A stretch of 64,000 nt of DNA, from positions 17,219 to 81,218 of the forward strand of contig JBBIRF010000007.1 of the NCBI GenBank assembly GCA_037441905.1, in the 5' to 3' direction. Positions 1 to 64,000 of the stretch are shown here, one piece after another (position 1 is the first letter of the stretch; the number at the start of each line of letters is the position of its first letter). Made by a program: the position numbers and the translations under genes. The stretch comes from Candidatus Aminicenantes bacterium (GTDB lineage: Bacteria > Acidobacteriota > Aminicenantia > Aminicenantales > CALLJL01). The notes below the pieces were generated by a model. It searched no databases and had not been told where the DNA came from. It was given only the letters and a program-made list of their open reading frames with translations.

Positions 1-290
1 GCCACTCTCTCCTGAGGCAATGTTTTAGTCGCCCCACAGGCAGGATTTTCGGAATTTCTTTGGAGGCGAAGGATATTTACGTTCTCCGGGAGGCGGACAA
101 GTGTTAACCAAGAGAAACCCGCTGGCGGCTAAGCTTCTTTCGACCAGCTCAATAAAGGCTCTTTCATTGTCCACGACTATTCGAATCGGCGGAAGAAAGC
201 GGTTTTTCCGGACTTTCATGGCGTCTCGAGCTTCCTATTAGTCGAAGACAGGCACCAGAGAACGGAAAGTTTAGCCAAGGAGGAAAAACC

Positions 291-884
291 TTGTGCTTTT
301 TTGCTTTTGGAGCTTATAATAACAGCGGCATGTCCAAGCAGTATTCCCCCCAGGAGCTCGAAGAGATAGTCCGTCATTACCGGCCGGTAATCGGGTTTAG
401 TGTGAAGAAAGCGCTTGGTCCGAATTATCCGGACTGGGAAGACGTTGTCCAGGACGTCCTGACTCAAGTGATTACTAAGCTCCAAAAAGGTGAATTTAGG
501 GGGGAATGCAGCATCGGAACCTTCATTTATACGGTAACAAAAAGGCGGATTGTCGATTGCATCCGCCAGAAAGCGCGGGTTATGACGGAAATGCCCGAAC
601 TCGAGGCCACCACCCTCGGCCCAGAAGAAGATGTCGCCCGGAAGGAAAGGGCAAAAATAATTACCGATGCCCTTCTGAGGCTCAAGCCAAAGTTCCGGGA
701 AGTCCTGTATCTTTATTACTATAAAGAGTTAAGCCGGGAGGAAATAGCGGCCCGCCTGGGCCTGTCGGTCCGGCAGGTCAGCGAGCGCCTGTACTATGCC
801 CAAAAAGTCTTCGGGAAGGTCCTCCGCCGGGTTTTTTCTGAGAAAAATTCCAATTTTTCGTCCCGAACTCGACTAAAGAAATGA
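291..884 (+). CDS. ECF-type (sigma-70 family) RNA polymerase sigma factor
   Basis: Region-2-like N-terminal half. C-terminal HTH reads LSREEIAARLGLSVRQVSERL, typical of sigma-70 region 4. TTG start at 291 lies 7 nt after an AAGGAGG RBS; an alternative ATG is at 330. Confidence 0.8.
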   Translation: MCFFAFGAYNNSGMSKQYSPQELEEIVRHYRPVIGFSVKKALGPNYPDWEDVVQDVLTQVITKLQKGEFRGECSIGTFIYTVTKRRIVDCIRQKARVMTEMPELEATTLGPEEDVARKERAKIITDALLRLKPKFREVLYLYYYKELSREEIAARLGLSVRQVSERLYYAQKVFGKVLRRVFSEKNSNFSSRTRLKK

Positions 885-1555
885 ACCTCAGGGCAAGGAG
901 AAGGCCAATGGGAAGGTGCAGGTTTGAAGAATTAATTGACGGCTACCTTCTGAACAAACTTGACCGGGAAGAGGCCGAACGTTTCGAGGAGCACTACTTT
1001 AATTGTAGCCGGTGTTTTGCCCAACTCCAGGCAAGAAATGAGCTTATCCAGGCCGTTAAGACGCAAGGGCCAAGCCTGGTCGAAGACATAAGTCCGGCCC
1101 GGCCGAGAGCTTTCAGCTGGGCTTCAGATGTTTGGACAACGCTCGTCAACCACCCGTGGGTCCTTGCCCCGGCCGCCGCCTTATTCTTAGCCGCCATCCT
1201 TATTTTTTCACCTCTTTCCAAGGAAAAGACACCTTCTTTTGTTCTTAACGGTGATAGCGTTATCCGGGGACAGGCCATAAACCTGATCTCCCCAATAATA
1301 GATGTGTCGACCCCACCCCTTTTCTTTGAATGGAAAAAACAAGGAGAAAACCTCGAATATAAGATTTCAGTTTTTAACAGCGACTTATTATGGACGGCCA
1401 CGACCCGGGAAACCCGAATCCAGGTCCCCGAGGAGGTCAGGCAAAAGATGATTCCGGGCGAAAAGTATTCCTGGCAAGTTAAAGCATTTTCGCCCACCGG
1501 AGCCCTGCTGGCTGTTTCCAGCCGGGTTCAGTTTATGATCAAGCCCCAGCAATAA
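881..1555 (+). CDS. anti-sigma factor, zf-HC2 type, single-pass membrane protein with extracytoplasmic C-terminal domain
   Basis: ATGA overlap with the sigma factor stop. N-terminal H-x3-C-x2-C motif (EEHYFNCSRCF). Hydrophobic segment PAAALFLAAILIF. Probable true start is ATG at 908, after a GGAGAAGG RBS. Confidence 0.65.
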   Translation: MNLRARRRPMGRCRFEELIDGYLLNKLDREEAERFEEHYFNCSRCFAQLQARNELIQAVKTQGPSLVEDISPARPRAFSWASDVWTTLVNHPWVLAPAAALFLAAILIFSPLSKEKTPSFVLNGDSVIRGQAINLISPIIDVSTPPLFFEWKKQGENLEYKISVFNSDLLWTATTRETRIQVPEEVRQKMIPGEKYSWQVKAFSPTGALLAVSSRVQFMIKPQQ

Positions 1556-1725
1556 TCCAGGGTGCCTTAGCCAGGTTTCCTCCCATTGCTTATTAAAGGA
1601 GCCATACCTGCTCTTCAAGATGCTTTTCCCTAAATTTTCTAACTTTTTTATCTCCCAGAGGGGTATTTAGCCTCGTTTATCTGGAGACAACCTTGGCGGT
1701 CAAATAAAGTTAAGTCGAGGCAAGA

Positions 1726-2409
1726 CTAATCCTCGATCAAATTTTCTTCTTCGCTGTACATCCGGCCGAGAGAATCCTCCTCAAACGCCAGGCAACACAT
1801 CAGCCGGCCACAGAGTCCGGAAATCTTGGTCGGGTTGATGACAATTTGTTGCCGCCGGGCCTTTTGAATTGTCACCGGCTCAAAAGCCTTCATAAAACTG
1901 AAACAACAGAGCATCCGGCCACAGACGCCAATCCCGCCGACGAGTTTGGCTTCATCCCGCACCCCTATCTGTCTCATTTCAATCCTCATTCGTAACTCGC
2001 GGGCGAGGTCCTTGACCAGCTGCCGGAAATCAATCCTGCCCTCAGCTGTATAATAAAAGATGCCTTTCTTTTCGTTAAAAAAATAGCGGACGGCTACGAG
2101 CTTCATCGGTAAGCCATGAGCCTTAATCCTTTCCAAACAAAACTCGAACGCCTGAGCTTCTTTCTCTCTCAACCAGGCCAGTTTATTTTTATCCTCTTCG
2201 GTCGCCTTCCTGATAATCTTGACGACATCAGATGTTACCCGCTGGTGCTGACAGACTTCACTGCCACAATCAATAACTTCGGCCAAGTCCCCGCCGAGCT
2301 CGGATTCAATCAAGCAAATATCGCCGGGGGTGATTTCCTCGTCGGCGGGTTTCCACGCTCGGACTATCTTGCCGGTGGTAAAAGAAATGAGCCGGACAAT
2401 TTCAGCCAC
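1726..2409 (-). CDS. PSP1 C-terminal domain protein (RicT/YaaT-like)
   Basis: Repeated CGRxxCC motifs (VCGRMLCCFSF, LCGRLMCCLAFE) typical of PSP1/YaaT. Sits immediately downstream of holB, as in Bacillus. Confidence 0.75.
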   Translation of the reverse strand: MAEIVRLISFTTGKIVRAWKPADEEITPGDICLIESELGGDLAEVIDCGSEVCQHQRVTSDVVKIIRKATEEDKNKLAWLREKEAQAFEFCLERIKAHGLPMKLVAVRYFFNEKKGIFYYTAEGRIDFRQLVKDLARELRMRIEMRQIGVRDEAKLVGGIGVCGRMLCCFSFMKAFEPVTIQKARRQQIVINPTKISGLCGRLMCCLAFEEDSLGRMYSEEENLIED

Positions 2410-3403
2410 GACCAGACCTCCTCAGACGAGCCGAAAAATAGACGGCCAGAAGCCTCGGGTTAAGGTTACGCTGTATACCGTTTAATGTCTCTTCGGTTAA
2501 CTCAACGCCTGCAAGGCACAATTCCGTCGAAATCCTGGAGGATAATTCTTTCAATTCGGGAGTCAAATCCACATTGAGAAGCAACGATTCTTCCCCTCCC
2601 TGTTTTAAAAGCAGCAAGTCCCGGTAAAAAGTTAAGAAAAGCCGCAGAATAGCCTCCAGGTCTCTCTTCTGCCGCTCTGTTCTCACCGAGCCCATCATTT
2701 CCGCAAAACCTGTTGACCGCTCGAAGTTGAGCTGGCGGAAGAAATCCCAGGCGCGGCGCCGCTCGTCGCTTATTTTTTCCCAATCCAGAGATAATGCCCG
2801 CTCGAGGCTTCCCCCGGCCAGGAGGGCGGTAAGTCTGGCTTTCTCCGGGACCATGCCGTTGGCCAGAAGCGCTTTTTCTATCTCTTGGGGGCTGAGCGGC
2901 GGGAAATAAAACAGCCGACAGCGAGATTGAATTGTCGGCAGGATGAGGTCGAGGTTCCTGGTTATCAGGATAAAATAAGAAAAGACGGGTGGCTCCTCCA
3001 GGGTCTTCAGCAGAGAATTGGCGGCCTCGACGGTCATCGTCTCGGCCTCGTTAATCAGAAATACCCGGCAGCGGCCAACCATTGGCCTCATCATCGCCAG
3101 CTGCCTTAACTCCCGCGTCTCTTCCACTCCTATACTCTTTTTGTTTTTTTTGCTCTCCCCACCCACCTCGATGACGTCAGGAAAATTTCCCTTAGCTATT
3201 GCCTGACAGGAAGAGCAATGGCCGCAGGCATCATCCCGGGCCTCGAGACAATTGAGGGCCTGGGCCAGGATTACTGCGGCTCGCCTCATCCCTTCTCCGT
3301 CGGTCCCAAAAAAAAGCAAGGACGGTGGTAATTTTTTCCACCGCAAACTCTGCTGCAAGCTCTTTTTTACCCCCTCCTGGCCATAAAGGTCAGTAAATGG
3401 CAT
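2402..3403 (-). CDS. holB: DNA polymerase III subunit delta prime
   Basis: AAA+ clamp-loader fold with Zn-module-like cysteines (CGHCSSC) and an SRC-like motif (QSRC). Synteny with yaaT. Confidence 0.8.
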   Translation of the reverse strand: MPFTDLYGQEGVKKSLQQSLRWKKLPPSLLFFGTDGEGMRRAAVILAQALNCLEARDDACGHCSSCQAIAKGNFPDVIEVGGESKKNKKSIGVEETRELRQLAMMRPMVGRCRVFLINEAETMTVEAANSLLKTLEEPPVFSYFILITRNLDLILPTIQSRCRLFYFPPLSPQEIEKALLANGMVPEKARLTALLAGGSLERALSLDWEKISDERRRAWDFFRQLNFERSTGFAEMMGSVRTERQKRDLEAILRLFLTFYRDLLLLKQGGEESLLLNVDLTPELKELSSRISTELCLAGVELTEETLNGIQRNLNPRLLAVYFSARLRRSGRG

Positions 3404-5924
3404 CTCGCTTACTCCCGTCAGACCTTCCGGCCAAAACTTTTCTCAAAAACTGGCCGGTGTAAGACTCGCGAACTTCAGCCACCTCTTCCGGGGACCCAGC
3501 CGCTACCACCCAGCCCCCTTCTTCCCCGCCTTCCGGGCCCAAGTCGATAATATAATCGCAAGCCTTGATGACATCAAGGTTATGCTCGATTATCACTACC
3601 GAGTTACCCCGGTTGACCAGTTCATGCAGGACGTCAACCAGCTTCTTGACATCATCAAAATGAAGCCCTGTCGTCGGCTCGTCAAGGATGTAAAGCGTTC
3701 TGCCGGTACTCTTTCTGGCCAGCTCTTTGGTCAGCTTGATTCTCTGGGCCTCTCCTCCTGAAAGCGTCGGGGCTGGCTGGCCCAGCCGGATATAACCGAG
3801 TCCAACTCTTTGCAGCAGGGCCAGCTTTCTCTTTAAAACTGGATGGGCTTTGAGCTCCTCGTAAGCTTCGTCCACAGTCATCTCTAAAAAGGAGGCAATG
3901 TTCTTCCCATGATAAAGAACACTCAAGGTTTCTTTGTTGTACCGGCGGCCCTGGCAGCGGTCGCAGGTAACTAAGACATCAGGCAGGAAATGCATCTCGA
4001 TTTTTTTTACGCCAGCTCCCTGGCACGCCTCGCAGCGTCCTCCGGGCAGGTTAAAACTGAACCGGCTCGGTAAATAGCCTCTCATCCTGGCCTCACTCGT
4101 CCGGGCAAACAGCTCCCGCAGAGGGGTAAAAAGTCCGGTGTAGGTCGCCGGGTTCGACCGAGGCGTCCGGCCAATCGGCTTCTGGTCGACGGCCACAACT
4201 TTGTCCACCTGACTGATTCCGTCAATTTTCTCGTGTTTTCCCGGCGGCTCGCCGGCCCGGTAAAGATGCCGCTGCAACGCTCGAAGCAGGATATCGCTTA
4301 TCAGAGTACTCTTCCCTGAACCTGAAACCCCGGTCACAGCTGTCATAACTCCCAGGGGAAGCTTGACATCAATTCCTTTGAGGTTGTGCTCTTTGGCCCC
4401 GCGAATAATCAGCCAACCCGATGGTTTCCGCCGAGCAGGCGGAACAGGTATTTCTTTCTCCCGGCGGAGGTACTGGCCCGTAAGCGAAACAGGGGAGGCG
4501 AGAATTGTCGGAAGGGGGCCTTCAGCCACTTTATACCCTCCCCTTTCGCCAGCCCCCGGTCCGAGGTCGAGGATATAATCCGCGGCGCGAATGGTCTGTT
4601 CGTCATGCTCGACAACGACGATTGAATTCCCTTCGTCGCGAATCGACTTGAGCAAAGATATTAGCCGGCTGTTGTCTCTCTGGTGTAACCCGATCGTAGG
4701 CTCATCGAGAACATACAAAACGCCTCGCAGCCGCGCGCCTATCTGAGCGGTTAAGCGAACGCGTTGGGCTTCACCTCCAGAAAGGGTTGAAGTCGGTCGG
4801 CTTAACTGAAGATAGGCTAACCCTAACTCCTGCATTACCTCTAAGCGAGAGAGAATCTCTTTGATGATTCGCGAGGCGACGGTCTCCTGAGGTTGGGAAA
4901 AGCGCAGGGAGGCCAAAAACTTTAATAAATCTTTTGCCGGTAAAGAACTCAGCTCATGGATATTCTTGCCGCCAACCAGCACAGACAAGGATTCCTTTTT
5001 CAGCCGGCTCCCCTGACAGGAAGGGCAGACTTCTTCCGTAAGTTCAACCTCTCCCCATTCATCAAGCCTTGTCTTGAACCCAAGGCCATGACAATCAGGG
5101 CAAGCGCCATAGGGACTGTTAAAAGAGAAGTAGCGCGGTTCCATCTTGGGCAGGCTTATTTCGCAGAAAGGACAAAGAAGTCTCACGGAAAAAAGCAACT
5201 TCTGACCTTTTTCTCTCAGGACAACGAGGTCACCGCCGGCGAGCTCGAGAGCCTGGCCGACAGCTTCTCGCAACCTCTTCTCAGCGGCCGGAAGGACCAA
5301 TACCTCATCAACCAGGATTTCAATATCGTGCTTCCTGGTTTTTTCCAGCCAGATTTCTTCATCTAACTCATGCCACCGCCCGTCTATCCTGGCTCGAAGA
5401 AAACCCTTGCGCCTCATTCGTTCGAGCAGACGGGCGTATTCTCCCTTCCTTCCCCGAACGACGGGTGCCAGGACCTTCACCCTTTCACCTGAAAAAGCTT
5501 GCTTCAGCCTGTCAACCAATTTCTCCTGAGTCTGAGCCTCGACAGGCCGGCCGCATTCAGGACAATGAGGCACACCGACCCGGGCAAAAAGGAGACGCAA
5601 AAAATCGTTGATTTCCGTCACGGTTCCGACCGTGGAACGAGGGTTGCTGGTGATGGTTTTCTGGTCGATAGAAATCGAAGGAGAAAGCCCCTCGATGGAT
5701 TCTATCTCCGGCTTGGGCATTATTTCCAAGAATTGTCTGGCATAGGCGGAAAGGCATTCAAGGTACCGCCGCTGTCCCTCGGCAAAAAGGGTATCGAAGG
5801 CCAAGGAGCTCTTCCCAGAACCGCTCGGGCCGGTAATGACAATAAACCGGTTGCGGGGCAGGTTGACATCAATCTGCTTCAGGTTATGCTGCGCCGCTTT
5901 CCTTACTCTAATCTCGTTGAGCAT
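3390..5924 (-). CDS. uvrA: excinuclease ABC subunit A
   Basis: Two ABC ATPase modules (GPSGSGKSSLAF and GVSGSGKSTLI). LSGGEAQR signature present twice. Zn-finger CxxC pairs. 844 aa. Confidence 0.9.
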   Translation of the reverse strand: MLNEIRVRKAAQHNLKQIDVNLPRNRFIVITGPSGSGKSSLAFDTLFAEGQRRYLECLSAYARQFLEIMPKPEIESIEGLSPSISIDQKTITSNPRSTVGTVTEINDFLRLLFARVGVPHCPECGRPVEAQTQEKLVDRLKQAFSGERVKVLAPVVRGRKGEYARLLERMRRKGFLRARIDGRWHELDEEIWLEKTRKHDIEILVDEVLVLPAAEKRLREAVGQALELAGGDLVVLREKGQKLLFSVRLLCPFCEISLPKMEPRYFSFNSPYGACPDCHGLGFKTRLDEWGEVELTEEVCPSCQGSRLKKESLSVLVGGKNIHELSSLPAKDLLKFLASLRFSQPQETVASRIIKEILSRLEVMQELGLAYLQLSRPTSTLSGGEAQRVRLTAQIGARLRGVLYVLDEPTIGLHQRDNSRLISLLKSIRDEGNSIVVVEHDEQTIRAADYILDLGPGAGERGGYKVAEGPLPTILASPVSLTGQYLRREKEIPVPPARRKPSGWLIIRGAKEHNLKGIDVKLPLGVMTAVTGVSGSGKSTLISDILLRALQRHLYRAGEPPGKHEKIDGISQVDKVVAVDQKPIGRTPRSNPATYTGLFTPLRELFARTSEARMRGYLPSRFSFNLPGGRCEACQGAGVKKIEMHFLPDVLVTCDRCQGRRYNKETLSVLYHGKNIASFLEMTVDEAYEELKAHPVLKRKLALLQRVGLGYIRLGQPAPTLSGGEAQRIKLTKELARKSTGRTLYILDEPTTGLHFDDVKKLVDVLHELVNRGNSVVIIEHNLDVIKACDYIIDLGPEGGEEGGWVVAAGSPEEVAEVRESYTGQFLRKVLAGRSDGSKRDAIY

Positions 5925-6054
5925 ATTTTCATTTTACCCTGTGCCTTCCCAACTGACAAATCCCCCAGAAAACGCCAATCAGTTTAAACCTGACCGCCTT
6001 GAGGACAGGGCTGCGCTTCAGGGAAACGGGTTTCTTCAGGATTCTGCCTGGTTT

Positions 6055-7467
6055 CTATGCTTCTTTACCAGCTGGCTTTTGTGGGCTCATAAGCCTCTTG
6101 GGACGACGCCACCAAAAATAGAATGGCAGACCGGTAGCTATGAAAGCGATATCGACCAGAGTTCTCCTCCACTCAAAAATAGACCGGAAGCCGATGAAAA
6201 CCAGGAGCCCGATAAGGTAAAGCCCCGGGAGAAACGGATAAAGTGGAACCTTGTAGCCGTCCTCCCTACCTATCTTCTGCTGCCTGAACTTAAACAGAGC
6301 CAAGGTGCTTAAGGCAAGAAAAATAAGAATACCGAAGACCATCCCGGCAGCGATTACTTCAAACTTCGCCCGAACAAAAAGGATAACCAGAGCCCAAACG
6401 CAATGGGCGACAACAGCCCGGGACGGAGTTCGAAACCTCGGATGGACATAATCCAGCCAGCGGAAGAATAGCCGGTCCCGGGCAAGAGCATAATAAACCC
6501 TGGTAGCTGTCATCATTGTTCCGTTGATACTCCCGGTCGCCGACATGATTACCAATAAAGCGACAAAACTCGCACCCACCGGCCCGGCCAGGCGAACTGC
6601 GGCTGCCGAGGCCACAATCGTGTTCCCTCTTACTCCATCCATTCCCAGAGTAAGATGGTAAATAAGATTGGTAAGACAATAGAGAGTGACGACAATTCCT
6701 ATGCCAATAAAAAGACTGAACGGAATGGCTCGCCGCGGGTTTTTCATCTCGCCAGCCGAATAACCCAATCTTTCAAACCCCGTGTGGGCGAAGAAAACCA
6801 TCATTAAGGCCGCCACTACCCTGGTTATCGGGTTAATATCCCCAACAGGTTCGGCCCTCTGGCCGAGCAAACTTCCCCGCCCGACGCTTAAAATCAGGCC
6901 GCCGAGAACAAGCAGAAAAAGACCGAATACTTTAAAACCAGTGCTAACTTTTTGATAAGCACTCGCCCATTTAATCCCGACGATGTTCAGCCCGCCGAAA
7001 AGAAAAATTACCCCGACGGCTATCAGGCGATGCGCCCGGGGCGTAAGGGAGAAAAAATATCCCAGATAATCGGCGGTGACAATGGCCAGCCCGGCGGCCG
7101 GGCTTGTCCGGATAATAAAAAGCTGGGACCAACCGAACATAAACCCTACCAGTGGCCCGAAGGCCCGGTGGAGATAAACATATTCGCCTCCGGTGTGGGG
7201 AAACCTTGTCCCCAGCTCTGCGTAAACCAGGCCACCGAGAAAAACAAAAAGACCGACGCCCACCCAGAGCAAAATAACTTCTTCAAAGGAGGAAAGATAT
7301 CCGGCAATAATCTGGGGAGTGGAGTAAATCCCGGCGCCAATAGTGATTCCGATAACGATAGCCAGACCGTCCAAGGAGCCCAGGCTTCGGGGCAGGGCAG
7401 GTTGGGAAGAGCCTTTTTCGAACCCTCCTTCTTCATTTGTATCTCTTTTCATCTTGCTTATCCTCAT
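6055..7467 (-). CDS. APC-superfamily amino acid permease
   Basis: About 12 predicted TM segments. N-terminal GxGIYSTP-like motif (GAGIYSTPQIIAG) characteristic of amino-acid/polyamine transporters. Confidence 0.75.
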   Translation of the reverse strand: MRISKMKRDTNEEGGFEKGSSQPALPRSLGSLDGLAIVIGITIGAGIYSTPQIIAGYLSSFEEVILLWVGVGLFVFLGGLVYAELGTRFPHTGGEYVYLHRAFGPLVGFMFGWSQLFIIRTSPAAGLAIVTADYLGYFFSLTPRAHRLIAVGVIFLFGGLNIVGIKWASAYQKVSTGFKVFGLFLLVLGGLILSVGRGSLLGQRAEPVGDINPITRVVAALMMVFFAHTGFERLGYSAGEMKNPRRAIPFSLFIGIGIVVTLYCLTNLIYHLTLGMDGVRGNTIVASAAAVRLAGPVGASFVALLVIMSATGSINGTMMTATRVYYALARDRLFFRWLDYVHPRFRTPSRAVVAHCVWALVILFVRAKFEVIAAGMVFGILIFLALSTLALFKFRQQKIGREDGYKVPLYPFLPGLYLIGLLVFIGFRSIFEWRRTLVDIAFIATGLPFYFWWRRPKRLMSPQKPAGKEA

Positions 7468-7835
7468 CCTCCAACGCCCGTCGAAAAATCTAACCCTCCT
7501 GAATCAAAGAAAATTATCAACAAGCTTTAAACTCAGAAGGTTTTTTCAAGCGGCAACGCCTGCTCCCGCCTCCTACCCGTCCTTCTTGCCACCCGATTAA
7601 CTATCTCAAGGGTAAAAGCAAAAACTGATTTCCCTTGAGATTTATCCTTTCGCTCAGCTTCTGTCAAGGAGTTAAAGAATCAACAGGGGGAAAACCTGAT
7701 GATTTTTTTCCCGAGATGATAATCTGGTTGCCTTTTTGGCCGCGTGGTTTTATCTTTTTTAGAGGCGAGAAACGTGAGCCCTTTGGAATCAAGACCAAAA
7801 GAGTTTAAGATTTATATCGAATAGGCAAGGAAGCC

Positions 7836-10184
7836 ATGGACCGAACGGCAAACCTCCTCGAAGCCCTCGAAATCTTGAAGGAAATGGGCCTTAAGAGTGA
7901 AGCTATCCGGGCTGTCCATTACCTGCCCCCAAAGCCAGGCCGGTATCGGGATTATCCGCCCGACGTCCATCCCCTTCTCCTCGCCGCCCTTCAGAAAAAA
8001 GGCTACCACCAACTCTTCTTACATCAATACTTAACCTGGGAAAAAGTCCGCAACGGCCAGAACGTAGTGGTCGTTACACCCACCGCTTCGGGAAAAACCC
8101 TTTGCTATAATCTTCCCGTCTTGCAAAGCATCCTCGAAGACCCGTCGAGCCGGGCCATCTACCTTTTCCCTACTAAGGCCCTCTCCCAGGACCAACGAGC
8201 CGAGCTCGACGAGATTATCTCCCTGCTGCCCGAAGAAGTAAAAGTATACACTTATGACGGCGACACCCCCCAAGATGCGAGGCGGGCTATTCGTAGCCAG
8301 GGACACATCGTTATCACCAACCCTGATATGCTCCACTCGGGCATTCTTCCCCATCACACTAAATGGATAAAACTGTTCCGGAACCTTAAATACGTGATAA
8401 TTGATGAGCTGCATAACTACCGAGGTATCTTCGGAAGCCATTTGACCAATGTCCTTCGGCGATTAAAGAGGGTCGCTCGCTTCTACGGCTCTTCACCCCG
8501 CTACATCCTCTGTTCAGCCACCATCGCCAACCCGGTGGAGATGGCCGAAAGGATGGTCGAAGAACCAGTAAGTTTGATTGACGATAACGGCGCTCCCCGG
8601 GGAGAAAAATATTTTATCTTTTATAACCCGCCGGTAGTAAACCGTCAGCTGGGGATTCGGCGTTCTTACGTGAACGAATCCCGGCGTATCGCCTCCATTT
8701 TCCTTCACAAAAAATTGCAGACGATTGTCTTTGCGCCCTCCCGCTTGATCACTGAAGTTCTGCTTACTTACCTCAGGGAGGACATCGAAAAAGGGGTCAA
8801 AGATGAAGGCCTGGTTCGTGGCTATCGGGGAGGTTATCTGCCGCTTAAGCGGCGGGAAATCGAGAAAGGTCTACGGGAGGGAAAAATATTGGGCGTGGTC
8901 TCAACTAATGCCCTTGAGCTGGGAATTGACATCGGTTCTTTAGACGTAGCGATTCTCGCCTCCTATCCCGGAACTATTGCCAGCACCTGGCAGCGGGCCG
9001 GGAGGGCTGGCCGGAAAACCGGCGCCTCAGCCGCGGTCTTGGTCGCTTCCAGCGCACCGTTAGACCAGTTCATCATTAATCACCCCGATTACTTTTTCTC
9101 CCAATCACCGGAGAGAGCCTTGATTAATCCCGATAACCCTTCTATCCTGGTCAGCCATGTTGGCTGCGCAGCTTTCGAGCTGCCTTTTCTCGACGGCGAA
9201 AAATTCGGCCGGGTGGAAATTGAATCGATCCTTCAATACTTGGAGAAAGAAAATGTCCTTCACCACTCCCGCGATAAATGGTTCTGGACCTCAGAAGCTT
9301 ACCCGGCCGACCAGGTGAGTTTGAGAAGCATCAGTTCGGATAATTTTGTTGTTGTCGATACGACCGAAAAGACAAAGGCGATAGCTGAGGTTGATTTTAC
9401 TTCCGCTCTGACGACCCTTCACCCTAAGGCAATCTATATGTGCGAGGGGGAACAATATTTTGTCGAGAAGCTGGACTTTGAGCAACGGAAAGCTTATGTC
9501 CGGAAAACCGACGTCGATTATTTCACCGACGCCATCGATTATACCCAGATCAAAATCCTCGACGTTTTTGACCGCCGAGAACTCGCCAAAGCCAAGATAG
9601 CCCGCGGAGAAGTCCATGTGGCCACGCAGGTGGTTGGGTTCAAGAAAATCAAGTTCCATACTATGGAGAATGTCGGGTCTGGCGACCTGACCCTTCCTCA
9701 GAATGAAATGCATACTACCGCTTACTGGCTGACCATCCCGGCAGACCTTTTTGCCTCCCTGCCGTTTCCCCCCGAAGCTAAGGTCAACGGCCTTTTCGGC
9801 TTAGCCTACTTGTTGCATCATGTGTCGCCACTTTTCATGATGTGCGACTTGCACGACGTCGGCGTTTCAATCGGCGATGATTTAACCGGTGAGTCGATCC
9901 CCCCGCGAAACATTCCCCAAAAAATAACGCCGGAGGCTGCCTCGGCCATCTTTATGTCTCCTGGTTTTACCCCCAATATTTTCATTTATGATAATTATCC
10001 AGGAGGGATTGGACTCAGCCCTTCCCTTTTTGACCTGGACCAAAAACTGCTTTCGGCCTGCTTAGAGACTCTTTTAGCCTGCCCATGTTATGAAGGTTGT
10101 CCCTCTTGCGTCGGCCCCGTCAAGGAAAGCGGGCTGGAAGCAAAAAAAGTGGCTGAACAGCTTCTCCGCAAGCTCCTCGGGTGA
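7836..10184 (+). CDS. DEAD/DEAH-box helicase with C-terminal DUF1998 4-Cys domain (YprA/MrfA/Hrq1-like)
   Basis: Walker A TPTASGKT, DEAH-like DELH, helicase C motifs (QRAGRAGR). C-terminal CPCYEGCPSCVGP zinc-ribbon-like motif typical of DUF1998. Confidence 0.75.
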   Translation: MDRTANLLEALEILKEMGLKSEAIRAVHYLPPKPGRYRDYPPDVHPLLLAALQKKGYHQLFLHQYLTWEKVRNGQNVVVVTPTASGKTLCYNLPVLQSILEDPSSRAIYLFPTKALSQDQRAELDEIISLLPEEVKVYTYDGDTPQDARRAIRSQGHIVITNPDMLHSGILPHHTKWIKLFRNLKYVIIDELHNYRGIFGSHLTNVLRRLKRVARFYGSSPRYILCSATIANPVEMAERMVEEPVSLIDDNGAPRGEKYFIFYNPPVVNRQLGIRRSYVNESRRIASIFLHKKLQTIVFAPSRLITEVLLTYLREDIEKGVKDEGLVRGYRGGYLPLKRREIEKGLREGKILGVVSTNALELGIDIGSLDVAILASYPGTIASTWQRAGRAGRKTGASAAVLVASSAPLDQFIINHPDYFFSQSPERALINPDNPSILVSHVGCAAFELPFLDGEKFGRVEIESILQYLEKENVLHHSRDKWFWTSEAYPADQVSLRSISSDNFVVVDTTEKTKAIAEVDFTSALTTLHPKAIYMCEGEQYFVEKLDFEQRKAYVRKTDVDYFTDAIDYTQIKILDVFDRRELAKAKIARGEVHVATQVVGFKKIKFHTMENVGSGDLTLPQNEMHTTAYWLTIPADLFASLPFPPEAKVNGLFGLAYLLHHVSPLFMMCDLHDVGVSIGDDLTGESIPPRNIPQKITPEAASAIFMSPGFTPNIFIYDNYPGGIGLSPSLFDLDQKLLSACLETLLACPCYEGCPSCVGPVKESGLEAKKVAEQLLRKLLG

Positions 10185-10264
10185 AGGTTTTATAGGCGAA
10201 AAGGAGCGTTTTCTCCATTTTTTACCTGAGCTTTAGCTGGAAGGAGCGATTCTAACGGTTTGGC

Positions 10265-10915
10265 TCAAAGCTTGACTATTTTTTCGAGCTTCTCTTCCTC
10301 CCCCATTACCACCAGGATATCACTATCTTTAATCACGAAATCAGCCTTGGGGATATAAATCGTCCTTTCAGGGATAAGCTCTCTTACGGCAATAACCTGG
10401 ATACCATATTTGTTCCTGAGGTCGAGCTCCTTGAGGCTTTTGCCGATAAACTTTTCCGGCGGGGCGATTTCCTGAATACTAACGCCAGAACTAAGCGGCA
10501 GACACTCTAAAATATTCGGGCTGGTCAGTTTAAGAGCCGTGCGAATCGCCATGTCTTTTTCCGGATAGATAACTTCGTGGGCGCCGACAGCCTCCAGGAT
10601 TTTCGCGTGGTCCTCGGTCAAAGCCTTGGCCACCAGCCGCTTGACCCCCAACTCATGAAGATAAAGGACGGTGAGAATCGAGGCCTCCATCTCCGGGCCC
10701 AGGCTAACAATAACCACATCCATATCTTGAATACCCAGCGCCTCGAGGTTTTCCTTGTCGGCCGAGTCCATGTGAACAGCATGCGAGGTATAATCTTTGG
10801 CCGCCTCCACTTTCGCTTTGTCTCTATCTACGGCCAGAACTTCGTGGCCCCGCTGGTACAAAGTCTTGGCCACGTTAGACCCAAAACTTCCGAGTCCGAT
10901 GACGGCAAATTTCAC
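10265..10915 (-). CDS. K+ uptake system NAD-binding subunit (TrkA/KtrA family)
   Basis: Rossmann motif GLGSFGSNVAKTL (TrkA-N) followed by a TrkA-C-like domain. Adjacent to the TrkH/KtrB gene. Confidence 0.8.
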   Translation of the reverse strand: MKFAVIGLGSFGSNVAKTLYQRGHEVLAVDRDKAKVEAAKDYTSHAVHMDSADKENLEALGIQDMDVVIVSLGPEMEASILTVLYLHELGVKRLVAKALTEDHAKILEAVGAHEVIYPEKDMAIRTALKLTSPNILECLPLSSGVSIQEIAPPEKFIGKSLKELDLRNKYGIQVIAVRELIPERTIYIPKADFVIKDSDILVVMGEEEKLEKIVKL

Positions 10916-10941
10916 GCTTTCGTCCCCTTAATAAACTAATT

Positions 10942-12276
10942 TTAGCCTATCATGACTGTCTCTTCAACATAGGCAAATTGGCCTACGGGTTTCGTGCGGC
11001 TAAAAACCGCCAGCAGAGTTAAAGGTCCGATTCTGCCGACATACATCGTCAGAATGACCACCAACTTGGCTGGCGGCGCCAGCTCTGGCGTTATTCCTAA
11101 GGAAAGGCCAACCGTGCCAAAGGCCGAAAAGACTTCAAAAACAACTTCTTTCATCATCGCCGCTGGCTGAAAAATAAGAACAACCAAGGAAGCCAAAGCC
11201 ACCCAGCTGAAAGCAAGGAAGAAAAGGGTAAAAGCCCGGGTGAGGCAGTCGTCAGGAATCGTCCGCGCGAAGACATCAACCTTTTCCCGAGCCGCTATTT
11301 TTGATTTGAGAAAAGCTATTATCACCCCGAGGGTGACGGTTTTAATCCCCCCACCGGTTGAGCCAGGAGAAGCCCCGACAAACATTAACCCAATCAAAAG
11401 AAGGACGGAGGCTGTCTGGATGGCGCCCAGGTCAATCGTATTAAACCCGGCGGTTCGGGGGGTGACAACCTGAAACAAGGAAGCCAATATCTTTTCTTTT
11501 AACCCCAACTCTCTAAGTGCATAGCCATTTTCCAGCAAAAAAAAGACGATGAAAGAGGCAATAATCAGTAACCCCGTGACCCAGAGGACTAACTTGCTGT
11601 GGAGACTAAGATGGAACCTTTTGGACCTCCTGAAGGCAAGATAAAATAATTCCTGGTTCACCAGAAACCCGAGTCCGCCGAGGATTATCAAAGCCATGAC
11701 GGTCAGGTTCACCAGAATATCTCCGGTAAAAGCTTGAAGACTGTCGCTGAAAGTGGAAAAGCCGGCGTTGCAAAAGGCAGAGACAGCATGGAAGAATGAA
11801 TTAAAAAAAGATTTTGGCCACGGCTCCCTGGAGGAAAACCGCAGAAAAAGAAGAAGGGCGCCGGCAAGTTCAAGCAAAAATGTCATCAGAAAAATATTGC
11901 GAATCAGCGTCCGGAAATCCTTGGGCGCCGCGGGTAAGAAGCTCTCTTGAACCAGCATTCTATCCTGAAAAGAGATGCGACGGCCGGCAGCCAGGAGAAT
12001 CATCGTCGAAAAGGTCATAATCCCCAGACCGCCGAGTTGAATCAGGATGAGAATGACAACCTGGCCAAAAAAAGAAAAATAGGTTGCGGTATCAACCACG
12101 GTCAAACCGGTTACACAGACCGCCGAGGTGGCCGTGAAAAAAGCATCAATTAGAGGAATCCGGCCCGAAACCGTGCTGAAGGGAAGGAGAAGAACTATCG
12201 TCCCGACCCCAATGGCCGCAGCAAAGCTTACGGCTAAAACTCGGGCCGGCTGAAATCGCTTCTGCCTGAAGATAAT
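10942..12276 (-). CDS. K+ transporter membrane subunit (TrkH/KtrB family)
   Basis: Multi-TM protein with repeated GxG pore-loop-like segments. The conserved N-terminus RVLAVSFAAAIGVGTIVLLLPFS lies upstream of the first canonical start (TTG at 12105). The end is extended to ATT at 12276, which follows an AAGGAGA RBS (see finding). Confidence 0.7.
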   Translation of the reverse strand: MIFRQKRFQPARVLAVSFAAAIGVGTIVLLLPFSTVSGRIPLIDAFFTATSAVCVTGLTVVDTATYFSFFGQVVILILIQLGGLGIMTFSTMILLAAGRRISFQDRMLVQESFLPAAPKDFRTLIRNIFLMTFLLELAGALLLFLRFSSREPWPKSFFNSFFHAVSAFCNAGFSTFSDSLQAFTGDILVNLTVMALIILGGLGFLVNQELFYLAFRRSKRFHLSLHSKLVLWVTGLLIIASFIVFFLLENGYALRELGLKEKILASLFQVVTPRTAGFNTIDLGAIQTASVLLLIGLMFVGASPGSTGGGIKTVTLGVIIAFLKSKIAAREKVDVFARTIPDDCLTRAFTLFFLAFSWVALASLVVLIFQPAAMMKEVVFEVFSAFGTVGLSLGITPELAPPAKLVVILTMYVGRIGPLTLLAVFSRTKPVGQFAYVEETVMIG

Positions 12277-12398
12277 CTTTCTCCTTTGAAAAATAAGCTT
12301 AATTTTCCTAAATCTACCCCCTATTTCTCCCGTTTGTCAACTCGAACCTAAATTGACATCCCCTGGGGGCTATGATACCTTGAGAAAAGAAAAAACTG

Positions 12399-13067
12399 AT
12401 GAGTCTGATTAAACTAATCTTCGAAGCAAACTTAGTCGTCCAGCTGGTTCTTGTCATCCTGCTTTTATTTTCGGTTTTCTCCTGGGCGATAATTATTTAC
12501 AAAAGAAAATTATTCCGGGCGGCTGAACGCCATTCCTCCAGGTTCCTCAACGCTTTTCGCCGCGGCCGCAATTTGGCCGAGCTTAACGAAATCGCCCGCC
12601 AATGCAGGTCAAGCCCTCTCGTGCCCATCTTTCAAGCCGGGTATAAAGAACTTAGTTCCTCGTTGCCGAAACAAAACCCGCAGGCTTCTGGTCATTCTGG
12701 CCTAAAATTAGACAATTTGCAGCGTGCTTTGCTCCGGGCCTCGAACGCGGAAATTGCCAAGCTCGAAAGAATGATGAGTTTCTTAGCTACTACAGGTAGT
12801 GTTACTCCTTTCATCGGGCTATTCGGCACGGTTATCGGGATCATGGACGCTTTTCATAAGATCGGCATCGTCCGCTCGGCCAGCTTGAGCACGGTAGCTC
12901 CCGGAATTGCTGAAGCCCTGGTGGCTACAGCTGCCGGGCTATTTGCCGCCATCCCGGCAGTGATCGCCTATAACCATTTCCTCCACCAGGTCAAAAACAT
13001 GATTACGGAAATGGAAGATTTTTCGCTCGAATTCCTGAATATTGCCGAAAAACTTTATGGCGGTTAA
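12399..13067 (+). CDS. tolQ: Tol-Pal system protein TolQ (MotA/TolQ/ExbB proton channel)
   Basis: Three TM helices. Conserved TolQ/ExbB segment TTGSVTPFIGLFGTVIGIMDAF. Confidence 0.8.
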   Translation: MSLIKLIFEANLVVQLVLVILLLFSVFSWAIIIYKRKLFRAAERHSSRFLNAFRRGRNLAELNEIARQCRSSPLVPIFQAGYKELSSSLPKQNPQASGHSGLKLDNLQRALLRASNAEIAKLERMMSFLATTGSVTPFIGLFGTVIGIMDAFHKIGIVRSASLSTVAPGIAEALVATAAGLFAAIPAVIAYNHFLHQVKNMITEMEDFSLEFLNIAEKLYGG

Positions 13068-13497
13068 ACTAAATTCTCCGGTTAACTCGAAAACTCGCTT
13101 AGGAACTTCTCTGTCTGAAATCAACGTTACACCTCTGGTGGATGTAATGCTGGTTTTGTTGATTATTTTTATGGTCACTGCTCCGATGATGCAATCGGGA
13201 ATCGGCGTCAACCTGCCCCAGGCTGAGACCGAATCATCGCCGGCCGAAAGCGGGTTGACGATTACGATTACCAAAGACAGGTTTATTCATATGGGTGATT
13301 CCGTGGTTAACATCAACCTGTTGGAAAAAAGACTTATGGAATATTTTTATGGTCGAGATAAAAAAATCGTTTTTATCAAAGCTGATAAAGACATTCCCTA
13401 CGGTTTTTTCATCGAGACTCTGGATGTTATTAAGAAGGCCGGGGTAGAAACAGTCGGGCTTATCACCGAACCAACCGAGGTTGCAAGAAAAAAATAA
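13042..13497 (+). CDS. tolR: Tol-Pal system protein TolR (ExbD family)
   Basis: ExbD/TolR signature NVTPLVDVMLVLLIIFMV with a single TM. Probable true start is the internal Met of MAVKLN. Confidence 0.8.
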   Translation: MPKNFMAVKLNSPVNSKTRLGTSLSEINVTPLVDVMLVLLIIFMVTAPMMQSGIGVNLPQAETESSPAESGLTITITKDRFIHMGDSVVNINLLEKRLMEYFYGRDKKIVFIKADKDIPYGFFIETLDVIKKAGVETVGLITEPTEVARKK

Positions 13498-13509
13498 AGG
13501 AAGCGGCGG

Positions 13510-14298
13510 ATGAAGACTAACCATGGCTTTCGCCGGGCTGTTTTCGCTTCGGCTATTTTCCATACTGCTCTATTAGTCTTGCTCCTCATCTCCCCCTCGC
13601 TTCCCCGGCCGGCCAAGAAAGGGCCCGTATACTACCTGCCGCTTAGCCTTGTCAACCCTCCAGGAGGAGGCGGCGGAGGGGGAGGTGGTGGCGGGCCGTC
13701 AGCCGAGGGTGCGAAGGTGGCATCCAAACAGGCCTCCCTTCGAGACCTGACGACCCCGCAGAAAAAAACCGCCCCCGAGACCGAATCTTCACTCCGCTAT
13801 CCCGTGGACAAGAAGAAGGCCGCTAAGACACCGCCGGAAAAAAAGACGGTTATCTCGAAGCCCGAGCCTGAAGCGGCTGCCAAAAGCGGCGAGGCAACCG
13901 GCGCGCCCGCGGGGGGAGGGTTTGGGGCTGGCCTTCGTATCGGCGTTGGTCCTGGTCCTGGCGGTGGAGCTGGCGGAGGATGGAGCGGGGTTGACTTTGG
14001 TCTTTCCTCTTTTCCGTTTACTTATTATCTTCAAATAATCCAGGACCGAGTTTCAGCCAACTGGTTTACATCTCTAATCGACCCAGGGGTGGCCGGCCAG
14101 TTCCAATGCATTGTCTTTTTTAGGATTCTAAGGGACGGACGGGTTGTTGACCTTCAAATTGAGGTCTCGAGCGGCCTCAAGTCGCTCGACCTTTCTGCTT
14201 TAAGAGCCGTCCAGAACGCCACCCCATTCCCCCCGTTGCCCCGAGAATTCGAGGGGGATTCCTTAGGCATTCATCTGATTTTTGAGCATAGCCGATGA
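13510..14298 (+). CDS. tolA: TolA/TonB-family energy transducer (Gly/Pro-rich linker, TonB_C-like domain)
   Basis: N-terminal TM anchor. Poly-Gly and Pro/Lys-rich low-complexity linker. C-terminal TonB_C-like fold. Position between tolR and tolB. Confidence 0.6.
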
Positions 14299-15590
14299 AA
14301 AAACAATTCTTTTTCCTGGCCCCTTTCCTCCTTTTAGTTCTAATCATCGTCCGCTCAGCGCCCGAGCAAGAGGTTTACCTTAGAATCAGCGAAGGAGTCC
14401 CGGCCATTTCGCTGGCCCTTCCAAAGTTTGTCGTCAGCTCTTCCTCCCCTCAGGCTGCCCGAGCAGCCGAAGAAATTTATCAAGTCCTCGCGGAAGATTT
14501 GAAGTACAGCCGGATTTTCCAGTTACCGCCTCAAAGCTATTACACCTATATCCGACCGCTTGACCCCAAGAATATCATTTTTGAGGACTGGGAATCGATC
14601 CAGGCAAGGATATTGCTGGTAGGGGAAGTGAGCGGGGACAAAGAAAACGCCACTCTCGAAGCCAGGCTTTACGATGTCCGCAGTTCTAAATTTATCATGG
14701 GAAAAAGGTATCAGGGAAACCCACCGGCCTGGCGGCAAATAGCCCATCGGTTGGCGGACGAGATAATGAAGACGTTTGGCGAAAAACCGATTTTTTCTTC
14801 CCGGATTGTCTTCGTTTCCGACCGAGACGGAAACGACGAGCTGTACATCATGGATTATGACGGAGCCAACCAGACCCGTCTGACTTTTAACAAAACCCGC
14901 GATTACATGCCCGCCATTTCCCCTGACGGCCAAAAAATTGCCTTTACCTCTTACCGAGAAACTTTGGCCGGACTTTACCTCATGGACTTGACTAAGAGGA
15001 AAATCATCCCCGTCTCCACGCGGGGGACGAACTTCTCGCCATCCTTCTCACCCGACGGGAAGAAATTGGCCTTTTGCTCGACGATGGACGGCAATTCAGA
15101 AATTTATCTGGCCCGTCTCGGAACGGACACTGTCGAGGAAATTAAGAGGCTTACTTTTAACGAGGCCATCGACAATTCCCCCTTCTTATCGCCAACCGGG
15201 ACGGAGATTGCTTTCGTTTCTGACCGCGGCGGGACTCCCCAGATTTACATCATGGACGCCGAGGGTTCGAACCTCAGGCGAGTAAGCTTCGGCGGGACCT
15301 ATCATGATGCGCCGGCCTGGTCGCCAACCGGAGAGAGAATTGTCTACGTGTCGCGGCTCGACAACATCTTCGACCTCTATGTGCTCAACCTAAGGACAAA
15401 CCAGATTATTAAATTAACCGAAAGCAACGCTCGTAACGAGTCGCCCGCCTGGTCGCCTGACGGCCGGCACATCGTCTTTTCCTCCAACCTCAGCGGCTCC
15501 ATCCAAATCTATACTATTGATTATGACGGAGCCAACCTGAGGCGTTTGACTTCGGCGGGAAATAACAAGCTGCCGGACTGGTCATACTAA
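14295..15590 (+). CDS. tolB: Tol-Pal system beta-propeller protein TolB
   Basis: Signal peptide. Repeated SPDG/SPTG beta-propeller blades ([46 protein letters not shown]). Confidence 0.85.
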
Positions 15591-15719
15591 AGCTTGATTT
15601 TTCCGAAAATTATCATCTTTTGATTGACAGGGGATTTGGCCTTCCTTTAGAATGCCTTTGGACAAGGGAGAATAATGGAAGTTTCCTGGCCGAGATTTAT
15701 CAACAAAGAAGGAGGCTTT

Positions 15720-16274
15720 ATGAAAAAGGCTGTTTATTTGCTTTTTGTTGTCATCCTTGGTTTGGCCTTGCTTTCTTCCTGCAAGCCCAAGGTGAAAGAG
15801 GCCCCTCCCCCACCGCCCCCTCAGGTTAAAGAACAGCCGAAAGTCGAAAAGGTCGAGCCGCCCAAGGAGCCGGTAAAACCAGTCCTGACCGAAGAGGAGA
15901 TTTTCATGGCCCAATCCCTGGAGGAGGCCAACAAGGCTGGCTACTTGAAGATGATTCATTTTGACTACGACAAGTATAACATCCGGGATGATGCTCGTCC
16001 GGTGCTGGCTCAGAATGCAGCCTGGCTGAAAAAATTTCCTTCGGTAAAAGTGCTGATTGAAGGTCACTGCGACGAAAGAGGGACCGAAGAATATAACCTG
16101 GCTCTGGGAGAAAGAAGGGCTAAAGCAACTTTTGATTATCTGGTTTCGCTCGGCATTTCTCCAGATAGAATGAAGATCATCTCGTACGGCAAAAGCCAGC
16201 CCCTCGACCCCGGCCATAACGAGGAAGCCTGGGCCAAGAACAGAAGAGCTCAATTTACGATAATAGAAAAATAA
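15720..16274 (+). CDS. pal: peptidoglycan-associated lipoprotein Pal (OmpA-like domain)
   Basis: Lipobox LLSSC. OmpA-like C-terminal domain (IEGHCDERGTEEYNLALGERRA). ATG at 15720 is preceded by a GAAGGAGG RBS. Confidence 0.85.
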   Translation: MKKAVYLLFVVILGLALLSSCKPKVKEAPPPPPPQVKEQPKVEKVEPPKEPVKPVLTEEEIFMAQSLEEANKAGYLKMIHFDYDKYNIRDDARPVLAQNAAWLKKFPSVKVLIEGHCDERGTEEYNLALGERRAKATFDYLVSLGISPDRMKIISYGKSQPLDPGHNEEAWAKNRRAQFTIIEK

Positions 16275-16388
16275 GGATTTGCAGAAGGTTGAATATATAT
16301 TTGGAGTTATGACAAAAGGAAAGTAATGACAAAAGGGAGGAGTTAATAATATTATTTATAGAAAAGGAGCAAAACTAGGCGGGCAGGG

Positions 16389-17255
16389 ATGAAAAGAGAA
16401 AAAAAAGACCTCGCTTCCTTAGCCGTTGTCCTGTTCTTGTTTATCGGGGCGACTCTCCCAGACCAAGCGCAAAAAGTTTATGAGTTAATTTACGAGGATG
16501 TCCAAGTCTTAAAAAAGCAAATGCTCGTTTTTCAGGAAAGGCTCCAGACTCTGGCCTCGGAGCTCCAGGCGATAAAAACTCAGATTGAGAGCCTCCAGTC
16601 CTGGCTTAAAAACTACCAACAGGAACGAGCGGCCGACGAGCAGCGGCTGAAAGATATTCCCGTCCAGTATCAGATTGTCAGCGACCGGCTGGAACAACTG
16701 AGTTCCCGCCTGGATAAAATTGCCGAAGATTTGCTGACCATTCGGTCAGCGACTCTCCCTTCTCCTTCTGCCGAAACCAAAGCAACTCCGCCGACAGGAG
16801 CCGAAACGGCGAAGCCCACCAAGCCTGAAGCCCAGCCGGCAAAAGAAGCCCCGCCGACCGCTCCTCCTGCCGGTCCTTCCCCGCAAGAACTTTATAACAG
16901 CGCCTACAACGATTACTTGAAGGGAAATTTTGACCTGGCTATCGAAGGTTTTAAGCTCTACCGGGAACAATTCAGCGAGAGCCCGCTGGCAGATAACGCC
17001 CTTTACTGGGTGGGAGAATGCTATTTCAGCCAGAAAAAATTTGCCGAGGCCATTGCCGCCTTTAACGATGTTATCCTCTATTATCCAAAGGGGGATAGGG
17101 CGGCGGCCGCCTACCTCAAAAAAGGGCTGTGTTACATCGAAATGGGCCAGAAAGAAGAAGCCGTGGCCGTGTTCCGGCTGCTCATTAGCAAATTCCCGCT
17201 GGAAGAAGAGGCCAGAATCGCCCAACAAAAAATAAAGGAAATCACCGAAAAATGA
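16389..17255 (+). CDS. cpoB: Tol-Pal system protein CpoB/YbgF (coiled-coil plus TPR)
   Basis: N-terminal coiled coil. C-terminal TPR repeats (ALYWVGECYFSQKKFAEAIAAF, AAAYLKKGLCYIEMGQ). Last gene of the tol-pal cluster. Confidence 0.7.
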   Translation: MKREKKDLASLAVVLFLFIGATLPDQAQKVYELIYEDVQVLKKQMLVFQERLQTLASELQAIKTQIESLQSWLKNYQQERAADEQRLKDIPVQYQIVSDRLEQLSSRLDKIAEDLLTIRSATLPSPSAETKATPPTGAETAKPTKPEAQPAKEAPPTAPPAGPSPQELYNSAYNDYLKGNFDLAIEGFKLYREQFSESPLADNALYWVGECYFSQKKFAEAIAAFNDVILYYPKGDRAAAAYLKKGLCYIEMGQKEEAVAVFRLLISKFPLEEEARIAQQKIKEITEK

Positions 17256-17731
17256 GAGATGTTAACAGTTTAAACCGCGTCATCCTTGTCGGTCATTTGA
17301 GGGAGAAGCCAGAAGTAAGCTACCTGCCGCGAACCCAAAGAGCCGTGGCTCATTTTGACATTGCCACTAATGAGCTGGTCTACGACCCGACCAAGAACCA
17401 GAGCAGCCGCCGGGCTGAATGGCATCGAATTGTTGCCTGGGGAAAACTGGCTGAATTTTGCGGCAAATATCTAAGCAAAGGAAAACAGGTGCTGATTGAG
17501 GGGAAGCTCCGGAGCCGGACCTGGACGACTCGCGATGGCGAAAAAAGGAAGGTTACTGAAATCGAAGCGAGGAGCGTTATTCTTCTAGGCCGCCGCGAAG
17601 AAGAAGCCGAAGTGGCCGAAGTCGAGCCTTTAGCCGTCGAAGCCTCCGCGGCTGATTTCCCTGACATCCCGGACACTCCAGAAACTGAATTTCCTCCCGA
17701 CACCGAGCCGGACGATGAGGTGCCGTTCTGA
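17252..17731 (+). CDS. ssb: single-stranded DNA-binding protein
   Basis: OB-fold motifs (LNRVILVGHL, WHRIVAWGKLAE). Acidic C-terminal tail ending DDEVPF. Confidence 0.85.
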   Translation: MRDVNSLNRVILVGHLREKPEVSYLPRTQRAVAHFDIATNELVYDPTKNQSSRRAEWHRIVAWGKLAEFCGKYLSKGKQVLIEGKLRSRTWTTRDGEKRKVTEIEARSVILLGRREEEAEVAEVEPLAVEASAADFPDIPDTPETEFPPDTEPDDEVPF

Positions 17732-17789
17732 AAAAAGGAAAAATCAATTAGCCTGTTTCCAGTTTACTTTTAGCGTTTAACCTGGACCA

Positions 17790-18281
17790 ATGAAACCAAA
17801 ATCGTGTCCTAAGCCAAAAAAGAAGCCTAAAACCAGGGTTAAGCCCGCCGCTACCCCCTCGCGGCAAGAGAGGCTTTTTCGGAGGGCAATTATCGAGGAC
17901 ATCCGGCCATGGGGAAAATTCCGCTCGTATCCCGCGGCCGAGGCTGGAGCCATCAAGGTCGTTACCGTTAACCCGGGCTGCGCCCTTTCTCTCCAGGTGC
18001 ATCAAAAAAGGAGTGAATTCTGGGTTATCCTCGACCCGGGCCTCGAGATGACCCTCGGGGATAAGACCTGGCTGACCAACCCGGGCGAGGAGATTTTTAT
18101 CCCCCGGCAGACGCCCCACCGTCTTCGCTGTGTCGGGGAGATTCCTGGTCGGGTAATGGAAATCTGGATAGGCCGCCACTCCTCCGAAGACGATATCATC
18201 CGGCTTCAGGACCTTTACGGCCGAACCCCTGAAGGCTCAGCCGAGCTGGGTGGTAAGAAAAGCCCGGGGATGACGGGCTAA
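17790..18281 (+). CDS. cupin-domain protein (mannose-6-phosphate isomerase type II C-terminal-like) with Lys/Pro-rich N-terminal tail
   Basis: Cupin motifs (QVHQKRSEFWVIL and GEEIFIPRQTPHRL). Basic KPKKKPKTRVKP N-terminus. The 3' end overlaps convergent ptsI. Confidence 0.5.
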   Translation: MKPKSCPKPKKKPKTRVKPAATPSRQERLFRRAIIEDIRPWGKFRSYPAAEAGAIKVVTVNPGCALSLQVHQKRSEFWVILDPGLEMTLGDKTWLTNPGEEIFIPRQTPHRLRCVGEIPGRVMEIWIGRHSSEDDIIRLQDLYGRTPEGSAELGGKKSPGMTG

Positions 18282-20006
18282 AATTCTTTCAATAAAATAC
18301 TCTTCGATATCCTGGGCCGTCTTGAGGCTTAAGGCCTTCTCGGCAGCTTCCCGGACGGTCCGGAATTCAACCGAGCGGAGGGCTTTCTTAACCCGCGGAA
18401 TAAAGATGGGGTTCATGCTGAAGTTTCTCAAACCGAACCCAAGAAGCAAAAGCGCTGAGAGGGGTTCGGCGGCCATTTCTCCGCAGACCGCAACTTCCTT
18501 CCCCGCTTCGTTAGCCCTCTGAATCACGTGCTGGAGCAGCCGGAGGACTGAGGGGTGGAGCGGTTTATAAAGATAAGAAACATGCTCGTTCGACCGGTCG
18601 ACGGCGAGATAGTACTGGATAAGGTCGTTCGTCCCGATGCTGATAAAATCAACTTCTTCTACCAGAAAATCAACGATGGCCGCGGCTGCCGGGACTTCAA
18701 TCATGACACCGACCTGGATGGAATCATCAAACTTCAAACGCTGTTTCCTGAGCTCGGCTTTAACTTCCCGCAGGATCTCTTTCACCACCAGGATTTCCTC
18801 AAGTTCTGTGACCATCGGGAATAAGACCTTGACGTTATTCAGGTAGCTCGCTCTCAGAACCGCTCGCAACTGCACCCGAAAAAGTTCCTGGTTTTTCAAA
18901 GAAAACCGGATAGCCCTCAAACCCAGGGCGGGGTTGGGTTCGGCCTCGATGTTGAGTTTGGCCAGCGATTTTTCACCGCCGATATCAAGCGTCCTGATAT
19001 AGACAGGCCGCGGATGGCATTTCCGGGCAAGCTTGAGATAGACTTCGAGATGCTCTTCCTCGCTCGGCAAACTCGGACGCTGCAAATAAATGAATTCAGA
19101 CCGGAAAAGCCCGACCCCCTCCGCCCCCAGGCTAAAAGCAAGCGGCACCTCTTCTGGAAGTTCGATGTTGGCCAGAGGGGTGAAACGGATTCCATCAAGG
19201 GTGACCGAGGGCAGGGAAGCTGTCTTGCGCAGTTCCGTGCGGTATTTATCATACTTTTCTTTCTTGCTTTGAAATTCCTTACGCACCGCCAGCGGCGGGT
19301 TGACCAGGACTTCTCCATCCGTGCCGTCGACAATCAGAAAATCTCCTGATTTTATCTGAGCCGTGATGTTCCGCAGACCGACAACAGCCGGAATGTTTAG
19401 AGAGCGAGCGAGAATGGCCGTATGAGAGGTCGGCCCGCCCATATCGAGGGCAACTCCGACCACGTTACCCCGGCCAAAACGGCTGGCGGCTTCGGAAGGC
19501 AGCAGGTCGTGGGCGACTAAGACCACCTGGCGGTCATGACTATGGTCTTTCTTCTTAACCTCGGCCGGTTTCAGGTTCCGCTGGATTCTTAAAAGGACAT
19601 CGGAAATGTCGGCCTGACGTTGGCGAAAGTATTCATCGTTTATCGTCTCGAAGACTTCCTGATATTTCTTATTTACCTCCGCCAGGGCCCATTCAGCTTT
19701 AACTTTTTCCTGCCTGACCACTTTCTCCAGGCTGGCGCTAAGAGATTTATCCCTAAGAATTAGGAGATGGGCCTCGAGCAAGATAGCCTGTTCTTCCCCG
19801 GCGATTTTTTTAATCCGGTCCCTGATTTCCATGAGTTCTTTTTCTGTTTTGGCTACCGCTTTTCTGAGCCTCTCGACTTCAGCCTCGACCTGAGAAGCAG
19901 GAATATTTTCCCGGCGAACGGCGAGGGCCGAGACTTCAGTCACCAAACATTCCGCCATCGCAATGCCAGGCGAAACGCCGGTGCCGCGCAGACGGATGAA
20001 TTCCAT
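18237..20006 (-). CDS. ptsI: phosphoenolpyruvate-protein phosphotransferase (PTS Enzyme I)
   Basis: Full-length EI: N-terminal HPr-binding domain, phospho-His domain (GGPTSHTAILARSL), PEP-utilising TIM-barrel domain. Confidence 0.85.
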   Translation of the reverse strand: MEFIRLRGTGVSPGIAMAECLVTEVSALAVRRENIPASQVEAEVERLRKAVAKTEKELMEIRDRIKKIAGEEQAILLEAHLLILRDKSLSASLEKVVRQEKVKAEWALAEVNKKYQEVFETINDEYFRQRQADISDVLLRIQRNLKPAEVKKKDHSHDRQVVLVAHDLLPSEAASRFGRGNVVGVALDMGGPTSHTAILARSLNIPAVVGLRNITAQIKSGDFLIVDGTDGEVLVNPPLAVRKEFQSKKEKYDKYRTELRKTASLPSVTLDGIRFTPLANIELPEEVPLAFSLGAEGVGLFRSEFIYLQRPSLPSEEEHLEVYLKLARKCHPRPVYIRTLDIGGEKSLAKLNIEAEPNPALGLRAIRFSLKNQELFRVQLRAVLRASYLNNVKVLFPMVTELEEILVVKEILREVKAELRKQRLKFDDSIQVGVMIEVPAAAAIVDFLVEEVDFISIGTNDLIQYYLAVDRSNEHVSYLYKPLHPSVLRLLQHVIQRANEAGKEVAVCGEMAAEPLSALLLLGFGLRNFSMNPIFIPRVKKALRSVEFRTVREAAEKALSLKTAQDIEEYFIERILARHPRAFLTTQLG

Positions 20007-20011
20007 TTTAA

Positions 20012-20281
20012 TTATTCTTTTTCTTCAAATTTCCGGTTAATCAGGTCCACCAGGGCTTTGATGGCTTCATTCTCGTCCTCACCCGAAACCCGGAGGATGA
20101 CCGCTGTCCCCTGGCTGGCCGCCAGAGTCAAAATCCCGAGGATGCTTTTGCCGTCAATCTCCATGGTGTCCTTGATTATTTTCACGTTCGAACTGAACCG
20201 GTTAGCCAAATTGACAAACTTAACGGCCGCCCTCGCATGAAGGCCGAGCCGGTTCTTGATCACCACCCGCTTTTCAACCAT
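20012..20281 (-). CDS. ptsH: phosphocarrier protein HPr/NPr
   Basis: His-15 region GLHARAA. Ser-46-like region GKSILGILTLAA that could be an HprK target. Confidence 0.8.
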   Translation of the reverse strand: MVEKRVVIKNRLGLHARAAVKFVNLANRFSSNVKIIKDTMEIDGKSILGILTLAASQGTAVILRVSGEDENEAIKALVDLINRKFEEKE

Positions 20282-20290
20282 CCCGCTTGC

Positions 20291-20695
20291 CTATCTTTTT
20301 GTCTTCAACAAAGCACTGGCTAAGTGAATATTCTTTTTACCCTGGTCCATCACTTTCCTGGCTACCTCTTTCAGATTCTTCGACCTCTGCAAGGAAACAA
20401 ACTTAATTAGCATCGGCAGGTTGACACCGGTAATAATCTCGACCTCGTTGTCCTTAAGAAAACTGAAGCTCAAGTTTGACGGCGTCCCGCCAAACATGTC
20501 GGTAAAAATAATGACTCCATTTTTTTGGTCGACCCGTTTCAAGGACCGGTTGATTTTCTTCTTTGATTCTTCGACATCGTCATACCAGCCGATAGAAATG
20601 GCTTCGATGTTGGGGGCCTCTCCCAGGATGATAGTTAAAACGTTCAACAACTCTTCGGCTAATTTTCCGTGCGAAACAATAATCCCGCCAATCAT
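20291..20695 (-). CDS. PTS EIIA component, mannose/fructose family (stand-alone)
   Basis: EIIA-Man fold motif IIVSHGKLAEEL with catalytic His. No EIIB/C/D genes nearby. Confidence 0.7.
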   Translation of the reverse strand: MIGGIIVSHGKLAEELLNVLTIILGEAPNIEAISIGWYDDVEESKKKINRSLKRVDQKNGVIIFTDMFGGTPSNLSFSFLKDNEVEIITGVNLPMLIKFVSLQRSKNLKEVARKVMDQGKKNIHLASALLKTKR

Positions 20696-20737
20696 GGCTC
20701 GCTCGGCCCTGAGAGGTCTGGTTTCATCAGCCTCGGC

Positions 20738-21616
20738 TCACCGCTTGAGGTCACGATGAATAATTTTTATATCATAATTCCGCGCTTTCAGAAAATCTTT
20801 CAGCTCGTCTCCGAGAACCACGGAACGATGTTTGCCCCCGGTACAGCCGATAGCAATAGTCAAATAACTCTTACCTTCTTGGATAAACTTAGGCAAAAGG
20901 TAAAGGATAAAGCCGGTCATCTTCTCGAAGAATTCCCTGGTTTCCGCCGAACTCAAGACAAAATTCCTTACTTCCCGGCTTTTACCCGTCTTCCGGCGGA
21001 ATCTTTCAACGTAAAAAGGGTTGGCCAAAAACCTGGTGTCGAAAACAAGGTCAGCCTCGACCGGAAGCCCGTATTTATAACCAAAGGTGATAATCGTAAT
21101 CTGCAGCTTTTTTTTAGCCCGGTGGAAAAGACGGCGGGTTAGCAGCTCACGCAGCTGCGGAATTGAGGTCGTCGAGGTATCAATTACCTCATCGGCCATC
21201 GCCTTGATGGGCTCTAATCTTTTTCTTTCCAGGCGGATGGCCTCGAGGACAGGCTTTCGGGGAAAAAGCGGATGAGGCCGGCGACTTTCACTGAACCTCT
21301 TGACCAGAGCGTCATCCGAGGAATCAAGAAAAACCAGGCGGGCTTGAGTGGTGGCTTTGATTTCAGGGAAAAGGCGCGGGAAATCGTGCAGGAAACCTGG
21401 TTCTCTCATGTCGACAACAAGGGCCACCCGGTCGATCTCTACTTCCCGCTTGGTCCAGAGCTCGATAAAACTCGGAATCAGCTTGGCAGGCAGGTTATCG
21501 ACGCAATAATAGCCCCAGTCTTCAAGGAAATGGCTTACGACTGTCTTTCCCGACCCTGAAAGACCGGTGATGATCAAAAAACGGTTATCCCTGGGCAGCC
21601 TTTTATTCTCCTCCAT
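20738..21616 (-). CDS. rapZ: RNase adapter protein RapZ (YhbJ/YvcJ)
   Basis: N-terminal P-loop GLSGSGKT. C-terminal conserved RapZ domain. Position downstream of ptsN/hprK. Confidence 0.85.
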   Translation of the reverse strand: MEENKRLPRDNRFLIITGLSGSGKTVVSHFLEDWGYYCVDNLPAKLIPSFIELWTKREVEIDRVALVVDMREPGFLHDFPRLFPEIKATTQARLVFLDSSDDALVKRFSESRRPHPLFPRKPVLEAIRLERKRLEPIKAMADEVIDTSTTSIPQLRELLTRRLFHRAKKKLQITIITFGYKYGLPVEADLVFDTRFLANPFYVERFRRKTGKSREVRNFVLSSAETREFFEKMTGFILYLLPKFIQEGKSYLTIAIGCTGGKHRSVVLGDELKDFLKARNYDIKIIHRDLKR

Positions 21617-21618
21617 AA

Positions 21619-22221
21619 TCAGCGCATTCTCCTTTCCATTTTGCGGAGGATTTCCTGGGGAGCATGGTACCCCTTTTTTCTCAAAAGATGAACCTTGCAG
21701 GCAATTTCAATCAGAGTGGCGATGTTTCGCCCCGGAGCGACCGGAATTATGAGTTGCGGCACCCTCACCCCCAGAATGTCATAATCGGCCGGGAATTCAA
21801 GGCCCAGACGGTCAAATTCGTCGCCCCGGTGCCACCTCTTAAGTTGAATGATAAGGTCTATCGGAATGGAAGCACAGACTGCTTTCGCCCCGAAGATTTC
21901 CTTGATGTTAATCAAGCCTAACCCCCGCAATTCCATAAAATTCCGGGTGAGACGAGGGGCCTGGCCTTTTAGCCTACCAGTCGTCGTCTTCTTAACTTCG
22001 ACCACGTCGTCGGAGATAAAGCGGTGGCCCCGGGTAATCAACTCCAAGGCGCTTTCACTTTTGCCCACCCCGCTATCGCCCATAATCAGGACGCCGAGCC
22101 CGTAAATTTCGAGCAACCCGGCAGAAATTACGGCCATCGGTTCAACCGAGTTTCTTTTAGACGATTTCTGACCCATCGACCGCTCGGGAAGAGAGGGCAG
22201 GCAACGCCCCCGTTTATTCAT
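21619..22221 (-). CDS. hprK: HPr kinase/phosphorylase, short form (C-terminal kinase domain only)
   Basis: P-loop GDSGVGKSESALELI followed by HRFISDDVVEV and the capping motif LRGLGLINI. Only 200 aa, so no N-terminal domain. Confidence 0.75.
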   Translation of the reverse strand: MNKRGRCLPSLPERSMGQKSSKRNSVEPMAVISAGLLEIYGLGVLIMGDSGVGKSESALELITRGHRFISDDVVEVKKTTTGRLKGQAPRLTRNFMELRGLGLINIKEIFGAKAVCASIPIDLIIQLKRWHRGDEFDRLGLEFPADYDILGVRVPQLIIPVAPGRNIATLIEIACKVHLLRKKGYHAPQEILRKMERRMR

Positions 22222-22684
22222 GGAGCTTTTCTTCTTCCTCGCGAATTATTTCTAACATCCGCCGAGGAGTTTTGGCTCCGATAATTTTTTTCGGCAGCGA
22301 ACTGACCTTTCGCGCCAGCTGGGCAATCGCCGCCAGAATTTGCAGGTTTAGACTGGGGTTATCAGGCGGGGAGATTACCAGGAAAAACACCGAGGTGGGT
22401 TTGCCGTTAAGCGAAAAAAAAGAAACCCCCTTCTTCGAAACCGCCAGGACTACCAGGGGGTCAGTTATCTCGGCCAGTTTACAATGAGGGATGGCAATCC
22501 CGTCGCCGACGGCAGTGCTTCCTAAATTTTCCCTCTGGACGAGCTTCTCGTAAAGTTCATTCTCGTTAGTGATGACCTCTTTTTCTTTAAGAAAAGCTAC
22601 CATCTCTCTCAAAGCCTCATCCCGGTCTTTGGCCTTTAAGTCCGGGATGACCTTGTCTTCGCTCAGCAGGCCAGAAATTCTCAT
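22214..22684 (-). CDS. ptsN: PTS IIA-like nitrogen regulatory protein (EIIA-Ntr)
   Basis: EIIA-Ntr/fructose-type fold with active-site region GDGIAIPHCK. Downstream of rpoN-hpf. Confidence 0.8.
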   Translation of the reverse strand: MRISGLLSEDKVIPDLKAKDRDEALREMVAFLKEKEVITNENELYEKLVQRENLGSTAVGDGIAIPHCKLAEITDPLVVLAVSKKGVSFFSLNGKPTSVFFLVISPPDNPSLNLQILAAIAQLARKVSSLPKKIIGAKTPRRMLEIIREEEEKLHE

Positions 22685-22703
22685 AGTTCACCTTGCCATC
22701 AGG

Positions 22704-23243
22704 TTATTCTTCAGGTTCAATCAAGCCGTAATTTCCGTCGCGCCGTTTAAAAACGACGGCAAATTTTTCATCGCCTTCTCGACGGAAGACAAAAACTTCT
22801 TTGCGCTTAAGCTCAAGCTGGAGCAAAGCTTCATCGACCGACATCGGTTTAAGCGAATAATCATCCGTCCGGATAATCTTTTTTCCCTTCTCCCCGGCCT
22901 CTCGTTCGGCCATTTCGGCCAAAGCCGTTAGCCTGGTTTCGCGGGAAAGACGACGCTTTTTTTGCCTCACCTTTTCTCGCTCCCTCTTGACCCGCTTTTC
23001 CAAGCTATCCAGCATCTGCCCCAAGGTGGTCATCAAGTCAGGCGATACTTCCTCGGCCACGGCGACCAAACCCTTCGCTTTCAGGTTAGCTTCAGCTTTG
23101 TACCGGTATTTCTGCATCGAAAGAACGATATCCACCTCCACCGGAGGACGAAGCAGCCTGGCCATCGTCTTCAGCCTTTTTTCGCAATAGGAACGGATGT
23201 CGGGCGTTATTTCCAGCTGCTTCGCCGTAAACCGAATATTCAT
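22704..23243 (-). CDS. hpf: ribosome hibernation promoting factor (long form)
   Basis: N-terminal S30AE/YfiA domain. C-terminal dimerisation extension (SVDEALLQLELKRKEVFVF). Confidence 0.85.
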   Translation of the reverse strand: MNIRFTAKQLEITPDIRSYCEKRLKTMARLLRPPVEVDIVLSMQKYRYKAEANLKAKGLVAVAEEVSPDLMTTLGQMLDSLEKRVKREREKVRQKKRRLSRETRLTALAEMAEREAGEKGKKIIRTDDYSLKPMSVDEALLQLELKRKEVFVFRREGDEKFAVVFKRRDGNYGLIEPEE

Positions 23244-24718
23244 TTCGGCGCCTCCATCAAAAACTTCTTTTTCCGTTGGTGGGAGGGAGGAATCTTAAGT
23301 TGTTTCCGGTACTTGGCTACGGTCCGACGCGCAATTTTAATATTCTCCCTTCTCAATATATCACTTAAATCGGTGTCACTCAAGGGATTAACGGGGTCTT
23401 CCATGGCGACCAGCTTCTTGATCCGTTCCTTAATTCGGAGGGATGAGACCTCCTCGCCATCCTCACTCACCAATGATTTGTGGAAAAAAAACTTCAGCGG
23501 GAAAACTCCGCGAGGCGTCTGGATATATTTATTAGCGACCACCCGGCCGACTGTCGACTCATGGACGCCTACCTCGCTGGCTACTTCAGAAAGAGTTAAC
23601 GGCCGGAGGAACTCAATCCCTTTTTCCAAGAAATCGCGCTGCCGCGTGACTATTGCCTGGGCTACCCGATAAACTGTTTGTTCTCTTTGGTTAAGACTCT
23701 TCAAGAACCAGAGAGCTCTTTTCATCTGGTCTTTAAGATAAGCATAAGCTTCGGGGTTGGAACCGGAACCACAGGCGAGCATCTGCCGGTAATAATTGCT
23801 CACTCTCAGCCGGGGCAGCCCTTCGTTATTTAGGATTATCTGATAATCATCGCCTTCTTTATTGACGAGGATATCCGGGACTATATAGGTCACTTTTTCC
23901 TGGCTGTATTTCCTTCCGGGAGCAGGGTCGAGATGCCGGATGATTTCCAGATGATGCTTTAGTTCTGGCAGGGAAATATTAAGCTCGCGGGCCAATTGTT
24001 CATAATCAGGGTTTTCCAGGAGAGGCAGGTATTCCTCGACTATTCTTCGGGTGACTTCGTTCTGGAGGCCGAGGTGGTCCATCTGGGCTAAAATCATTTC
24101 CTTCAAGTCCAACGAACCGGAGCCCACCGGGTCAAAATTCTTTATTTTTTGCCTTACTGCCTCCACTTTTTCTGCCGCCACTCCGAGCGAAGCGGCGATT
24201 TCTTCTACGGAAATGGTTAAATAGCCATCTTCGTTGATATTACCGATGATATGGGCGGCGATTTCCTTTTCATCCTCCGCAAAAAAAGTCAGGCTTGCCT
24301 GCCAATGGAGATGGTCCCACAAAGAGGGGCCGCGGGCCAGAATATTTTCGAGCGGAAGAGCTTCGCGGGGTTCGGCCCCTGAGACCGGAGAACTTTCCTC
24401 TAAGTATTCCTGGAAAACAGCTTCCCAGGCAATTTCTTCCTCTTCGCTTCGCTGACCGGGTTCACCGGTGACGACATTTTCTTCAGCCAAAAGTGATTCC
24501 AGCCCTTCCGGCGAAACCTGCGTCGTCTCCCCCCCTCCCTCTATTTCAACACTTTCCCCCGGGGTAACCTCTTCAAGCACCGGATTCTGGGCGAGCTCGG
24601 CATCGATTACCTGGATAAGCTCGAGGTTGGTTAGAGGCAGGAGGCGAATCGCCTGCTGGAGAGCTGGGGCGAGGATAATTTTCTGAACCTGCTTCTGGTC
24701 AAGTTTTTGTTTCAGCAT
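23240..24718 (-). CDS. rpoN: RNA polymerase sigma-54 factor
   Basis: RpoN box ARRTVAKYR near the C-terminus. HTH. Glu/Gln-rich activator-interaction N-terminus. Confidence 0.9.
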   Translation of the reverse strand: MLKQKLDQKQVQKIILAPALQQAIRLLPLTNLELIQVIDAELAQNPVLEEVTPGESVEIEGGGETTQVSPEGLESLLAEENVVTGEPGQRSEEEEIAWEAVFQEYLEESSPVSGAEPREALPLENILARGPSLWDHLHWQASLTFFAEDEKEIAAHIIGNINEDGYLTISVEEIAASLGVAAEKVEAVRQKIKNFDPVGSGSLDLKEMILAQMDHLGLQNEVTRRIVEEYLPLLENPDYEQLARELNISLPELKHHLEIIRHLDPAPGRKYSQEKVTYIVPDILVNKEGDDYQIILNNEGLPRLRVSNYYRQMLACGSGSNPEAYAYLKDQMKRALWFLKSLNQREQTVYRVAQAIVTRQRDFLEKGIEFLRPLTLSEVASEVGVHESTVGRVVANKYIQTPRGVFPLKFFFHKSLVSEDGEEVSSLRIKERIKKLVAMEDPVNPLSDTDLSDILRRENIKIARRTVAKYRKQLKIPPSHQRKKKFLMEAPK

Positions 24719-24733
24719 ACCTTTCCGCCTCCC

Positions 24734-25459
24734 TCATGAAAGACGGAAATCCTCGCCCAAATATCTCTTCCTGACTTCTGGTGAGTAAACGATTTCGGCC
24801 GGCGTGCCTGTTTCTAAAACTTCCCCCCGGTCGATTATCGCCGCCCGGTCGGTAATCTTCAGCGTTTCGCGGACGTTATGGTCGGTTATAAGAATTCCCA
24901 AACCTTGATTCTTCAACCGTAAAAGAAGCTGTTGAATTTCCAGGGTGGCTAAGGGGTCGATTCCCGTAAACGGCTCATCAAGAAGAAGAAAATCGGGGCT
25001 GACGACCATCGACCTGGCCAGTTCAAGCTTTCTTCGTTCCCCGCCTGAAAGCAAGGCGGCTTTTGTCCGTCGCAGTTCTTTTAGCCCAAATTCCTGGAGA
25101 AGCGCGTCAATATCAGTCTGCCCTTTCTCTTCCCTTGAGACCATCTCCTGAATTGCCAGCAGGTTTTCTTCTACAGTCAACCCTAAAAAGACCGATGGCT
25201 CCTGCGGTAAAAGCCCTATCCCGGCCTGGGCTCTTAAGTACATAGGCCAGCTGGTAATGTCCTCGTTGCCAAGATAAACCCGGCCCTTGTCGGCGGGAAT
25301 AAGGCCGGCCAAGATGCCAAAAGTGGTTGTTTTCCCCGCCCCGTTAGGACCTAAAAGACCGACAACCTCCCCCGGCTTAATCGCGAGCGAAACCTGGTTT
25401 AGAACTTTCCGGCGGCCAAAGCTTTTTTCCAATTTTTCCGCCTGCAAACAGCAAATCAT
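24734..25459 (-). CDS. lptB: LPS export ABC transporter ATP-binding protein
   Basis: Walker A GPNGAGKTT, ABC signature LSGGERRKLE, Walker B LLLDEP. Immediately upstream of rpoN, as in E. coli. Confidence 0.85.
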   Translation of the reverse strand: MICCLQAEKLEKSFGRRKVLNQVSLAIKPGEVVGLLGPNGAGKTTTFGILAGLIPADKGRVYLGNEDITSWPMYLRAQAGIGLLPQEPSVFLGLTVEENLLAIQEMVSREEKGQTDIDALLQEFGLKELRRTKAALLSGGERRKLELARSMVVSPDFLLLDEPFTGIDPLATLEIQQLLLRLKNQGLGILITDHNVRETLKITDRAAIIDRGEVLETGTPAEIVYSPEVRKRYLGEDFRLS

Positions 25460-27327
25460 TTTTCTTTTTTGATAACAGAAAGAGAGCGTTCACGACCCTG
25501 ATTTTCCACGAGGATTCTACCATCGGCCAGATAGAAAGTCAATTTATCCCCCCTGATTTTACCCTGTTGGGCGTCTTCCAAAACCGGATTTCCTTCGAGA
25601 ATAAAAACATCCTTTTCCCATTCGTATCGGCCCTCGTTAGCCGTGGCTTTGGTGCCGTTTTTCATCAGCTCTACCTTTCCCTTGGCTTCGAGAGTTTCGG
25701 GGTCGGCTGAATCCCTGGAAAGATAGATGAAGACCTCGCCGCTTTTGACCCGCCAGTTCTTCGCTCCCATCTCGCACGGGCCAGCAAAACGCAACTTTCG
25801 GGCTGAGGGTTCATATCGAAGCTGCGAGGCAGCAATCAGAACCAGGCGCAACGGCGACGCCTCCTTCCTGGCCTTTCTTACGGCTACCATTTTTACGCCG
25901 TCATGGGCTTCTAATTCCTGAGTCTCGCTGTCCAGAATAATCTTATCTGCCTGTAAAGATGTCTCTTCTTGCCATAGCCTTACGCCCCCCTCCAAGACCA
26001 GCCGATGCTGCTGCCAATGAAAAAGAAGGAGCGAAGCCATACCGTAAACTTGTTTTTCTCCAGAAAAAAGATGGCTTTCGGTGGCTGGCTTGGTTCGCGC
26101 AGGTTTTATGACCAGTTGAACTCCCTCCCGGGCTTCGAGGTCTTGAGTCTCGATATTCAGAGTCATTTCCGCCGCCGTCACCGCCACCCTCTCCGAGACC
26201 AAACTGGCTGCCTTCTTCTCAGGGCTTTTTATCTCAAGATGACTCTTCTGCGGGAGATAATCGACCTTCTCTCCCCGGCCTTCAACCGTCTCAGCCGTGG
26301 TCAGGTTCTGCCTCCTCCACTTCGCCTCCTTGTTTAATTTTAATTCGCGCAATTTCCCCCAGCGGTCGAGAATAATCGCCAGGTTCTCGGCGGCAAAAAC
26401 TGTCTCGCTCTCCTTGTTTTTCACGGTGAGCGAACCACTCCCGTCAGCTTCAACAGCATGCGGCCGGGATGAGCTGGCAAAAGGTCTTACCAGAACATGA
26501 TTCGCTTCCAGAGAAATCTTCGTTGCCTCACTTATCCCCTCTCCCTTTACTCCCCCGCCTAACTCAAGTCGCTGCAAGTATAGCTCATCCTCCGAGAGCA
26601 GAAACTCGGCCCAACCAGCCTCGCCGGTATTTTCAGCCTGAAAAAAATGGACGTTTCCCTCGAGCCGTCCCTTATGCTGCTGGCGTTCGTAAAACAGGTT
26701 CTCACTTTCCAACCGGTAAGGAGCCAGGTCCGGCGTTTCAGGCCGCCACGTTACTTTCACCCCACCTCTAAAAATTATCACTTCATCCGGAAAAGAATAA
26801 GACATCTCCCGGGCCTCGACACGAAGTCTTTTAAATTGAAGGCTGACATGTCCTTCGGCCCCCAAGGATTCCTGCTGGCGCCGGTAAATAATCTTGTCCG
26901 CGGCTATCTCGACCCCCTGGCGTTTGACCGACACCTTACCGGTCAAAACAACACCGTTCCAGTCGACATCGTAAACAGCAGCTTCGGCCGTGGCCCACGC
27001 CTCGAGCTCAGGACGGCGGCCAAAATCATGGATTTCCACTCCCCCTTCCAGACGATAATGTTGTTCATCAACAGCCAGATGGCGTTCAGCTTTGACCTCA
27101 ATTCTTCCCAGGTCGCCCTTGAATTCAACAAACCTGACTTTAGTTTGTTGCTCAATTTTTTGGCCGGGGAGCAACGGCTCAGAAGGTGTCGGCCGCGGCT
27201 GAGGCCTTCTTATCCCCCCGGAAATAAAAATAAAATAAATAATGACCAGCAAGATGCTCAAGAAAAGCGCTAAAGCTAAACCGCGAAGAACATAGATAAA
27301 AAGAATTTTTCTTGTCTTCTTCATCAC
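25456..27327 (-). CDS. LptC/LptA-family (OstA-like) periplasmic protein with N-terminal membrane anchor and multiple beta-jellyroll repeats
   Basis: N-terminal TM helix. Remainder is all-beta with repeated OstA_N-like units. Occupies the lptC-lptA slot upstream of lptB. Confidence 0.5.
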   Translation of the reverse strand: MMKKTRKILFIYVLRGLALALFLSILLVIIYFIFISGGIRRPQPRPTPSEPLLPGQKIEQQTKVRFVEFKGDLGRIEVKAERHLAVDEQHYRLEGGVEIHDFGRRPELEAWATAEAAVYDVDWNGVVLTGKVSVKRQGVEIAADKIIYRRQQESLGAEGHVSLQFKRLRVEAREMSYSFPDEVIIFRGGVKVTWRPETPDLAPYRLESENLFYERQQHKGRLEGNVHFFQAENTGEAGWAEFLLSEDELYLQRLELGGGVKGEGISEATKISLEANHVLVRPFASSSRPHAVEADGSGSLTVKNKESETVFAAENLAIILDRWGKLRELKLNKEAKWRRQNLTTAETVEGRGEKVDYLPQKSHLEIKSPEKKAASLVSERVAVTAAEMTLNIETQDLEAREGVQLVIKPARTKPATESHLFSGEKQVYGMASLLLFHWQQHRLVLEGGVRLWQEETSLQADKIILDSETQELEAHDGVKMVAVRKARKEASPLRLVLIAASQLRYEPSARKLRFAGPCEMGAKNWRVKSGEVFIYLSRDSADPETLEAKGKVELMKNGTKATANEGRYEWEKDVFILEGNPVLEDAQQGKIRGDKLTFYLADGRILVENQGRERSLSVIKKEK

Positions 27328-27336
27328 TCAGCTGCT

Positions 27337-29139
27337 CTACCCGGCCGGTGCCAAATCTTCAATGTTTAAGACAACCGTTTCCTCGCCCCAAAACCGCGAA
27401 AACCCCAACGAAGCGGCTACATTTAAACAGGCTCCCGGGCTTATCTCAGAAGCGAGACCCGGGTTTTCCCAGACGATGGCCTCAAAAACCCGGCCGTCTT
27501 GCTCGACTTTCAGTTTAAACGACCTCTCCTGGATAAACTGAGGGGGCGAGACTACCCTCAGCTGAGGGAATAGGAATAGCGGCCTGGGGTTCCCCGGGCC
27601 AAAAGGAGGGAGAAGGGAGTACAGGTCGAGAAAAGAGGGAGTTATCTCCTTAAGGCGGAGAGGGCTGTCGATAATCAGCGTCGGGGTTAAATCTTCCTCG
27701 GTTAACCAGGTCATGGCTAAGGAGTTGAACCTGGTTTTCAGTTCGTCCATTTTTGGCCGCTGGAGAACACAACCGGCGGCGTGGGGATGGCCGCCAAATT
27801 CTTCGAAGAGGTCGCGGCATTCTTGAAGCGCCTGAATCAGGGAAAATGAACTTATGCTTCTCCCCGAACCGTAGGCAAAATTATTTTCATAAGAGAAAAG
27901 AATAACCGGCCGATGATACCGTTCCTTTAAACGGGAAGCAACAATCCCGATAATTCCCCGGTGCCAATCTTCGCACCCGAGAATTAGCGCCCGGTACTTT
28001 CGGTGCCAGCCGGCCTCCTGAATGCGGGTTATGGCCTGATTCAAGATTCTCTCTTCCATTTGTTGACGTTCGGAATTAAGCCGGTTCAGGCGACCGCAGA
28101 TAGAGGCGGCTTCTTCGGCTGAATCAGTCAAAAAAAGCCGGACCGCGAGGTCAGCCGATTCAACTCTGCCAGCCGCGTTTACCCTGGGACCCAACCGGAA
28201 ACCAATATCCCATTCGTTTACTCGGCTCCCATTAAGTCCACAGGAAGCCAGCAAATTCTTGAGCCCGAGATTCCTGGTTTCGCTCAGGGTTTTTAAACCG
28301 TGACGCACAAGAAGCCGGTTCTCTCCGATGAGCGGAACAACGTCGGCGACCGTCCCGATGGCCACAAGTTTGGTGTAATGAGGGACGAGACCTTGTCGGC
28401 CAGTCTTTTCCAAAAAAGCCTGAATCACTTTAAAGGCAACTCCCACTCCCGCCAGGTAGCGAAACGGATAGCCGGATGAGCTCAAGACAGGATTAATGAT
28501 GGCCAGGGCTTCTGGCCTTTCTTCCCCCGGCTGGTGATGGTCGGTAATAATCACGTCGATGCCTGCCTCGTTGGCCAGATGAACAAAACGGTTGGCTTTA
28601 ATCCCACAATCTACTGTAATCACCAGCCTGGCTCCCCGCTTTTTGATTATGTCAAGGTGCGCCTCCTTAATTCCATAACCTTCTTTTAGCCTGTCCGGGA
28701 TGTAATAATCGACGTCGGCTCCCGCTGAACTCAAGGCTCGATAAAGCATCACCAGGGCTAAGATTCCGTCAGCATCATAGTCCCCGAAAATTAAAATCTT
28801 CTCCCTGTTGGCAATGGCCTGGCTTAACCTTTCCAGGCAACGGTTCATTTCGGAAAAAAGGAAGGGTGACGGAACATCAGCCAAAGACCCGTAAAGGAAA
28901 ACATCAGCCTCTTCAGGGTGGTGCAAACCCCGGTTGGCCAGGACGCGGGCAATCGCCGGCGGGAGATTAGCCTTCTCGGCCAATTGGGCCGAAACAGCCG
29001 AATTATTCAGGAAGAGCCATTTTGCCAGAAAGCCACGCATGGTTCCATAGTACACAAAATCAGGGGTCGGCTCAATCAAGGGGGTAAAATAAACCAAAAC
29101 CAGAGGTAATCGAGATAAAACCTGATAACTTAGTTTCAT
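27337..29139 (-). CDS. recJ: single-stranded-DNA-specific exonuclease RecJ
   Basis: DHH family motifs (FGDYDADG, ITDHH) and a DHHA1 domain. Confidence 0.85.
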   Translation of the reverse strand: MKLSYQVLSRLPLVLVYFTPLIEPTPDFVYYGTMRGFLAKWLFLNNSAVSAQLAEKANLPPAIARVLANRGLHHPEEADVFLYGSLADVPSPFLFSEMNRCLERLSQAIANREKILIFGDYDADGILALVMLYRALSSAGADVDYYIPDRLKEGYGIKEAHLDIIKKRGARLVITVDCGIKANRFVHLANEAGIDVIITDHHQPGEERPEALAIINPVLSSSGYPFRYLAGVGVAFKVIQAFLEKTGRQGLVPHYTKLVAIGTVADVVPLIGENRLLVRHGLKTLSETRNLGLKNLLASCGLNGSRVNEWDIGFRLGPRVNAAGRVESADLAVRLFLTDSAEEAASICGRLNRLNSERQQMEERILNQAITRIQEAGWHRKYRALILGCEDWHRGIIGIVASRLKERYHRPVILFSYENNFAYGSGRSISSFSLIQALQECRDLFEEFGGHPHAAGCVLQRPKMDELKTRFNSLAMTWLTEEDLTPTLIIDSPLRLKEITPSFLDLYSLLPPFGPGNPRPLFLFPQLRVVSPPQFIQERSFKLKVEQDGRVFEAIVWENPGLASEISPGACLNVAASLGFSRFWGEETVVLNIEDLAPAG

Positions 29140-29698
29140 TAAGCCAGGCTTACTCTAATACAGGGCATTGACAAGCCTTTTTTGTCGGGATTTATATTTT
29201 TGAGCAAAGGTTGACAGGGATGCGGCAAGTCTTGTTTATTAGCCGAAAGATGTTGGTAAATGAATTATACTTCGCGCCCAAATTTTTGGCTCTTTAACTT
29301 CAATATCTTTATCTCTATAAATTCAATTGCCGGCTGAACTCCCTTCCTGTTGGGCTTCCAGCGGACAAGACAGATCCCAATCCCCCAGATTATGACGCTG
29401 CTGTCTAAAATTCCGGGATTTATACTCAAACTCAACCTTACCTTTGTCTCTGCTTTACCGGTTTTCCTATAGGCAATACAGTCGGGAAAACTGGGTTTAA
29501 TTTAATCTATTCCAATTAGCCAAACCAAATGCGATCATACTATAAATAACGTTCGCCCAAGCCGGATGAATGATTCGTGGTTATTGATAATTTATTTCTA
29601 TCGACTGAATACAGTAAAGATGCCATAAAATCAAACCTTTATAAAACCTTCCGTTTACTGTTAAATAGAGATATCAAGGTGCAAGAATAAGATAGGAG

Positions 29699-31168
29699 GT
29701 GTCTATGAGAAAAAAATATTTATGGCTATTTTTAATTTTTCTTTTCTTATTCTTGGTGGCTACCCGGCTTTCATATGCTCAAGAGAAAACGCCGGCTAAG
29801 GTCGACTACTCTGAAGCTCTCAGACTGATTGATGTTTGGCTTGAAGCTCAGCGCGATTACGAACGACTTCCCGGAATGTCTGCAGCCATCGTAGAAAACC
29901 AGGATGTAATCTTTGCCCGGGCCTACGGTCTTTCAGACCTTGAGAAAAAAGTGAAAGCCACTCCCGAAACAATTTACAGCATCTGCTCAATCTCCAAACT
30001 TTTTACATCCGTGGTCATCATGCAGCTCCGCGACGCCGGAAAACTCAGGCTTGACGATGAAGTAAGCGACCATCTTCCCTGGTTCAACATCAAGCAGCAG
30101 TATCCGGATAGCGGATCGATTACCATCCGTTCACTCCTCACTCATTCTTCCGGACTCCCGCGTGAGTCTGATTATCCTTACTGGAGCAAACCTGATTTTC
30201 ATTTTCCAACCAGAGAACAGCTCAAGGAAAAGCTGGCACAGCAAAAAACCCTCTATCCCCCGTCCACCTATTTTCAGTACAGCAACCTGGGAATTAGCTT
30301 GCTGGGAGAAATTGTGGCTGAGATCTCAGGAATGTCCTATGATGACTACGTCACTGAAAAAATCCTGAAACCCCTCGGCATGAAAGACACCCGCCCCTAC
30401 CTTCCCAAAGAACTCTGGCGGGGACAGCTGGCCACGGGCTACAGCTCATTAACTCGCGACGGAACAAGAGAGATGCTGCCATTTTTTCAGGCAGAAGGGA
30501 TCAAGCCAGCAGCCGGCTTTTCTTCAACCGTCCTGGATTTAGCAAAATTTGCTTCCTGGCAGTTCAGGCTTCTGGAAAAAGGCGGCGAAGAAATTCTCAA
30601 AGCTCCAACCCTTCGCGAAATGCACCGCGTCCACTGGATGGACCCCGACTGGAAGACTTCCTGGGGGCTGGGTTTTTCAGTCTATGAAATGGACGGAAAG
30701 ACCATCGTTGGACACGGAGGCTCCTGCCCTGGCTACCGAAGCACCCTGATGATTGACCCCGGCAAAAAACAGGCTTTTGTGGTAATGATAAACGCTTCTG
30801 GAACCGAGCCAGAAAAATATGCCAGGGGGATGAGAGAAATCTTGAAAAAGGCAGCTACCAAAAAAGAAGGCCCGACCCCGACCAGCGTAAATCTCGAAGA
30901 TTATGCCGGCTATTATGATGCTCAACCGTGGTGGGGAGAAACAGTAATTGTCCCCTGGCAGGGAAACTTAGCCATGGTCAGCCTTCCAGCCGACAATCCT
31001 GTCCAGGGGTTTACCCTTTTCAGGCACATCGGGGGAGACATTTTCCGGCGGATACGGGATGATGAAACACTGGGTGAAGAACTCGTATTTGAACGGGACA
31101 AATCCGGTAAAGTGATTCGCTTTATCCGGCACAGCAATTATTACCCGAAGATTAGACCTCTTAATTGA
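29699..31168 (+). CDS. secreted serine hydrolase of the beta-lactamase/PBP (class C-like) family
   Basis: Signal peptide. S-x-x-K active-site motif SISK. YxN-like motif (YSN). C-terminal lipocalin-like extension. Confidence 0.75.
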   Translation: MSMRKKYLWLFLIFLFLFLVATRLSYAQEKTPAKVDYSEALRLIDVWLEAQRDYERLPGMSAAIVENQDVIFARAYGLSDLEKKVKATPETIYSICSISKLFTSVVIMQLRDAGKLRLDDEVSDHLPWFNIKQQYPDSGSITIRSLLTHSSGLPRESDYPYWSKPDFHFPTREQLKEKLAQQKTLYPPSTYFQYSNLGISLLGEIVAEISGMSYDDYVTEKILKPLGMKDTRPYLPKELWRGQLATGYSSLTRDGTREMLPFFQAEGIKPAAGFSSTVLDLAKFASWQFRLLEKGGEEILKAPTLREMHRVHWMDPDWKTSWGLGFSVYEMDGKTIVGHGGSCPGYRSTLMIDPGKKQAFVVMINASGTEPEKYARGMREILKKAATKKEGPTPTSVNLEDYAGYYDAQPWWGETVIVPWQGNLAMVSLPADNPVQGFTLFRHIGGDIFRRIRDDETLGEELVFERDKSGKVIRFIRHSNYYPKIRPLN

Positions 31169-31273
31169 ACTTAATTGAACTACTGGAATACTTCCCGTCT
31201 CCTCATAGCCCTTAACTATCGTTTTCATGGATAAGATAGCCGTGCCTTCTAAATCTCATAACTGGGGCATATT

Positions 31274-31468
31274 TCATTTCACTGCAGGCTTCCTTCCTCC
31301 GTTTAAAAGTTGAAACAAGACTTTTAAGGGAAGGAGCCCTGCTCGCTCAAGTATTAACCTGATAAATCTCCTTATCTCTCCCGGCCCTTCATCAACCGCC
31401 GGACTACCGCTTGGTCGTTCCCAGATGCTGCCCTTAGACTGGATACTATGTCCTGACCTGAAAGAGGA
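31274..31468 (-). repeat. copy 1 of a conserved ~195-nt element (structured-RNA candidate or 66-aa basic mini-ORF), reverse orientation
   Basis: Gap-free alignment at about 65% identity to 51610-51804 on the opposite strand. Shared hairpin core GGGCTyCyTy..TTAAAAGTcttgtttcaACTTTTAA..GGAGGAAGGAAGCC. Confidence 0.6.
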
Positions 31469-31513
31469 CATCACGTTGACTTAGGCCAGGAGCAAACCTA
31501 TAATGGAGTCGCT

Positions 31514-32404
31514 GTGTTTTCGCGGCTCCGGACAACACTCGCCCGCACCCGCCAAGTCATTTGGGAAAAAGTTGAGCCCTTAAGACGCCAGGCGAAAATC
31601 ACCGAACAAACCCTGGAAGAGTTAGCCGAAGCCCTCATCCTGGCTGATGTCGGCGTGGCGACCACGGAAAAAATAATCGCCGGCGTTAAAAAGAAGCTAA
31701 CGACCGCGCCTGCGGCCGAACTCGAAAAGTGTCTGAAACAACAGCTCGTTGAGCTTCTCGGTGAATCTCCGGCGCCGCTCAACCTCGCCGTTTCTCCGGC
31801 TGTAGCAATGTTTGTCGGGGTTAACGGCGGCGGCAAGACAACCTCCCTGGCCAAACTCGCCTATTATCTCAAGAGTCAGGGCCGGCAAGTAATCATGGTC
31901 GCCGCCGATACTTTTCGCGCCGCGGCCCAGGAGCAGCTTCAGATCTGGAGCCGGCGGCTGGAAATCCCGCTCGTCCGCGGCCAGTACGGCGCCGACCCGG
32001 CAGCCGTTGTTTTCGACGCCATCCAGGCCCTCAAAGCAAGGGGAGCCCAGGCGCTCCTGGTTGATACGGCGGGTCGAGTCCATACCAACTCGAACCTGAT
32101 GGCTGAACTCGAGAAAATAAAAAGAATTATCTCCAGGGAAATCCCGGGAGCGCCTCATGAAATCCTTTTAGTCCTGGATGCGACGACCGGTCAGAACGCG
32201 CTTTCGCAGGCGAGAGAATTCATGAAGTTTTCGGGGATTACCGGCATCTTCCTTTCGAAACTCGACGGGACGGCCAAAGGAGGAAGCGCCGTCGCCATAA
32301 CTGCTGAGCTCAACCTGCCGATTAAGCTCGTCGGAATTGGCGAGACAGAAAAGGATTTGCTTATTTTTTCACCCGAGGAATTTGTCGACGCTCTCCTTTC
32401 ATGA
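31514..32404 (+). CDS. ftsY: signal recognition particle receptor FtsY (NG-domain-only short form)
   Basis: G1 motif GVNGGGKTTS and DTAGR. No acidic A domain. Confidence 0.85.
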   Translation: MFSRLRTTLARTRQVIWEKVEPLRRQAKITEQTLEELAEALILADVGVATTEKIIAGVKKKLTTAPAAELEKCLKQQLVELLGESPAPLNLAVSPAVAMFVGVNGGGKTTSLAKLAYYLKSQGRQVIMVAADTFRAAAQEQLQIWSRRLEIPLVRGQYGADPAAVVFDAIQALKARGAQALLVDTAGRVHTNSNLMAELEKIKRIISREIPGAPHEILLVLDATTGQNALSQAREFMKFSGITGIFLSKLDGTAKGGSAVAITAELNLPIKLVGIGETEKDLLIFSPEEFVDALLS

Positions 32405-33510
32405 ACTTTGAGCGAGAGGCCGAAGACAAGAACTTTATGCAGCTGGCGTATTCTCTGGCCGAAAGAGCTCGCGGGTGGGTGAGCCCGAACCCTTATGTCG
32501 GTGCCCTCGTCGTCAAGAACAACAAGATTATCGGCCATGGCTATCACGAGCAGCCGGGAAAACCTCATGCTGAAGTGGTCGCTCTTGAAAAGGCGGGCCA
32601 CGGGGCTAAGGGAAGCACCCTTTACGTGACTCTCGAACCCTGTGTCCACTGGGGACGTACGCCTCCCTGCGTCGACGCCATCATAAGGTTTCGCCCAAGA
32701 CGCGTCGTCGTCTCGGCCTTAGACCCTAACCCGGTAGTCTTCGAGAAAGGCGTGCGAAAACTCAGAGAAGCTGGCTTCAGGGTCGATGTGGGCTGCCTGG
32801 AAGAAAAGAATCAAAGACTGAACGAAGCATATATCAAGTATATAACCCAGAAAATTCCTTTTGTTATTCTCAAGGCAGGAATGTCGCTCGACGGAAAAAT
32901 TGCCGCCGCTGACGGCTCTTCCCGCTGGGTTACGGGCCGGCTCGCCCGTGAATACGGCCACCTGTTGCGGGGCGAAGTTGACGCCATCCTGGTAGGCATC
33001 AACACCGTGCTTAAAGACAACCCCCGACTTACCATCCGCCATCCTCTCTGGAGGAAGAAAAGGCTGACCAGGGTTATCCTCGATTCGCGGCTCCGTTTTC
33101 CTGAAGATTGCCGGCTTCTGACGACGATTTCGTCGGGGCCAATCCTCATATTCACCGGAGAAAAACCAGCCAGAGAAAAGAAATTGGCCCTGGAAGCAAA
33201 AGGGGTAGAAATAATCGCGGTGAAGAGTGATAATAACCGGGTCGACCTGGAAGAGGTGTTAAGAGAGCTCGGACGCCGGGAGATTTCGAGCCTGCTCGTC
33301 GAGGGCGGGGGAGAAGTACTGACAAGTTTTCTGGAAGCCAGGCTAGCCGACAAGGTTTTTCTTCACCTGGCCCCGACCTTTATCGGGGGAAAAATGGCAC
33401 CCAATCTTTTTGGCGGCCGCGGGTTTACGCCGGTTCAGACCGCGCTGCGGTTGCGCCGATGGCATCTTTTTCCTCTCGGACAGGACTTTATTCTCGAAGG
33501 ATATTTTTGA
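32401..33510 (+). CDS. ribD: bifunctional riboflavin biosynthesis deaminase/reductase
   Basis: CMP/dCMP deaminase Zn motif HAEVVAL..PCVHWGRTPPC. C-terminal RibD_C reductase domain. Confidence 0.85.
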   Translation: MNFEREAEDKNFMQLAYSLAERARGWVSPNPYVGALVVKNNKIIGHGYHEQPGKPHAEVVALEKAGHGAKGSTLYVTLEPCVHWGRTPPCVDAIIRFRPRRVVVSALDPNPVVFEKGVRKLREAGFRVDVGCLEEKNQRLNEAYIKYITQKIPFVILKAGMSLDGKIAAADGSSRWVTGRLAREYGHLLRGEVDAILVGINTVLKDNPRLTIRHPLWRKKRLTRVILDSRLRFPEDCRLLTTISSGPILIFTGEKPAREKKLALEAKGVEIIAVKSDNNRVDLEEVLRELGRREISSLLVEGGGEVLTSFLEARLADKVFLHLAPTFIGGKMAPNLFGGRGFTPVQTALRLRRWHLFPLGQDFILEGYF

Positions 33511-34094
33511 TGTTTACCGGAATTATCCGCCATCTCGGGTTCTTTGTCGGCTACCGCCAGAATCGGAGAAAAATGATTATCGAGGCGCCCGACCTTCCAG
33601 GTCCGTTAACCGCAGGCGAAAGCGTGGCCGTCAACGGTGTTTGCCTGACGGTCGAGGCTCATGAAGCCTCAAAGCTCGTTTTTCATCTTTCCCAGGAGAC
33701 GTTGGCGAAAACCAACCTGGGCGACTTAAAGCCGCGCGACCTGGTTAATCTCGAGCTTCCTCTGACGACCGAGAGTCTTTTAAGCGGCCATCTATTGACC
33801 GGCCATGTCGACGGAACTGGCGTCGTCCAGCGGGTCGAAAGGCGGGCTGAGGGCAAAAGGCTTAAGATTTCCTTTCCGCCTGAACTTCGACCCTTCCTGG
33901 TCCCGAAAGGCTCAGTCGGTGTTAACGGTGTTAGCCTGACCGTCGCCTCGCTCCTGCCGCCTCATTTCGAAGTTGAGCTTATCCCGCTAACCTTGGAAAA
34001 GACCAACCTCGGCCGGCTTCGGCCGGGTGACCGGGTTAACCTCGAGGGTGACATCATCGGCAAATACGTGTATAATTATTTATCTAAGAGATAG
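33510..34094 (+). CDS. ribE: riboflavin synthase alpha subunit
   Basis: Canonical MFTGII start overlapping the ribD stop (TGATG). Two lumazine-binding repeats. Confidence 0.8.
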   Translation: MFTGIIRHLGFFVGYRQNRRKMIIEAPDLPGPLTAGESVAVNGVCLTVEAHEASKLVFHLSQETLAKTNLGDLKPRDLVNLELPLTTESLLSGHLLTGHVDGTGVVQRVERRAEGKRLKISFPPELRPFLVPKGSVGVNGVSLTVASLLPPHFEVELIPLTLEKTNLGRLRPGDRVNLEGDIIGKYVYNYLSKR

Positions 34095-34124
34095 TTTTAT
34101 TGTTTTGCCCAGAGGTAAGCCTGG

Positions 34125-35342
34125 ATGGAAGAAAAAGTTGGTTTAATTTCTATTGAAGAAGCCATCGAGTGTGTGCGGAACGGCCAGCTTATCATCATCG
34201 TCGATGACGAGGATAGGGAGAATGAAGGCGACTTGATGCTGGCCGCCGAAAAAATCACTCCTGAGGCGGTCAATTTTATGACTAAATACGGTCGGGGCCT
34301 GATCTGCCTGCCCTTGACCCGCCAGAGAGCTCAAGAACTCGACCTCGACCTGATGGTCCAGCAGAACACGGCGCCTTACGGGACGGCTTTTACCGTTTCA
34401 ATCGATGCCCGCGAAGGAGTGACTACGGGGATCTCAGCCTATGACCGGGCTCGGACTATCCTGACAGCAATTGACCCCAAGACGAAACCTTCGGACCTCG
34501 TCCGGCCAGGGCATATCTTCCCTCTCCAGGCTAAAGACGGAGGGGTTCTCGAGCGGGCTGGCCAGACAGAAGCTGCCATCGACCTTACCCGCCTGGCCGG
34601 CCTTTATCCCGCCGGCGTCATCTGCGAAATCCTGAACGACGACGGCACAATGGCCCGCCTTCCCCAGTTAGAAGAGTTCAGCCGCCGCCATAAAATTCCG
34701 ATCGTCACCATTGCTGACCTGATTAAATATCGTCTGCAACACGAATGTCTCGTCCGGAAAATAGACGAGGCTGACCTGCCAACAGAATTCGGCCACTTTC
34801 GGATTTTCGTCTTCGAGGATATTATTCACCGCGAACACCACGTTGCCCTGGTCAAAGGTGAAGTTAAGACCGGTGAACCGGTGCTCGTCCGCGCCCATTC
34901 CCAATGCCTCACGGGAGATACCTTTGGGTCGCTCCGCTGCGATTGTGGCCGACAGCTCCACCAGGCGATGGCTATAATCGAAAAAGAAGGAAAAGGCGTT
35001 ATCCTTTACATGCTTAACCATGAAGGCAGAGGTATCGGCTTAAAAAACAAGATCAGGGCCTATGCTCTTCAGGATAGCGGCGCCGACACCGTCGAGGCCA
35101 ACCGCCGGCTTGGTTTCAAGCCAGACCACAGAGATTACGGCATCGGAGCCCAGATTCTTTTAGCCCTCGGAGTCAGAAAAATCAGGCTTCTGACTAATAA
35201 CCCCCGGAAATTTATCGGGCTGGCCGGATACGGTTTGGAGATAGTCGAAAGAGTCCCGATTGAAATCCCGCCTAATGAAATCAACCGCCGGTATCTAAAG
35301 ACAAAAAAGGATAAATTAGGCCATATTCTCGAACTCGTCTGA
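34125..35342 (+). CDS. ribBA: bifunctional 3,4-dihydroxy-2-butanone-4-phosphate synthase / GTP cyclohydrolase II
   Basis: DHBP synthase N-terminal half ([12 protein letters not shown]). GCH-II Zn motif CxxGxxxxxLxCDCG ([15 protein letters not shown]) in the C-terminal half. Confidence 0.9.
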
Positions 35343-35409
35343 GCCGAATGGCTTTTTTTCGGGGAAAAGAAAAAGTTTTTGTTTCCTGAAAACAACAGCC
35401 GCCGGCGGC

Positions 35410-35931
35410 TTGCCTTTGATGGCCGAGGATAAGAAAAACAAGGTTTATTCTCATCCGTTAGCCGAACGGGTGCTTCTTAAAATCCAAACCACGCCTGACA
35501 AAGCGACCCGGGCAAAGATGGTCCAGGCTCTGGCGGGGTTGCGCCATCCCTGGACCTTACCAATCCTGTTAGCCTGCCTGAACGACCCCTCGGACTCCGT
35601 GAGGGAAAAAATAGTCGGGGAGCTTTCCTCCCGGAATGAGCTGCCGCTGGCTGAACTTCACAGCCGGCTTCAGAAGCAGCCGTGGTACGTGAAAGCGGCT
35701 GTCCTGAAAATCCTCGGCCGGCTGGCCAAGCGCGATTCGGTCGAAGCTATAGCCGGCGTGATTGACGACCCCAATGTCGAGGTCCGGCGCCAGGCTGCCC
35801 TTTGCCTGGGAGAAATCGCGGCTAAAGAGACGCTGCCGCTCCTTGTCAAGCTTTTAAAGGATGCCAGCCCTTATGTCCGGCAAGCGGCCGAACTGGGGAT
35901 TCGAAAAGCCAGCAAGCTTCGGTTTACGTGA
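35410..35931 (+). CDS. HEAT-repeat (PBS-lyase-like) protein
   Basis: Repeated helical units with the D/NxxVR pattern ([42 protein letters not shown]). Confidence 0.5.
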
Positions 35932-36409
35932 GATTTACCGGACCGAGGCATTCTTTCCCGATTTCCTGGCCCCGACTTTCAAGGATAAAAGTAACCGGTC
36001 CTTCGTTGATGAGATGGACATCCATCAAAGCGCCAAAAACGCCGGTCTTGACAACGAACCCGGCTGCCCTGATTGTCTCCGTAAAATGATTGAATAATTG
36101 AGCCGCCCGGCCTGGTTCTTCTGCCTGGTCGAAGCTCGGACGCCTCCCCCGGCGCGTCGAACCGGCAAGCGTGAATTGAGAAATAGCCAGCACTTCACCC
36201 CCAACCTGGCTCAAGGAAAGATTCATCTTGCCTGCCTCGTCGGGGAAAATTCTTAGTTCGACGCTCTTGCGGGCGAGCTCCTCGGCTTCTTTCTCTGAAT
36301 CCCCCTTCTCAACTCCCACGAGAAGACAGATTCCCCGGCCCACCCGACTGATTTCTTGCCCGGCTACCTCGACTCTGGCCATTTTTACCCTCTGGAGAAC
36401 AACCTTCAT
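35924..36409 (-). CDS. dtd: D-aminoacyl-tRNA deacylase
   Basis: MKVVLQRV N-terminus and SQFTL motif characteristic of Dtd. Confidence 0.85.
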
Positions 36410-36507
36410 CCCAACCTCCTTTTAACCCTGTCAACCTTCTAAAAAGCTGGGCGATTTGACTTCAGGCGCAATTTTTCCTATATTAAGGGCTCAAAGAGGA
36501 GAAATCT

Positions 36508-36786
36508 ATGGCTCGGCATCAATCGGCTATCAGACAAAGGCGACGGAGCGAGCGCCGCAGGGCTATCAACCGCCGGAATAAATCGCTGTTGCGGACGCAA
36601 ATCAAGAAACTGCGGCAAGCGATTAAGGAAAAAAACGCCGACCAGGCCCGCCAGCTTCTGGCCCCAACCTTTTCCCTTATTGATAAATGTGTTAAAAAAG
36701 GCACGATTCACGAGAATAAGGGCTCGAGGTATAAATCCCGGCTGAGCGCCCAGGTCGCCCAGCTCGTAGCCGGGTTCAGACGCTAA
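36508..36786 (+). CDS. rpsT: 30S ribosomal protein S20
   Basis: Basic helical 92-aa protein. N-terminus MARHQSAIRQRRRSERRRAINRRNKS is typical of bS20. Confidence 0.85.
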   Translation: MARHQSAIRQRRRSERRRAINRRNKSLLRTQIKKLRQAIKEKNADQARQLLAPTFSLIDKCVKKGTIHENKGSRYKSRLSAQVAQLVAGFRR

Positions 36787-37897
36787 CGAAAGCAACCTCT
36801 GTCTCTCGCTTATCAAAAAACCAGTTTATAAGCTCAAAAAGCATAACGTCGACGAGGTCACTGCCGCTTTTTGAAGCCTGGTCAACTGTCCGGAGTTTCC
36901 TCAGCAGCTCGGCCAAATCTTCCTCGTCCCAGTCTTTGACCGCTTGAAAAAAGACGTCTCTCTTTTTCCTGATAAATTCAGGCGCAAATCTTTGCAGCCC
37001 GGGCCGCACCTGTTCGAAGATTTGAACCTCGTTTTTCCCCTCGGCCAGCCAGCGCCGGGCGAGAAGCAGTTCGCGGAAAAACTGGGCTAAAGCACCCACC
37101 GTATACTCTTTCCCTCTTTTGTCCTCGAGAAGCTTGCTCAGGGCCTGGAGGGCCGCTTTTCTGTTGCCTTCCTCCAGCGCCTGGGTCAATTCATACTGCT
37201 GGTAGGCCCTGATGGCCGGACAAACCGCAGCCACGTCCTCCAGCTCTATCTCCTTTTTCCCCTGGCAATAGAGGACCAGCTTCTCCAGCTCTTGCGCCAG
37301 AGACCTCAGGTCAGGTCCGGTGGCGTCGATAAGGCAATTGATCGCCTCTTCGCTCATTCTCATCCTTTGTTGCGCCAGGCGGTCAACCACCCATTTCCTT
37401 AGGGCCAGACCCTTGAGTTGTCGGCATTCTTTAATTTCCACGCCGGCGGGGCCAAGAGAATGAAGAAAGCGATAAAGGCTATTATTCCTATCTATTCTCC
37501 CGGGATAGTAAATAATCAGCTTCTCTTGTTGCCCCATAGAGGTGATTAACTGGCGTAACCTTTCTTCCTCAAAAGGCGTCAGGACGGCCCGGCTGGCCCC
37601 GACATCGGCCTCTTCCGTGGTTTCTTCGCTGGCTTCCTCCTCCTCTTCCGCCACGACGAGAGCCATTTTTTTCCCGACATAAAACAGCGAGCCAGTCTGC
37701 AACGCTTCGATGATGGCTATCCAGCTTGTCTCCCGCAAGGAAAACCGGAAGAACCCCTCCCTTTCTTCTTCCGCCGAGGTAAAAAACGACCTCCTGAGGT
37801 CAGCGACTATTTCTTCCGCCAGGAGTGTTTCCTCTCCGTAAAGAAAAAGCACCCTCGGCTCGCTTGAAGCCTGCCGGGAAGTGGTCCTGGCCGGCAT
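36776..37897 (-). CDS. holA: DNA polymerase III subunit delta
   Basis: Size and position downstream of leuS-lptE, a conserved trio. Helical clamp-loader delta-like composition. Weaker sequence-level evidence. Confidence 0.6.
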   Translation of the reverse strand: MPARTTSRQASSEPRVLFLYGEETLLAEEIVADLRRSFFTSAEEEREGFFRFSLRETSWIAIIEALQTGSLFYVGKKMALVVAEEEEEASEETTEEADVGASRAVLTPFEEERLRQLITSMGQQEKLIIYYPGRIDRNNSLYRFLHSLGPAGVEIKECRQLKGLALRKWVVDRLAQQRMRMSEEAINCLIDATGPDLRSLAQELEKLVLYCQGKKEIELEDVAAVCPAIRAYQQYELTQALEEGNRKAALQALSKLLEDKRGKEYTVGALAQFFRELLLARRWLAEGKNEVQIFEQVRPGLQRFAPEFIRKKRDVFFQAVKDWDEEDLAELLRKLRTVDQASKSGSDLVDVMLFELINWFFDKRETEVAFVSV

Positions 37898-37899
37898 GC

Positions 37900-38409
37900 T
37901 TAAAACCCCTCGAGAATAGCCACGACCAGGCTGCGGGCAAACTTTTCCGCAACCCGGTTGAGGGCCTCGGCTTCCATCGATTCAAAATCGGCGCCTTCCG
38001 GAACTTCATACTCCTCAACATAGATGAAAGACGGATGGTCAAAAAGGACCTGCTGCCTCGCCCTGTCCAGGAGATTAATTTTAGCCACAATGGTAATATT
38101 ATACCGGTCAGCGGTGTCCTTCCCGGAAAAGGCAATCGGGTTGACTTGAAAAGAGGTGATTTCGCCGAGCAGGACGGCATCCGCCTGTTCCGCCTGGCTG
38201 ACCAATTCCAGCTTTCCCCGGGTGGTAAGCTCGTTGATGACCGCCTGGGTCAACTTCAGGTCGAGTTCATACCGGGTCGTCAGGTTCTTAAAAACTGGAA
38301 TATAAATTTTTTTAACCGAGGACGGAAGCGACGTCCCCACGCCTCTCAAGTGATAACCGCAGGAAGCGAGGAAGCCGAGGAGAAGAATTACGACGGCTTT
38401 CTGCCTCAA
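37900..38409 (-). CDS. lptE: LPS-assembly lipoprotein LptE
   Basis: Lipobox LASCG. About 170 aa. Located between leuS and holA exactly as in E. coli. Confidence 0.6.
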   Translation of the reverse strand: MRQKAVVILLLGFLASCGYHLRGVGTSLPSSVKKIYIPVFKNLTTRYELDLKLTQAVINELTTRGKLELVSQAEQADAVLLGEITSFQVNPIAFSGKDTADRYNITIVAKINLLDRARQQVLFDHPSFIYVEEYEVPEGADFESMEAEALNRVAEKFARSLVVAILEGF

Positions 38410-38418
38410 TTTTTCATC

Positions 38419-40908
38419 CTAAATTACGATGTTCACTAACTTGTTCTCGACGGTGACTACCTTCTTGACGGTTTTTCCCTTGATAATTTCTTTAATCCGA
38501 CCAAGCTCGAGGGCTCTGGCCTTGATTTCCTCGGCCGAAATCTCAGCCGGAGCTTCAAACCGGTCCCGCAGTTTGCCGTTTACCTGGACGACAACCGTAA
38601 TCATCTCCTCCTGGGCTAATTCCGGGTCGAACGAAGGCCACGGAGTCTTAATTAAGTAGGTAGAATGCCCGGTTCTTTGCCAGAGTTCTTCACAAAAATG
38701 AGGCGTAAACGGCGAAAGCAAGGTCAACAACTGTTCGAGGCCAAACCGCAGCACGGAGCGGCCTTCGGCCGACGTCCGCAGCTGGTCTTTAACCCGCCGG
38801 ATTTCGTTATGCAATTCCATCAGGGCACTGATAGCCGTATTCAGGTGAAAACGCTTCCCGATGTCTTCCGTCACCTTCTTGATGGTTTTGTGAACCCGGC
38901 GGAGGAATTTAACGGCGTTTTCCTGGGTAATTTCCTCCGGCCGGACGGGCTCGCTCCCGCCGGAAAACAGGTCCTCGTTTTCTTCAAAGGTATTCCAGAC
39001 ACGGTTAAGGAAGCGAAAGCAGCCTTCGATTCCTTCCTCGGTCCAGGCAAACTCTTTTTCCGGCGGCGCGGCAAAAAGAATGAACAGGCGAAGCGAATCA
39101 GCGCCGTAACGAGCAATCATCTCGTCCGGGTCAACAATATTACCCCTTGATTTGGACATGGCGGCGCCGTCTTTGGTAACCATCCCCTGGGCAAGATAGT
39201 GGGGGAAGGGTTCGTTGAGCGAAGTCAACCCCAGGTCGCGTAACACCTTGGTAAAAAAGCGAGAATAGATCAAGTGCAAAATAGCATGCTCCACCCCGCC
39301 GATGTATAAATCAACCGGCATCCAGTAGGCGGCCGCTGCTGGGTCGAAAGGCAGGTTCTTCTCGTCCGGGGAGGCATAACGAAAGAAATACCAGGAAGAA
39401 TCAAAAAAAGTGTCCATCGTGTCGGTTTCCCGCCTCGCCGGTCCTTTACACCGAGGACAGGTCGTGTTGACAAACTCCTGGACCTTTTCAAGAGGAGAGC
39501 CTTCCTCGCCGGTAAACTTTGTTTCATAGGGCAGAACAACCGGCAAATCCTCGTACGGGACGCCGACAATACCGCAGCGGTCACAATGGACGACAGGGAT
39601 GGGCGTTCCCCAGTACCTTTGTCTGGAAATGCCCCAGTCTCGGAGCCGGTAAATAATCGTCTTGCTGCCGATTCCTCTGGCCTCAGCCTCCCGGCCCATC
39701 GCCTCGATGGCTTCCCGGGAAGAAAGACCTGAATAGGGTCCAGAAGAAACGAGTTTTCCGTAGTCCTCGAAAGCGGCTTCAAGCGGCAGCTTCACCTCGG
39801 AATCACCCTCCGGAACCACGACCACCCGGATAGGCAAGCCATATTGGCGGGCAAACTCAAAATCTCTCTGGTCATGGGCTGGGACCGCCATGATGGCTCC
39901 TGTCCCGTAATCCATCAGGACATAATTGGCAATCCAGATCGGAATGAGCTCGCCAGTAAAGGGATTCAAGGCTTTTTTCCCTGTATCAACGCCTTCCTTC
40001 TTCGTCTCCGCCTGCCTCCTCCGCTGCCTTGATTCCAGGATAACCCGGTTAAGCCAGGCTTCGATTTTTTCTCTTTCCGGCAAATCTGCGATTAATTCCC
40101 GGCTGAGAGGATGTTCAGGCGAGAGAAGAAGGAAAGTTGCCCCGTAAACGGTATCGAGCCTGGTGGTAAAAACTTCGATGGAACGAGAACCGTCCTTGAG
40201 AGGAAAAAGAAGGCTGGCCCCCTCGCTCTCGCCAATCCAGTTCCGCTGCATCAGCAGGACATGCTCGGGCCATTTGGCAAGCTCGGCGTGGCCGGCAAGC
40301 AATTCCCTGGCATAAGCCGTGATTTTTAAGAACCAATGGTCCATCTGCTTTTGTTCGACAGGGCTCGAACATCGCCAGCACTGGTCGCCGGCCGCCTGTT
40401 CGTTGGCCAAAACCGTCCGGCATTGAGGGCACCAGTTTACCCAGCTCTTCCGCCTGAACGCCAGGCCTCGCTCGAACATTTTGAGAAAAATCCATTGGTT
40501 CCATTTGTAGTACTCCGGAAGGCAGGTGTTAACCTCCCGGGACCAATCATAACTGAACCCGAGCCGCCGGAGCTGGGTCTTCATCGTGGCAATGTTGTTT
40601 AACGTCCAGTCTCGCGGATGAATCCCGTGTTTAATGGCCGCATTCTCGGCCGGCAGCCCCAACGCATCCCAGCCCATCGGATGAAGAACATTGTACCCCT
40701 GCATGATCATGAACCTGGAGATGACATCGCCGATCGAGTAATTGCGGACATGTCCCATATGAATCCGGCCGGAGGGATAGGGGTACATCTCCAGGCAGTA
40801 AAATTTCTTCCGCTCGGGGTCCTCCTTAACTTCGAAAACTTTCTCTTCCTCCCAGATGCGCTGCCATTTGGGTTCAATTTCTTGAAAATTATAACCTTCC
40901 TTCTTCAT
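38419..40908 (-). CDS. leuS: leucine--tRNA ligase
   Basis: Class I aaRS motifs: HMGH (HIGH-type) and KMSKS. CP1 editing domain. 829 aa. Confidence 0.9.
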   Translation of the reverse strand: MKKEGYNFQEIEPKWQRIWEEEKVFEVKEDPERKKFYCLEMYPYPSGRIHMGHVRNYSIGDVISRFMIMQGYNVLHPMGWDALGLPAENAAIKHGIHPRDWTLNNIATMKTQLRRLGFSYDWSREVNTCLPEYYKWNQWIFLKMFERGLAFRRKSWVNWCPQCRTVLANEQAAGDQCWRCSSPVEQKQMDHWFLKITAYARELLAGHAELAKWPEHVLLMQRNWIGESEGASLLFPLKDGSRSIEVFTTRLDTVYGATFLLLSPEHPLSRELIADLPEREKIEAWLNRVILESRQRRRQAETKKEGVDTGKKALNPFTGELIPIWIANYVLMDYGTGAIMAVPAHDQRDFEFARQYGLPIRVVVVPEGDSEVKLPLEAAFEDYGKLVSSGPYSGLSSREAIEAMGREAEARGIGSKTIIYRLRDWGISRQRYWGTPIPVVHCDRCGIVGVPYEDLPVVLPYETKFTGEEGSPLEKVQEFVNTTCPRCKGPARRETDTMDTFFDSSWYFFRYASPDEKNLPFDPAAAAYWMPVDLYIGGVEHAILHLIYSRFFTKVLRDLGLTSLNEPFPHYLAQGMVTKDGAAMSKSRGNIVDPDEMIARYGADSLRLFILFAAPPEKEFAWTEEGIEGCFRFLNRVWNTFEENEDLFSGGSEPVRPEEITQENAVKFLRRVHKTIKKVTEDIGKRFHLNTAISALMELHNEIRRVKDQLRTSAEGRSVLRFGLEQLLTLLSPFTPHFCEELWQRTGHSTYLIKTPWPSFDPELAQEEMITVVVQVNGKLRDRFEAPAEISAEEIKARALELGRIKEIIKGKTVKKVVTVENKLVNIVI

Positions 40909-41113
40909 CGACCTTACCTCTTGGAGCCTGAGAGAATAGCGCTAAGAGCTCCGCTAATTTCTATCATCTTAGACGCTTCACCGTTCGGCTGTCAAGAAAG
41001 CCGCCCGGTCAAACTTGATTTCACTCGCTGGTTCCGATAAATATGAGATAATTTAAACCAAAAAAATTCTTGCGCAGGTCATAAAAACGGAAAAAACGAC
41101 CTCTTTTAAAAGC

Positions 41114-42061
41114 ATGCTTCCAATCGAGCAACGGCGCTTCTTGCTTTCTAAAAATTCACTAATTTCTCTAATTTTCCTATCTATACTATCTATAGTTGCC
41201 GCCAGCCTTGCCCCGGCTCAAACTAAGCCACTCCGCGACGCCTTGGGTTTTGAATTTTTCCCTGGCTCTCCTCCCGAAAGAATAATTTCTCTCGCCCCCA
41301 ACCTGACGGAGATTCTTTTTAGCCTGGGGCTCGGCGACAGGGTTGTTGGCGTCACTCGCTTTTGCAATTACCCGGCCGAAGCAAAGAAAATAAACCAGGT
41401 TGGCGGAATCATCGACCCCAATTTAGAAAAAATTGCCAGTCTCAAGCCGGATTTAATCCTCGCTTTTCGCGGGACACCCCTTCCCGTTTTAGACCGAATG
41501 AGGACGGCCGGTTTTCGCCTTTTCGTCCTCAACGAGGGAGAAACAATCGAAGAGCTTTTCCCTCTCATTCGGATAGTTGGTCAAGTAACAGGAAGAGAAA
41601 GACAAGCCGCAGAGCTCAGCCTGAACCTCGAGAGAAGGTATGAGTCAGTCATAAAAAAGCTCCAGACCGTGGAGTCGCGGCCTCGGGTGCTTCTTTTGCT
41701 CTCAGGGCCCGGCTACTGGACAAGCGGCGGGAGGGGGTTTCTCAACGACCTGTTGAAAAAAGCCGGCGGAGAGCCAGTGACAGCCGAAACGCCCGACCGC
41801 TGGGTCCTCCTCAACCCGGAGGAAATTCTCGGCCTGGCGCCAGAGGCTGTGGTCGTCCTGGCTTCTTCAGCCGAAGCCTTTGAAAGTTTCAAGGGGAATT
41901 TGCTCAGAAATCCGTCTCTTAAGGCCGTCCCGGCCGTGGCCAAAAAACGCTTTTTCGCCCTCGATGAGGATAGCTCGAGCCGCTTTGGCCCCCGGCTTAT
42001 CCAGGCCCTGGAGGAGCTTGCCCGCTGGCTTCACCCGCAAGCTTTCATCGATTTCCTTTAG
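41114..42061 (+). CDS. ABC transporter periplasmic substrate-binding protein, BtuF/FecB (cobalamin/siderophore) class
   Basis: Signal peptide. Class III PBP fold. Conserved segments IISLAPNLTEILFSLG and KPDLIL. Confidence 0.7.
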   Translation: MLPIEQRRFLLSKNSLISLIFLSILSIVAASLAPAQTKPLRDALGFEFFPGSPPERIISLAPNLTEILFSLGLGDRVVGVTRFCNYPAEAKKINQVGGIIDPNLEKIASLKPDLILAFRGTPLPVLDRMRTAGFRLFVLNEGETIEELFPLIRIVGQVTGRERQAAELSLNLERRYESVIKKLQTVESRPRVLLLLSGPGYWTSGGRGFLNDLLKKAGGEPVTAETPDRWVLLNPEEILGLAPEAVVVLASSAEAFESFKGNLLRNPSLKAVPAVAKKRFFALDEDSSSRFGPRLIQALEELARWLHPQAFIDFL

Positions 42062-42135
42062 CTATGTCCCAATCCAAAATAGAGATTATTAATTGACAAA
42101 TTGAGGCTTTTCCTTTATTTTTCTCTGGATAAATC

Positions 42136-42504
42136 ATGCCGCTAACTCTAAACCAGTTTCTATGGCTGGTCATTACTCTGACCATAGTTGTTGTCGCCAC
42201 CTGGTTAGTGATTTTTCTCCGGCAGCTTAAGAGCACGGCGGAAGAAGGCCAGAAAGCTCTCGCCGAGCTCCGCCGAGCTCTTGAGGAGTTCCACGAGGTG
42301 GAGGTTTTAATCAAAGAGAAAGTAGAAACCATGGCCGACACCCTCGAATCCTCAAGGAAGGTTGCCGCCAGTTTAGCCGAGATTCTTGGCTTTCTTGCCA
42401 CCCGGGTGGCCAGACCTGCTTCCCGCTATTGGCCCGTTATTTTCCCGCTACTTCAATTCCTTTGGCGGCAAAAAAAGAAAAGAAAGGAGAAAACCCATGG
42501 CTGA
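42136..42504 (+). CDS. small membrane-anchored coiled-coil protein (DUF948-like)
   Basis: Single N-terminal TM helix followed by a helical domain. Paired with a YtxH-like gene, as ytxG/ytxH are in Firmicutes. Confidence 0.45.
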   Translation: MPLTLNQFLWLVITLTIVVVATWLVIFLRQLKSTAEEGQKALAELRRALEEFHEVEVLIKEKVETMADTLESSRKVAASLAEILGFLATRVARPASRYWPVIFPLLQFLWRQKKKRKEKTHG

Positions 42505-42814
42505 GGAAAAAGGTTCGAGCGCTCTCGGCATCGCCGTCTCTTTCCTTCTTGGCGCGGCGACCGGGTTTATCTTGGGCATCCTTTATGCCCCCGCCAGCGG
42601 TAAGGAAACCAGGCAAAAAATAAAAGAACAAGCAGCCAGGACTGGCGAAATGGCCAAGGAGGGTTACCAGAAACTGGCGGAAGAAGCGGAAAAGGGAATT
42701 AAAGTGGTCAAAGAAAAGACCCAGGAAGGAATAGAAGCCATTAGGGAATTCTTAGAAAAAAAGAAAGAGGAATACGCCCGCAAGAGCCCAGAAAAAACCT
42801 CCGAAAGCGACTAA
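42497..42814 (+). CDS. YtxH-like membrane-anchored protein
   Basis: N-terminal TM ending in the YAPxSGKETR motif typical of the YtxH family, followed by a charged helix. Confidence 0.5.
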   Translation: MAEEKGSSALGIAVSFLLGAATGFILGILYAPASGKETRQKIKEQAARTGEMAKEGYQKLAEEAEKGIKVVKEKTQEGIEAIREFLEKKKEEYARKSPEKTSESD

Positions 42815-42836
42815 AAAAGAGCCCGCTTAAACTTGA

Positions 42837-44162
<1,326 letters not shown>

Positions 44163-44203
44163 TTGAAGACAGTCTAAGCCTGAACCAAGATTCAGGGGCA
44201 AGG

Positions 44204-45814
44204 ATGTCCGGGGAAAAAGAAAGAAAGCCTTTTTTCAGCACGCCTTCGGGAATCATCCTGAAAAGAGTTTATACTCCAGAGGACTTAACCGATTTTGATT
44301 TCCAGCGGGACCTTGGTCAGCCTGGCTCTTTTCCGTTTACCCGGGGAATCTATCCGACGATGTACCGGAAGCGCCTCTGGACTATGCGCCAGTACGCCGG
44401 CTACGGAACAGCCGCCGAGACCAACCGCCGCTTCCGCTACCTGCTTTCTCAAGGACAGACCGGCTTGAGCGTGGCTTTCGACTTGCCAACTCAGCTGGGG
44501 CTCGACTCCGACGACCCTCGGGCCAAAGGCGAGGTGGGCCGGTGCGGGGTAGCGGTCGATAGCCTCCAGGATATGGAAGAGCTTTTCCAGGCTATCCCCC
44601 TGGATAAAGTCAGCGTTTCGATGACTATTAACGCCACTGCTGCTCCGATTCTGGCTATGTTTTTGGTCCTGGCGGAAAAGAAACGGATTCCCTGGTCGAA
44701 ACTTTCGGGCACAGTCCAGAACGACATCCTTAAAGAATACATTGCCCGCGGGACGTATATTTATTCCCCCCGTCCGTCTCTCCGGCTGGCCACCGACATC
44801 ATTGCCTTCTGTCAGGCCCATGTCCCCCGCTGGAACCCGATTTCAGTCAGCGGATATCACATCCGCGAAGCAGGCGCGACCGCTGTTCAGGAGCTGGCTT
44901 TCACTCTGGCCAACGGCATCACCTATGTAAAAGCAGCTAAAGAAAGAGGCCTGGAAGTTGATTCTTTTGCCGGACGGTTTTCCTTCTTTTTAGCCTCGCA
45001 CAACTGCTTTTTCGAAGAAATTGCCAAGTTCCGGGCAGCCCGGCGCCTCTGGGCCAAAATCATGAAAGAGGAGCTGGGAGCCAAGCAGCCGCAATCCTGG
45101 CTTTTCCGTTTCCACACCCAGACGAGCGGTTGCACCTTAACGGCCCATCAACCGGAAAATAATGTCATTCGGGTGACTCTTCAAGCGCTGGCGGCTGTCC
45201 TCGGAGGAACCCAGTCGCTTCACACTAATTCCCGCGACGAGGCTCTCTCGCTGCCGACTGAAGAGTCGGCCAGGATCGCCCTCCGCACCCAGCAAATAAT
45301 CGCTTTTGAAACCGGCGCGGCCGACACCGTCGACCCCTTAGGCGGGAGCTATTTCCTCGAACAATTGACCACCGAGCTCGAGGCAAAGGTTCGGGCGCTG
45401 CTGGCCGAAATCGAGGCCAGAGGAGGAATGTTGGCCGCCATCGAGAACGGCTGGGTCCAGCGTCAAATCGAGGAGAGTGCTTACGCTCAGCAAAAGATGG
45501 TTGATGGCCGGGAGCAGGTTGTGGTCGGCGTCAACGAGTTCAGGCTGGAAGCCGAAAGACCCCGCTTTAACTTGCTCCATGTCTCTCCCGAGGTAGAAAG
45601 GAAGCAGCGGCAGAAGTTAAAAGCTTGGCGTCGGGAACGCCGGACGAAACAAGTCTTGAGGGCCTTAGATGGACTCCGGAAGGCAGCCATTTCAGGAGAA
45701 AACCTCATGGGGGCCATGGTCCAAGCTGTCAAAGCGCGGGCTACCTTAGGAGAAATAACCCGGACGCTGGAAGAGGTTTTCGGAACCTACGAAGAAAAAA
45801 TTCTCTTCCGTTAA
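44204..45814 (+). CDS. methylmalonyl-CoA mutase family, catalytic (substrate-binding TIM-barrel) subunit without B12-binding domain
   Basis: Conserved MCM N-terminal segments ([24 protein letters not shown]). 536 aa with no C-terminal cobalamin-binding DxHxxG domain. Confidence 0.8.
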
Positions 45815-45826
45815 CTTCACGTTTTA

Positions 45827-47185
45827 TTGACTTTCGCTCTCCTTATGCCTATGATGAAAACGATAAAAATAATGAAAAAAATCTTTTATATAAAAATTTT
45901 AACAGTCATTAGCTTGACTCTTTCCTCCGCCTCTTTTCTTGCGGCCGTGGATAAAATAACGGCGGCGGAAATCGAAACCTTAGTGGAAAAATACCGGCCG
46001 GATATAATTCGCTTACGCCGCTATTTCCACCTGAACCCCGAGCTGAGCGGCCAGGAAGTTGAGACCAGCCGGTTAATCAGTTCCCGGCTAATTTCCCTCG
46101 GGTTCGAAGTAAAAACTGACCTGGCCAAAACCGGCGTGGCCGGGTTGCTCCGAGGCAACGACCAGGGTCCGACCATTGCCCTTAGAGCGGACATGGATGC
46201 CCTGCCAGTTCAGGAATTAGCCCAGGTTCCGTTCAAGTCACTCAACCCGGGAGTGATGCACGCCTGCGGTCATGACCTGCATATGGCGATAGCTCTCGGC
46301 ACGGCTTATGTATTAAACGACCTCCGCTCGAAGCTAAAAGGCAACGTTAAGTTCATCTTCCAGCCGGCCGAAGAAGGCCTCCTCGGGGGCGAAGAGGGCG
46401 GGGCTTCGCTGATGGTCAAAGAAGGAGTGCTTGAAGACCCACCCGTAAGGGCAATCTTTGGGTTACACGTTTGGCCAGAAGCTTCGGTCGGACAGGTGAT
46501 GTTCTCGCCGGGTGTTATCATGGCCAACTCAGACTCTTTCGAAATTATTATCAAAGGGAAGAATGCTCATGGAGCCAGGCCGCAAGAAGGGGTGGACGCC
46601 ATCGTCCTGGCTTCCCAGGTGGTGATGGCTTTGCAATCAACTGTCTCCCGGATGATCGACCCGACTGACCCGATAGTCCTCACCGTGGGCAAGATTACCG
46701 GAGGAGTCAGGTCAAACGTTATCGCCTCTGAGGTCATCCTCGAGGGCACAGTCCGCACCCTGAGCGAAAAAAACAGGCAAAAAGTCCCGCAGCTAATTTC
46801 AGCCGTCGTCCGCGGGATTGTCCAGCCGGTCGGCGGTGATTTTGCCCTGAATTATAAGCAGCTTTTGCCCGCTGTATATAACCATCCTGAACTGGCTAAG
46901 ATAATGGAGCCAACCCTCAGCAGTGTCATCGGGCCGGAAAACGTTCTGCCGCTCAAACCTCAGTTTGTCGCCGAAGATTTTGCCTTCTACGGCCAGAAAA
47001 TTCCCGGGTTCTTTTTCTTTTTAGGCGTCAAGAACCCGCGCGACGCCCAGGCGGCGCCGCTCCACAGCCCCTATTTTAACCCTGACGAAAGAAGCATACC
47101 GGTGGGGATAAAATTAATGTGCCATCTCCTGCTTGATTGTCTCGAAAGGGCAAGCTCAGTTGAGTCTTTCTCCAGGGATTTCTAA
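45827..47185 (+). CDS. M20D-family amidohydrolase (N-acyl-amino acid / hippurate hydrolase-like) with N-terminal signal/anchor
   Basis: Metal-binding motif MHACGHDLH. M20 dimerisation domain. Hydrophobic N-terminal leader. Confidence 0.75.
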   Translation: MTFALLMPMMKTIKIMKKIFYIKILTVISLTLSSASFLAAVDKITAAEIETLVEKYRPDIIRLRRYFHLNPELSGQEVETSRLISSRLISLGFEVKTDLAKTGVAGLLRGNDQGPTIALRADMDALPVQELAQVPFKSLNPGVMHACGHDLHMAIALGTAYVLNDLRSKLKGNVKFIFQPAEEGLLGGEEGGASLMVKEGVLEDPPVRAIFGLHVWPEASVGQVMFSPGVIMANSDSFEIIIKGKNAHGARPQEGVDAIVLASQVVMALQSTVSRMIDPTDPIVLTVGKITGGVRSNVIASEVILEGTVRTLSEKNRQKVPQLISAVVRGIVQPVGGDFALNYKQLLPAVYNHPELAKIMEPTLSSVIGPENVLPLKPQFVAEDFAFYGQKIPGFFFFLGVKNPRDAQAAPLHSPYFNPDERSIPVGIKLMCHLLLDCLERASSVESFSRDF

Positions 47186-49592
47186 ACAAGGGTTTTCCGG
47201 CTGGCCTCTTTTCCCGGTTGCTGTCGCAATCGTCCTGGGTATTGTTACGGGAAAAACTATTTCGCTGCCTCTCGCTGCCTACCTTATCCTTTTTTCGATT
47301 TTTCTCGGCCTTGCCTGGCTTTGTTTTTTCCGTCGCCGGCTTCTAACGTCCCTCGTCTTCAGTATTTTTGCCTTTTTCTTTTTTGGAGCCAGTTATTACG
47401 TGCTTTACGACAGAGCCTTTGAGTCCAACCCTCTGAGGTCAATCCGCCATCTTGATTACCTCGACCTCGAAGGTAGCATCCTGAAAACACCGGCTCTTAC
47501 CACGGATAGCGTTCAGCTTCTGGCGAGGGTTAAGAAGGTATACACCCAGGGAAAAGAAACAAAGGTGGACGGCCGCGTTCAGGTAAGCTTCCCGCTAACG
47601 GCCAATTCAGCCCGCCCAGACCTTTTAGCTGGCGACCAGGTAAGAATCTCAGCTCGTCTGCTGAATGACGACGATTTTAGCAATTTCGGCCCCAAGATTT
47701 CTTTGTTAGTCATAAAAAGCCAGAATATTCATCGCCGGGCTTATTCCAAAAGCCCGCTTCTCGTCGAAAAAATAAGACCGGCGGCGAAAATTAGCTGGCG
47801 CCGGGAAATCTCCAGGTTGCATCGATACCTCCAGCAAAAAATTGAGAAGCATTTCCAATCCGCAGAGGGGACGCTGTCGCGCGAGGGCGCCTTCCTCGAG
47901 GCCATTCTCCTCGGCGACCGGGGGAGGCTGGACGAAGCTTCCATCCGCCACCTCCAGAGCTCCGGGCTTTTTCACCTGATCGCGATCTCTGGCGCCCATA
48001 TTGCAATTATTTCTTTTCTCCTTTTCCATCTGCTGAGTCTTCTCCGTCTTCCCGCTGAGGGGCGTTCTTTATTCATGATTTTATGCCTTGTGTTTTATGC
48101 GCTTCTGGTTGAAGGGAGACCTTCAGTCGTCCGGGCAACTTTTATGGCCACGCTTTATCTTTTCGGCCGACTGCTGTGGAAAGATACTTCCTTGCTTAAT
48201 ACCCTCTCTGCCGCCTGTCTCTTTCTTGCCCTGATTAACCCGTTACAGGTTTTTGACGCTGGGTTCATCCTGACGTTTATGGCCACGCTGACCATAATCA
48301 TCTTCTTCCCGGTAATTAAACGATATTTGCCTATCCTGCCGCTTCGGCTTACGGACTTAACAGTTGTTTCTGTATCCGCCCAGCTCGGCGTCATGCCTTT
48401 TGTCGCCTCTTCTTTTAACCGGATAACGCTCGGCAGCATTATTCTCAACCTTGCGGCTGTGCCGCTTGTCGGGTTAACTATGGCTTCGGGCTGGCTCTTT
48501 TTACTCGCGGCGGCAATCAACCCAATTGTAGGCTCGTGGGTTGCTTGGGTGGTCAAGAATCTCATCCAGCTTTTTTTCCTGCTAACGCAAGTTTTCGCCG
48601 GCTTCGCGCCGTTTTCCTATCGAGTGCCCACCCCGCCGCTCTGGGTTATCGTCGCGTATTTTGTTTTTCTTTTTGCTCTCCTTGCCCCTCGAGTCTTCCG
48701 TTATCAAAAACTTGTGTCCGTCTGCTTTTTCAGTTTAGCTTTGTTTTTCCTCCTCATTCATCCCTTCCCGGCAACCAGTCGTTATCTCCGGGTAACCATG
48801 CTCGACGTCGGCCAGGGCGAATCAATCCTGGTCGAATTTCCCGGAAAGGAAAAAATGCTCATCGACGGCGGCGGCTTCCAGGACGACTCCTTCGACGTGG
48901 GTGAGTATGTGGTTTCTCCTTTTCTCTGGCGAAAAGGAATAAAGCGGGTTGACTACCTCGTCCTTACCCATGCTCACCCTGACCACCTGAACGGGCTCCG
49001 GGCGGTTGCCCGAAATTTCCGGGTAAAAGAGTTCTGGGAAGCCATCTCGCCTGAGGACTCAAAAAACTACCAGGAATTAAAATCGCTCCTCTCGCGCTCC
49101 GTAGAGCACCGTCGCTTTTTCCGTGATGACCGATTAAGCTTTTCCGGGTTCACCCTGGAGTTCTTGCACCCCCCTCGGCCAACTTACCCTTTTAGGCCTG
49201 TTTCCAACGAAGATTCGCTTGTTTTTCGGCTGAGCGGCCGCTCGGGGCTGTTTCTTTTTACCGGCGATATTGGCCAGCCGAGCGAAGCTGAGATTCTGGG
49301 AACAGCCGCGGAGCTGAGGGCGGCTGTGCTTAAGGCAGCGCATCACGGAAGCCGCACCTCAAGCTCCGAGCCATTTGTCCTGAAGGTTAACCCCAAAATA
49401 GTCCTTGTCAGCGCCGGGCGTTCGAATGTTTACGGCGTGCCTCATCCAGAAATCATGGCCAGGTTCGAGCAGGCTGGCGCCGAAATCTTCCGGACGGATG
49501 AAGACGGCGCCATCGAGCTGACTTATAAGCCACAAGAAATCGTCATTCGCACTTCCCGCTCCCGCCGGGTTGTCGTTAAAAGAGCCGATTAA
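47133..49592 (+). CDS. comEC: DNA internalization-related competence protein ComEC/Rec2 (DUF4131 + competence + metallo-beta-lactamase domains)
   Basis: Polytopic membrane core. C-terminal MBL motif HAHPDH. 819 aa. Confidence 0.8.
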   Translation: MIVSKGQAQLSLSPGISKQGFSGWPLFPVAVAIVLGIVTGKTISLPLAAYLILFSIFLGLAWLCFFRRRLLTSLVFSIFAFFFFGASYYVLYDRAFESNPLRSIRHLDYLDLEGSILKTPALTTDSVQLLARVKKVYTQGKETKVDGRVQVSFPLTANSARPDLLAGDQVRISARLLNDDDFSNFGPKISLLVIKSQNIHRRAYSKSPLLVEKIRPAAKISWRREISRLHRYLQQKIEKHFQSAEGTLSREGAFLEAILLGDRGRLDEASIRHLQSSGLFHLIAISGAHIAIISFLLFHLLSLLRLPAEGRSLFMILCLVFYALLVEGRPSVVRATFMATLYLFGRLLWKDTSLLNTLSAACLFLALINPLQVFDAGFILTFMATLTIIIFFPVIKRYLPILPLRLTDLTVVSVSAQLGVMPFVASSFNRITLGSIILNLAAVPLVGLTMASGWLFLLAAAINPIVGSWVAWVVKNLIQLFFLLTQVFAGFAPFSYRVPTPPLWVIVAYFVFLFALLAPRVFRYQKLVSVCFFSLALFFLLIHPFPATSRYLRVTMLDVGQGESILVEFPGKEKMLIDGGGFQDDSFDVGEYVVSPFLWRKGIKRVDYLVLTHAHPDHLNGLRAVARNFRVKEFWEAISPEDSKNYQELKSLLSRSVEHRRFFRDDRLSFSGFTLEFLHPPRPTYPFRPVSNEDSLVFRLSGRSGLFLFTGDIGQPSEAEILGTAAELRAAVLKAAHHGSRTSSSEPFVLKVNPKIVLVSAGRSNVYGVPHPEIMARFEQAGAEIFRTDEDGAIELTYKPQEIVIRTSRSRRVVVKRAD

Positions 49593-49641
49593 TGATAATT
49601 GATTATTAAGGATAAGAAGATAAAGGGAAGATAAACATTAA

Positions 49642-49674
49642 GAGCGGCATCAGAGGAAAATCGCTCTTTCCTCC
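49642..49674 (+). terminator. putative intrinsic terminator downstream of comEC
   Basis: Hairpin GAGCG-15 nt-CGCTC followed by a TTTCC T-poor tail. Weak. Confidence 0.25.
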
Positions 49675-50074
49675 CTCGCCCCTTCTCCGCTGTTGCCTGG
49701 AAGTGAATAACCTGCAAGTCAATAAGATGGATAAGTTTTTTGGTCCGGTTCAAACAATCCCTGGTAAGAGAGCTCTCGTCGGCCTGGCACCCCGCCCAAT
49801 CTCAATATAGTAATTTTCCATTGCCAAGAAAACCTTATGGAGCATGCAGCAACTACTCCCCTCGGCTTCTGGTTATTTCGGTAAAAGCGCGGTAATTTAA
49901 TAGGCTCTTATCAGCTGCCTCTCTTCTAATAACAAGGAAATAAAAGATTTTAAACAGCTTACAATTGCATTTAAAAAATGATAAAAAAACGCCAGAAGCA
50001 CCACATTTTGAGCTAATGAGCCTCGGCTTCCTTGACAGAAGAAGGGGGAAAGAATAAATTATTATTAGAGTTTA

Positions 50075-50659
50075 ATGAAATTGAAATTAATTAGCGGGGT
50101 TATTATCTTCGCAATAGGGGCGGGATTTCTCTGGCCGCAAAGCCTGGCAGAATTGGCTAAGAAGGAGAAAGAAAGGCGGGAAAGCCTCAAGGATAAGAAA
50201 GCAATCGTGGTAACAAACGAAGACCTCGCCCGGGTAAAACGCCGGGTCGCCCTGGAGACCGGTCCGCCTTCTGCCTCGCTTCCAGAGCAAATGTCAACCG
50301 AAACTCGCGAGGAGACAGGAGCCCAAAGACCCCCTTCCCGGGTTATGCCGGTTACAGTTGACCAGCAGTCACCGGTCATATTTCCTGAGGGTTCAGGAAG
50401 CGACCAGAAGAGCCTCGAAGAAAGGTACCAGAAGGCGAAGGAATATGTCGAGCTCTTAACGCTGAAGCTCAACGCTCTCTGGCAGGAGTTTTACAGCCTC
50501 GACGACATGACGCCGCGGGATACGATCCAGCAAGCGATTGCCGAAACCTTCCTCAAGCTGCAAAAAGCTCAGGAAGAGGAGGATAAAGCGAGAGCCGAGT
50601 TAGAGAAGTATCTTTCCCGGGTTAAAAAAGAATCTGTTCCTTCTATCTGGATCAGATAA
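50075..50659 (+). CDS. hypothetical secreted coiled-coil protein
   Basis: Signal peptide. Charged helical C-terminal half. No recognisable family. Confidence 0.4.
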   Translation: MKLKLISGVIIFAIGAGFLWPQSLAELAKKEKERRESLKDKKAIVVTNEDLARVKRRVALETGPPSASLPEQMSTETREETGAQRPPSRVMPVTVDQQSPVIFPEGSGSDQKSLEERYQKAKEYVELLTLKLNALWQEFYSLDDMTPRDTIQQAIAETFLKLQKAQEEEDKARAELEKYLSRVKKESVPSIWIR

Positions 50660-50676
50660 AATTAGAAGTCCCTACC

Positions 50677-51585
50677 TCAGCGGAAATAAATAAAAGAAAT
50701 CTGAACGCCGAGTTCTCGTTCGTCCTTTGAGTTCGGGTTTAGTTTTGCCGGGATAAAGGTTTTATCAGCCGTTACCACGAGCCGAAATTCGTCCCTGTCT
50801 CCGAGCATCTCCTTTTTGATATTGTATGTTTTTTCGAAAGCGCTTTCCGTCGGGACGAATTCTTCCAAGACTGTGTCGTTTATCTTAAATATAACTTTTT
50901 GACCCGGGACCGCCTCGAGGTTGACCCCGCCCCGGATAACCAGGGTAGCGTCCCGATGGGGGTTATCAATAACGCAGACAGCCTCTTTGGCCGTCCAGCG
51001 CCACTGTTTCAGGAAGGCGTTCGGGTCGATTTCAAGGTCATACCAGCCATTCTCGTAAATTATCTCGGGAGTATCAGGAGGCGGCGGGACAACGGTGAGC
51101 TTCTTAACCAGGACCTCGGACTTGGATTTTCCTGTCCGGTCGTAGGGGGAATAAAGGCCAACCACTAAACGCAGCGTTTCCTCACCTTTAAACTCGGGGT
51201 CAAACTCGTCGATGAACTTAGGAATATATATTCGTCTTACGTAGCTGTATTCTTTATCGGGCTCCCATTTGGAGGTGGGTACAGAAGGGACATGGTCATC
51301 CTGGAAAAGCAGGTTATTCCTGTGCCAGAAATGAACATAAACATTTAAATCATTTTCCAGGGGGGCAAAGTCCTTGGTGGTTTTCCATTTATACTGCATA
51401 TCGGTTAACAGGTTGTCGCTCAGGGTTTTTTCGGCAAAACCGACTGCGAGCTCCAACCCTTTTATCTCGACCTTTTTCTGACATGAACCTAAAGCCAAAA
51501 AGAGAGCTAAAATCATGCCGAATGATAACCAGCGCTTCATGACCAACCTCCGGCTAAAATCTTTTATTTTTTGATTATAAGGCAA
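50677..51585 (-). CDS. hypothetical lipoprotein
   Basis: Lipobox LALGSC after an internal Met (MKRWLSF is the probable start). Beta-rich. No recognisable family. Confidence 0.45.
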   Translation of the reverse strand: MPYNQKIKDFSRRLVMKRWLSFGMILALFLALGSCQKKVEIKGLELAVGFAEKTLSDNLLTDMQYKWKTTKDFAPLENDLNVYVHFWHRNNLLFQDDHVPSVPTSKWEPDKEYSYVRRIYIPKFIDEFDPEFKGEETLRLVVGLYSPYDRTGKSKSEVLVKKLTVVPPPPDTPEIIYENGWYDLEIDPNAFLKQWRWTAKEAVCVIDNPHRDATLVIRGGVNLEAVPGQKVIFKINDTVLEEFVPTESAFEKTYNIKKEMLGDRDEFRLVVTADKTFIPAKLNPNSKDERELGVQISFIYFR

Positions 51586-51609
51586 CCGGCGCTTATTTGT
51601 AAAGTGCGC

Positions 51610-51804
51610 CGCTCTTTTGGGTTAACTTATAGCACCCAGGGGAAGGGAAAGATATGGAAGCGGCGAGGTGGTCATCTGGCCATAGGTGTTGGGGCTGAAG
51701 AAGCAAGGGCTTTTACCAAATTAGTCCTTGAGCGAGCAGGGCTTCCTCTCTTAAAAATTTTGTTTCAACTTTTAAATGGAAGGAGGAAGCCCAAACCCAA
51801 ATGA
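51610..51804 (+). repeat. copy 2 of the conserved ~195-nt element (structured-RNA candidate or 66-aa basic mini-ORF), forward orientation
   Basis: Gap-free homology to the reverse complement of 31274-31468. 10-bp stem GGGCTTCCTC/GAGGAAGCCC enclosing an inner hairpin TTAAAAAT..ACTTTTAA. Preceded by a terminator-like hairpin at 51586-51620. Confidence 0.6.
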
Positions 51805-51988
51805 TAAGTATATATACCGCAGTTATAATGAGCTTGGCAAAGGTTTATGCTCCTTAAAAGGATTAGTGATACTTAGGTCGCTGGCGCTCAACCGAGGTCT
51901 GATGATAATAAGGCGGTCACTGATGAGCTGGCCTCAGCCACCATTTGCATCTGACTCCGGGGTAAGGTATAGTCCAGAAAGAGGTCAA

Positions 51989-53071
51989 ATGCGCCGGCTC
52001 GAAAACATAGCCTCTGCTGTGGTCCGCTTCGGCTCCTTCTGGCGCAACCTCGGTTATGACTCTGGTCTCCTCAGAACCCGCCGCCCCCCACTTCCGACTA
52101 TCAGCGTCGGTAATATTTCTTTTGGCGGCGCGGGTAAGACACCCCTGGCCATCTTTCTCCTTGGTTTTCTCAAAGAAAAAGGTTGGGCGCCCTGCTTCAT
52201 CAGCCGTGGCTACCGGGGCCAGTGGGAAAAGTCGGGCGGTGTCGTCGGCGACGGCCAGCACCTGTTAGCCAGCTGGAAACAAGCTGGCGACGAGCCATAC
52301 ATGGTGGCCATCAAGTCGCCGTCAACTCCGGTAATAGTCGGCCGCAATCGCTATCTTTCCTGCTTAAAAGCAGTCGAGCTTGGTTGTAATATCGCCGTCC
52401 TGGATGATGCTTTCCAGCACCGCCGCCTTGCTCGCGACCTGGACATCGTCCTTGTCTCACCCGAGGAACGGCCGCAGCGCGAATCTTGGCGGAGTTTGCG
52501 GCGAGCCCATATCGTCCTTGTTCGCAAAGGGTTAAATGCAGGAGACGAAGCAGCCCAAAAAATGAAAAAAAGACTAAAAAAATATATCGGCGAACAATCC
52601 GGGGTTTTTGCTTATGACCTCGTCCCGGACTCTGTTTTCTTCCTCAACGATAAAAAAACCACGGCCCCCGAGTTCCTGAAAGGACAAAAAATTGTCGCTT
52701 TTTGCGGCCTGGCCGCCCCCCAAAATTTCCGGCTGACCTTAGAAAAAATAGGCGCCTCGCTGGCCGCCTTTTTCTCTTTTCCCGACCATTACCCTTATCC
52801 CGAGAAATGTCTCCAAAAAATCATCCGCCAAATAAACCAAGTTAAGCCGGATTTAGTTGTTACGACCGAAAAGGACGCGGTTAAACTATTAGACCATGAG
52901 TGGTTTCCGAAAGAAATCCCCGTCGGCGTGCTCCAAATCAGGTTTACGGCCGAAAAGGCTTTTAGCGAGGCCCTGGAAAAATTTTTGGAAAGCCTCAAAG
53001 CCCAAAAAACCGAGCAGGTTTCAGCCGCCGGTGGGCTTGACCACCAGCAAAAAGGGTCTTCTCAGCCATGA
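51989..53071 (+). CDS. lpxK: tetraacyldisaccharide 4'-kinase
   Basis: P-loop GNISFGGAGKTP and conserved LpxK core. Start moved to the internal Met of MRRLEN because the longer ORF begins inside the repeat element. Confidence 0.8.
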   Translation: MRRLENIASAVVRFGSFWRNLGYDSGLLRTRRPPLPTISVGNISFGGAGKTPLAIFLLGFLKEKGWAPCFISRGYRGQWEKSGGVVGDGQHLLASWKQAGDEPYMVAIKSPSTPVIVGRNRYLSCLKAVELGCNIAVLDDAFQHRRLARDLDIVLVSPEERPQRESWRSLRRAHIVLVRKGLNAGDEAAQKMKKRLKKYIGEQSGVFAYDLVPDSVFFLNDKKTTAPEFLKGQKIVAFCGLAAPQNFRLTLEKIGASLAAFFSFPDHYPYPEKCLQKIIRQINQVKPDLVVTTEKDAVKLLDHEWFPKEIPVGVLQIRFTAEKAFSEALEKFLESLKAQKTEQVSAAGGLDHQQKGSSQP

Positions 53072-53997
53072 GCTCTGTTGATTTTCTCTTCTTCCTCCTG
53101 TTTCAAACCCTTAAGGCAATGATTCGTCTGCTTCCAAGGTCAGCCTGCCTCTTCTTAGGCCGATGCCTGGGCTTCTTAGCCTTCTTATGCCTCAGACGGC
53201 ACCGAAAAATAGCTTTAAAAAACCTCGAGATAGCTTTTGGGAAAGACCTGAGCGAGAACGATAAAAGGCGGCTAGCGCAGAAATCATTCGAGCATTTCGG
53301 CCAGATGACCCTGGATACGATAAAACTCGCCTCGTCGAGCGCGAAGCGGCGGGATGAACTCGTTAGGCTCGAGGGCAAAGAGAACCTCGTGGCAGCCTTA
53401 GCTATGGGACGCGGCGTCCTGATTTTCTCGGCTCACTTAGGAAATTGGGAGGTGGCCTCCTGGCCGGTCGCGCAAGTCGCGCCGCTCCATGTGGTCGCCC
53501 GGCCTCTCGACAACCCCTGGCTGGAAAAACAACTCCAGGTTTTGCGGGCGAGGTTAGGAGCCAAGGTAATCTCCAAATTCCAGGCTGCCCGACCGGTTCT
53601 CCGGGTTCTTCAAGCTAAGGAGATGGTCGCCCTGCTAATCGACCAGAATGTCCTCCGGAGTCAGGCAATTTTCGTCGATTTCTTCGGCCGGCCGGCAGCG
53701 ACGACTCCAGCCTTAGCCTCTTTTCATCTTCATAACGGGGCTCCGGTGGTTCCTGTTTTCTCCCGGCTGGCGGCCGACAAGCGCTATCAGGTGAAGGTTT
53801 ATCCCCCGCTTTCTTTCACGCTGAATAATAAACCTGAAACCGCCGTTTTATTGCAAATCACCCAGGCTTGCACTAAGATGATTGAGCAAGAAATACGCCT
53901 GGCTCCCGAGCAATGGCTCTGGTTTCACGACCGCTGGCGGACGAGGCCGACGGATAGGACAGGAGTTCCGGCTGAAGGACAGAGCGACGACATTTAA
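53068..53997 (+). CDS. lipid A biosynthesis late acyltransferase (LpxL/HtrB family, LPLAT superfamily)
   Basis: ATGA overlap with lpxK. LPLAT fold with HxxxxD-like motif region (SAHLGNWE). N-terminal membrane anchor. Confidence 0.75.
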   Translation: MSSVDFLFFLLFQTLKAMIRLLPRSACLFLGRCLGFLAFLCLRRHRKIALKNLEIAFGKDLSENDKRRLAQKSFEHFGQMTLDTIKLASSSAKRRDELVRLEGKENLVAALAMGRGVLIFSAHLGNWEVASWPVAQVAPLHVVARPLDNPWLEKQLQVLRARLGAKVISKFQAARPVLRVLQAKEMVALLIDQNVLRSQAIFVDFFGRPAATTPALASFHLHNGAPVVPVFSRLAADKRYQVKVYPPLSFTLNNKPETAVLLQITQACTKMIEQEIRLAPEQWLWFHDRWRTRPTDRTGVPAEGQSDDI

Positions 53998-54127
53998 GGG
54001 CGGGGAGAAAAAATGGCCCGATGGCCTCAAAAACCTCCATAACGCCATTACTCCAGGGAAGATAAAGGACGAAGCCCAGAAAAAGGAAACAGCTTAGCGT
54101 TGGGATAAACTGGAGAGAAGTTTTAAG

Positions 54128-54889
54128 ATGAAAGGACAACCCCCCCGGACTAATAATCGTCGGCCGAACGAGGTTCGGCCGATTAAAATCATCCCCGACT
54201 ATCTCGAATATGCCGCCGGCTCCGCCCTTATCGAGATGGGAAAAACTAAGGTGCTGGTGGCCGCCACCATCGAGGATAAGGTGCCGCCCTTTCTTAAAGG
54301 CTCGGGGACAGGCTGGATAACGGCCGAGTATTCGATGCTCCCCTGCTCGACAGAAACCAGAACGCCCCGGGACCGGACTCTCGGGAGGATGTCTGGCCGG
54401 TCGCAAGAAATTCAGCGGCTTGTCGGCCGAGCGCTGCGGGCGGCGGTCGACCTTAAGGCCCTGGGAGAGCGGCAGATTATCCTCGACTGCGACGTCATCC
54501 AGGCCGACGGCGGGACACGGACAGCCTCGGTTACGGCCGGGTGCGTGGCGGTGGCCCTGGCTCTGAAAAAGCTCCTGGACGAAAAACTGATTGCCGAACT
54601 TCCTTTGACCCACCTGGTGGCCGGCGTCAGCGTCGGCATCGTCAACGGCCAATATTTCCTCGACCTTGATTATGCTGAGGATAGCCAGGCAGAGGTGGAT
54701 ATGAACGTCGTCGAGACCGACCGCGGTCATCTCGTCGAGGTCCAGGCTACCGGCGAAAAAAGGCCTTACTCCCGGAAAGAACTATCAGCCTTGCTGCGAT
54801 TGGCTCATCTTGGAATCGAGAAGATTTTAGATGCCCAGAGGGCGGTACTTAAGAAAAAAAGCCTGCTTTTTATGGCTTTCGATAAATAA
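54128..54889 (+). CDS. rph: ribonuclease PH
   Basis: RNase PH N-terminal motif RPIKIIPDYLEYAAGSALIEMGKTKVL. Phosphate-binding segment TAEYSMLP. Confidence 0.85.
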   Translation: MKGQPPRTNNRRPNEVRPIKIIPDYLEYAAGSALIEMGKTKVLVAATIEDKVPPFLKGSGTGWITAEYSMLPCSTETRTPRDRTLGRMSGRSQEIQRLVGRALRAAVDLKALGERQIILDCDVIQADGGTRTASVTAGCVAVALALKKLLDEKLIAELPLTHLVAGVSVGIVNGQYFLDLDYAEDSQAEVDMNVVETDRGHLVEVQATGEKRPYSRKELSALLRLAHLGIEKILDAQRAVLKKKSLLFMAFDK

Positions 54890-54910
54890 CCAAACGCAAG
54901 GAGTGGCCAC

Positions 54911-55852
54911 ATGAACCGGGTGCTGGTTACGGGCGGAGCTGGTTTCCTGGGCAGTCATCTCTGCGACCGGCTTCTCAGCCAGGCGGCGGATGTAGTTTGC
55001 GTCGACAATTTCTTCTCTGGAAGCAAAGATAACATCCGCCACCTTTTCCACCATCCCTATTTCGAACTCATTCGCCATGATGTAATTCACCCTCTTTTTG
55101 TCGAAGTCGACCAGATTTACCACTTAGCCTGTCCCGCCTCTCCGATTCATTACCAGGTGAATGCTATCAAGACGGTGAAGACCAACGTCATGGGTACGAT
55201 TAACATGCTCGGTTTAGCCAAGAGAATAAAAGCCAGAATCCTTTTAACTTCATCTTCCGAAGTTTACGGGGATGCCAAGGTCCATCCTCAACCCGAGACT
55301 TACTGGGGAAACGTTAACCCGATTGGGGTCAGAAGCTGCTATGATGAGGGAAAGCGAGTCGCCGAAACCTTGATGATGGACTACCACCGGCAAAACAACG
55401 TGGATATTCGCATCGTCAGAATTTTTAACACCTACGGCCCCCGGATGGCGGTTAACGACGGCCGGGTTATAAGCAATTTCATCGTCCAGGCCCTGCGGGG
55501 GGAAGACTTAACGGTTTACGGCGACGGCAGCCAGACAAGGTCTTTCTGCTACGTTTCGGATATGATTGAAGGGTTGATTAAGATGATGCAGACTGAGAAC
55601 ATTACCGGGCCGGTGAACCTCGGTAACCCGCAAGAAATGCCCGTCCTCGAGCTTGCCGAGCTGGTGCTGAAGCTTACTGGCAGTCGTTCGAAGATAACTT
55701 TTAAACCTTTGCCGCCAGACGACCCCGGAAGGCGTTGCCCCGACATTACTCTGGCCAAGAAACTTCTTGGGTGGGAGCCTAAGGTGAGCCTGGAAGAAGG
55801 CTTGAGGCTGACCATCGAGTATTTCCGGAAAAAATTAAACCTCGAGCAATAA
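54911..55852 (+). CDS. UDP-glucuronate decarboxylase-like NAD-dependent epimerase/dehydratase (UXS/ArnA-C-like SDR)
   Basis: Rossmann motif [10 protein letters not shown]. Catalytic YxxxK (YDEGK). Strong family resemblance to UDP-xylose synthase. Confidence 0.75.
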
Positions 55853-55965
55853 CTGACAATAGCATGAATTTTCGTCGACCGCCGATGATTCAACGGATAA
55901 ATCGACCATAAGGGGAAAAAGCTGAGAGTTTTATGATTCCGCTGGAGGGCGTCTGAGGAGAAAGA

Positions 55966-56664
55966 ATGAGCCAATTCAAAAAACTATCCATCGTCATCCC
56001 GGCGTATAACGAAGAAAAAACGATTGCTGAAGTGATTTCCCGAGTGAAAAAGGTTGACGTCGGTCTCGAAAAGGAGATAATCGTCGTCGACGACGGCTCG
56101 ACCGACGGCACCACCCAGCTTCTAAAGCAACTGGCGAACGAGCAAGTCAAGGTTTTTTTCCATGAAAAAAACGCCGGCAAGGGAGCCGCCCTTCAAACGG
56201 GGTTTTCCCGGGCTACAGGAGATATTGTCCTGGTCCAGGATGCCGACTTGGAGTATGACCCGAGAGAATACCCACGGCTGCTCGAGCCAATCCTTGATGG
56301 CCGGGCCGACGTGGTCTACGGAAGTCGGTTTCTCGGCGGCCCTCATCGGGTGTTGCTCTTCTGGCATTACGTCGGCAACCGGTTTCTGACAACGCTCTGC
56401 AACCTTTGCGCTAACCTCAACCTGACCGACATGGAAACTTGCTACAAAGTCTTCCGGCGGGAAGTGCTGGAAAAAATCCGGCTGAAATCCAAGCGGTTCG
56501 GGTTCGAGCCAGAAATAACGGTCAAAGTCGGCAAGCTTCGCTGCCGCGTTTATGAAGTTCCCATCTCCTATTCAGGAAGAGACTATTCTGAGGGAAAGAA
56601 AATTACCTGGAAGGATGGCATCGCCGCCATCTTCCATATCCTTCGTTTTCGCTTTTTCGATTGA
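55966..56664 (+). CDS. family 2 glycosyltransferase (polyprenyl-phosphate sugar transferase-like, DPM1/ArnC/GtrB class)
   Basis: IVIPAYNEE, VVDDGSTDGT and DAD (DxD) motifs. No C-terminal TM segment. Confidence 0.75.
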   Translation: MSQFKKLSIVIPAYNEEKTIAEVISRVKKVDVGLEKEIIVVDDGSTDGTTQLLKQLANEQVKVFFHEKNAGKGAALQTGFSRATGDIVLVQDADLEYDPREYPRLLEPILDGRADVVYGSRFLGGPHRVLLFWHYVGNRFLTTLCNLCANLNLTDMETCYKVFRREVLEKIRLKSKRFGFEPEITVKVGKLRCRVYEVPISYSGRDYSEGKKITWKDGIAAIFHILRFRFFD

Positions 56665-56779
56665 AAACATAATTGCCAAAAATCAACCTCCAAAAAGCGT
56701 TTTCTCCGTTTTTGCCAGAGAGCTCGCTTTTCTCTTCGGCGCCAATCTTGGAATTTATAACCTGATTGGCTAAAATTAG

Positions 56780-57448
56780 TTGATGTTTTTTTTGCTGGGA
56801 TTACTCATCGGTTTCCTGGCTTCAGTCCCGCCAGGACCTATCAATATTTACTCCATTTCTCAGGCTCTCAGGTTCGGGTTCTGGAAAAGCGTCTCGATTC
56901 GGCTGACGGTGGCTGTTCTTGACTCCCTTTATTGTTTCCTGAGCGTCGTCTTTACCTCCCTTTTAGTTTCCCTCCTCGACCGCTGGGCCTTTACCCTGCG
57001 CTTAGCCGGAAGCGCGGCTATCACTATTGCCGGGCTTCACCTGCTCCACCTCGCCCGCTCCCACCGGGCATTAGGCCTCGGCTTGCCAAACAAAAATGAA
57101 GTGGCCGCTCCCCAGCGACTAAGCCACCCTATTCTCTTCACTTTTTTGATGTATGTTTCCAGCCCGACGCTCCCTGTTTTCTGGCTTACCGTGGCTGCCC
57201 TCGTCACTTCCCACGGGTTGGTCACTCACCATGGTTTAAAGCCTGTCCTTTTCGGGTTCGCCTGCGGCAGCGGCAGTCTGGGGTATTACATGGTTATTGC
57301 CAGAATCGGGGCCCAACTCCAGAAAAAGATGAAGCCAAAGTTTTTCGAAATAGCTTATATGGTCATGGCTTCAGTTCTTTTTCTCCTGGCCGCTTTTTCG
57401 CTGGCCGGCTTCTTTCTCTTTCGGAACCATTTTAGAAACTCCTTTTAA
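56780..57448 (+). CDS. LysE/RhtB-family small exporter
   Basis: Six predicted TM helices. N-terminal PGPxN-like motif (PPGPINI) typical of LysE-type translocators. Confidence 0.55.
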   Translation: MMFFLLGLLIGFLASVPPGPINIYSISQALRFGFWKSVSIRLTVAVLDSLYCFLSVVFTSLLVSLLDRWAFTLRLAGSAAITIAGLHLLHLARSHRALGLGLPNKNEVAAPQRLSHPILFTFLMYVSSPTLPVFWLTVAALVTSHGLVTHHGLKPVLFGFACGSGSLGYYMVIARIGAQLQKKMKPKFFEIAYMVMASVLFLLAAFSLAGFFLFRNHFRNSF

Positions 57449-57895
57449 CTGGGACAGCCCGAATTATCCAGAGCGACCACAATTGGCTATTTACAGGTTT
57501 GTTTAAGGATATCATTATTGCCAGGCTCGATTCCGCTCCCATCGCCTCTAAACCCGAAGGGACAAATGGGACTTGAATGAATACATTTGATTTTCACGGA
57601 ACAAGGGAGTGCGGAGCTAACAAGTTTTTATAAAGCCAACTTTAGAAAGATGAATGGTCTGGCTTCTTACGAGGTAATAGAGGCAATACGGCTAGAAATA
57701 GCCGGAGATTCAGAAAGTTAAGGAAGGAAAAAGGCTGTAACAGCATCGCCCAACGTTTGGCTGCCTCAACGCCCTGTCCTTGACTTTCAGGGGAGGGAAT
57801 AATAACATTTTAAGTCATTCATTATACTCGTCCTAAGGGAAAAAATTCCTGAGGGATTAGTTTTTTCTGGCCGGGCGAAAGGCCGGAAGGAGGTT

Positions 57896-59314
57896 ATGAT
57901 GGCTACATTATCCTGGGTTATACCCGCAGCTATAATCATCGTCATTTTGGCCCTTGTTATCTTAATTTTAGCCAAACAATACCGTAAGGTCGGGCCGAAT
58001 GAAATCTTAATCGTGGCTGGCGGCCGGAAAAAAACGATTGTCCTCCCCGATGGCCGCCGGGTAAAAATCGGCTATCGCTACCGCCTCGGCGGCGGTACCT
58101 TTGTCATTCCCTTCATCGAAAGCGTCTATAGACTTCCGGTTGATGTCATAACCCTGAACATAAAAACTCCTGAAGTTCTGACTTATAATGGCGTGCCCAT
58201 AATGGCCGAGGCGACGGCTCAGGTAAAAATCGACTCCACCGACGAGGCGATTCGCCTGGCCGCCGAACAATTCCTGGGTCAAGGAAAAGAAGGCATCCGG
58301 GATGTGGCCATGACCATCCTCGAGGGCAAGATGAGGGAAGTCATCGGCGGGATGACGGTGGAGGAAATCTTCCGCGGCCGGCACGAGTTTGCTTCCAGAG
58401 TTCGCGAAGCCACCAGGGAGGATTTCGCCCGGATGGGCCTGGTCATGCTTTCGTTTGCTCTTAAGGATATCAGCGATACCCAGGGCTACCTCGAGGCTCT
58501 GAGCCGGCCGCAGATTGCCGCGGCGCGCCGGGATGCCGCCATCGCCCAGGCCGAGACCGAGAAAGAGGCGATCATCAAATCGTCTGAAGCCCGGAAAGAA
58601 GGAGAGATTGCTCGCCTGGCAGCCGAGGCTTTGATCGCCAAGGCCCAGTGGGAAAATGAAGCCAAGAAGGCTGAAAGCCAGGTCTTCGTCAACCAGAAAA
58701 AGGCCCAGGCTGATTTTGCCTACGAGCTAGAACGCCATAAGCTCACCCAGGACATCAAGAGGGAAGAAGCTAAGGTCAAACAGATTGAAAAGCAGGAAGC
58801 CATCAAAATCGAAGAGCTGGAAATAACCAGGCGTCAGAAAGAACTCGAAGCCAGCGTCATCAAGCCGGCTGAAGCCCGCAAATTCCAGGTCATGGCGGAA
58901 GCCGAGGCCGAGGAATTCCGGATTCAGGCTGAAGCCAAAGGAAAAGCTGAAGCCCTCCGGCTCGAAGGCCAGGTGGAGGCCGAGACCATCCGGCAAAAGG
59001 GTCTGGCCGAGGCCGAAGCGATGCTCCAGCGGGCCAAAGCCTGGGAAAAACTCAACCAGGCCGCCCTCCTCGAGATGTACTTCAAGATGCTGCCTGAACT
59101 CGCCAGAGCTGTGGCCGAACCCCTGAGCAAAGTCGATAAGATTATCCTGGTTGGCGGAGACAAGGGGCCGGGCGCTGGTCGGATTACAGCTCAGGTGGCC
59201 GAGATGTTAGCCCAGATGCCCGAAGTGGTTAAATCACTCACCGGCGTTGATTTCCAGAAATGGCTCAAAGAAAAACTCTCCCCCGAAGAAAAAACCGAAA
59301 AGACCGAAAGCTGA
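57896..59314 (+). CDS. flotillin-like SPFH/Band-7 domain protein
   Basis: N-terminal TM anchor. SPFH domain. Long C-terminal coiled coil with EA-rich repeats (flotillin domain). Confidence 0.8.
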   Translation: MMATLSWVIPAAIIIVILALVILILAKQYRKVGPNEILIVAGGRKKTIVLPDGRRVKIGYRYRLGGGTFVIPFIESVYRLPVDVITLNIKTPEVLTYNGVPIMAEATAQVKIDSTDEAIRLAAEQFLGQGKEGIRDVAMTILEGKMREVIGGMTVEEIFRGRHEFASRVREATREDFARMGLVMLSFALKDISDTQGYLEALSRPQIAAARRDAAIAQAETEKEAIIKSSEARKEGEIARLAAEALIAKAQWENEAKKAESQVFVNQKKAQADFAYELERHKLTQDIKREEAKVKQIEKQEAIKIEELEITRRQKELEASVIKPAEARKFQVMAEAEAEEFRIQAEAKGKAEALRLEGQVEAETIRQKGLAEAEAMLQRAKAWEKLNQAALLEMYFKMLPELARAVAEPLSKVDKIILVGGDKGPGAGRITAQVAEMLAQMPEVVKSLTGVDFQKWLKEKLSPEEKTEKTES

Positions 59315-59337
59315 CTTAAGCGAAGGGCAAAGCAACC

Positions 59338-61677
59338 ATGATTTCCGAAAAAGCAAGCCAGATTGGCACCTCTCCCACCCTTAAGATTTCAGCTAAAGCC
59401 AAAGCGATGAGGGCGGCAGGGGTCGATGTCATCGACCTTAGCGTGGGGGAGCCGGATTTCCCGACTCCGGAAAACGTCAAAGCTGCCGGCATCAAGGCTA
59501 TCCAGGATAACTTTACGAAATACACTGAAAACGAGGGTATTCCCCAGCTTAAGAAGGCCATCATCAAGCGAATGGAAGAGGATTATAAGGTTCATTATGA
59601 ACCGAACGAAGTAATTGTTTCTACCGGCGCCAAAGCTTCGGTTTTTCATCTGATCATGGCGCTTATAAACGAGGGAGATGAAGTTATTATCCCGGCTCCC
59701 TACTGGGTTACTTACCCTCAGGCTGTCCTTCTGGCCAAGGGAAAGCCGATAATCGTCCCGACGAAGGAAGAAAACGGGTTTGTTTTAACGCCCGAAGAAC
59801 TCAAGGCGGTCATAACTCCCTCGACCAAAGCGCTAATCCTAAATAACCCCTGTAACCCGACCGGAGCCGCGTATAACCGAAAGCAGCTTGAAGCCCTGGC
59901 CGAGGTCGTCCGGAACGAAGACTTGTTTGTCATCGCCGACGAAATTTACAGCAAGCTGGTTTATGAAGATTTTGAGTTTGTCAGCTTTGCTTCGCTGGGT
60001 GAGGATATCAAGAAAAAAACAATTATTATCAGCGGCGTTTCCAAGACCTACTCGATGACTGGCTGGCGCATCGGCTATACGCTTGGCCCGGCGGAAATAA
60101 TCAGCGCCATGGCTAAAATCCAGAGCCATACTACCTCCAACCCCGCTTCTATCTCCCAGATGGCCAGTCTGGAGGCCCTGCGGGGCCCGCAGTATGAAGT
60201 TCAAAGGATGGTGGCCGAGTTCCAGCGTCGCCGGAACTATTGTCTGATGCGGCTGCGGACAATCCCCCACATTTCCTGCTTCAAGCCGCAAGGAGCTTTC
60301 TACCTTTTCCCCAATTTTTCTTATTATTACGACAAAGAAGCCGACGGGATGCAAATCCGCAATTCTTATGGCTTGGCTTATTATCTGCTGCGAGAAGCCA
60401 GGGTGGCGATTGTCCCCGGAGACTCGTTCGGAGCAGATAACTACATCCGGATTTCTTACTCGACATCGATGGAAAACTTAGAAAAAGGCTTTGACCGCAT
60501 CGTGGCTGCCATGGCTAAGCTGAAGCCGTCACGGCGGGCGAAGCGGGTAGTGCTGAATAACGTCCAGACGAGAGTAAAGAAGGCCGGCCCGGTTGACTCA
60601 GCAATCGACCTCAGGCTGAGAGAAGCTCTGGCGAACGAGATGGAAAGCCATCTTAGCCAGGAACGGGTTTACGAATGGAATGCCAACATTAACGGCGTCA
60701 TCATCCAGCTCCGGACTAACGTCGCGCATCTGAACGAATTCTGGATAGAAAACTGGTTTCCGGCGCAGCTTGAAGCTGAGATTGAACCTCATGCGGTAAT
60801 TTATGCGGTCGACGGCATTGCTGGCCGCGAACCCCGGGCTTTTTATAGCCCCGAAACCAGGACGGCTTTTCTGGTAAACACTGACTTCTATGCGCCGCTG
60901 CGAAGCCTTGCCTTGGGCATGGTGCTCGATATAACTGAAAGGCAGCTTGCCGGGAATGCTCTCCGCGGGATGTCGCTGGATATCAGAGGAAATAGCCTGG
61001 TCTTAGTCGGCCCGCCCGGGACAAGAAAGACCGAGCTTTTCTTCGAGCTCATGAGCGACCCTCGTTTCCGGCTCCAGGCGAACGATGTAGTTTTTGTCCG
61101 GCCGGCGGCGGGTCGGGTGGTTGCCGAATGCGTCGAAAGAAAACTTTACCTCGCGACGCCCACGGTTGAACTCTACCCGGCGCTCGCGCCGCTCTTCGAT
61201 GCGAGCAAGTGCGAAAACGTCGTCGTAAGAAAAGAAGATTGTCAGGATGCGGAATGTCAGCAGCGGGAGGATTGCCGGCTCGACCGGGGAGCGCCTTTCT
61301 GTTACCGGGCTTCAGCTAACGGCCATGCGATGCTTGACCCGAACTGGCTCTACGGCAAAGGTGGATACCCGCGGCGGTCGAACCTCCGCTGGGTTTTTCT
61401 TCTCCGGTCAGATAAGGTTTCTCCCGCGGTTATTCAGTTGAGCCCTGAGGAAGCCCTCCGCGTCTTAGAGACCGGCGAGACACCAGGCGCTCAGAAGACA
61501 ATATCCTCTGGCAAACACCAACCTTTCTTCAACCCCCATCTGCTCAGCGTCAGCCCGGAACGGCTCGAGTTGCAGAAAATTTTCTTCCGGCGCCTCCTGG
61601 ACTCGGTGACGGTTTATCTTTTTAACAGCGGTGTAGCGGGCGCCGAGAAAATAAAGCAACTCGTTGCCGGCGACTGA
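59338..61677 (+). CDS. fusion protein: class I (aspartate/aromatic) PLP aminotransferase + HprK/P-like kinase domain with degenerate P-loop
   Basis: Residues 1 to about 395 carry AspAT motifs (NNPCNPTG, SKTYSMTGWRIGY with the PLP-Lys). Residues about 555-779 carry LVLVGPPGTRKTELFFELM..RFRLQANDVVFV, mirroring the HprK motifs GDSGVGKSESALELI..HRFISDDVVEV. Confidence 0.6.
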   Translation: MISEKASQIGTSPTLKISAKAKAMRAAGVDVIDLSVGEPDFPTPENVKAAGIKAIQDNFTKYTENEGIPQLKKAIIKRMEEDYKVHYEPNEVIVSTGAKASVFHLIMALINEGDEVIIPAPYWVTYPQAVLLAKGKPIIVPTKEENGFVLTPEELKAVITPSTKALILNNPCNPTGAAYNRKQLEALAEVVRNEDLFVIADEIYSKLVYEDFEFVSFASLGEDIKKKTIIISGVSKTYSMTGWRIGYTLGPAEIISAMAKIQSHTTSNPASISQMASLEALRGPQYEVQRMVAEFQRRRNYCLMRLRTIPHISCFKPQGAFYLFPNFSYYYDKEADGMQIRNSYGLAYYLLREARVAIVPGDSFGADNYIRISYSTSMENLEKGFDRIVAAMAKLKPSRRAKRVVLNNVQTRVKKAGPVDSAIDLRLREALANEMESHLSQERVYEWNANINGVIIQLRTNVAHLNEFWIENWFPAQLEAEIEPHAVIYAVDGIAGREPRAFYSPETRTAFLVNTDFYAPLRSLALGMVLDITERQLAGNALRGMSLDIRGNSLVLVGPPGTRKTELFFELMSDPRFRLQANDVVFVRPAAGRVVAECVERKLYLATPTVELYPALAPLFDASKCENVVVRKEDCQDAECQQREDCRLDRGAPFCYRASANGHAMLDPNWLYGKGGYPRRSNLRWVFLLRSDKVSPAVIQLSPEEALRVLETGETPGAQKTISSGKHQPFFNPHLLSVSPERLELQKIFFRRLLDSVTVYLFNSGVAGAEKIKQLVAGD

Positions 61678-61698
61678 GCCAAAAAACGGGGACACGTA

Positions 61699-62295
61699 CT
61701 ATTTTTCGCCTTCTCCAAACAGGCGTTTTTCGACTGTTTCGGCCAGCAAGTGAAGCAGGAAAAGATGAACCTCCTGGATACGGGGAGTGGAGCGGCTGGG
61801 CACAGCAATCAACTGGTCAGCCAAGGGGGCAAGAATATCGCCAAACTCGCCGGTAATAGCCACGGTTATCAGGCCCTTCTGTCTGGCGACTTTGAGAGCC
61901 TGGAGTACATTAGCTGAACGACCACTTGTCGAAAGTCCGATGGCGATATCGCCGGCCTCACCCAGCGCCTCGACCTGGCGGCTGAAGACCTCGTCGAAGG
62001 AAACATCATTCGCCACCGAGGTAAGAATGGACGTGTCGGTAGAAAGGGCGATAGCTTTTAAGGCGGGTCTGTTTTTCAAGAATTTATTGACCAGTTCAGC
62101 GGCAAAGTGCTGAGCCTCGGCGGCGCTCCCGCCATTACCAAAAATCAGAATTTTTTTTCCTTTTTTCAGGGCGTCAGTCAGGGTGTCGGCCAGCCTGAGA
62201 ATTTCGCTTTCCATTTCCCTGATGAATCTCTCCAGAAGTCCCTTTAATTCTTCTGTCGCCTCAAGAAATGCTTTTATTTCAGAGGGCTCATTCAT
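61699..62295 (-). CDS. gmhA: SIS-domain phosphoheptose isomerase
   Basis: SIS motif ILIFGNGGSAAEAQHFAAEL and the conserved GmhA core. Confidence 0.75.
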   Translation of the reverse strand: MNEPSEIKAFLEATEELKGLLERFIREMESEILRLADTLTDALKKGKKILIFGNGGSAAEAQHFAAELVNKFLKNRPALKAIALSTDTSILTSVANDVSFDEVFSRQVEALGEAGDIAIGLSTSGRSANVLQALKVARQKGLITVAITGEFGDILAPLADQLIAVPSRSTPRIQEVHLFLLHLLAETVEKRLFGEGEK

Positions 62296-63040
62296 TCTCC
62301 ACTCCTTTTTTAGGATTAACGGGCAAGTATTTTGCAGGCAAAACGGATGCCACCTGCTCTCTCACAATGCTTATAAGCCGGTCAAGGGAATCCCTGTCAT
62401 ACCCGGCGACAGACACAGGCGGATGAAAAACAACTCTGACCTTGCCTGGTTTAACATGAAACTGCCCTTTCGGCATTAGCTCGAAGGTGCCGATAAGGGA
62501 GACAGGAACAATCGCCGCTCCGGTCTCGAGCGCCAGAAAAAAACCGCCGCGGCGGAAATCCTGCAGCCGGCCGTCCCGGCTACGCGTGCCTTCGGGGAAG
62601 ATGAGAAATGAATACCCTTTTTCTTTCATCAGGCGCGCGGCGCGCTCAATGCTTCGGCGGCCTCCCCGTAGTCGCTTCCGGTCCACAGGAATAAAATGGA
62701 CGTGTTTCATCCCCAGGCCGACGACAGGCAACCGGAAGACCTCCTTTTTGATAAAAACCCGGACTGGCTGAGGGATGACATAGAAAAGGAGCGGGCCGTC
62801 GATAAAGCTCAGGTGGTTGGCCATGAAAATGTAGGTGCCAGCCTTGTCGAAATTCTCCAGGCCAGAGACCTCAACCTTGACGCCAAGCACCCGCTGGCCT
62901 ACACCCATCGCCCATTTGCCCAGGTCAAGCAGCGGCTTCCGGATGCCGAAAACAAAAAAAACCAGGAGAACAGGAATAATCAGGATGACGATTAGGCCAT
63001 AAAGAAAAATAATAAATATTGTCCGTAACCTGGCTAACAT
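62288..63040 (-). CDS. plsC: 1-acyl-sn-glycerol-3-phosphate acyltransferase
   Basis: HxxxxD motif (NHLSFIDGP) and FPEGTRS motif. N-terminal TM. Confidence 0.75.
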   Translation of the reverse strand: MLARLRTIFIIFLYGLIVILIIPVLLVFFVFGIRKPLLDLGKWAMGVGQRVLGVKVEVSGLENFDKAGTYIFMANHLSFIDGPLLFYVIPQPVRVFIKKEVFRLPVVGLGMKHVHFIPVDRKRLRGGRRSIERAARLMKEKGYSFLIFPEGTRSRDGRLQDFRRGGFFLALETGAAIVPVSLIGTFELMPKGQFHVKPGKVRVVFHPPVSVAGYDRDSLDRLISIVREQVASVLPAKYLPVNPKKGVENE

Positions 63041-63182
63041 TGCCTCGGCCTAATTATATCACAGCAAAACAATTTAAAGGCCCAGGCTTCTAAAGAAGCT
63101 ACTCTATATCTTTTCACTTTATGAATTGCTTTTTCTCTATTAAAATTTATTGAAGATTGGACGCTAACGTTATAATTATTCT

Positions 63183-64000
63183 ATGTTGACGGAAAGGAAA
63201 TTTCCGATTCTTGTCTTCGTATTTTCTTTTCTTATTTCCCTCTTGTTTCTGGTTTCATCGGGTATCCATGGCCAGCAGGGGTTCCCTTTGGATGATGCCT
63301 GGATTCATATGGTGTATGGCCGGTCAATTGCCGAAGGAGGATACCTGGCTTACAACAAAGGGATCCCATCAACAGGATGTACGTCGCCTCTCTGGGCTTA
63401 CCTTTTAGGGTTGATTCATTTGCTTCTGCCAAAAGAACTCTCGGTTATCTGGGCAACCAAGCTCTTAGGCATATTGCTTAATAGCATAATGATTTACTTA
63501 TTTTCTAAAGTAATCTTCATTTCAACGCAAGCAGCGATCGCCAGCTTTGGAGCAGCTCTTTTAATGGCTCTCTGTCCCCCTATGGTTGCAACTTCAATAA
63601 GCGGTATGGAGGTAACGCTTGGTTGCACTCTCTTTTTAGCCGGCACGTATGCCTATTCTAATAATAAGTGGTCGTTGGCCGGCTTTTTATTCGGCCTTTC
63701 AGGCCTTACCCGCCCTGAATTTGCCGCTCCTTTGGTTATTATCCTTCTTGACATGCTAAGACAAAAAATAAAACAGAAAAAAGAGTTCCGCTGGGCTAAT
63801 TTTTTTAAACTATTAATACCGATATTTATCTTTGGCTCACTCTACCTTGGATGGAACATGCTCGTTGATGGCCGACCATTTCCAGCCACCTTTTATGTCA
63901 AAGCCTCGCCTCGATTAAAAACAACTCTATTAGAAAGATTCGCGACTGGCGCTTACATGATCTCCAAACACACTAATTGGATAGGATGCCTCATTTGGTT
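63183..64000 (+). CDS. polytopic membrane protein, GT-C-type glycosyltransferase-like (3' end beyond window)
   Basis: Frame open from ATG 63183 to the window end. Multiple TM helices. First periplasmic loop carries DDAWIH acidic motif as in ArnT/PMT-type GT-C enzymes. Confidence 0.45.
   Translation, partial: MLTERKFPILVFVFSFLISLLFLVSSGIHGQQGFPLDDAWIHMVYGRSIAEGGYLAYNKGIPSTGCTSPLWAYLLGLIHLLLPKELSVIWATKLLGILLNSIMIYLFSKVIFISTQAAIASFGAALLMALCPPMVATSISGMEVTLGCTLFLAGTYAYSNNKWSLAGFLFGLSGLTRPEFAAPLVIILLDMLRQKIKQKKEFRWANFFKLLIPIFIFGSLYLGWNMLVDGRPFPATFYVKASPRLKTTLLERFATGAYMISKHTNWIGCLIW

What the first reader, a model, noticed from the sequence alone, without database searches (positions are those of the whole stretch)
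25456..27327. Giant (623 aa) LptC/LptA-like protein in the lptC-lptA slot of the rpoN operon
The locus is otherwise arranged as in E. coli (lptC-lptA-lptB-rpoN-hpf-ptsN-rapZ), but a single 623-aa ORF precedes lptB. It has an N-terminal TM anchor like LptC, followed by roughly three times the length of LptA in all-beta OstA-like repeats. This could be a fused, multi-module LPS bridge spanning the periplasm as one polypeptide instead of as LptC plus oligomeric LptA.
Basis: partly seen in the sequence, partly recalled or inferred. Interest (0 to 1): 0.55.

Follow-up and report, generated by a model that had tools for sequence, protein, structure and literature searches.

The report
Single-chain fused LptC–LptA LPS bridge
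In this Aminicenantes/Acidobacteriota genome, the two proteins that normally form the periplasmic bridge carrying lipopolysaccharide to the outer membrane (membrane-anchored LptC and self-associating LptA) are replaced by one 623-residue membrane-anchored protein worth about four such modules, which probably fixes the bridge length in the gene.

Summary
A 623-aa ORF (25456-27327, minus strand) starts 9 nt after recJ, and its stop overlaps the lptB start (ATGA). rpoN-hpf-ptsN-hprK-rapZ follow. It passes the curated cut-offs of both LptC models (PF06835, TIGR04409) and both LptA/OstA models (PF03968, five stretches; TIGR03002).

It has an N-terminal transmembrane helix and no cleavable signal peptide. 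AlphaFold2 (pLDDT 85, pTM 0.72) gives a helix, a short disordered linker, then 39 β-strands from residue 60 to 616. Foldseek matches only LptD N-terminal domain, LptA, LptH and LptC.

The β-region equals about 33 β-ladder rungs, roughly LptC plus three LptA, or about 160 Å by inference. The family is large: 141 clusters at 50% identity with E≤1e-30. All full-length members carry the anchor. Forms of 700-921 aa keep both ends and expand the middle. The three relatives of 773, 837 and 921 aa whose loci were read are each directly followed by an ABC-ATPase gene in the lptB position.

No other OstA-like gene lies in the 64-kb window or in the flanks of homologous loci. Apparent stand-alone LptA hits were truncated or frameshift-split fused genes. 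I could not show that the rest of the genome lacks a free LptA.

No description of a natural fusion was found in the searchable literature. Verdict: a real new variant of a known system, of moderate to high interest.

The parts
25456..27327 (-). Whole fused lptC-lptA(n) gene, 623 aa plus stop
   Evidence: ORF list; Pfam and NCBIfam hits above cut-offs; 14 full-length homologs; AF2 model with pLDDT 85
27214..27321 (-). N-terminal transmembrane signal-anchor (residues ~3-38), equivalent to the LptC TM helix
   Evidence: Hydropathy 2.5-2.9 over residues 11-39; AF2 helix 3-34; an anchor is present in essentially all full-length family members
27154..27213 (-). Disordered, poorly conserved tether (residues ~39-58) between the membrane anchor and the first jellyroll
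   Evidence: pLDDT <50 for residues 36-57; lowest conservation in the family
26731..27153 (-). Module 1, the LptC-like beta-jellyroll (residues 59-199, 9 long strands)
   Evidence: PF06835 LptC matches residues 112-191 and TIGR04409 matches 111-193; PF03968 also matches 114-193; Foldseek matches LptC structures 4b54 and 3my2 with TMt 0.76-0.77
26116..26730 (-). Central diverged OstA-like beta-run (residues 200-404, about 12 rung equivalents). This is the part that is expanded in the 700-921 aa relatives
   Evidence: The iterated module profile hits 200-279 (iE 8.5e-12) and 284-404 (iE 9.6e-13). Strands are continuous in AF2 with pLDDT around 90. There is no direct Pfam hit on 190-346 alone. 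Expansion in relatives is shown
26050..26115 (-). Surface loop (residues 405-426) with lower model confidence
   Evidence: pLDDT about 56, no strands
25855..26049 (-). Half-module of four long strands (residues 427-491) containing the family-invariant W452-Q453
   Evidence: PF03968 stretch at 425-472; module profile hit 421-491 with iE 3e-12; conservation
25480..25854 (-). C-terminal canonical LptA-like jellyroll (residues 492-616, 5 long plus 6 short strands, equal to 8 rungs as in LptA)
   Evidence: PF03968 matches 498-601 across profile positions 2-110 of 113, and TIGR03002 matches 497-614. It aligns to crystallised LptA residues 7-124 with E 7e-6. It is the most conserved module in the family
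25456..25479 (-). Highly conserved C-terminal tail (residues 617-623, '...SVIKKEK') plus the stop codon. Inferred docking edge for the LptD N-terminal domain
   Evidence: Highest conservation in the family (2.24 bits per column, 60% median identity), although residues 613-623 have pLDDT <50. The docking role is an inference
24734..25459 (-). lptB (ABC ATPase), with its start overlapping the fused gene's stop (ATGA)
   Evidence: PF00005 at 3e-33; junction sequence; same adjacency in L001, L006, L008 and L009
37900..38409 (-). lptE (outer-membrane translocon partner), showing that the rest of the Lpt pathway is present
   Evidence: PF04390 LptE at 3e-14; leuS-lptE-holA synteny also seen in L001

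Best explanation
The gene encodes a natural fusion of LptC with several LptA-type beta-jellyroll modules. It serves as the periplasmic lipopolysaccharide bridge of an Aminicenantes/Acidobacteriota cell.

Proposed mechanism:
- The N-terminal helix anchors the protein in the inner membrane, where it associates with the LptB2FG ABC transporter as the LptC helix does.
- The LptC-like first jellyroll receives LPS from LptF/G.
- LPS acyl chains then slide along one continuous, covalently linked OstA-type groove of about 33 beta-rungs. That is roughly LptC plus three LptA, or about 160 A.
- The conserved C-terminal LptA-like module and tail dock edge-to-edge on the N-terminal jellyroll of LptD, which with LptE inserts LPS into the outer membrane.
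- Because the modules are covalently linked, the bridge stoichiometry and length are set by the gene rather than by LptA self-association.
- Relatives change the length by adding or removing beta-hairpin units in the middle while keeping both docking ends.

What is shown: homology, domain order, membrane anchor, predicted fold, operon position, family breadth and the length classes.

What is inferred: LPS as the cargo, the LptF/G and LptD contacts, the physical length, and the absence of a free LptA.
For: Homology and fold:
- Profile hits to both LptC and LptA/OstA models lie above the curated cut-offs.
- The C-terminal module aligns along its whole length with crystallised LptA.
- The AF2 model has pLDDT 85 and pTM 0.72, with a TM helix followed by 39 consecutive strands.
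- Foldseek top hits are exclusively Lpt jellyrolls. For the window model, TMt is 0.65-0.77 to LptA and LptC. For the 837-aa relative, TMt is 0.85 to LptC 4b54 and 0.77 to LptA 2r19.
- Internal repeats detected with a module profile tile residues 104-616.

Genomic context:
- The gene has an ATGA overlap with lptB and occupies the lptC-lptA slot of the rpoN operon.
- The relatives of 624, 773 and 921 aa sit directly upstream of lptB-rpoN. The 837-aa one is followed by an unannotated partial ORF at its contig end.
- The genome makes lipid A and has the outer-membrane end of the pathway: LpxK and a lipid A acyltransferase, LptE, and Tol-Pal components.

Family:
- 141 clusters at 50% identity reach E<=1e-30, and essentially all full-length members carry the anchor.
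- The strongest conservation is at the C-terminal edge and tail.

Absence of other candidates:
- There is no other OstA-like ORF in the window or in the flanks of related loci.
- Candidate stand-alone LptAs lacked signal peptides. Those examined were fragments of fused genes.

Plausibility from the literature:
- An engineered E. coli LptC-LptA fusion forms a stable complex with LptB2FG and supports LPS transfer to LptD in vitro (PMC12065857).
Against: - The genome outside the 64-kb window could not be searched, so a free LptA or LptC elsewhere is not excluded.
- lptD and lptF/G of this organism were not seen, so the docking partners are assumed.
The continuity of the groove and the ~160 A length are inferred from the strand pattern and 4.8 A per rung, not measured.
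- The central 200-404 region has no direct Pfam hit when scanned alone, and profile-profile comparisons between modules were weak, with at most 74% probability. Its OstA homology rests on the iterated family profile and the predicted fold.
- The TIGR04409 LptC score (40.0) is only just above its cut-off (38).
- There are no experimental data.
Confidence: 0.72

Rival explanations
1. It is an over-long LptC. The fused protein extends from the inner membrane only part of the way, and a separate soluble LptA encoded elsewhere in the genome still completes the bridge to LptD.
For: JGI pipelines label the ~830-aa relatives simply 'LptC'. In many non-proteobacterial genomes the lpt genes are scattered (PMC8871954). 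About 160 A may be shorter than some periplasms. For comparison, an E. coli model with four LptA copies gives a 290 A membrane centre-to-centre distance (bioRxiv 10.1101/2023.04.28.538765).
Against: The C-terminal module is the most LptA-like and the most conserved part. TIGR03002, an LptA equivalog model, scores 97 bits against a cut-off of 71.7. No stand-alone LptA with a signal peptide turned up when searching with that module's profile; the hits read had no signal peptide, and those examined were truncated or frameshifted fused genes. No second OstA gene lies near lptB in any of the loci inspected. With the LptD N-terminal jellyroll added, the estimated span of about 200 A is already periplasm-sized.
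Confidence: 0.2
2. It is a beta-rich protein unrelated to LPS transport, for example an AsmA/TamB-like phospholipid bridge or an adhesin, that happens to sit next to lptB.
For: Weak Foldseek matches to other beta-groove lipid carriers (LPD-3, ApoB100) and to teneurins appear lower in the lists.
Against: The specific LptC and LptA profiles are matched above their curated cut-offs. The best structural matches are all Lpt proteins with probability 1.00. The gene overlaps lptB and keeps that position across deep divergence.
Confidence: 0.03
3. It is an artefact in which two adjacent genes (lptC and lptA) were merged by an assembly or frameshift error.
For: Metagenome assemblies do contain indels. 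L009 and L010 show broken genes in this very locus.
Against: The errors seen go the other way, splitting a fused gene. More than 100 independent clusters at 50% identity from different samples and assemblers have the same uninterrupted 600-660 aa ORF aligned end to end. There is no internal signal peptide or linker, and strands continue across the LptC-like/next-module boundary in the model.
Confidence: 0.01

Closest known systems
LptC (E. coli YrbK; PF06835 / TIGR04409)
   Same: N-terminal single-pass membrane anchor followed by an OstA-type beta-jellyroll. The gene lies in the lptC slot upstream of lptB. The profiles are matched above cut-off and the structural match has TMt 0.76-0.85.
   Different: E. 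coli LptC ends after one jellyroll (about 190 aa). Here the sheet continues for about 420 more residues with no break.
LptA (E. coli YhbN; P. aeruginosa LptH; PF03968 / TIGR03002)
   Same: The C-terminal module (residues 492-616) aligns over essentially the whole crystallised LptA. It has the same 8-rung, 16-strand jellyroll. The upstream segments are detectably homologous to it.
   Different: There is no signal peptide and the protein is not soluble. Head-to-tail non-covalent oligomerisation is replaced by covalent tandem modules, some of them partial or expanded. In E. coli the stoichiometry is uncertain (PMC6164715), whereas here it is fixed by the gene.
Engineered E. coli LptC-LptA fusion protein (PMC12065857)
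   Same: LptC and LptA in one polypeptide. It forms a stable complex with LptB2FG and delivers LPS to LptD in vitro.
   Different: It is a laboratory construct with one LptA. The protein here is natural, conserved across a phylum-level lineage, carries about three LptA equivalents, and comes in several length classes.
AsmA-like / TamB / YhdP / YdbH intermembrane bridges (repeating beta-groove proteins)
   Same: The concept is the same: one inner-membrane-anchored polypeptide forms a long continuous hydrophobic beta-groove across the periplasm (PMC11126948, listed).
   Different: It is a different fold family and a different cargo (phospholipids), with no ABC transporter coupling. Only weak, low-ranked structural similarity was seen.
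Borrelia burgdorferi LptA (BB0465) with an extended jellyroll
   Same: It shows that Lpt bridge modules can be lengthened by adding beta-strands, at about 5 A per strand (bioRxiv 10.1101/2022.12.21.521298).
   Different: It is still a separate, secreted LptA extended by only four strands, and LptC (BB0464) is a separate lipoprotein.

Membership tests
LptC (PF06835 / TIGR04409) | Sequence matches the family profile above the curated threshold | tested here: met
   PF06835 scores 34.1 bits against a cut-off of 21. TIGR04409 scores 40.0 against 38, a narrow margin. The match covers residues ~111-193.
LptC (PF06835 / TIGR04409) | Bitopic topology: one N-terminal TM helix with a periplasmic jellyroll | tested here: met
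   Hydropathy; AF2 helix 3-34 followed by beta-structure; conserved in the family.
LptC (PF06835 / TIGR04409) | Gene adjacent to, and upstream of, lptB (the lptCAB arrangement) | tested here: met
   ATGA overlap with lptB. The same position is kept in L001, L006, L008 and L009.
LptC (PF06835 / TIGR04409) | Binds LptF/LptG and modulates LptB2FG | not testable with these tools
   lptF and lptG are not in the window, and no multimer modelling or experiment was possible.
LptA (PF03968 / TIGR03002) | Sequence matches the family profile above the curated threshold | tested here: met
   PF03968 scores 94.8 bits against 20.4, with 5 stretches. TIGR03002 scores 97 against 71.7. The PDB LptA alignment covers residues 494-605 against LptA 7-124. 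The enterobacterial equivalog NF008143 is not met (40 against 234), as expected for a distant phylum.
LptA (PF03968 / TIGR03002) | Secreted soluble periplasmic protein with a cleavable signal peptide | tested here: not met
   The only N-terminal hydrophobic segment is a ~23-residue uninterrupted anchor that is retained as a helix in the model. The LptA-like modules are internal or C-terminal. So this is not an LptA in the strict sense, but contains LptA modules.
LptA (PF03968 / TIGR03002) | 16-strand OstA beta-jellyroll fold | tested here: met
   The C-terminal module has 5 long plus 6 short strands, equal to 8 rungs. Foldseek TMt is 0.65-0.75 to 2r19, 2r1a and 4uu4. This is a predicted structure, not an experimental one.
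LptA (PF03968 / TIGR03002) | Head-to-tail contact with LptC at its N-terminal edge and with the LptD N-terminal domain at its C-terminal edge | not testable with these tools
   The N-terminal contact is replaced by covalent continuity. The LptD contact is inferred only from the extreme conservation of the C-terminal edge and tail.
Lpt trans-envelope bridge (functional system) | Binds and transports LPS or lipid A | not testable with these tools
   The support is indirect. LpxK, a lipid A acyltransferase, LptB and LptE are encoded in the same window.
Lpt trans-envelope bridge (functional system) | This protein is the only LptA/LptC-type component in the genome, so that the fusion replaces both | tested here: inconclusive
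   There is none in the 64-kb window or the flanks of five related loci. The search for stand-alone relatives found only fragments of fused genes. Whole genomes could not be scanned.

The most novel reading that the evidence does not exclude
Across Acidobacteriota, including Aminicenantes, the periplasmic LPS bridge is a single gene-encoded polypeptide with no free LptA. Its length is tuned by inserting or deleting beta-hairpin units in the middle, from about 33 rungs in the 620-aa forms to about 43 in the 837-aa form, and more in the 921-aa form. Gene length would then act as a molecular ruler for the inner-membrane-to-outer-membrane distance in each lineage. That would provide a natural, stoichiometrically defined full-length Lpt bridge for structural study.
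Probability: 0.4. Interest if true: 0.72.

Novelty: new variant of a known kind. Interest (0 to 1): 0.6.

Why it matters
How many LptA molecules make up the LPS bridge, and how the bridge length is matched to the width of the periplasm, are still described as unresolved for E. coli (PMC6164715; bioRxiv 10.1101/2023.04.28.538765). LptA's tendency to oligomerise also complicates reconstitution (PMC12065857).

A natural lineage in which LptC and about three LptA equivalents are one polypeptide gives a system with a fixed, readable stoichiometry. It offers:
- A direct test of the length-matching idea, by comparing the 620-aa, ~830-aa and 921-aa forms with the periplasmic widths measured by cryo-ET.
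- A well-behaved target for structures of a complete bridge.
- An evolutionary data point on whether modular Lpt jellyrolls arose by fission of a long protein or by fusion of short ones.

It also matters for annotation. Pipelines call these proteins either 'LptA' or 'LptC', so presence/absence surveys would score the other component as missing.

Tried and rejected
- **Whole-genome check for separate lptA/lptC.** Instead I ran an HMM built from the family against all six-frame ORFs of the window and five related loci, and found nothing beyond the fused gene.
- **Search with a profile of the C-terminal module (A2).** It returned only short proteins. None of the eleven sequences read had a signal peptide. 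L009 is a 520+213 aa frameshift split of one gene, shown by the open upstream frame and the nonsense tail. L010 is a heavily fragmented assembly. They were rejected as evidence for a free LptA.
- **Exact look-up of the window protein (P0001).** No contig on record.
- **Model coordinates.** They are not exposed in the sandbox, so groove continuity, twist and end-to-end length could not be measured. I used DSSP strand counts instead.
- **Profile-profile comparison of arbitrarily cut quarters.** Only weak signals, at most 74% probability. An iterated module profile was more informative.
- **Pfam scan of residues 190-346 alone.** No hit.
- **Literature.** Seven full-text searches found no description of a natural LptC-LptA fusion or multi-module LptA. 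Putker et al. 2015 (FEMS Microbiol Rev) is not held, so a mention there cannot be excluded.
- **Cluster member look-up.** It gave no names or organisms.
- **Promoter and terminator scans of the operon.** Nothing above the shuffled background.
- **Artefactual gene merger and unrelated beta-rich protein.** Both were considered and rejected (see the rival explanations).
Full report
**1. The observation**

The ORF is present exactly as described: 25456..27327 on the minus strand, 623 aa from a GTG start. The next codon is ATG, which NCBI used for the identical 622-aa protein P0001.

The gene begins 9 nt after the recJ stop codon. Its TGA overlaps the ATG of the next gene in the sequence ATGA.

The downstream genes are lptB, rpoN, hpf, ptsN, a C-terminal-only hprK, rapZ, EIIA-Man, HPr and enzyme I. 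This is the E. coli lptB-rpoN-hpf-ptsN-rapZ-npr order with one inserted gene. Promoter-like and terminator-like motifs in the operon do not exceed the shuffled background.

**2. What the protein is**

Four curated profiles are matched above their own cut-offs:

| Model | Score (bits) | Cut-off | Region |
|---|---|---|---|
| PF03968 LptD_N/LptA | 94.8 | 20.4 | five stretches |
| TIGR03002 LptA | 97 | 71.7 | residues 497-614 |
| PF06835 LptC | 34.1 | 21 | residues 112-191 |
| TIGR04409 LptC | 40.0 | 38 | residues 111-193 |

Scanning sub-segments places OstA-type matches at 114-193, 425-472 and 498-601. The stretch 190-346 is not recognised on its own. A family profile searched against PDB sequences aligns residues 494-605 with residues 7-124 of crystallised LptA.

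The N-terminus has an uninterrupted hydrophobic run of about 23 residues. That is too long for a cleavable signal peptide, so I read it as a signal-anchor like that of LptC.

AlphaFold2 with the 14-sequence family alignment gives mean pLDDT 85.2 and pTM 0.72. The model has helix 3-34, a disordered tether at 36-57, then 39 beta-strands from residue 60 to 616. Confidence drops in only two loops, 408-426 and 485-493.

Foldseek against the PDB returns the LptD N-terminal domain, LptA (2r19, 2r1a), LptH (4uu4) and LptC (4b54, 3my2, 6mit_C). Probability is 1.00 and target-normalised TM-scores are 0.65-0.77 for the single-module proteins.

**3. Module anatomy**

A jackhmmer profile seeded on the C-terminal module and iterated within the family tiles the protein:
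- 104-199
- 200-279
- 284-404
- 421-491
- 490-616, which matches the full module

The independent E-values for these segments range from 1e-11 to 5e-38.

I counted rungs by scoring long (bent) strands as one and short strands as half:
- LptC-like module: 9 rungs
- C-terminal module: 8 rungs, as in the 16-strand LptA jellyroll described in PMC6164715
- Whole protein: 33 rungs

That corresponds to LptC plus about three LptA equivalents.

At 4.8 A per rung this is about 160 A. This is an inference; the ~5 A per strand figure is consistent with the Borrelia modelling paper. Adding the LptD N-terminal jellyroll would give roughly 200 A, which is on the scale of a periplasm. For comparison, an E. 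coli model with four LptA copies gives a 290 A membrane centre-to-centre distance.

I could not measure the model directly because the coordinates are not exposed.

**4. The family and its context**

The word-indexed search found 14 full-length homologs of 43-78% identity with the same Pfam pair. The exhaustive profile search of 1.84 billion cluster representatives found 141 clusters at E<=1e-30. Most are 600-660 aa and align end to end. A second population is 700-921 aa.

Essentially every full-length member of both populations has the N-terminal anchor. The sequences lacking it are obvious fragments.

Genome hits are Candidatus Aminicenantes MAGs. A partial protein nearly identical to the C-terminus of the 765-aa form is labelled Blastocatellia. 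The architecture therefore spans Acidobacteriota in the broad sense.

Synteny is conserved:
- recJ-X-lptB-rpoN-hpf-ptsN-hprK-rapZ at 44% identity (L001).
- The 921-aa form on a 6.38-Mb contig sits in the same recJ-X-lptB-rpoN-hpf-rapZ slot (L006).
- The 773-aa form directly precedes lptB-rpoN-rapZ (L008).

The long forms keep the LptC-like and LptA-like ends and add repeat segments in the middle. A second AF2 model, of the 837-aa P0016, has pLDDT 84.5 and pTM 0.66. It shows the same layout with 43 rungs instead of 33. Its Foldseek TM-scores are 0.85 to LptC 4b54 and 0.77-0.78 to LptA 2r19.

Within the ~620-aa class, conservation is highest in the C-terminal module. It peaks in the last 30 residues, including a tail that AF2 leaves disordered. 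I interpret that as the docking edge for LptD.

**5. Is there a separate LptA or LptC?**

- An HMM of the family found no other OstA-like ORF in the 64-kb window or in the +/-10 kb flanks of five related loci.
- Searching with a profile of C-terminal modules returned only short proteins.
- None of the eleven sequences read has a signal peptide. They begin mid-structure and include the conserved 'WQ' half-module that precedes the last module in the fused proteins.
- One on a 1.6-Mb contig is the 3' piece of a 520+213 aa split, directly upstream of lptB. The downstream frame stays open upstream of its called start, while the tail of the upstream ORF is out-of-frame nonsense. recJ next door is also broken. 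This is an assembly indel, not a real split.
- Another lies in a heavily fragmented assembly.

No stand-alone LptA was found, but this is negative evidence from limited searches. The whole genome could not be scanned.

**6. Biological setting**

The window also encodes LpxK and a lipid A acyltransferase. It encodes LptE in the leuS-lptE-holA arrangement and Tol-Pal components. The organism is a lipid-A-producing diderm that needs an Lpt pathway.

**7. Mechanism proposed**

The anchor and LptC-like module couple to LptB2FG. LPS travels along one covalently continuous OstA groove. The conserved C-terminal LptA-like edge hands LPS to LptD/E.

- Shown: homology, order, anchor, predicted fold, operon coupling, conservation pattern and length classes.
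- Inferred: the cargo, the partner contacts, the physical length and the dispensability of free LptA.

An engineered E. coli LptC-LptA fusion is functional in vitro (PMC12065857), which supports feasibility.

**8. Comparison and novelty**

The protein contains an LptC module and LptA modules. It is not a member of LptA in the strict sense, because it is not secreted or soluble; that feature was tested and not met. It works like LptC plus oligomeric LptA. Conceptually it resembles single-chain AsmA/TamB-type bridges, but with the OstA fold and coupling to an ABC transporter.

Seven full-text searches found no description of a natural fusion or multi-module LptA. One key review could not be read.

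Databases already hold these sequences, annotated inconsistently as 'LptA', 'LptC' or 'LptA/OstA family protein'. The domain combination is therefore visible to anyone who looks.

I rate it a new variant of a known kind, with interest 0.6. It bears on the open question of LptA stoichiometry and offers a natural, defined full-length bridge. However, the key claim that there is no free LptA is still unproven.

Noticed in passing
window 21619-22221 (-): The HprK/P-like gene between ptsN and rapZ has only the Hpr_kinase_C domain (200 aa). A related acidobacterial locus (L009) has a full-length 323-aa HprK with the N-terminal domain in the same position.
   Followed up: partly
window 25456-25488 (-), residues 613-623: The extreme C-terminal tail of the fused Lpt protein ('RERSLSVIKKEK') is the most conserved part of the whole family, yet AF2 gives it pLDDT <50. 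It looks like a partner-dependent docking strand.
   Followed up: partly
window 51776-53997 (+): The LpxK ORF is 431 aa but the Pfam match starts only at residue 78, so it has either an N-terminal extension or a start called too early. Its stop overlaps the start of a lipid A biosynthesis acyltransferase gene (53068-53997).
   Followed up: no
window 59338-61677 (+): In this 779-aa ORF the class I/II aminotransferase domain covers only residues 30-388. The C-terminal ~390 residues have no Pfam match.
   Followed up: no
window 50677-51585 (-): A 302-aa ORF with a lipoprotein-like N-terminus ('...LALGSC') and no Pfam family hit.
   Followed up: no
window 36776-40908 (-): The gene order leuS-lptE-holA is the same as in E. 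coli, and it is conserved in the 44%-identity relative L001.
   Followed up: partly
window 12399-17255 (+): A Tol-Pal-type envelope cluster: a TolQ-like MotA/ExbB protein, a TonB_C/TolA-like protein, TolB, and a YbgF/CpoB-like TPR protein. It lies next to ssb, and the OmpA/Pal-like gene is seen at the matching place in L001.
   Followed up: no
window ~29140-29698: GC content drops to about 0.40 in the 560-bp intergenic region between recJ and a divergently oriented beta-lactamase-family gene (29699-31168). The rest of the region is 0.49-0.56.
   Followed up: no
L009 4445-6642; L010: Long-read metagenome assemblies (ERZ25039588, ERZ25039462) carry indel errors that split the fused lpt gene, and recJ beside it, into pieces. 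These pieces are then annotated as separate 'LptC' and 'LptA'-like proteins, which is a trap for presence/absence surveys.
   Followed up: yes
P0016, P0162 and related proteins (L006, L007, L008): Length classes of the fused protein (about 620, 700-770, about 830 and 921 aa) differ by expansion of the central beta-run only. Pipelines label the short class 'LptA' and the long class 'LptC'.
   Followed up: partly

Follow-up and report, generated by a model that had tools for sequence, protein, structure and literature searches.

Two inverted intergenic repeats of a Candidatus Aminicenantes contig as probable relics of a distantly IS481-like insertion sequence that lies next to host promoters

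Introduction

The insertion sequences (IS) of the IS481 family, such as IS481 of Bordetella pertussis, are elements of about 1.3 kb with imperfect terminal inverted repeats and a single long transposase open reading frame (ORF), which has an N-terminal helix-turn-helix (HTH) and an rve/DDE core; the target of IS481 is NCTAGN. In IS10 and IS50, transposase translation is subject to fold-back inhibition, in which leader structures of the transposase mRNAs sequester the ribosome-binding site (RBS). In eukaryotes, Ty3 and Ty1 insert at or upstream of Pol III promoters. Deletion of an IS can leave solo ends, relics that keep one inverted repeat and adjoining sequence, have no transposase and show frameshifts and base decay. 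A fixed distance and orientation to a short host feature, in non-coding and presumably 'safe' DNA, is found for REP-targeting ISs and Tn7, for the IS1202-group, whose elements abut XerCD sites (bioRxiv 10.1101/2022.12.17.520857), and for IS110/IS1111, which use guide RNAs (PMC11187229, PMC11208160).

Here we describe two intergenic repeats in the window, a 64,000-nt stretch of contig JBBIRF010000007.1 that the names on its FtsY and lipoprotein homologues place in Candidatus Aminicenantes. A sequence-only reading of this DNA had presented the repeats as either a novel structured RNA or a mini-protein of 66 aa, and had named a match to an IS end as the finding that would remove their novelty; such a match is what we found. 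Both copies are very likely truncated, decaying left-end relics of one IS family of Candidatus Aminicenantes: they are homologous to complete copies of that IS, are absent from close relatives and lie beside host promoters. Like the solo ends described above, each consists of one inverted repeat and adjoining sequence without a transposase, and we see no material difference between the window copies and solo IS ends left by deletion.

Results

The two copies form a genuine gap-free inverted pair, 31274-31474 on the minus strand against 51604-51804 on the plus strand, with 68.2% identity over 201 nt, and blastn between them returned 163 nt at 71.8% identity (E=6e-20). No third copy was detected in the window by blastn, and the 17-mer CTTGAGCGAGCAGGGCT has exactly 2 occurrences there, with 0.24 expected when up to three mismatches are allowed. 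The near-identical core of about 65 nt with its long hairpin and the 66-codon ORF are present in both copies, as first described, and the flanking genes that had been named (beta-lactamase family, FtsY with SRP54 domains, LpxK) were borne out. The neighbouring genes are the beta-lactamase-family gene, ftsY, ribD, a lipoprotein gene (287-aa product without a Pfam family), lpxK and a lipid A acyltransferase gene. Identity between the copies is about 82% in the hairpin core and 59% in the 5' parts, and the subfamily bases GAGCGAG and GTTTCAAC are common to both window copies and found in none of the metagenome copies considered below. The pair itself stands; its 3' limit does not, as homology extends beyond it, as far as 31188 for copy 1 and 51840 for copy 2. 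The ungapped alignment also proved not to be homologous throughout, and its final ~15 nt are non-homologous when set against the wider family.

A metagenome scan seeded with both ORF translations yielded 49 loci, in which an iterated nhmmer profile made 62 matches. Many of these matches are cut by a contig end and the breaks fall inside the IS, which is typical of a multi-copy repeat. Across the 49 loci, the window sequence corresponds to the left end of a 1282-bp IS. The left boundary of the IS copies is sharp, at TTCTTTCAGG in alignments that include the flanks, and rightward the sequence enters a gene beginning M(T/I)ENIYPTYYEL.... The main features of this IS are the following:

Intact IS: 28-nt left inverted repeat (IRL), ~185-nt leader, transposase gene, right inverted repeat (IRR)
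L018 169-1450; also L023, L026, L043 and L027-30: complete 1282-bp copies
L018 343-1518: intact transposase ORF, 391 aa
L026 5174-6319: intact transposase ORF, 381 aa

Both ends and an intact 381-391-aa ORF occur together in L018 and L026; L023 and L027-30 carry both ends, the ORF being frameshifted in L027-30. Terminal inverted repeats bound the IS. The family IRL is TTCTTTCAGGTTAGGACATGGTATCCAG, and the IRR, given as its reverse complement, is GGTCATTGGCTGATACATGGTATCCAG in L018, L023, L026, L043 and L054, with a shared 13-nt core. In L027-30 the IRL consensus recurs, inverted and with 1 mismatch, as the 28-nt right repeat at 6284-6257. Four identical nucleotides (TTAT), a possible target-site duplication, stand on either side of the L018 copy, and the other 5 two-ended copies have no duplication; PMC11708052 reports many extant IS copies without a target-site duplication. 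Left-end-only relics are present in about half of the loci, and their break may lie anywhere from IS position ~50 to ~480.

The transposase is encoded by one ORF that matches the Pfam families HTH_28 (E=5.8e-14), HTH_29 and HTH_32, as well as rve_3 (27.7 bits against a cut-off of 26.5). The best NCBIfam model was NF033577, IS481 family (E=3.7e-44, profile positions 2-282 of 284), with a score of 151 bits that is under the model cut-off of 224, and the element was therefore filed as IS481-like and not as a certified member of the family. Annotated IS481-family transposases on plasmids are 30-35% identical to it. Defined here by anatomy alone, the parent appears to be an uncatalogued, distantly IS481-like IS that is abundant in Candidatus Aminicenantes.

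Internally shortened forms were also seen among these loci. L054 carries two ~490-bp, internally deleted, MITE-like and non-autonomous derivatives that kept both ends:

L054 1850-2334: IS 2-125 joined to 915-1282
L054 5006-5497: IS 1-61 joined to 831-1282

The relics at L017 3700-4178 and L021 5006-5484 are both cut at IS position 479 and share the same downstream gene, and their left flanks cannot be aligned. They could be one orthologous relic with a fast-evolving flank or a product of recombination.

In the window, comparison with the intact copies defines these remnants:

31188..31466, minus strand: IS remnant 1, left end, IS positions 2-287 of 1282 (blastn, nhmmer)
31439..31466, minus strand: IRL of remnant 1, CTCTTTCAGGTCAGGACATAGTATCCAG, matching the family IRL at 25/28 positions
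31188..31282, minus strand: what remains of transposase codons 1 to ~32, with indels (alignment to intact copies)
51612..51840, plus strand: IS remnant 2, left end, about IS positions 1-227 (nhmmer, blastn)

Remnant 1 matches the intact IS of L018 (169-1450) at 68% over IS 2-287 by blastn, with an nhmmer E-value of 6.5e-52; its relic transposase start is the GTG at 31282-31280, and 20 nt separate its cut-off end from the 3' end of the beta-lactamase-family gene. For remnant 2, nhmmer gave E=8e-56 over 51611-51838 and blastn 72% over IS 32-227, and the IRL is heavily decayed. No transposase was detected in the window by tblastn with the intact transposase (best E=0.6), and a right-end motif scan of all loci gave no match in the window. 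Without a transposase and a second end, the window copies cannot be an autonomous IS, and with an IRL only they cannot be a MITE.

Close relatives do not carry the element at these sites. In L011 (FtsY 87% identical) and L012 (73%), recJ directly adjoins ftsY and the element is absent, and in L062-L065 (lipoprotein 85-94% identical) a different sequence lies between lpxK and the lipoprotein gene, with zero nhmmer matches to the element. The idea that the copies are the ends of a 20-kb composite transposon was discarded, as the genes between them are syntenic in relatives without the element. An integron attC site or gene cassette was also rejected, as no integrase is present and the copy is wrongly placed with respect to the lipoprotein gene.

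Both sites show further differences between genomes. Window positions 29064-31473 have no counterpart in L011 and L012, in which the recJ-ftsY gap is about 100-300 nt, and an extra beta-lactamase-family gene (29699-31168, plus strand) lies inside this segment. It may be that the arrival of this gene and the truncation of relic 1 were one event. The divergent lpxK-lipoprotein intergenic region is variable as well (L062 3305-4001, L065 2962-3659, L063 3579-4001): two of these regions hold ~560 nt of unrelated sequence with a called ORF of 64 aa (L062) or 37 aa (L065), and another carries ~290 nt. Possibly this is a hot spot of insertion, located upstream of the same promoter.

The conserved core of ~65 nt is the stem-loop of the IS leader, located in the window as follows:

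31287..31339, minus strand: long hairpin of remnant 1 (per-sequence folds, arm-by-arm pairing)
51739..51792, plus strand: long hairpin of remnant 2, GGGCTTCCTCT.../...GGAGGAAGCCC (folds, arm pairing)

All copies are predicted to form an 11-bp outer stem, GGGCTTCCNCC / GGNGGAAGCCC (-19 to -30 kcal/mol). The Shine-Dalgarno (SD) sequence of the transposase gene (GGAGG or GGTGG) lies in the 3' arm of this stem, and the transposase start codon follows 2-8 nt past the stem. The outer stem had been described as perfect in copy 2 and bulged by one nucleotide in copy 1; this holds for copy 2, with 11/11 positions paired (one G-U), while copy 1 has 2 mismatches. The inner A/T stem that had also been proposed is found in some subfamilies and not family-wide. 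Ten of the 11 outer-stem pairs are essentially invariant. Position 9 is T-A in 8 sequences, A-T in 2 and mismatched in 6, so covariation support is thin, and it is conservation and position that speak for the hairpin.

The long conserved hairpin, the location between genes and the lack of protein-database hits would also suit a free-standing structured small RNA gene present as two paralogous copies. We consider such a gene highly improbable, because whole-element folds are no better than those of shuffled sequences (z = -0.76 and -1.64), the one stem position with a compensatory switch across the family is often mismatched, and complete copies of the element continue into the transposase gene. 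Apart from the hairpin, RNAalifold of the two copies revealed no convincing shared structure for either strand, and ARAGORN found no tRNA or tmRNA. The Rfam comparison that had been proposed returned no family (Rfam 15; gathering thresholds for the whole window, E<=10 in the surroundings of each copy); around the copies there were sub-threshold chance hits, such as MIR6445 at 17 bits against 100. The DNA pattern GAGCGAGCAGGGCN{10,25}GTTTCAAC, which is too specific to the window's own subfamily, retrieved 10 loci from species-representative genomes, all of them chance matches to a 13-mer only. An opposite-strand G-U compatibility was dropped because it rests on two decayed copies.

The 66-codon ORFs of the window correspond to a reading frame of the IS leader:

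31274..31474, minus strand: mini-ORF of copy 1, decayed IS leader frame (ORF calls, family alignment)
51604..51804, plus strand: mini-ORF of copy 2, IS leader frame (ORF calls, family alignment)

Throughout the family this frame is open from IS nucleotide 1 or 2 for 62-64 codons, only evidently decayed copies break it, and its TGA overlaps the ATG or GTG of the transposase. ATG, GTG and TTG are all absent in frame within the IS, so that gene callers always take their start codon from flanking DNA. Copy 2 keeps the arrangement of intact copies, its stop TGA (51802-51804) overlapping the relic transposase ATG (51801-51803), and its GTG start is in host spacer DNA. In copy 1, host spacer DNA likewise supplies the GTG/ATG starts (31474-31469), and one inserted nucleotide close to the end takes the frame off the family stop. 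The starts that had been called homologous thus both fall in the host-derived spacer of 8-9 nt that separates the element from the host -35 box, and the 'common stop' and equal ORF length are a coincidence, copy 1 having indels near its end in the family alignment.

Between IS subfamilies the leader frame has a pN/pS of 0.24-0.50 (per-pair Fisher p 1e-2 to 8e-7), compared with about 0.65-2.8 in the other two frames. The result is unchanged when the codons used for retrieval are left out; two caveats are that retrieval was protein-guided and that the GLPP and RRKP motifs also encode stem arms. An exhaustive leader-peptide profile search of 1.84 billion representatives produced 16 true hits, called proteins of 35-91 aa, and where an N-terminus precedes the conserved peptide in these hits it is derived from the flank. 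Members more than 50% diverged retain SFRLGH..Q.K...W.RR..P.IP...EA..I..IL.KAGLPPL, and no long protein with the leader peptide at its C-terminus was seen in that search. Two proteins with RIGYATS.DG..WNK... repeats (P0246 and P0251; 718 and 1182 aa) matched the leader profile and were judged spurious, compositional matches. Pfam matched none of the leader peptides, at E<=0.01 for the window ORFs and at E<=10 for four peptides from the family, and the copy-1 peptide found nothing in a word-indexed protein search. The frame is very probably translated in active copies, judging from these substitution patterns.

It could be proposed that both window copies are functional genes, each for a basic protein of 66 aa, since both ORFs are open, the frame has the pN/pS given above across IS subfamilies and the peptide is recognisable in members more than 50% diverged. 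We judge this very unlikely. The ORFs start in non-homologous host spacer without an SD sequence, copy 1 is frameshifted against the family near its end and no Pfam family is matched. The substitutions between the copies are spread over codon positions, as had been noted (18/21/25 at positions 1/2/3), and the codon changes are 10 synonymous and 30 nonsynonymous. Of the mini-protein proposal, what stands is a frame of coding type across IS subfamilies, and what does not is an intact gene in the window: the coding signature belongs to the active IS copies and not to the window relics.

Some of the two-ended copies raise a question about how the two frames of the IS end and begin. In L018 (1424-1450), L023, L026, L043 and L054, which have the ...AATGACC-type right end, the transposase frame runs stopless to the right tip with 1 nt over. 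On paper, the transposase and leader frames would join across an IRR-IRL junction of a circle or tandem with a 1-, 4- or 7-nt spacer, and a full-length protein could then come only from an excised form of the IS. Other possibilities would be a non-canonical start codon or -1 slippage at GAAAAAG just 5' of the stem.

Immediately outside the tip of each remnant lies a promoter of the host:

31476..31504, plus strand: ftsY promoter TTGACT-17-TATAAT, 11/12 consensus match
51574..51603, minus strand: lipoprotein-gene promoter TTTACA-18-TATAAT, 11/12 match

The ftsY promoter is 9 nt from the IS tip, is directed away from the IS and is conserved in the IS-free L011 and L012. Its -10 box extends to 31504, and translation could begin no earlier than the GTG at 31514, a distance that would make the ftsY mRNA leaderless or nearly so; the gene length of 296 aa is also called in L011 and L012. 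The lipoprotein-gene promoter is 8 nt from the tip and also directed away from the IS, and it is conserved together with the adjoining 7-8 nt in the IS-free L062-L065. The 8-nt spacer of copy 2, CGGCGCAC, matches CGGCCGC of these relatives, and this spacer is therefore host DNA. The two window sites thus offer a direct comparison of a promoter before and after the insertion.

The same arrangement was found across the family. An outward TTGACA-like hexamer (at least 5/6) stands beside the IS tip in 39/43 distinct flanks, at an offset of 8 nt in 31 flanks and 9 nt in 6. A -10 box (TATAAT, at least 5/6, 16-18 nt beyond) accompanies it in 21/40, against 2.9 expected from shuffles (maximum 7 in 500); for comparison, such a box follows 6% of all 929 TTGAC sites in the loci and at most 18% of intergenic-like TTGAC sites. 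A long ORF starts 40-330 nt downstream on the promoter strand in 36/40, against 51% at random positions, which is a loose control. L027-30, whose right repeat is a copy of the left one, has TTGACA-18-TAGAAT in the right flank as well. Independent support for the -35 adjacency comes from mini-proteins called in other databases, whose N-termini derive from the flank: several diverged members have 'CQ' (TGTCAA) or 'SQ' (AGTCAA) three codons before SFRL. Left flanks are unrelated between loci, even for copies that are 90-97% identical inside the IS. Promoters that travel as part of the mobile unit were excluded, as the spacers of such copies are unrelated and the promoters pre-exist in IS-free relatives. 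A long target-site duplication as the source of the flanks was sought and none was found.

With both relics ending 8-9 nt from a -35 box, we considered that they might have been exapted as cis elements of the host promoters, either with the hairpin shielding ftsY and the lipoprotein gene from transcription that arrives from upstream or with the relic acting as a regulatory region ahead of the promoter. No part of the relics is better conserved than the hairpin core, which could hint at residual selection, and in intact copies the strand opposite the transposase has the hairpin followed by GCTTTTTCAAG, a terminator-like site facing the host promoter:

L018 295-308, minus strand: terminator-like site
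L026 5126-5139, minus strand: terminator-like site

However, the T-run is lost in both window copies, where GAGCGAG stands in place of GAAAAAG, and no intrinsic terminator-like site overlaps either copy on either strand. In relatives that lack the element, these genes are driven by the same promoters, and the lengths of relics elsewhere, from about 50 to 480 nt, are as random deletion predicts. Exaptation is, in our opinion, improbable, and we infer that the relics are inert and most likely have no function of their own today.

Discussion

As left-end relics of an IS, the two window copies have a simple history. All that is left of each would be the 230-280 nt nearest to the promoter, since the parent IS had inserted at 8-9 bp upstream of a host -35 box, and the inverted orientation of the copies would be due to the way in which the ftsY and lipoprotein-gene promoters face. 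The flank pattern of the family suggests promoter-targeted integration. We regard it as an evenly balanced proposition that the parent IS integrates 8-9 bp upstream of sigma-70-type -35 boxes in a specific orientation, back to back with the host gene, and combines this with a start-less leader frame and a stop-less transposase frame. Survival alone cannot produce the constant distance and orientation. The HTH of the transposase could recognise TTGAC, or promoter-bound RNA polymerase could be what is recognised. The excess of -10 boxes could mean that the whole promoter or bound polymerase is read or, equally, that copies beside real promoters survive better.

Although the element resembles the IS481 family in size, terminal repeats and transposase architecture, it differs in its 30-35% transposase identity, in a long conserved leader frame without an internal start codon, in a transposase ORF that is stopless at the right tip (...AATGACC-type copies) and in having no consistent target-site duplication. 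Its apparent target is the -35 box of a promoter, unlike the NCTAGN of IS481. It shares with IS1202-group elements, IS110/IS1111, REP-targeting ISs and Tn7 the fixed relation to a short host feature in non-coding DNA, but here that feature appears to be a sigma-70 promoter (TTGAC at 8-9 nt, with the -10 box enriched), and the transposase is of the rve/DDE type without an accessory targeting gene or an evident guide RNA. No report of a bacterial DDE IS that chooses a fixed-orientation site upstream of the -35 box was found in searchable full text, which leaves subscription journals mostly outside, and this element may have been described elsewhere. The closest functional analogues are Ty3 and Ty1, and a promoter-targeting IS would be a bacterial 'safe-haven' counterpart of these eukaryotic elements.

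The leader of the IS recalls those of IS10 and IS50, with a stable stem just upstream of the start codon and the transposase SD sequence in its 3' arm. In an active copy this stem should restrain translation of the transposase, by analogy with the RBS-sequestering structures of other ISs. Unlike in IS10 and IS50, the stem sits within a conserved upstream frame whose stop overlaps the transposase start (ATGA/GTGA), and translation of the leader could open the stem. The start-less leader frame overlapping an RBS-sequestering stem is, next to the choice of site, a second unexplained regulatory design of this family.

For the window, the result is a clean-up: both elements should be annotated as IS relics and not as a small RNA or a small protein. 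If promoter targeting is true, it would represent a new way for a transposon to spare its host and possibly a natural tool to mark or perturb promoters. Each copy of the IS would then flag a promoter and contribute to promoter annotation in an uncultured phylum.

What the first reader, a model, noticed from the sequence alone, without database searches (positions are those of the whole stretch)
59338..61677. Aspartate-aminotransferase fused to an HprK/P-like kinase domain with degenerate P-loop and a 5-Cys cluster, co-oriented behind flotillin
The N-terminal 395 aa or so are an unmistakable class I PLP aminotransferase, with NPCNPTG and SKTYSMTGWRIGY. The C-terminal 385 aa or so end in a domain whose key motifs parallel the HPr kinase in this same window. 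The first pair is LVLVGPPGTRKTELFFELM against GDSGVGKSESALELI. The second is RFRLQANDVVFV against HRFISDDVVEV. The P-loop glycine before the Lys is replaced by Arg, giving GPPGTRKT, so the domain may be a pseudokinase or have altered nucleotide handling. Next comes a cysteine-rich stretch, KCENVVVRKEDCQDAECQQREDCRLDRGAPFC, that could bind a metal. The gene starts 24 nt after the flotillin stop on the same strand, suggesting co-transcription and perhaps membrane-microdomain localisation. I do not know a characterised aminotransferase-HprK-like fusion. Such a fusion implies PLP chemistry coupled to phosphorylation of a substrate or protein.
Basis: partly seen in the sequence, partly recalled or inferred. 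Interest (0 to 1): 0.75.

Follow-up and report, generated by a model that had tools for sequence, protein, structure and literature searches.

The report
Aspartate aminotransferase fused to remodelled mini-PEPCK
This gene is a real, widely conserved fusion of an aspartate aminotransferase (which makes oxaloacetate) to a shortened, active-site-remodelled and undescribed relative of PEP carboxykinase (which uses oxaloacetate), always placed behind a flotillin gene and often in front of a normal PEP carboxykinase gene.

The parts
57896..59314 (+). Flotillin gene (SPFH/Band_7 + Flot domains, 472 aa), immediately upstream, 23-nt spacer
   Evidence: PF01145 E 6.3e-32 and PF15975 E 6.2e-8. Flotillin is upstream on the same strand in 72/72 loci with upstream DNA and in distant loci L086 and L087.
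59338..61677 (+). Whole fusion ORF, 779 aa (stop codon included)
   Evidence: One open frame in 80/80 orthologous loci.
59338..60525 (+). Subgroup-Ibeta aspartate aminotransferase domain (res 1-396)
   Evidence: PF00155 E 2.7e-79 over profile 2-361/361. NF004769 aspartate transaminase 442 bits, below its 617 cutoff. Solved AspATs and aspartate/prephenate ATs E 1e-104 to 1e-85, full length. N173, D201, Y204, K236, R244 and R371 are invariant in 75/75.
60043..60045 (+). K236, PLP Schiff-base lysine in SKTYSMTGWR
   Evidence: Motif position and 75/75 conservation. Its role is from established knowledge of class I aminotransferases.
60526..60597 (+). Junction segment (res 397-420) with conserved LxNxxTRVKK. 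It aligns with the first N-domain strand of PEPCK (PckA 47-69), so it belongs to the mini-PEPCK and is not a neutral linker.
   Evidence: hhalign. L406, N408 and T411 are near-invariant. pLDDT dips at 402-404 in the full-length model.
60598..61674 (+). Mini-PEPCK core (res 421-779): trimmed PEPCK N-domain (WNAN, QLRTN, DFWxENW, PH motifs) plus P-loop domain. It ends at about PckA residue 462.
60964..60966 (+). R543, at the position of the PEPCK Mn-ligand His232
   Evidence: Column mapping validated with true PEPCKs. Arg in 75/75 Aminicenantes orthologues, 37/38 AAT-fused and 67/68 PEPCK-fused members. His in standalone members.
61009..61032 (+). Atypical Walker A / kinase-1a GPPGTRKT (res 558-565): G253 replaced by R563, with K564 and T565 retained
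   Evidence: This position is K52/R14/N7/Q2 and never Gly in 75 orthologues. K564 is 75/75.
61081..61086 (+). Kinase-2 remnant N582-D583 (PEPCK D268-D269)
   Evidence: Position 582 is N65/S7/T2/A1 and never Asp. Position 583 is D65/E10.
61210..61302 (+). Cys-rich insertion (C625; C635-x4-C640-x5-C646-x8-C655), a candidate Cys4 metal site
   Evidence: The four insert Cys are invariant in 75/75. The insert is absent from P0094, P0095 and all 68 archaeal PEPCK-fused copies, and degenerate in P0078 and P0079.
61699..62295 (-). Convergent SIS-domain gene (context only). In 37/80 relatives a PEPCK gene sits between the fusion and this gene.
   Evidence: PF13580 E 2.4e-31. Synteny.

Best explanation
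SHOWN. The ORF encodes one polypeptide. An intact subgroup-Ibeta aspartate aminotransferase (Asp + 2-oxoglutarate <-> oxaloacetate + Glu) is joined to a 383-aa paralogue of ATP-dependent PEP carboxykinase. This paralogue keeps the two-domain PEPCK fold. It lacks the C-terminal part (beyond about PckA 462) that carries the adenine-contacting region. Most catalytic residues are replaced in a fixed, conserved way. The fusion belongs to a conserved gene cluster, flotillin - AspAT::mini-PEPCK - (PEPCK). INFERRED (most likely mechanism). The mini-PEPCK is not itself a carboxykinase. Arg, Ser and Asn replace residues at and next to the Mn/Mg site (H232R, K213S, D268N). Extra Arg/Lys appear in and around the P-loop (G253R/K, K212R), while the Walker Lys/Thr, D269 and E282 remain. 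This predicts a strongly cationic pocket, independent of the PEPCK-type Mn2+, that binds an anionic ligand such as oxaloacetate, PEP, phosphate/PPi or a nucleotide phosphate tail. Through this pocket, and/or by docking onto the organism's genuine PEPCK, the domain would couple the oxaloacetate-producing aminotransferase to PEPCK, so that aspartate carbon is passed to PEP with the labile oxaloacetate regulated or channelled. Docking is suggested by the archaeal proteins, where the same domain is covalently fused in front of PEPCK. The invariant Cys4 insert is most simply a structural metal (Zn-type) site. The universally adjacent flotillin suggests the assembly is organised at a membrane microdomain, for an unknown reason.
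Against: No ligand, interaction or activity has been measured. The window itself has no PEPCK within 64 kb, and 43/80 loci lack an adjacent one. Very strong conservation of K564/T565/D583/E600 and 63 invariant residues would also fit a still-catalytic enzyme with changed chemistry. The full-length AF2 model gives pTM 0.51, so no defined AAT/mini interface is predicted and nothing structural yet supports channelling. Flotillin, not PEPCK, is the most constant neighbour, so PEPCK coupling may not be the core function. Alignment around R65, R333 and the adenine site is of low confidence.
Confidence: 0.45

Rival explanations
1. Bifunctional enzyme. The mini-PEPCK is catalytically active with altered chemistry, such as a PEPCK-like kinase independent of the PEPCK-type Mn2+ or dependent on the Cys4 metal, or an oxaloacetate decarboxylase. 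The single polypeptide would then convert aspartate via oxaloacetate to PEP or pyruvate.
For: The domain is under strong purifying selection, with 63 invariant residues including Walker K564, T562, D/E583, E600, R601 and K602. The whole PEPCK fold, including the N-domain substrate region, is retained. The window and 43/80 loci have no adjacent PEPCK that it could serve. Standalone relatives keep canonical catalytic residues, and one carries an intein in its P-loop, so the family as a whole is probably enzymatic.
Against: Two of the three Mn ligands are lost (K213S, H232R). D268N and K288P/A are also changed, the R65 equivalent is Ser/Ala, and the region after PckA 462 with the adenine contacts is missing. 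An intact PEPCK is encoded right next to it in 37/80 genomes and is fused to the homologous domain in archaea. That would make a second PEPCK redundant. Half of the archaeal fused copies lack the Walker Lys altogether.
Confidence: 0.25
2. Flotillin-centred module. The mini-PEPCK is mainly a nucleotide/phosphate-sensing or scaffold-binding domain. It recruits or regulates the aminotransferase at flotillin membrane microdomains (for example next to amino-acid transporters), independently of PEPCK.
For: Flotillin is immediately upstream in 72/72 informative Aminicenantes loci, with spacers mostly 4-60 nt, and also in the distant fused loci L086 (taxon not determined) and L087 (Zixibacteria). PEPCK adjacency is only 37/80. 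A standalone relative sits next to an NfeD/S49 protease, the usual SPFH partner. The Walker Lys/Thr are retained.
Against: Archaeal mini-PEPCK::PEPCK fusions have no SPFH neighbour. The other standalone contexts examined show no SPFH gene. Nothing in the sequence indicates a membrane or flotillin-binding element. This reading does not explain why both fusion partners are oxaloacetate enzymes.
Confidence: 0.2
3. One reading: an HprK/P-like protein or small-molecule (pseudo)kinase domain that couples PLP chemistry to phosphorylation.
For: Sub-threshold HprK matches are confined to the P-loop region: TIGR00679 E 0.0075, PF07475 E 8e-5 to 0.02 in relatives, PDB HprK E 6e-5, and the window's own HprK E 2.4e-6.
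Confidence: 0.07
4. Artefact: two separate genes joined by a frameshift or assembly error.
For: Some database entries list the two halves as separate genes, for example L002.
Against: 80/80 independent genomes have one frame. The L002 split is an indel inside the aminotransferase, with the junction open. The junction segment is conserved and homologous to the first PEPCK strand.
Confidence: 0.01

Closest known systems
ATP-dependent phosphoenolpyruvate carboxykinase (PckA; PF01293; e.g. PDB 1ii2, 1aq2, 1xkv)
   Different: About 150 aa shorter: the N-domain is trimmed and the chain ends at about PckA 462, so the adenine-contact region is missing. No Pfam or NCBIfam PEPCK hit. K212R, K213S, H232R, S250P, G253R, D268N and K288A, with the R65 equivalent Ala/Ser. 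A Cys4 insertion is added. Fused to an aminotransferase.
HPr kinase/phosphorylase (HprK/P; PF07475, TIGR00679)
   Different: Only about 134 aa align and all family models score far below threshold. The protein has a PEPCK-type N-domain that HprK lacks. The HprK signature GxSGxGKS is absent and there is no PTS context.
Archaeal ~890-aa 'PEPCK' proteins (Asgard, Bathyarchaeia, Altiarchaeota), i.e. mini-PEPCK domain + full PEPCK
   Same: Their N-terminal ~340 aa belong to the same family as the window's C-terminal half (33-37% identity; WNANI, QLRTN, DFWxENW, PH motifs). They share the K212R and H232R replacements and are fused to an oxaloacetate enzyme.
   Different: The partner is PEPCK, not AspAT, and the domain is N-terminal. 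There is no Cys4 insert. G253 is usually kept, but the Walker Lys is lost in about half. No flotillin neighbour.
Subgroup-Ibeta aspartate / aspartate-prephenate aminotransferases (e.g. PDB 6f35, 1j32, 5wmh, 1bjw)
   Same: The N-terminal half aligns end to end (E 1e-104 to 1e-85). All PLP and substrate-anchoring residues are present, as is the subgroup-Ib lysine (K99 in the GAK motif) (residue roles from established knowledge).
   Different: The known enzymes are about 385-410 aa and stand alone. None carries a C-terminal PEPCK-like domain. Substrate specificity here is not measured, and the NCBIfam equivalog score is below its cutoff.
PEPCK-fold proteins without a PEPCK role, e.g. Euglena complex I subunit NDUEG2 (PDB 8j9h_E2)
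   Different: 10% identity, a eukaryotic respiratory-complex context, and no evidence of common descent beyond the superfamily.

Membership tests
Class I PLP aminotransferase, subgroup Ibeta (aspartate aminotransferase) | Full-length match to the class I/II aminotransferase domain | tested here: met
   PF00155 E 2.7e-79, profile 2-361/361. Solved AspATs E 1e-104, residues 5-395.
Class I PLP aminotransferase, subgroup Ibeta (aspartate aminotransferase) | Catalytic set: Schiff-base Lys, PLP-binding Asn/Asp/Tyr/Arg, alpha-carboxylate Arg | tested here: met
   N173, D201, Y204, K236, R244 and R371 are present and invariant in 75/75 orthologues. Roles assigned from established AspAT knowledge.
Class I PLP aminotransferase, subgroup Ibeta (aspartate aminotransferase) | NCBIfam equivalog threshold for aspartate transaminase | tested here: not met
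   NF004769 scores 442 bits against a cutoff of 617. It is the best hit, but specificity is not certified.
Class I PLP aminotransferase, subgroup Ibeta (aspartate aminotransferase) | Asp/2-oxoglutarate transamination activity | not testable with these tools
   Needs an enzyme assay.
ATP-dependent PEP carboxykinase (PF01293, EC 4.1.1.49) | Two-domain PEPCK fold | tested here: met
ATP-dependent PEP carboxykinase (PF01293, EC 4.1.1.49) | Reaches the Pfam/NCBIfam family threshold | tested here: not met
   No PF01293 or PEPCK NCBIfam hit for residues 396-779, even at E <= 1.
ATP-dependent PEP carboxykinase (PF01293, EC 4.1.1.49) | PEPCK-specific motif YxGExKKG (Y207, K212, K213) | tested here: not met
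   F517, R522, S523 in the window. R74/75 and S71/75 in orthologues.
ATP-dependent PEP carboxykinase (PF01293, EC 4.1.1.49) | Mn2+ ligand His232 | tested here: not met
   R543, Arg in 75/75.
ATP-dependent PEP carboxykinase (PF01293, EC 4.1.1.49) | Kinase-1a GxxGxGK[ST] | tested here: not met
   GPPGTRKT. The Gly before the Lys is replaced (never Gly in 75 orthologues), while Lys and Thr are kept.
ATP-dependent PEP carboxykinase (PF01293, EC 4.1.1.49) | Kinase-2 Asp-Asp (D268, D269) | tested here: not met
   N582-D583. The first position is never Asp in 75 orthologues.
ATP-dependent PEP carboxykinase (PF01293, EC 4.1.1.49) | C-terminal adenine-binding region | tested here: not met
   The alignment ends at PckA 462, and the R449/T455 equivalents are Val/Ile (low-confidence region).
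HPr kinase/phosphorylase (PF07475 / TIGR00679) | Family model threshold | tested here: not met
   TIGR00679 scores 15.5 bits against 240. No PF07475 hit for the window protein.
HPr kinase/phosphorylase (PF07475 / TIGR00679) | Walker A GxSGxGKS and the HprK C-domain as best structural match | tested here: not met
HPr kinase/phosphorylase (PF07475 / TIGR00679) | HPr(Ser) phosphorylation | not testable with these tools
   Needs biochemistry.
New 'mini-PEPCK' family (undescribed; defined here) | About 350-aa domain with WNAN, QLRTN, DFWxENW, PH, ERK, SKxEN, LDPxW and NP[HY] motifs | tested here: met
   The window protein has all of them. 109 word-index hits, 358 species genomes, and alignments.

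The most novel reading that the evidence does not exclude
The mini-PEPCK is a previously unrecognised kind of PEPCK-derived module. It may be a pseudoenzyme adaptor that physically assembles aspartate aminotransferase and PEPCK into an Asp-to-PEP metabolon on flotillin membrane microdomains, which would be the first central-metabolic client of a bacterial flotillin. Alternatively it may be an enzyme in which Arg residues and a Cys4 metal site replace the classical Mn/Mg centre to carry out new oxaloacetate/PEP chemistry. The same module, fused to PEPCK, would then also be an unstudied regulatory element of gluconeogenesis in Asgard and other archaea.
Probability: 0.2. Interest if true: 0.85.

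Novelty: new variant of a known kind. Interest (0 to 1): 0.62.

Why it matters
Aminicenantes are abundant, uncultured subsurface and sediment bacteria whose central carbon metabolism is inferred only from annotation. Here a conserved gene, present in at least 358 species-level genomes, is annotated only as 'aminotransferase', and half of it belongs to a domain family with no Pfam or NCBIfam model and no literature. The fusion partners (AspAT in bacteria, PEPCK in archaea including Asgard lineages) and the frequent PEPCK neighbour form a Rosetta-stone-type link. They tie this domain to the oxaloacetate node, the branch point between amino-acid catabolism, the TCA cycle and gluconeogenesis. If the domain regulates or scaffolds PEPCK, it adds a new control element to a textbook enzyme. 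If it is catalytic, it is a PEPCK-fold enzyme whose canonical Mn-site ligands are largely replaced. The invariant linkage to flotillin offers a rare, testable lead to what bacterial flotillins organise.

Tried and rejected
- Pfam, NCBIfam and PADLOC scans of residues 396-779 gave no family. The only hit was a marginal HprK match.
- A single-sequence phmmer search against PDB gave only chance hits.
- A profile search of PDB with A2 was contaminated by about 140 aminotransferase positions. It returned AspATs plus HprK at E 6e-5 and no PEPCK. The same contamination affects the lower part of the representative search, so I did not use its counts below about E 1e-36.
- hhalign of the family against the single E. 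coli PckA sequence failed in global mode and was weak in local mode (23%). It worked only with a PEPCK profile and a broader family profile.
- My first by-eye guess that SKCENVV matches PckA SKTENTR (R333) was rejected. hhalign places it on LLENV (E311-V313).
- My first residue table was offset by hmmalign trimming and was discarded, then redone.
- The AFDB Foldseek library was unavailable.
- The search for related loci with the very diverse alignment A3 found no usable pattern. The narrower A4 worked.
- The exact window protein is not in the contig index.
- Literature searches for the fusion, for 'ScmC' and for PEPCK pseudoenzymes found nothing relevant. A search for E. coli PEPCK residue names found no open paper.
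- The idea that archaeal fusions also neighbour SPFH genes was tested and rejected.
- Gene contexts of standalone members were heterogeneous and gave no function.
- The full-length AF2 model gave no confident inter-domain geometry (pTM 0.51).
- The promoter/terminator scan was at chance level.
Full report
**Observation.** The window contains a 779-codon ORF at 59338..61677 on the + strand. The HprK used for comparison is real: it is a C-domain-only HprK at 21619..22221 on the minus strand, PF07475 E 1.4e-57. The flotillin gene (57896..59314; Band_7 + Flot) ends 23 nt before the ATG, and an in-frame TAA at 59317-59319 fixes the start. No terminator-like site lies between the two genes. The promoter and terminator scans are otherwise at chance level.

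**Is the fusion real?** Yes. A word-index search with the C-terminal half found 109 relatives, many also carrying PF00155. A scan of one genome per species found 358 genomes with a relative. The best 80 are almost all Aminicenantes, with the closest at 78% identity. In 80 of 80 loci the aminotransferase and the C-terminal domain lie in one stop-free frame of 780-815 aa. In L002 the gene caller produced two genes, but the cause is a one-base frameshift inside the aminotransferase (…EKEYNGV|RIRNSYG…). The junction itself is open. The two halves are similarly constrained: mean pairwise identity is 75% for the aminotransferase and 67% for the C-terminal half, with 95 and 63 invariant positions among 75 full-length orthologues.

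**N-terminal half.**
- Residues 1-396 match PF00155 end to end (E 2.7e-79).
- The best NCBIfam model is aspartate transaminase NF004769, at 442 bits against an equivalog cutoff of 617.
- The closest solved structures are subgroup-Ibeta aspartate and aspartate/prephenate aminotransferases (6f35, 1j32, 5wmh, 1bjw), at E 1e-104 to 1e-87 over the full length.
- N173, D201, Y204, K236 (Schiff base), R244 and R371 are invariant in 75/75. The subgroup-Ib lysine is present (K99). Residue roles come from established knowledge.
- This half therefore looks catalytically intact. Aspartate/glutamate specificity is likely but not proven.

**C-terminal half: what it is.**
- No Pfam model matches. NCBIfam gives only TIGR00679 (HprK) at E 0.0075 over the P-loop.
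- An AlphaFold2 model built on 47 sequences is confident (pLDDT 88.4, pTM 0.87).
- In Foldseek the first 35 hits are all ATP-PEPCKs (E about 1e-18, TM about 0.70).
- A profile-profile comparison of 45 family members with 41 ATP-PEPCKs gives 99.1% probability and E 1e-18 over 352 columns, covering PckA 47-462.
- The domain is therefore a shortened paralogue of the entire two-domain PEPCK. HprK is a more distant cousin sharing only the P-loop domain. The apparent linker (res 397-420, LxNxxTRVKK) aligns with the first N-domain strand of PEPCK.

**Active-site anatomy.** I mapped E. coli PckA positions onto the family and checked the mapping with true PEPCKs run through the same HMM. They give the expected Y207, K212, K213, H232, G248, G253, K254, T255, D268, D269, E282, Y286, K288 and T289. 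PDB entries for point mutants at R65, Y207, K212, K213, S250, K254 and D269 show that these positions are recognised as functional. PMC12547629 summarises the roles of the PEPCK-specific, kinase-1a and kinase-2 motifs.

| PckA position | Window residue | State in 75 Aminicenantes orthologues |
|---|---|---|
| R65 | A416 | Ser/Ala (low-confidence alignment) |
| Y207 | F517 | mostly Asn |
| K212 | R522 | Arg 74/75 |
| K213 | S523 | Ser 71/75 |
| H232 | R543 | Arg 75/75 |
| S250 | P560 | Pro or Lys |
| G253 | R563 | never Gly (K52, R14, N7, Q2) |
| K254 | K564 | Lys 75/75 |
| T255 | T565 | Thr 72, Ser 3 |
| D268 | N582 | never Asp |
| D269 | D583 | Asp/Glu |
| E282 | E600 | Glu 74/75 |
| K288 | A606 | Pro/Ala |

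The chain stops at about PckA 462, before the remainder of the nucleotide-binding domain. The site is therefore remodelled and fixed, not decaying.

**The Cys cluster.** The Cys-rich stretch is an insertion near the PckA 316-337 hairpin. Its four cysteines (C635-x4-C640-x5-C646-x8-C655) are invariant in 75/75, and C625 in 72/75. The insert is absent from P0094, P0095 and all archaeal copies, and degenerate in P0078 and P0079.

**The wider family.** Three architectures exist.
- **Standalone proteins of 350-570 aa.** They keep the canonical K212, H232, GTGK[ST], DD and an Arg at K288. One has an intein inserted right after GTGKS. These are probably true enzymes of unknown substrate.
- **The AspAT fusion.** It occurs in Aminicenantes and other Acidobacteriota, Zixibacteria and Latescibacterota.
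- **Archaeal proteins of about 890 aa.** The same domain precedes a complete PF01293 PEPCK (for example P0126, PF01293 E 1.9e-48). They are widespread in Asgard lineages, Bathyarchaeia and Altiarchaeota.

Both fused classes share K212R and H232R. About half of the archaeal copies have lost the Walker lysine, and P0126 reads GSSENDIATH.

**Gene neighbourhood.**
- Flotillin is immediately upstream on the same strand in all 72 loci that extend far enough, with spacers mostly 4-60 nt.
- It is also upstream in two distant fused loci. L086 shares 43% identity. L087 is from Zixibacteria.
- In 37 of 80 loci the next gene downstream, on the same strand, is a full-length archaeal-type ATP-PEPCK with intact YxGExKKG, GL[TS]ATGKST and QDD motifs. 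In L086 the order is PEPCK, flotillin, fusion.
- The window belongs to the subclade without the adjacent PEPCK. There the convergent SIS gene follows directly, and no PEPCK lies within the 64 kb.
- The P-loop variant tracks this split: GPKGTKKT with an adjacent PEPCK (31/35) and GPPGT[K/R/N]KT without.
- Archaeal fusions have no SPFH neighbour.
- Standalone contexts are heterogeneous. NDK is a neighbour twice and an NfeD/S49 protease once.

**Mechanism.** What is shown:
- an intact oxaloacetate-forming aminotransferase is covalently joined to a PEPCK-derived domain;
- homologues of that domain are either fused to PEPCK or encoded next to it.

What is inferred:
- K213S and H232R remove two of the three Mn ligands, and D268N changes the neighbouring kinase-2 Asp.
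- K288 is also lost, and the adenine region is missing.
- The domain is therefore unlikely to be a carboxykinase.
- With Arg at 522, 543 and 563, and K564, T565, D583, E600, R601 and K602 retained, it should offer a cationic pocket independent of the PEPCK-type Mn2+. Candidate ligands are oxaloacetate, PEP, phosphate/PPi or a nucleotide phosphate tail.
- It may also dock onto PEPCK, as the archaeal fusions suggest. Either way it would couple AspAT to PEPCK for an Asp-to-OAA-to-PEP route.
- The Cys4 site is most simply structural.
- The role of flotillin is unexplained. Its perfect linkage makes membrane-microdomain organisation a serious possibility.

The main rival is that the domain is still catalytic with altered chemistry. 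That would fit its strong conservation and the absence of an adjacent PEPCK in this window. The full-length AF2 model (pLDDT 83, pTM 0.51, dip at 402-404) predicts no fixed AAT/mini interface, so nothing structural yet supports channelling.

**Comparison and novelty.** The protein is a member of the class I aminotransferases. It is a new family within the PEPCK/HprK P-loop superfamily. It fails the defining sequence features of PEPCK proper and of HprK. I found no Pfam, NCBIfam or PADLOC model and no paper describing the domain, the AspAT fusion or the archaeal N-terminal extension. I rate it a new variant of a known kind.

Noticed in passing
L010, L022, L027, L028, L030, L038-L045, L047, L049, L051, L054, L055, L058-L062, L066-L070, L073-L075, L077-L080, L082, L084 (e.g. 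L042:9169-10995): An archaeal-type ATP-PEPCK gene with intact catalytic motifs lies directly downstream of the fusion in 37/80 Aminicenantes genomes. It is absent from this window. The mini-domain P-loop variant (GPKGTKKT vs GPPGTxKT) tracks its presence.
   Followed up: yes
P0126, P0254-P0362 (archaeal proteins of about 890 aa; loci L091, L092): Many Asgard, Bathyarchaeia and Altiarchaeota 'PEPCK' proteins carry an N-terminal copy of about 340 aa of the same mini-PEPCK domain, often with the Walker lysine lost. Source annotations call them simply PEPCK.
   Followed up: partly
P0195 (754 aa standalone relative): An intein (PF14890, res 216-393) is inserted immediately after GTGKS of the canonical P-loop. 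This suggests the standalone canonical members are bona fide nucleotide-using enzymes.
   Followed up: no
L085:9587-10015 and L089:4325-4825: A nucleoside-diphosphate kinase gene is adjacent to two otherwise unrelated family members (P0078 and P0116).
   Followed up: no
L003:2288-3124: The standalone relative P0094 is followed by an NfeD/S49 protease gene, the usual operon partner of SPFH (stomatin/flotillin-type) proteins. The contig ends before any SPFH gene could be seen.
   Followed up: partly
L085:8001-9577 (P0078, complete genome CP070796.1): A variant whose aminotransferase part is truncated to the C-terminal small domain (window residues 258-396 only). Its mini-domain has a degenerate P-loop (GPKGMKRGS) and no Cys4, and there is no flotillin neighbour.
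   Followed up: partly
window 21619..22221 (-): An HprK consisting only of the C-terminal kinase domain (200 aa, PF07475 E 1.4e-57), without the usual N-terminal domain.
   Followed up: partly
window 56780..57448 (+): A LysE-type amino-acid exporter gene lies between the GT2 gene and flotillin. Among the 80 related loci only the closest relative (L005) shares it.
   Followed up: partly
L002:7700-7800: A one-base frameshift inside the aminotransferase of an 804-kb ENA contig splits the orthologue into two called genes. It is probably an assembly indel. This explains several database entries that look like standalone C-terminal domains.
   Followed up: yes
L090:6919-8115 (P0127): A standalone relative has a precomputed weak hit to PF27840 'ScmC', a Pfam model absent from the local Pfam copy, and sits next to a radical-SAM-like gene. 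I could not determine what ScmC is.
   Followed up: partly
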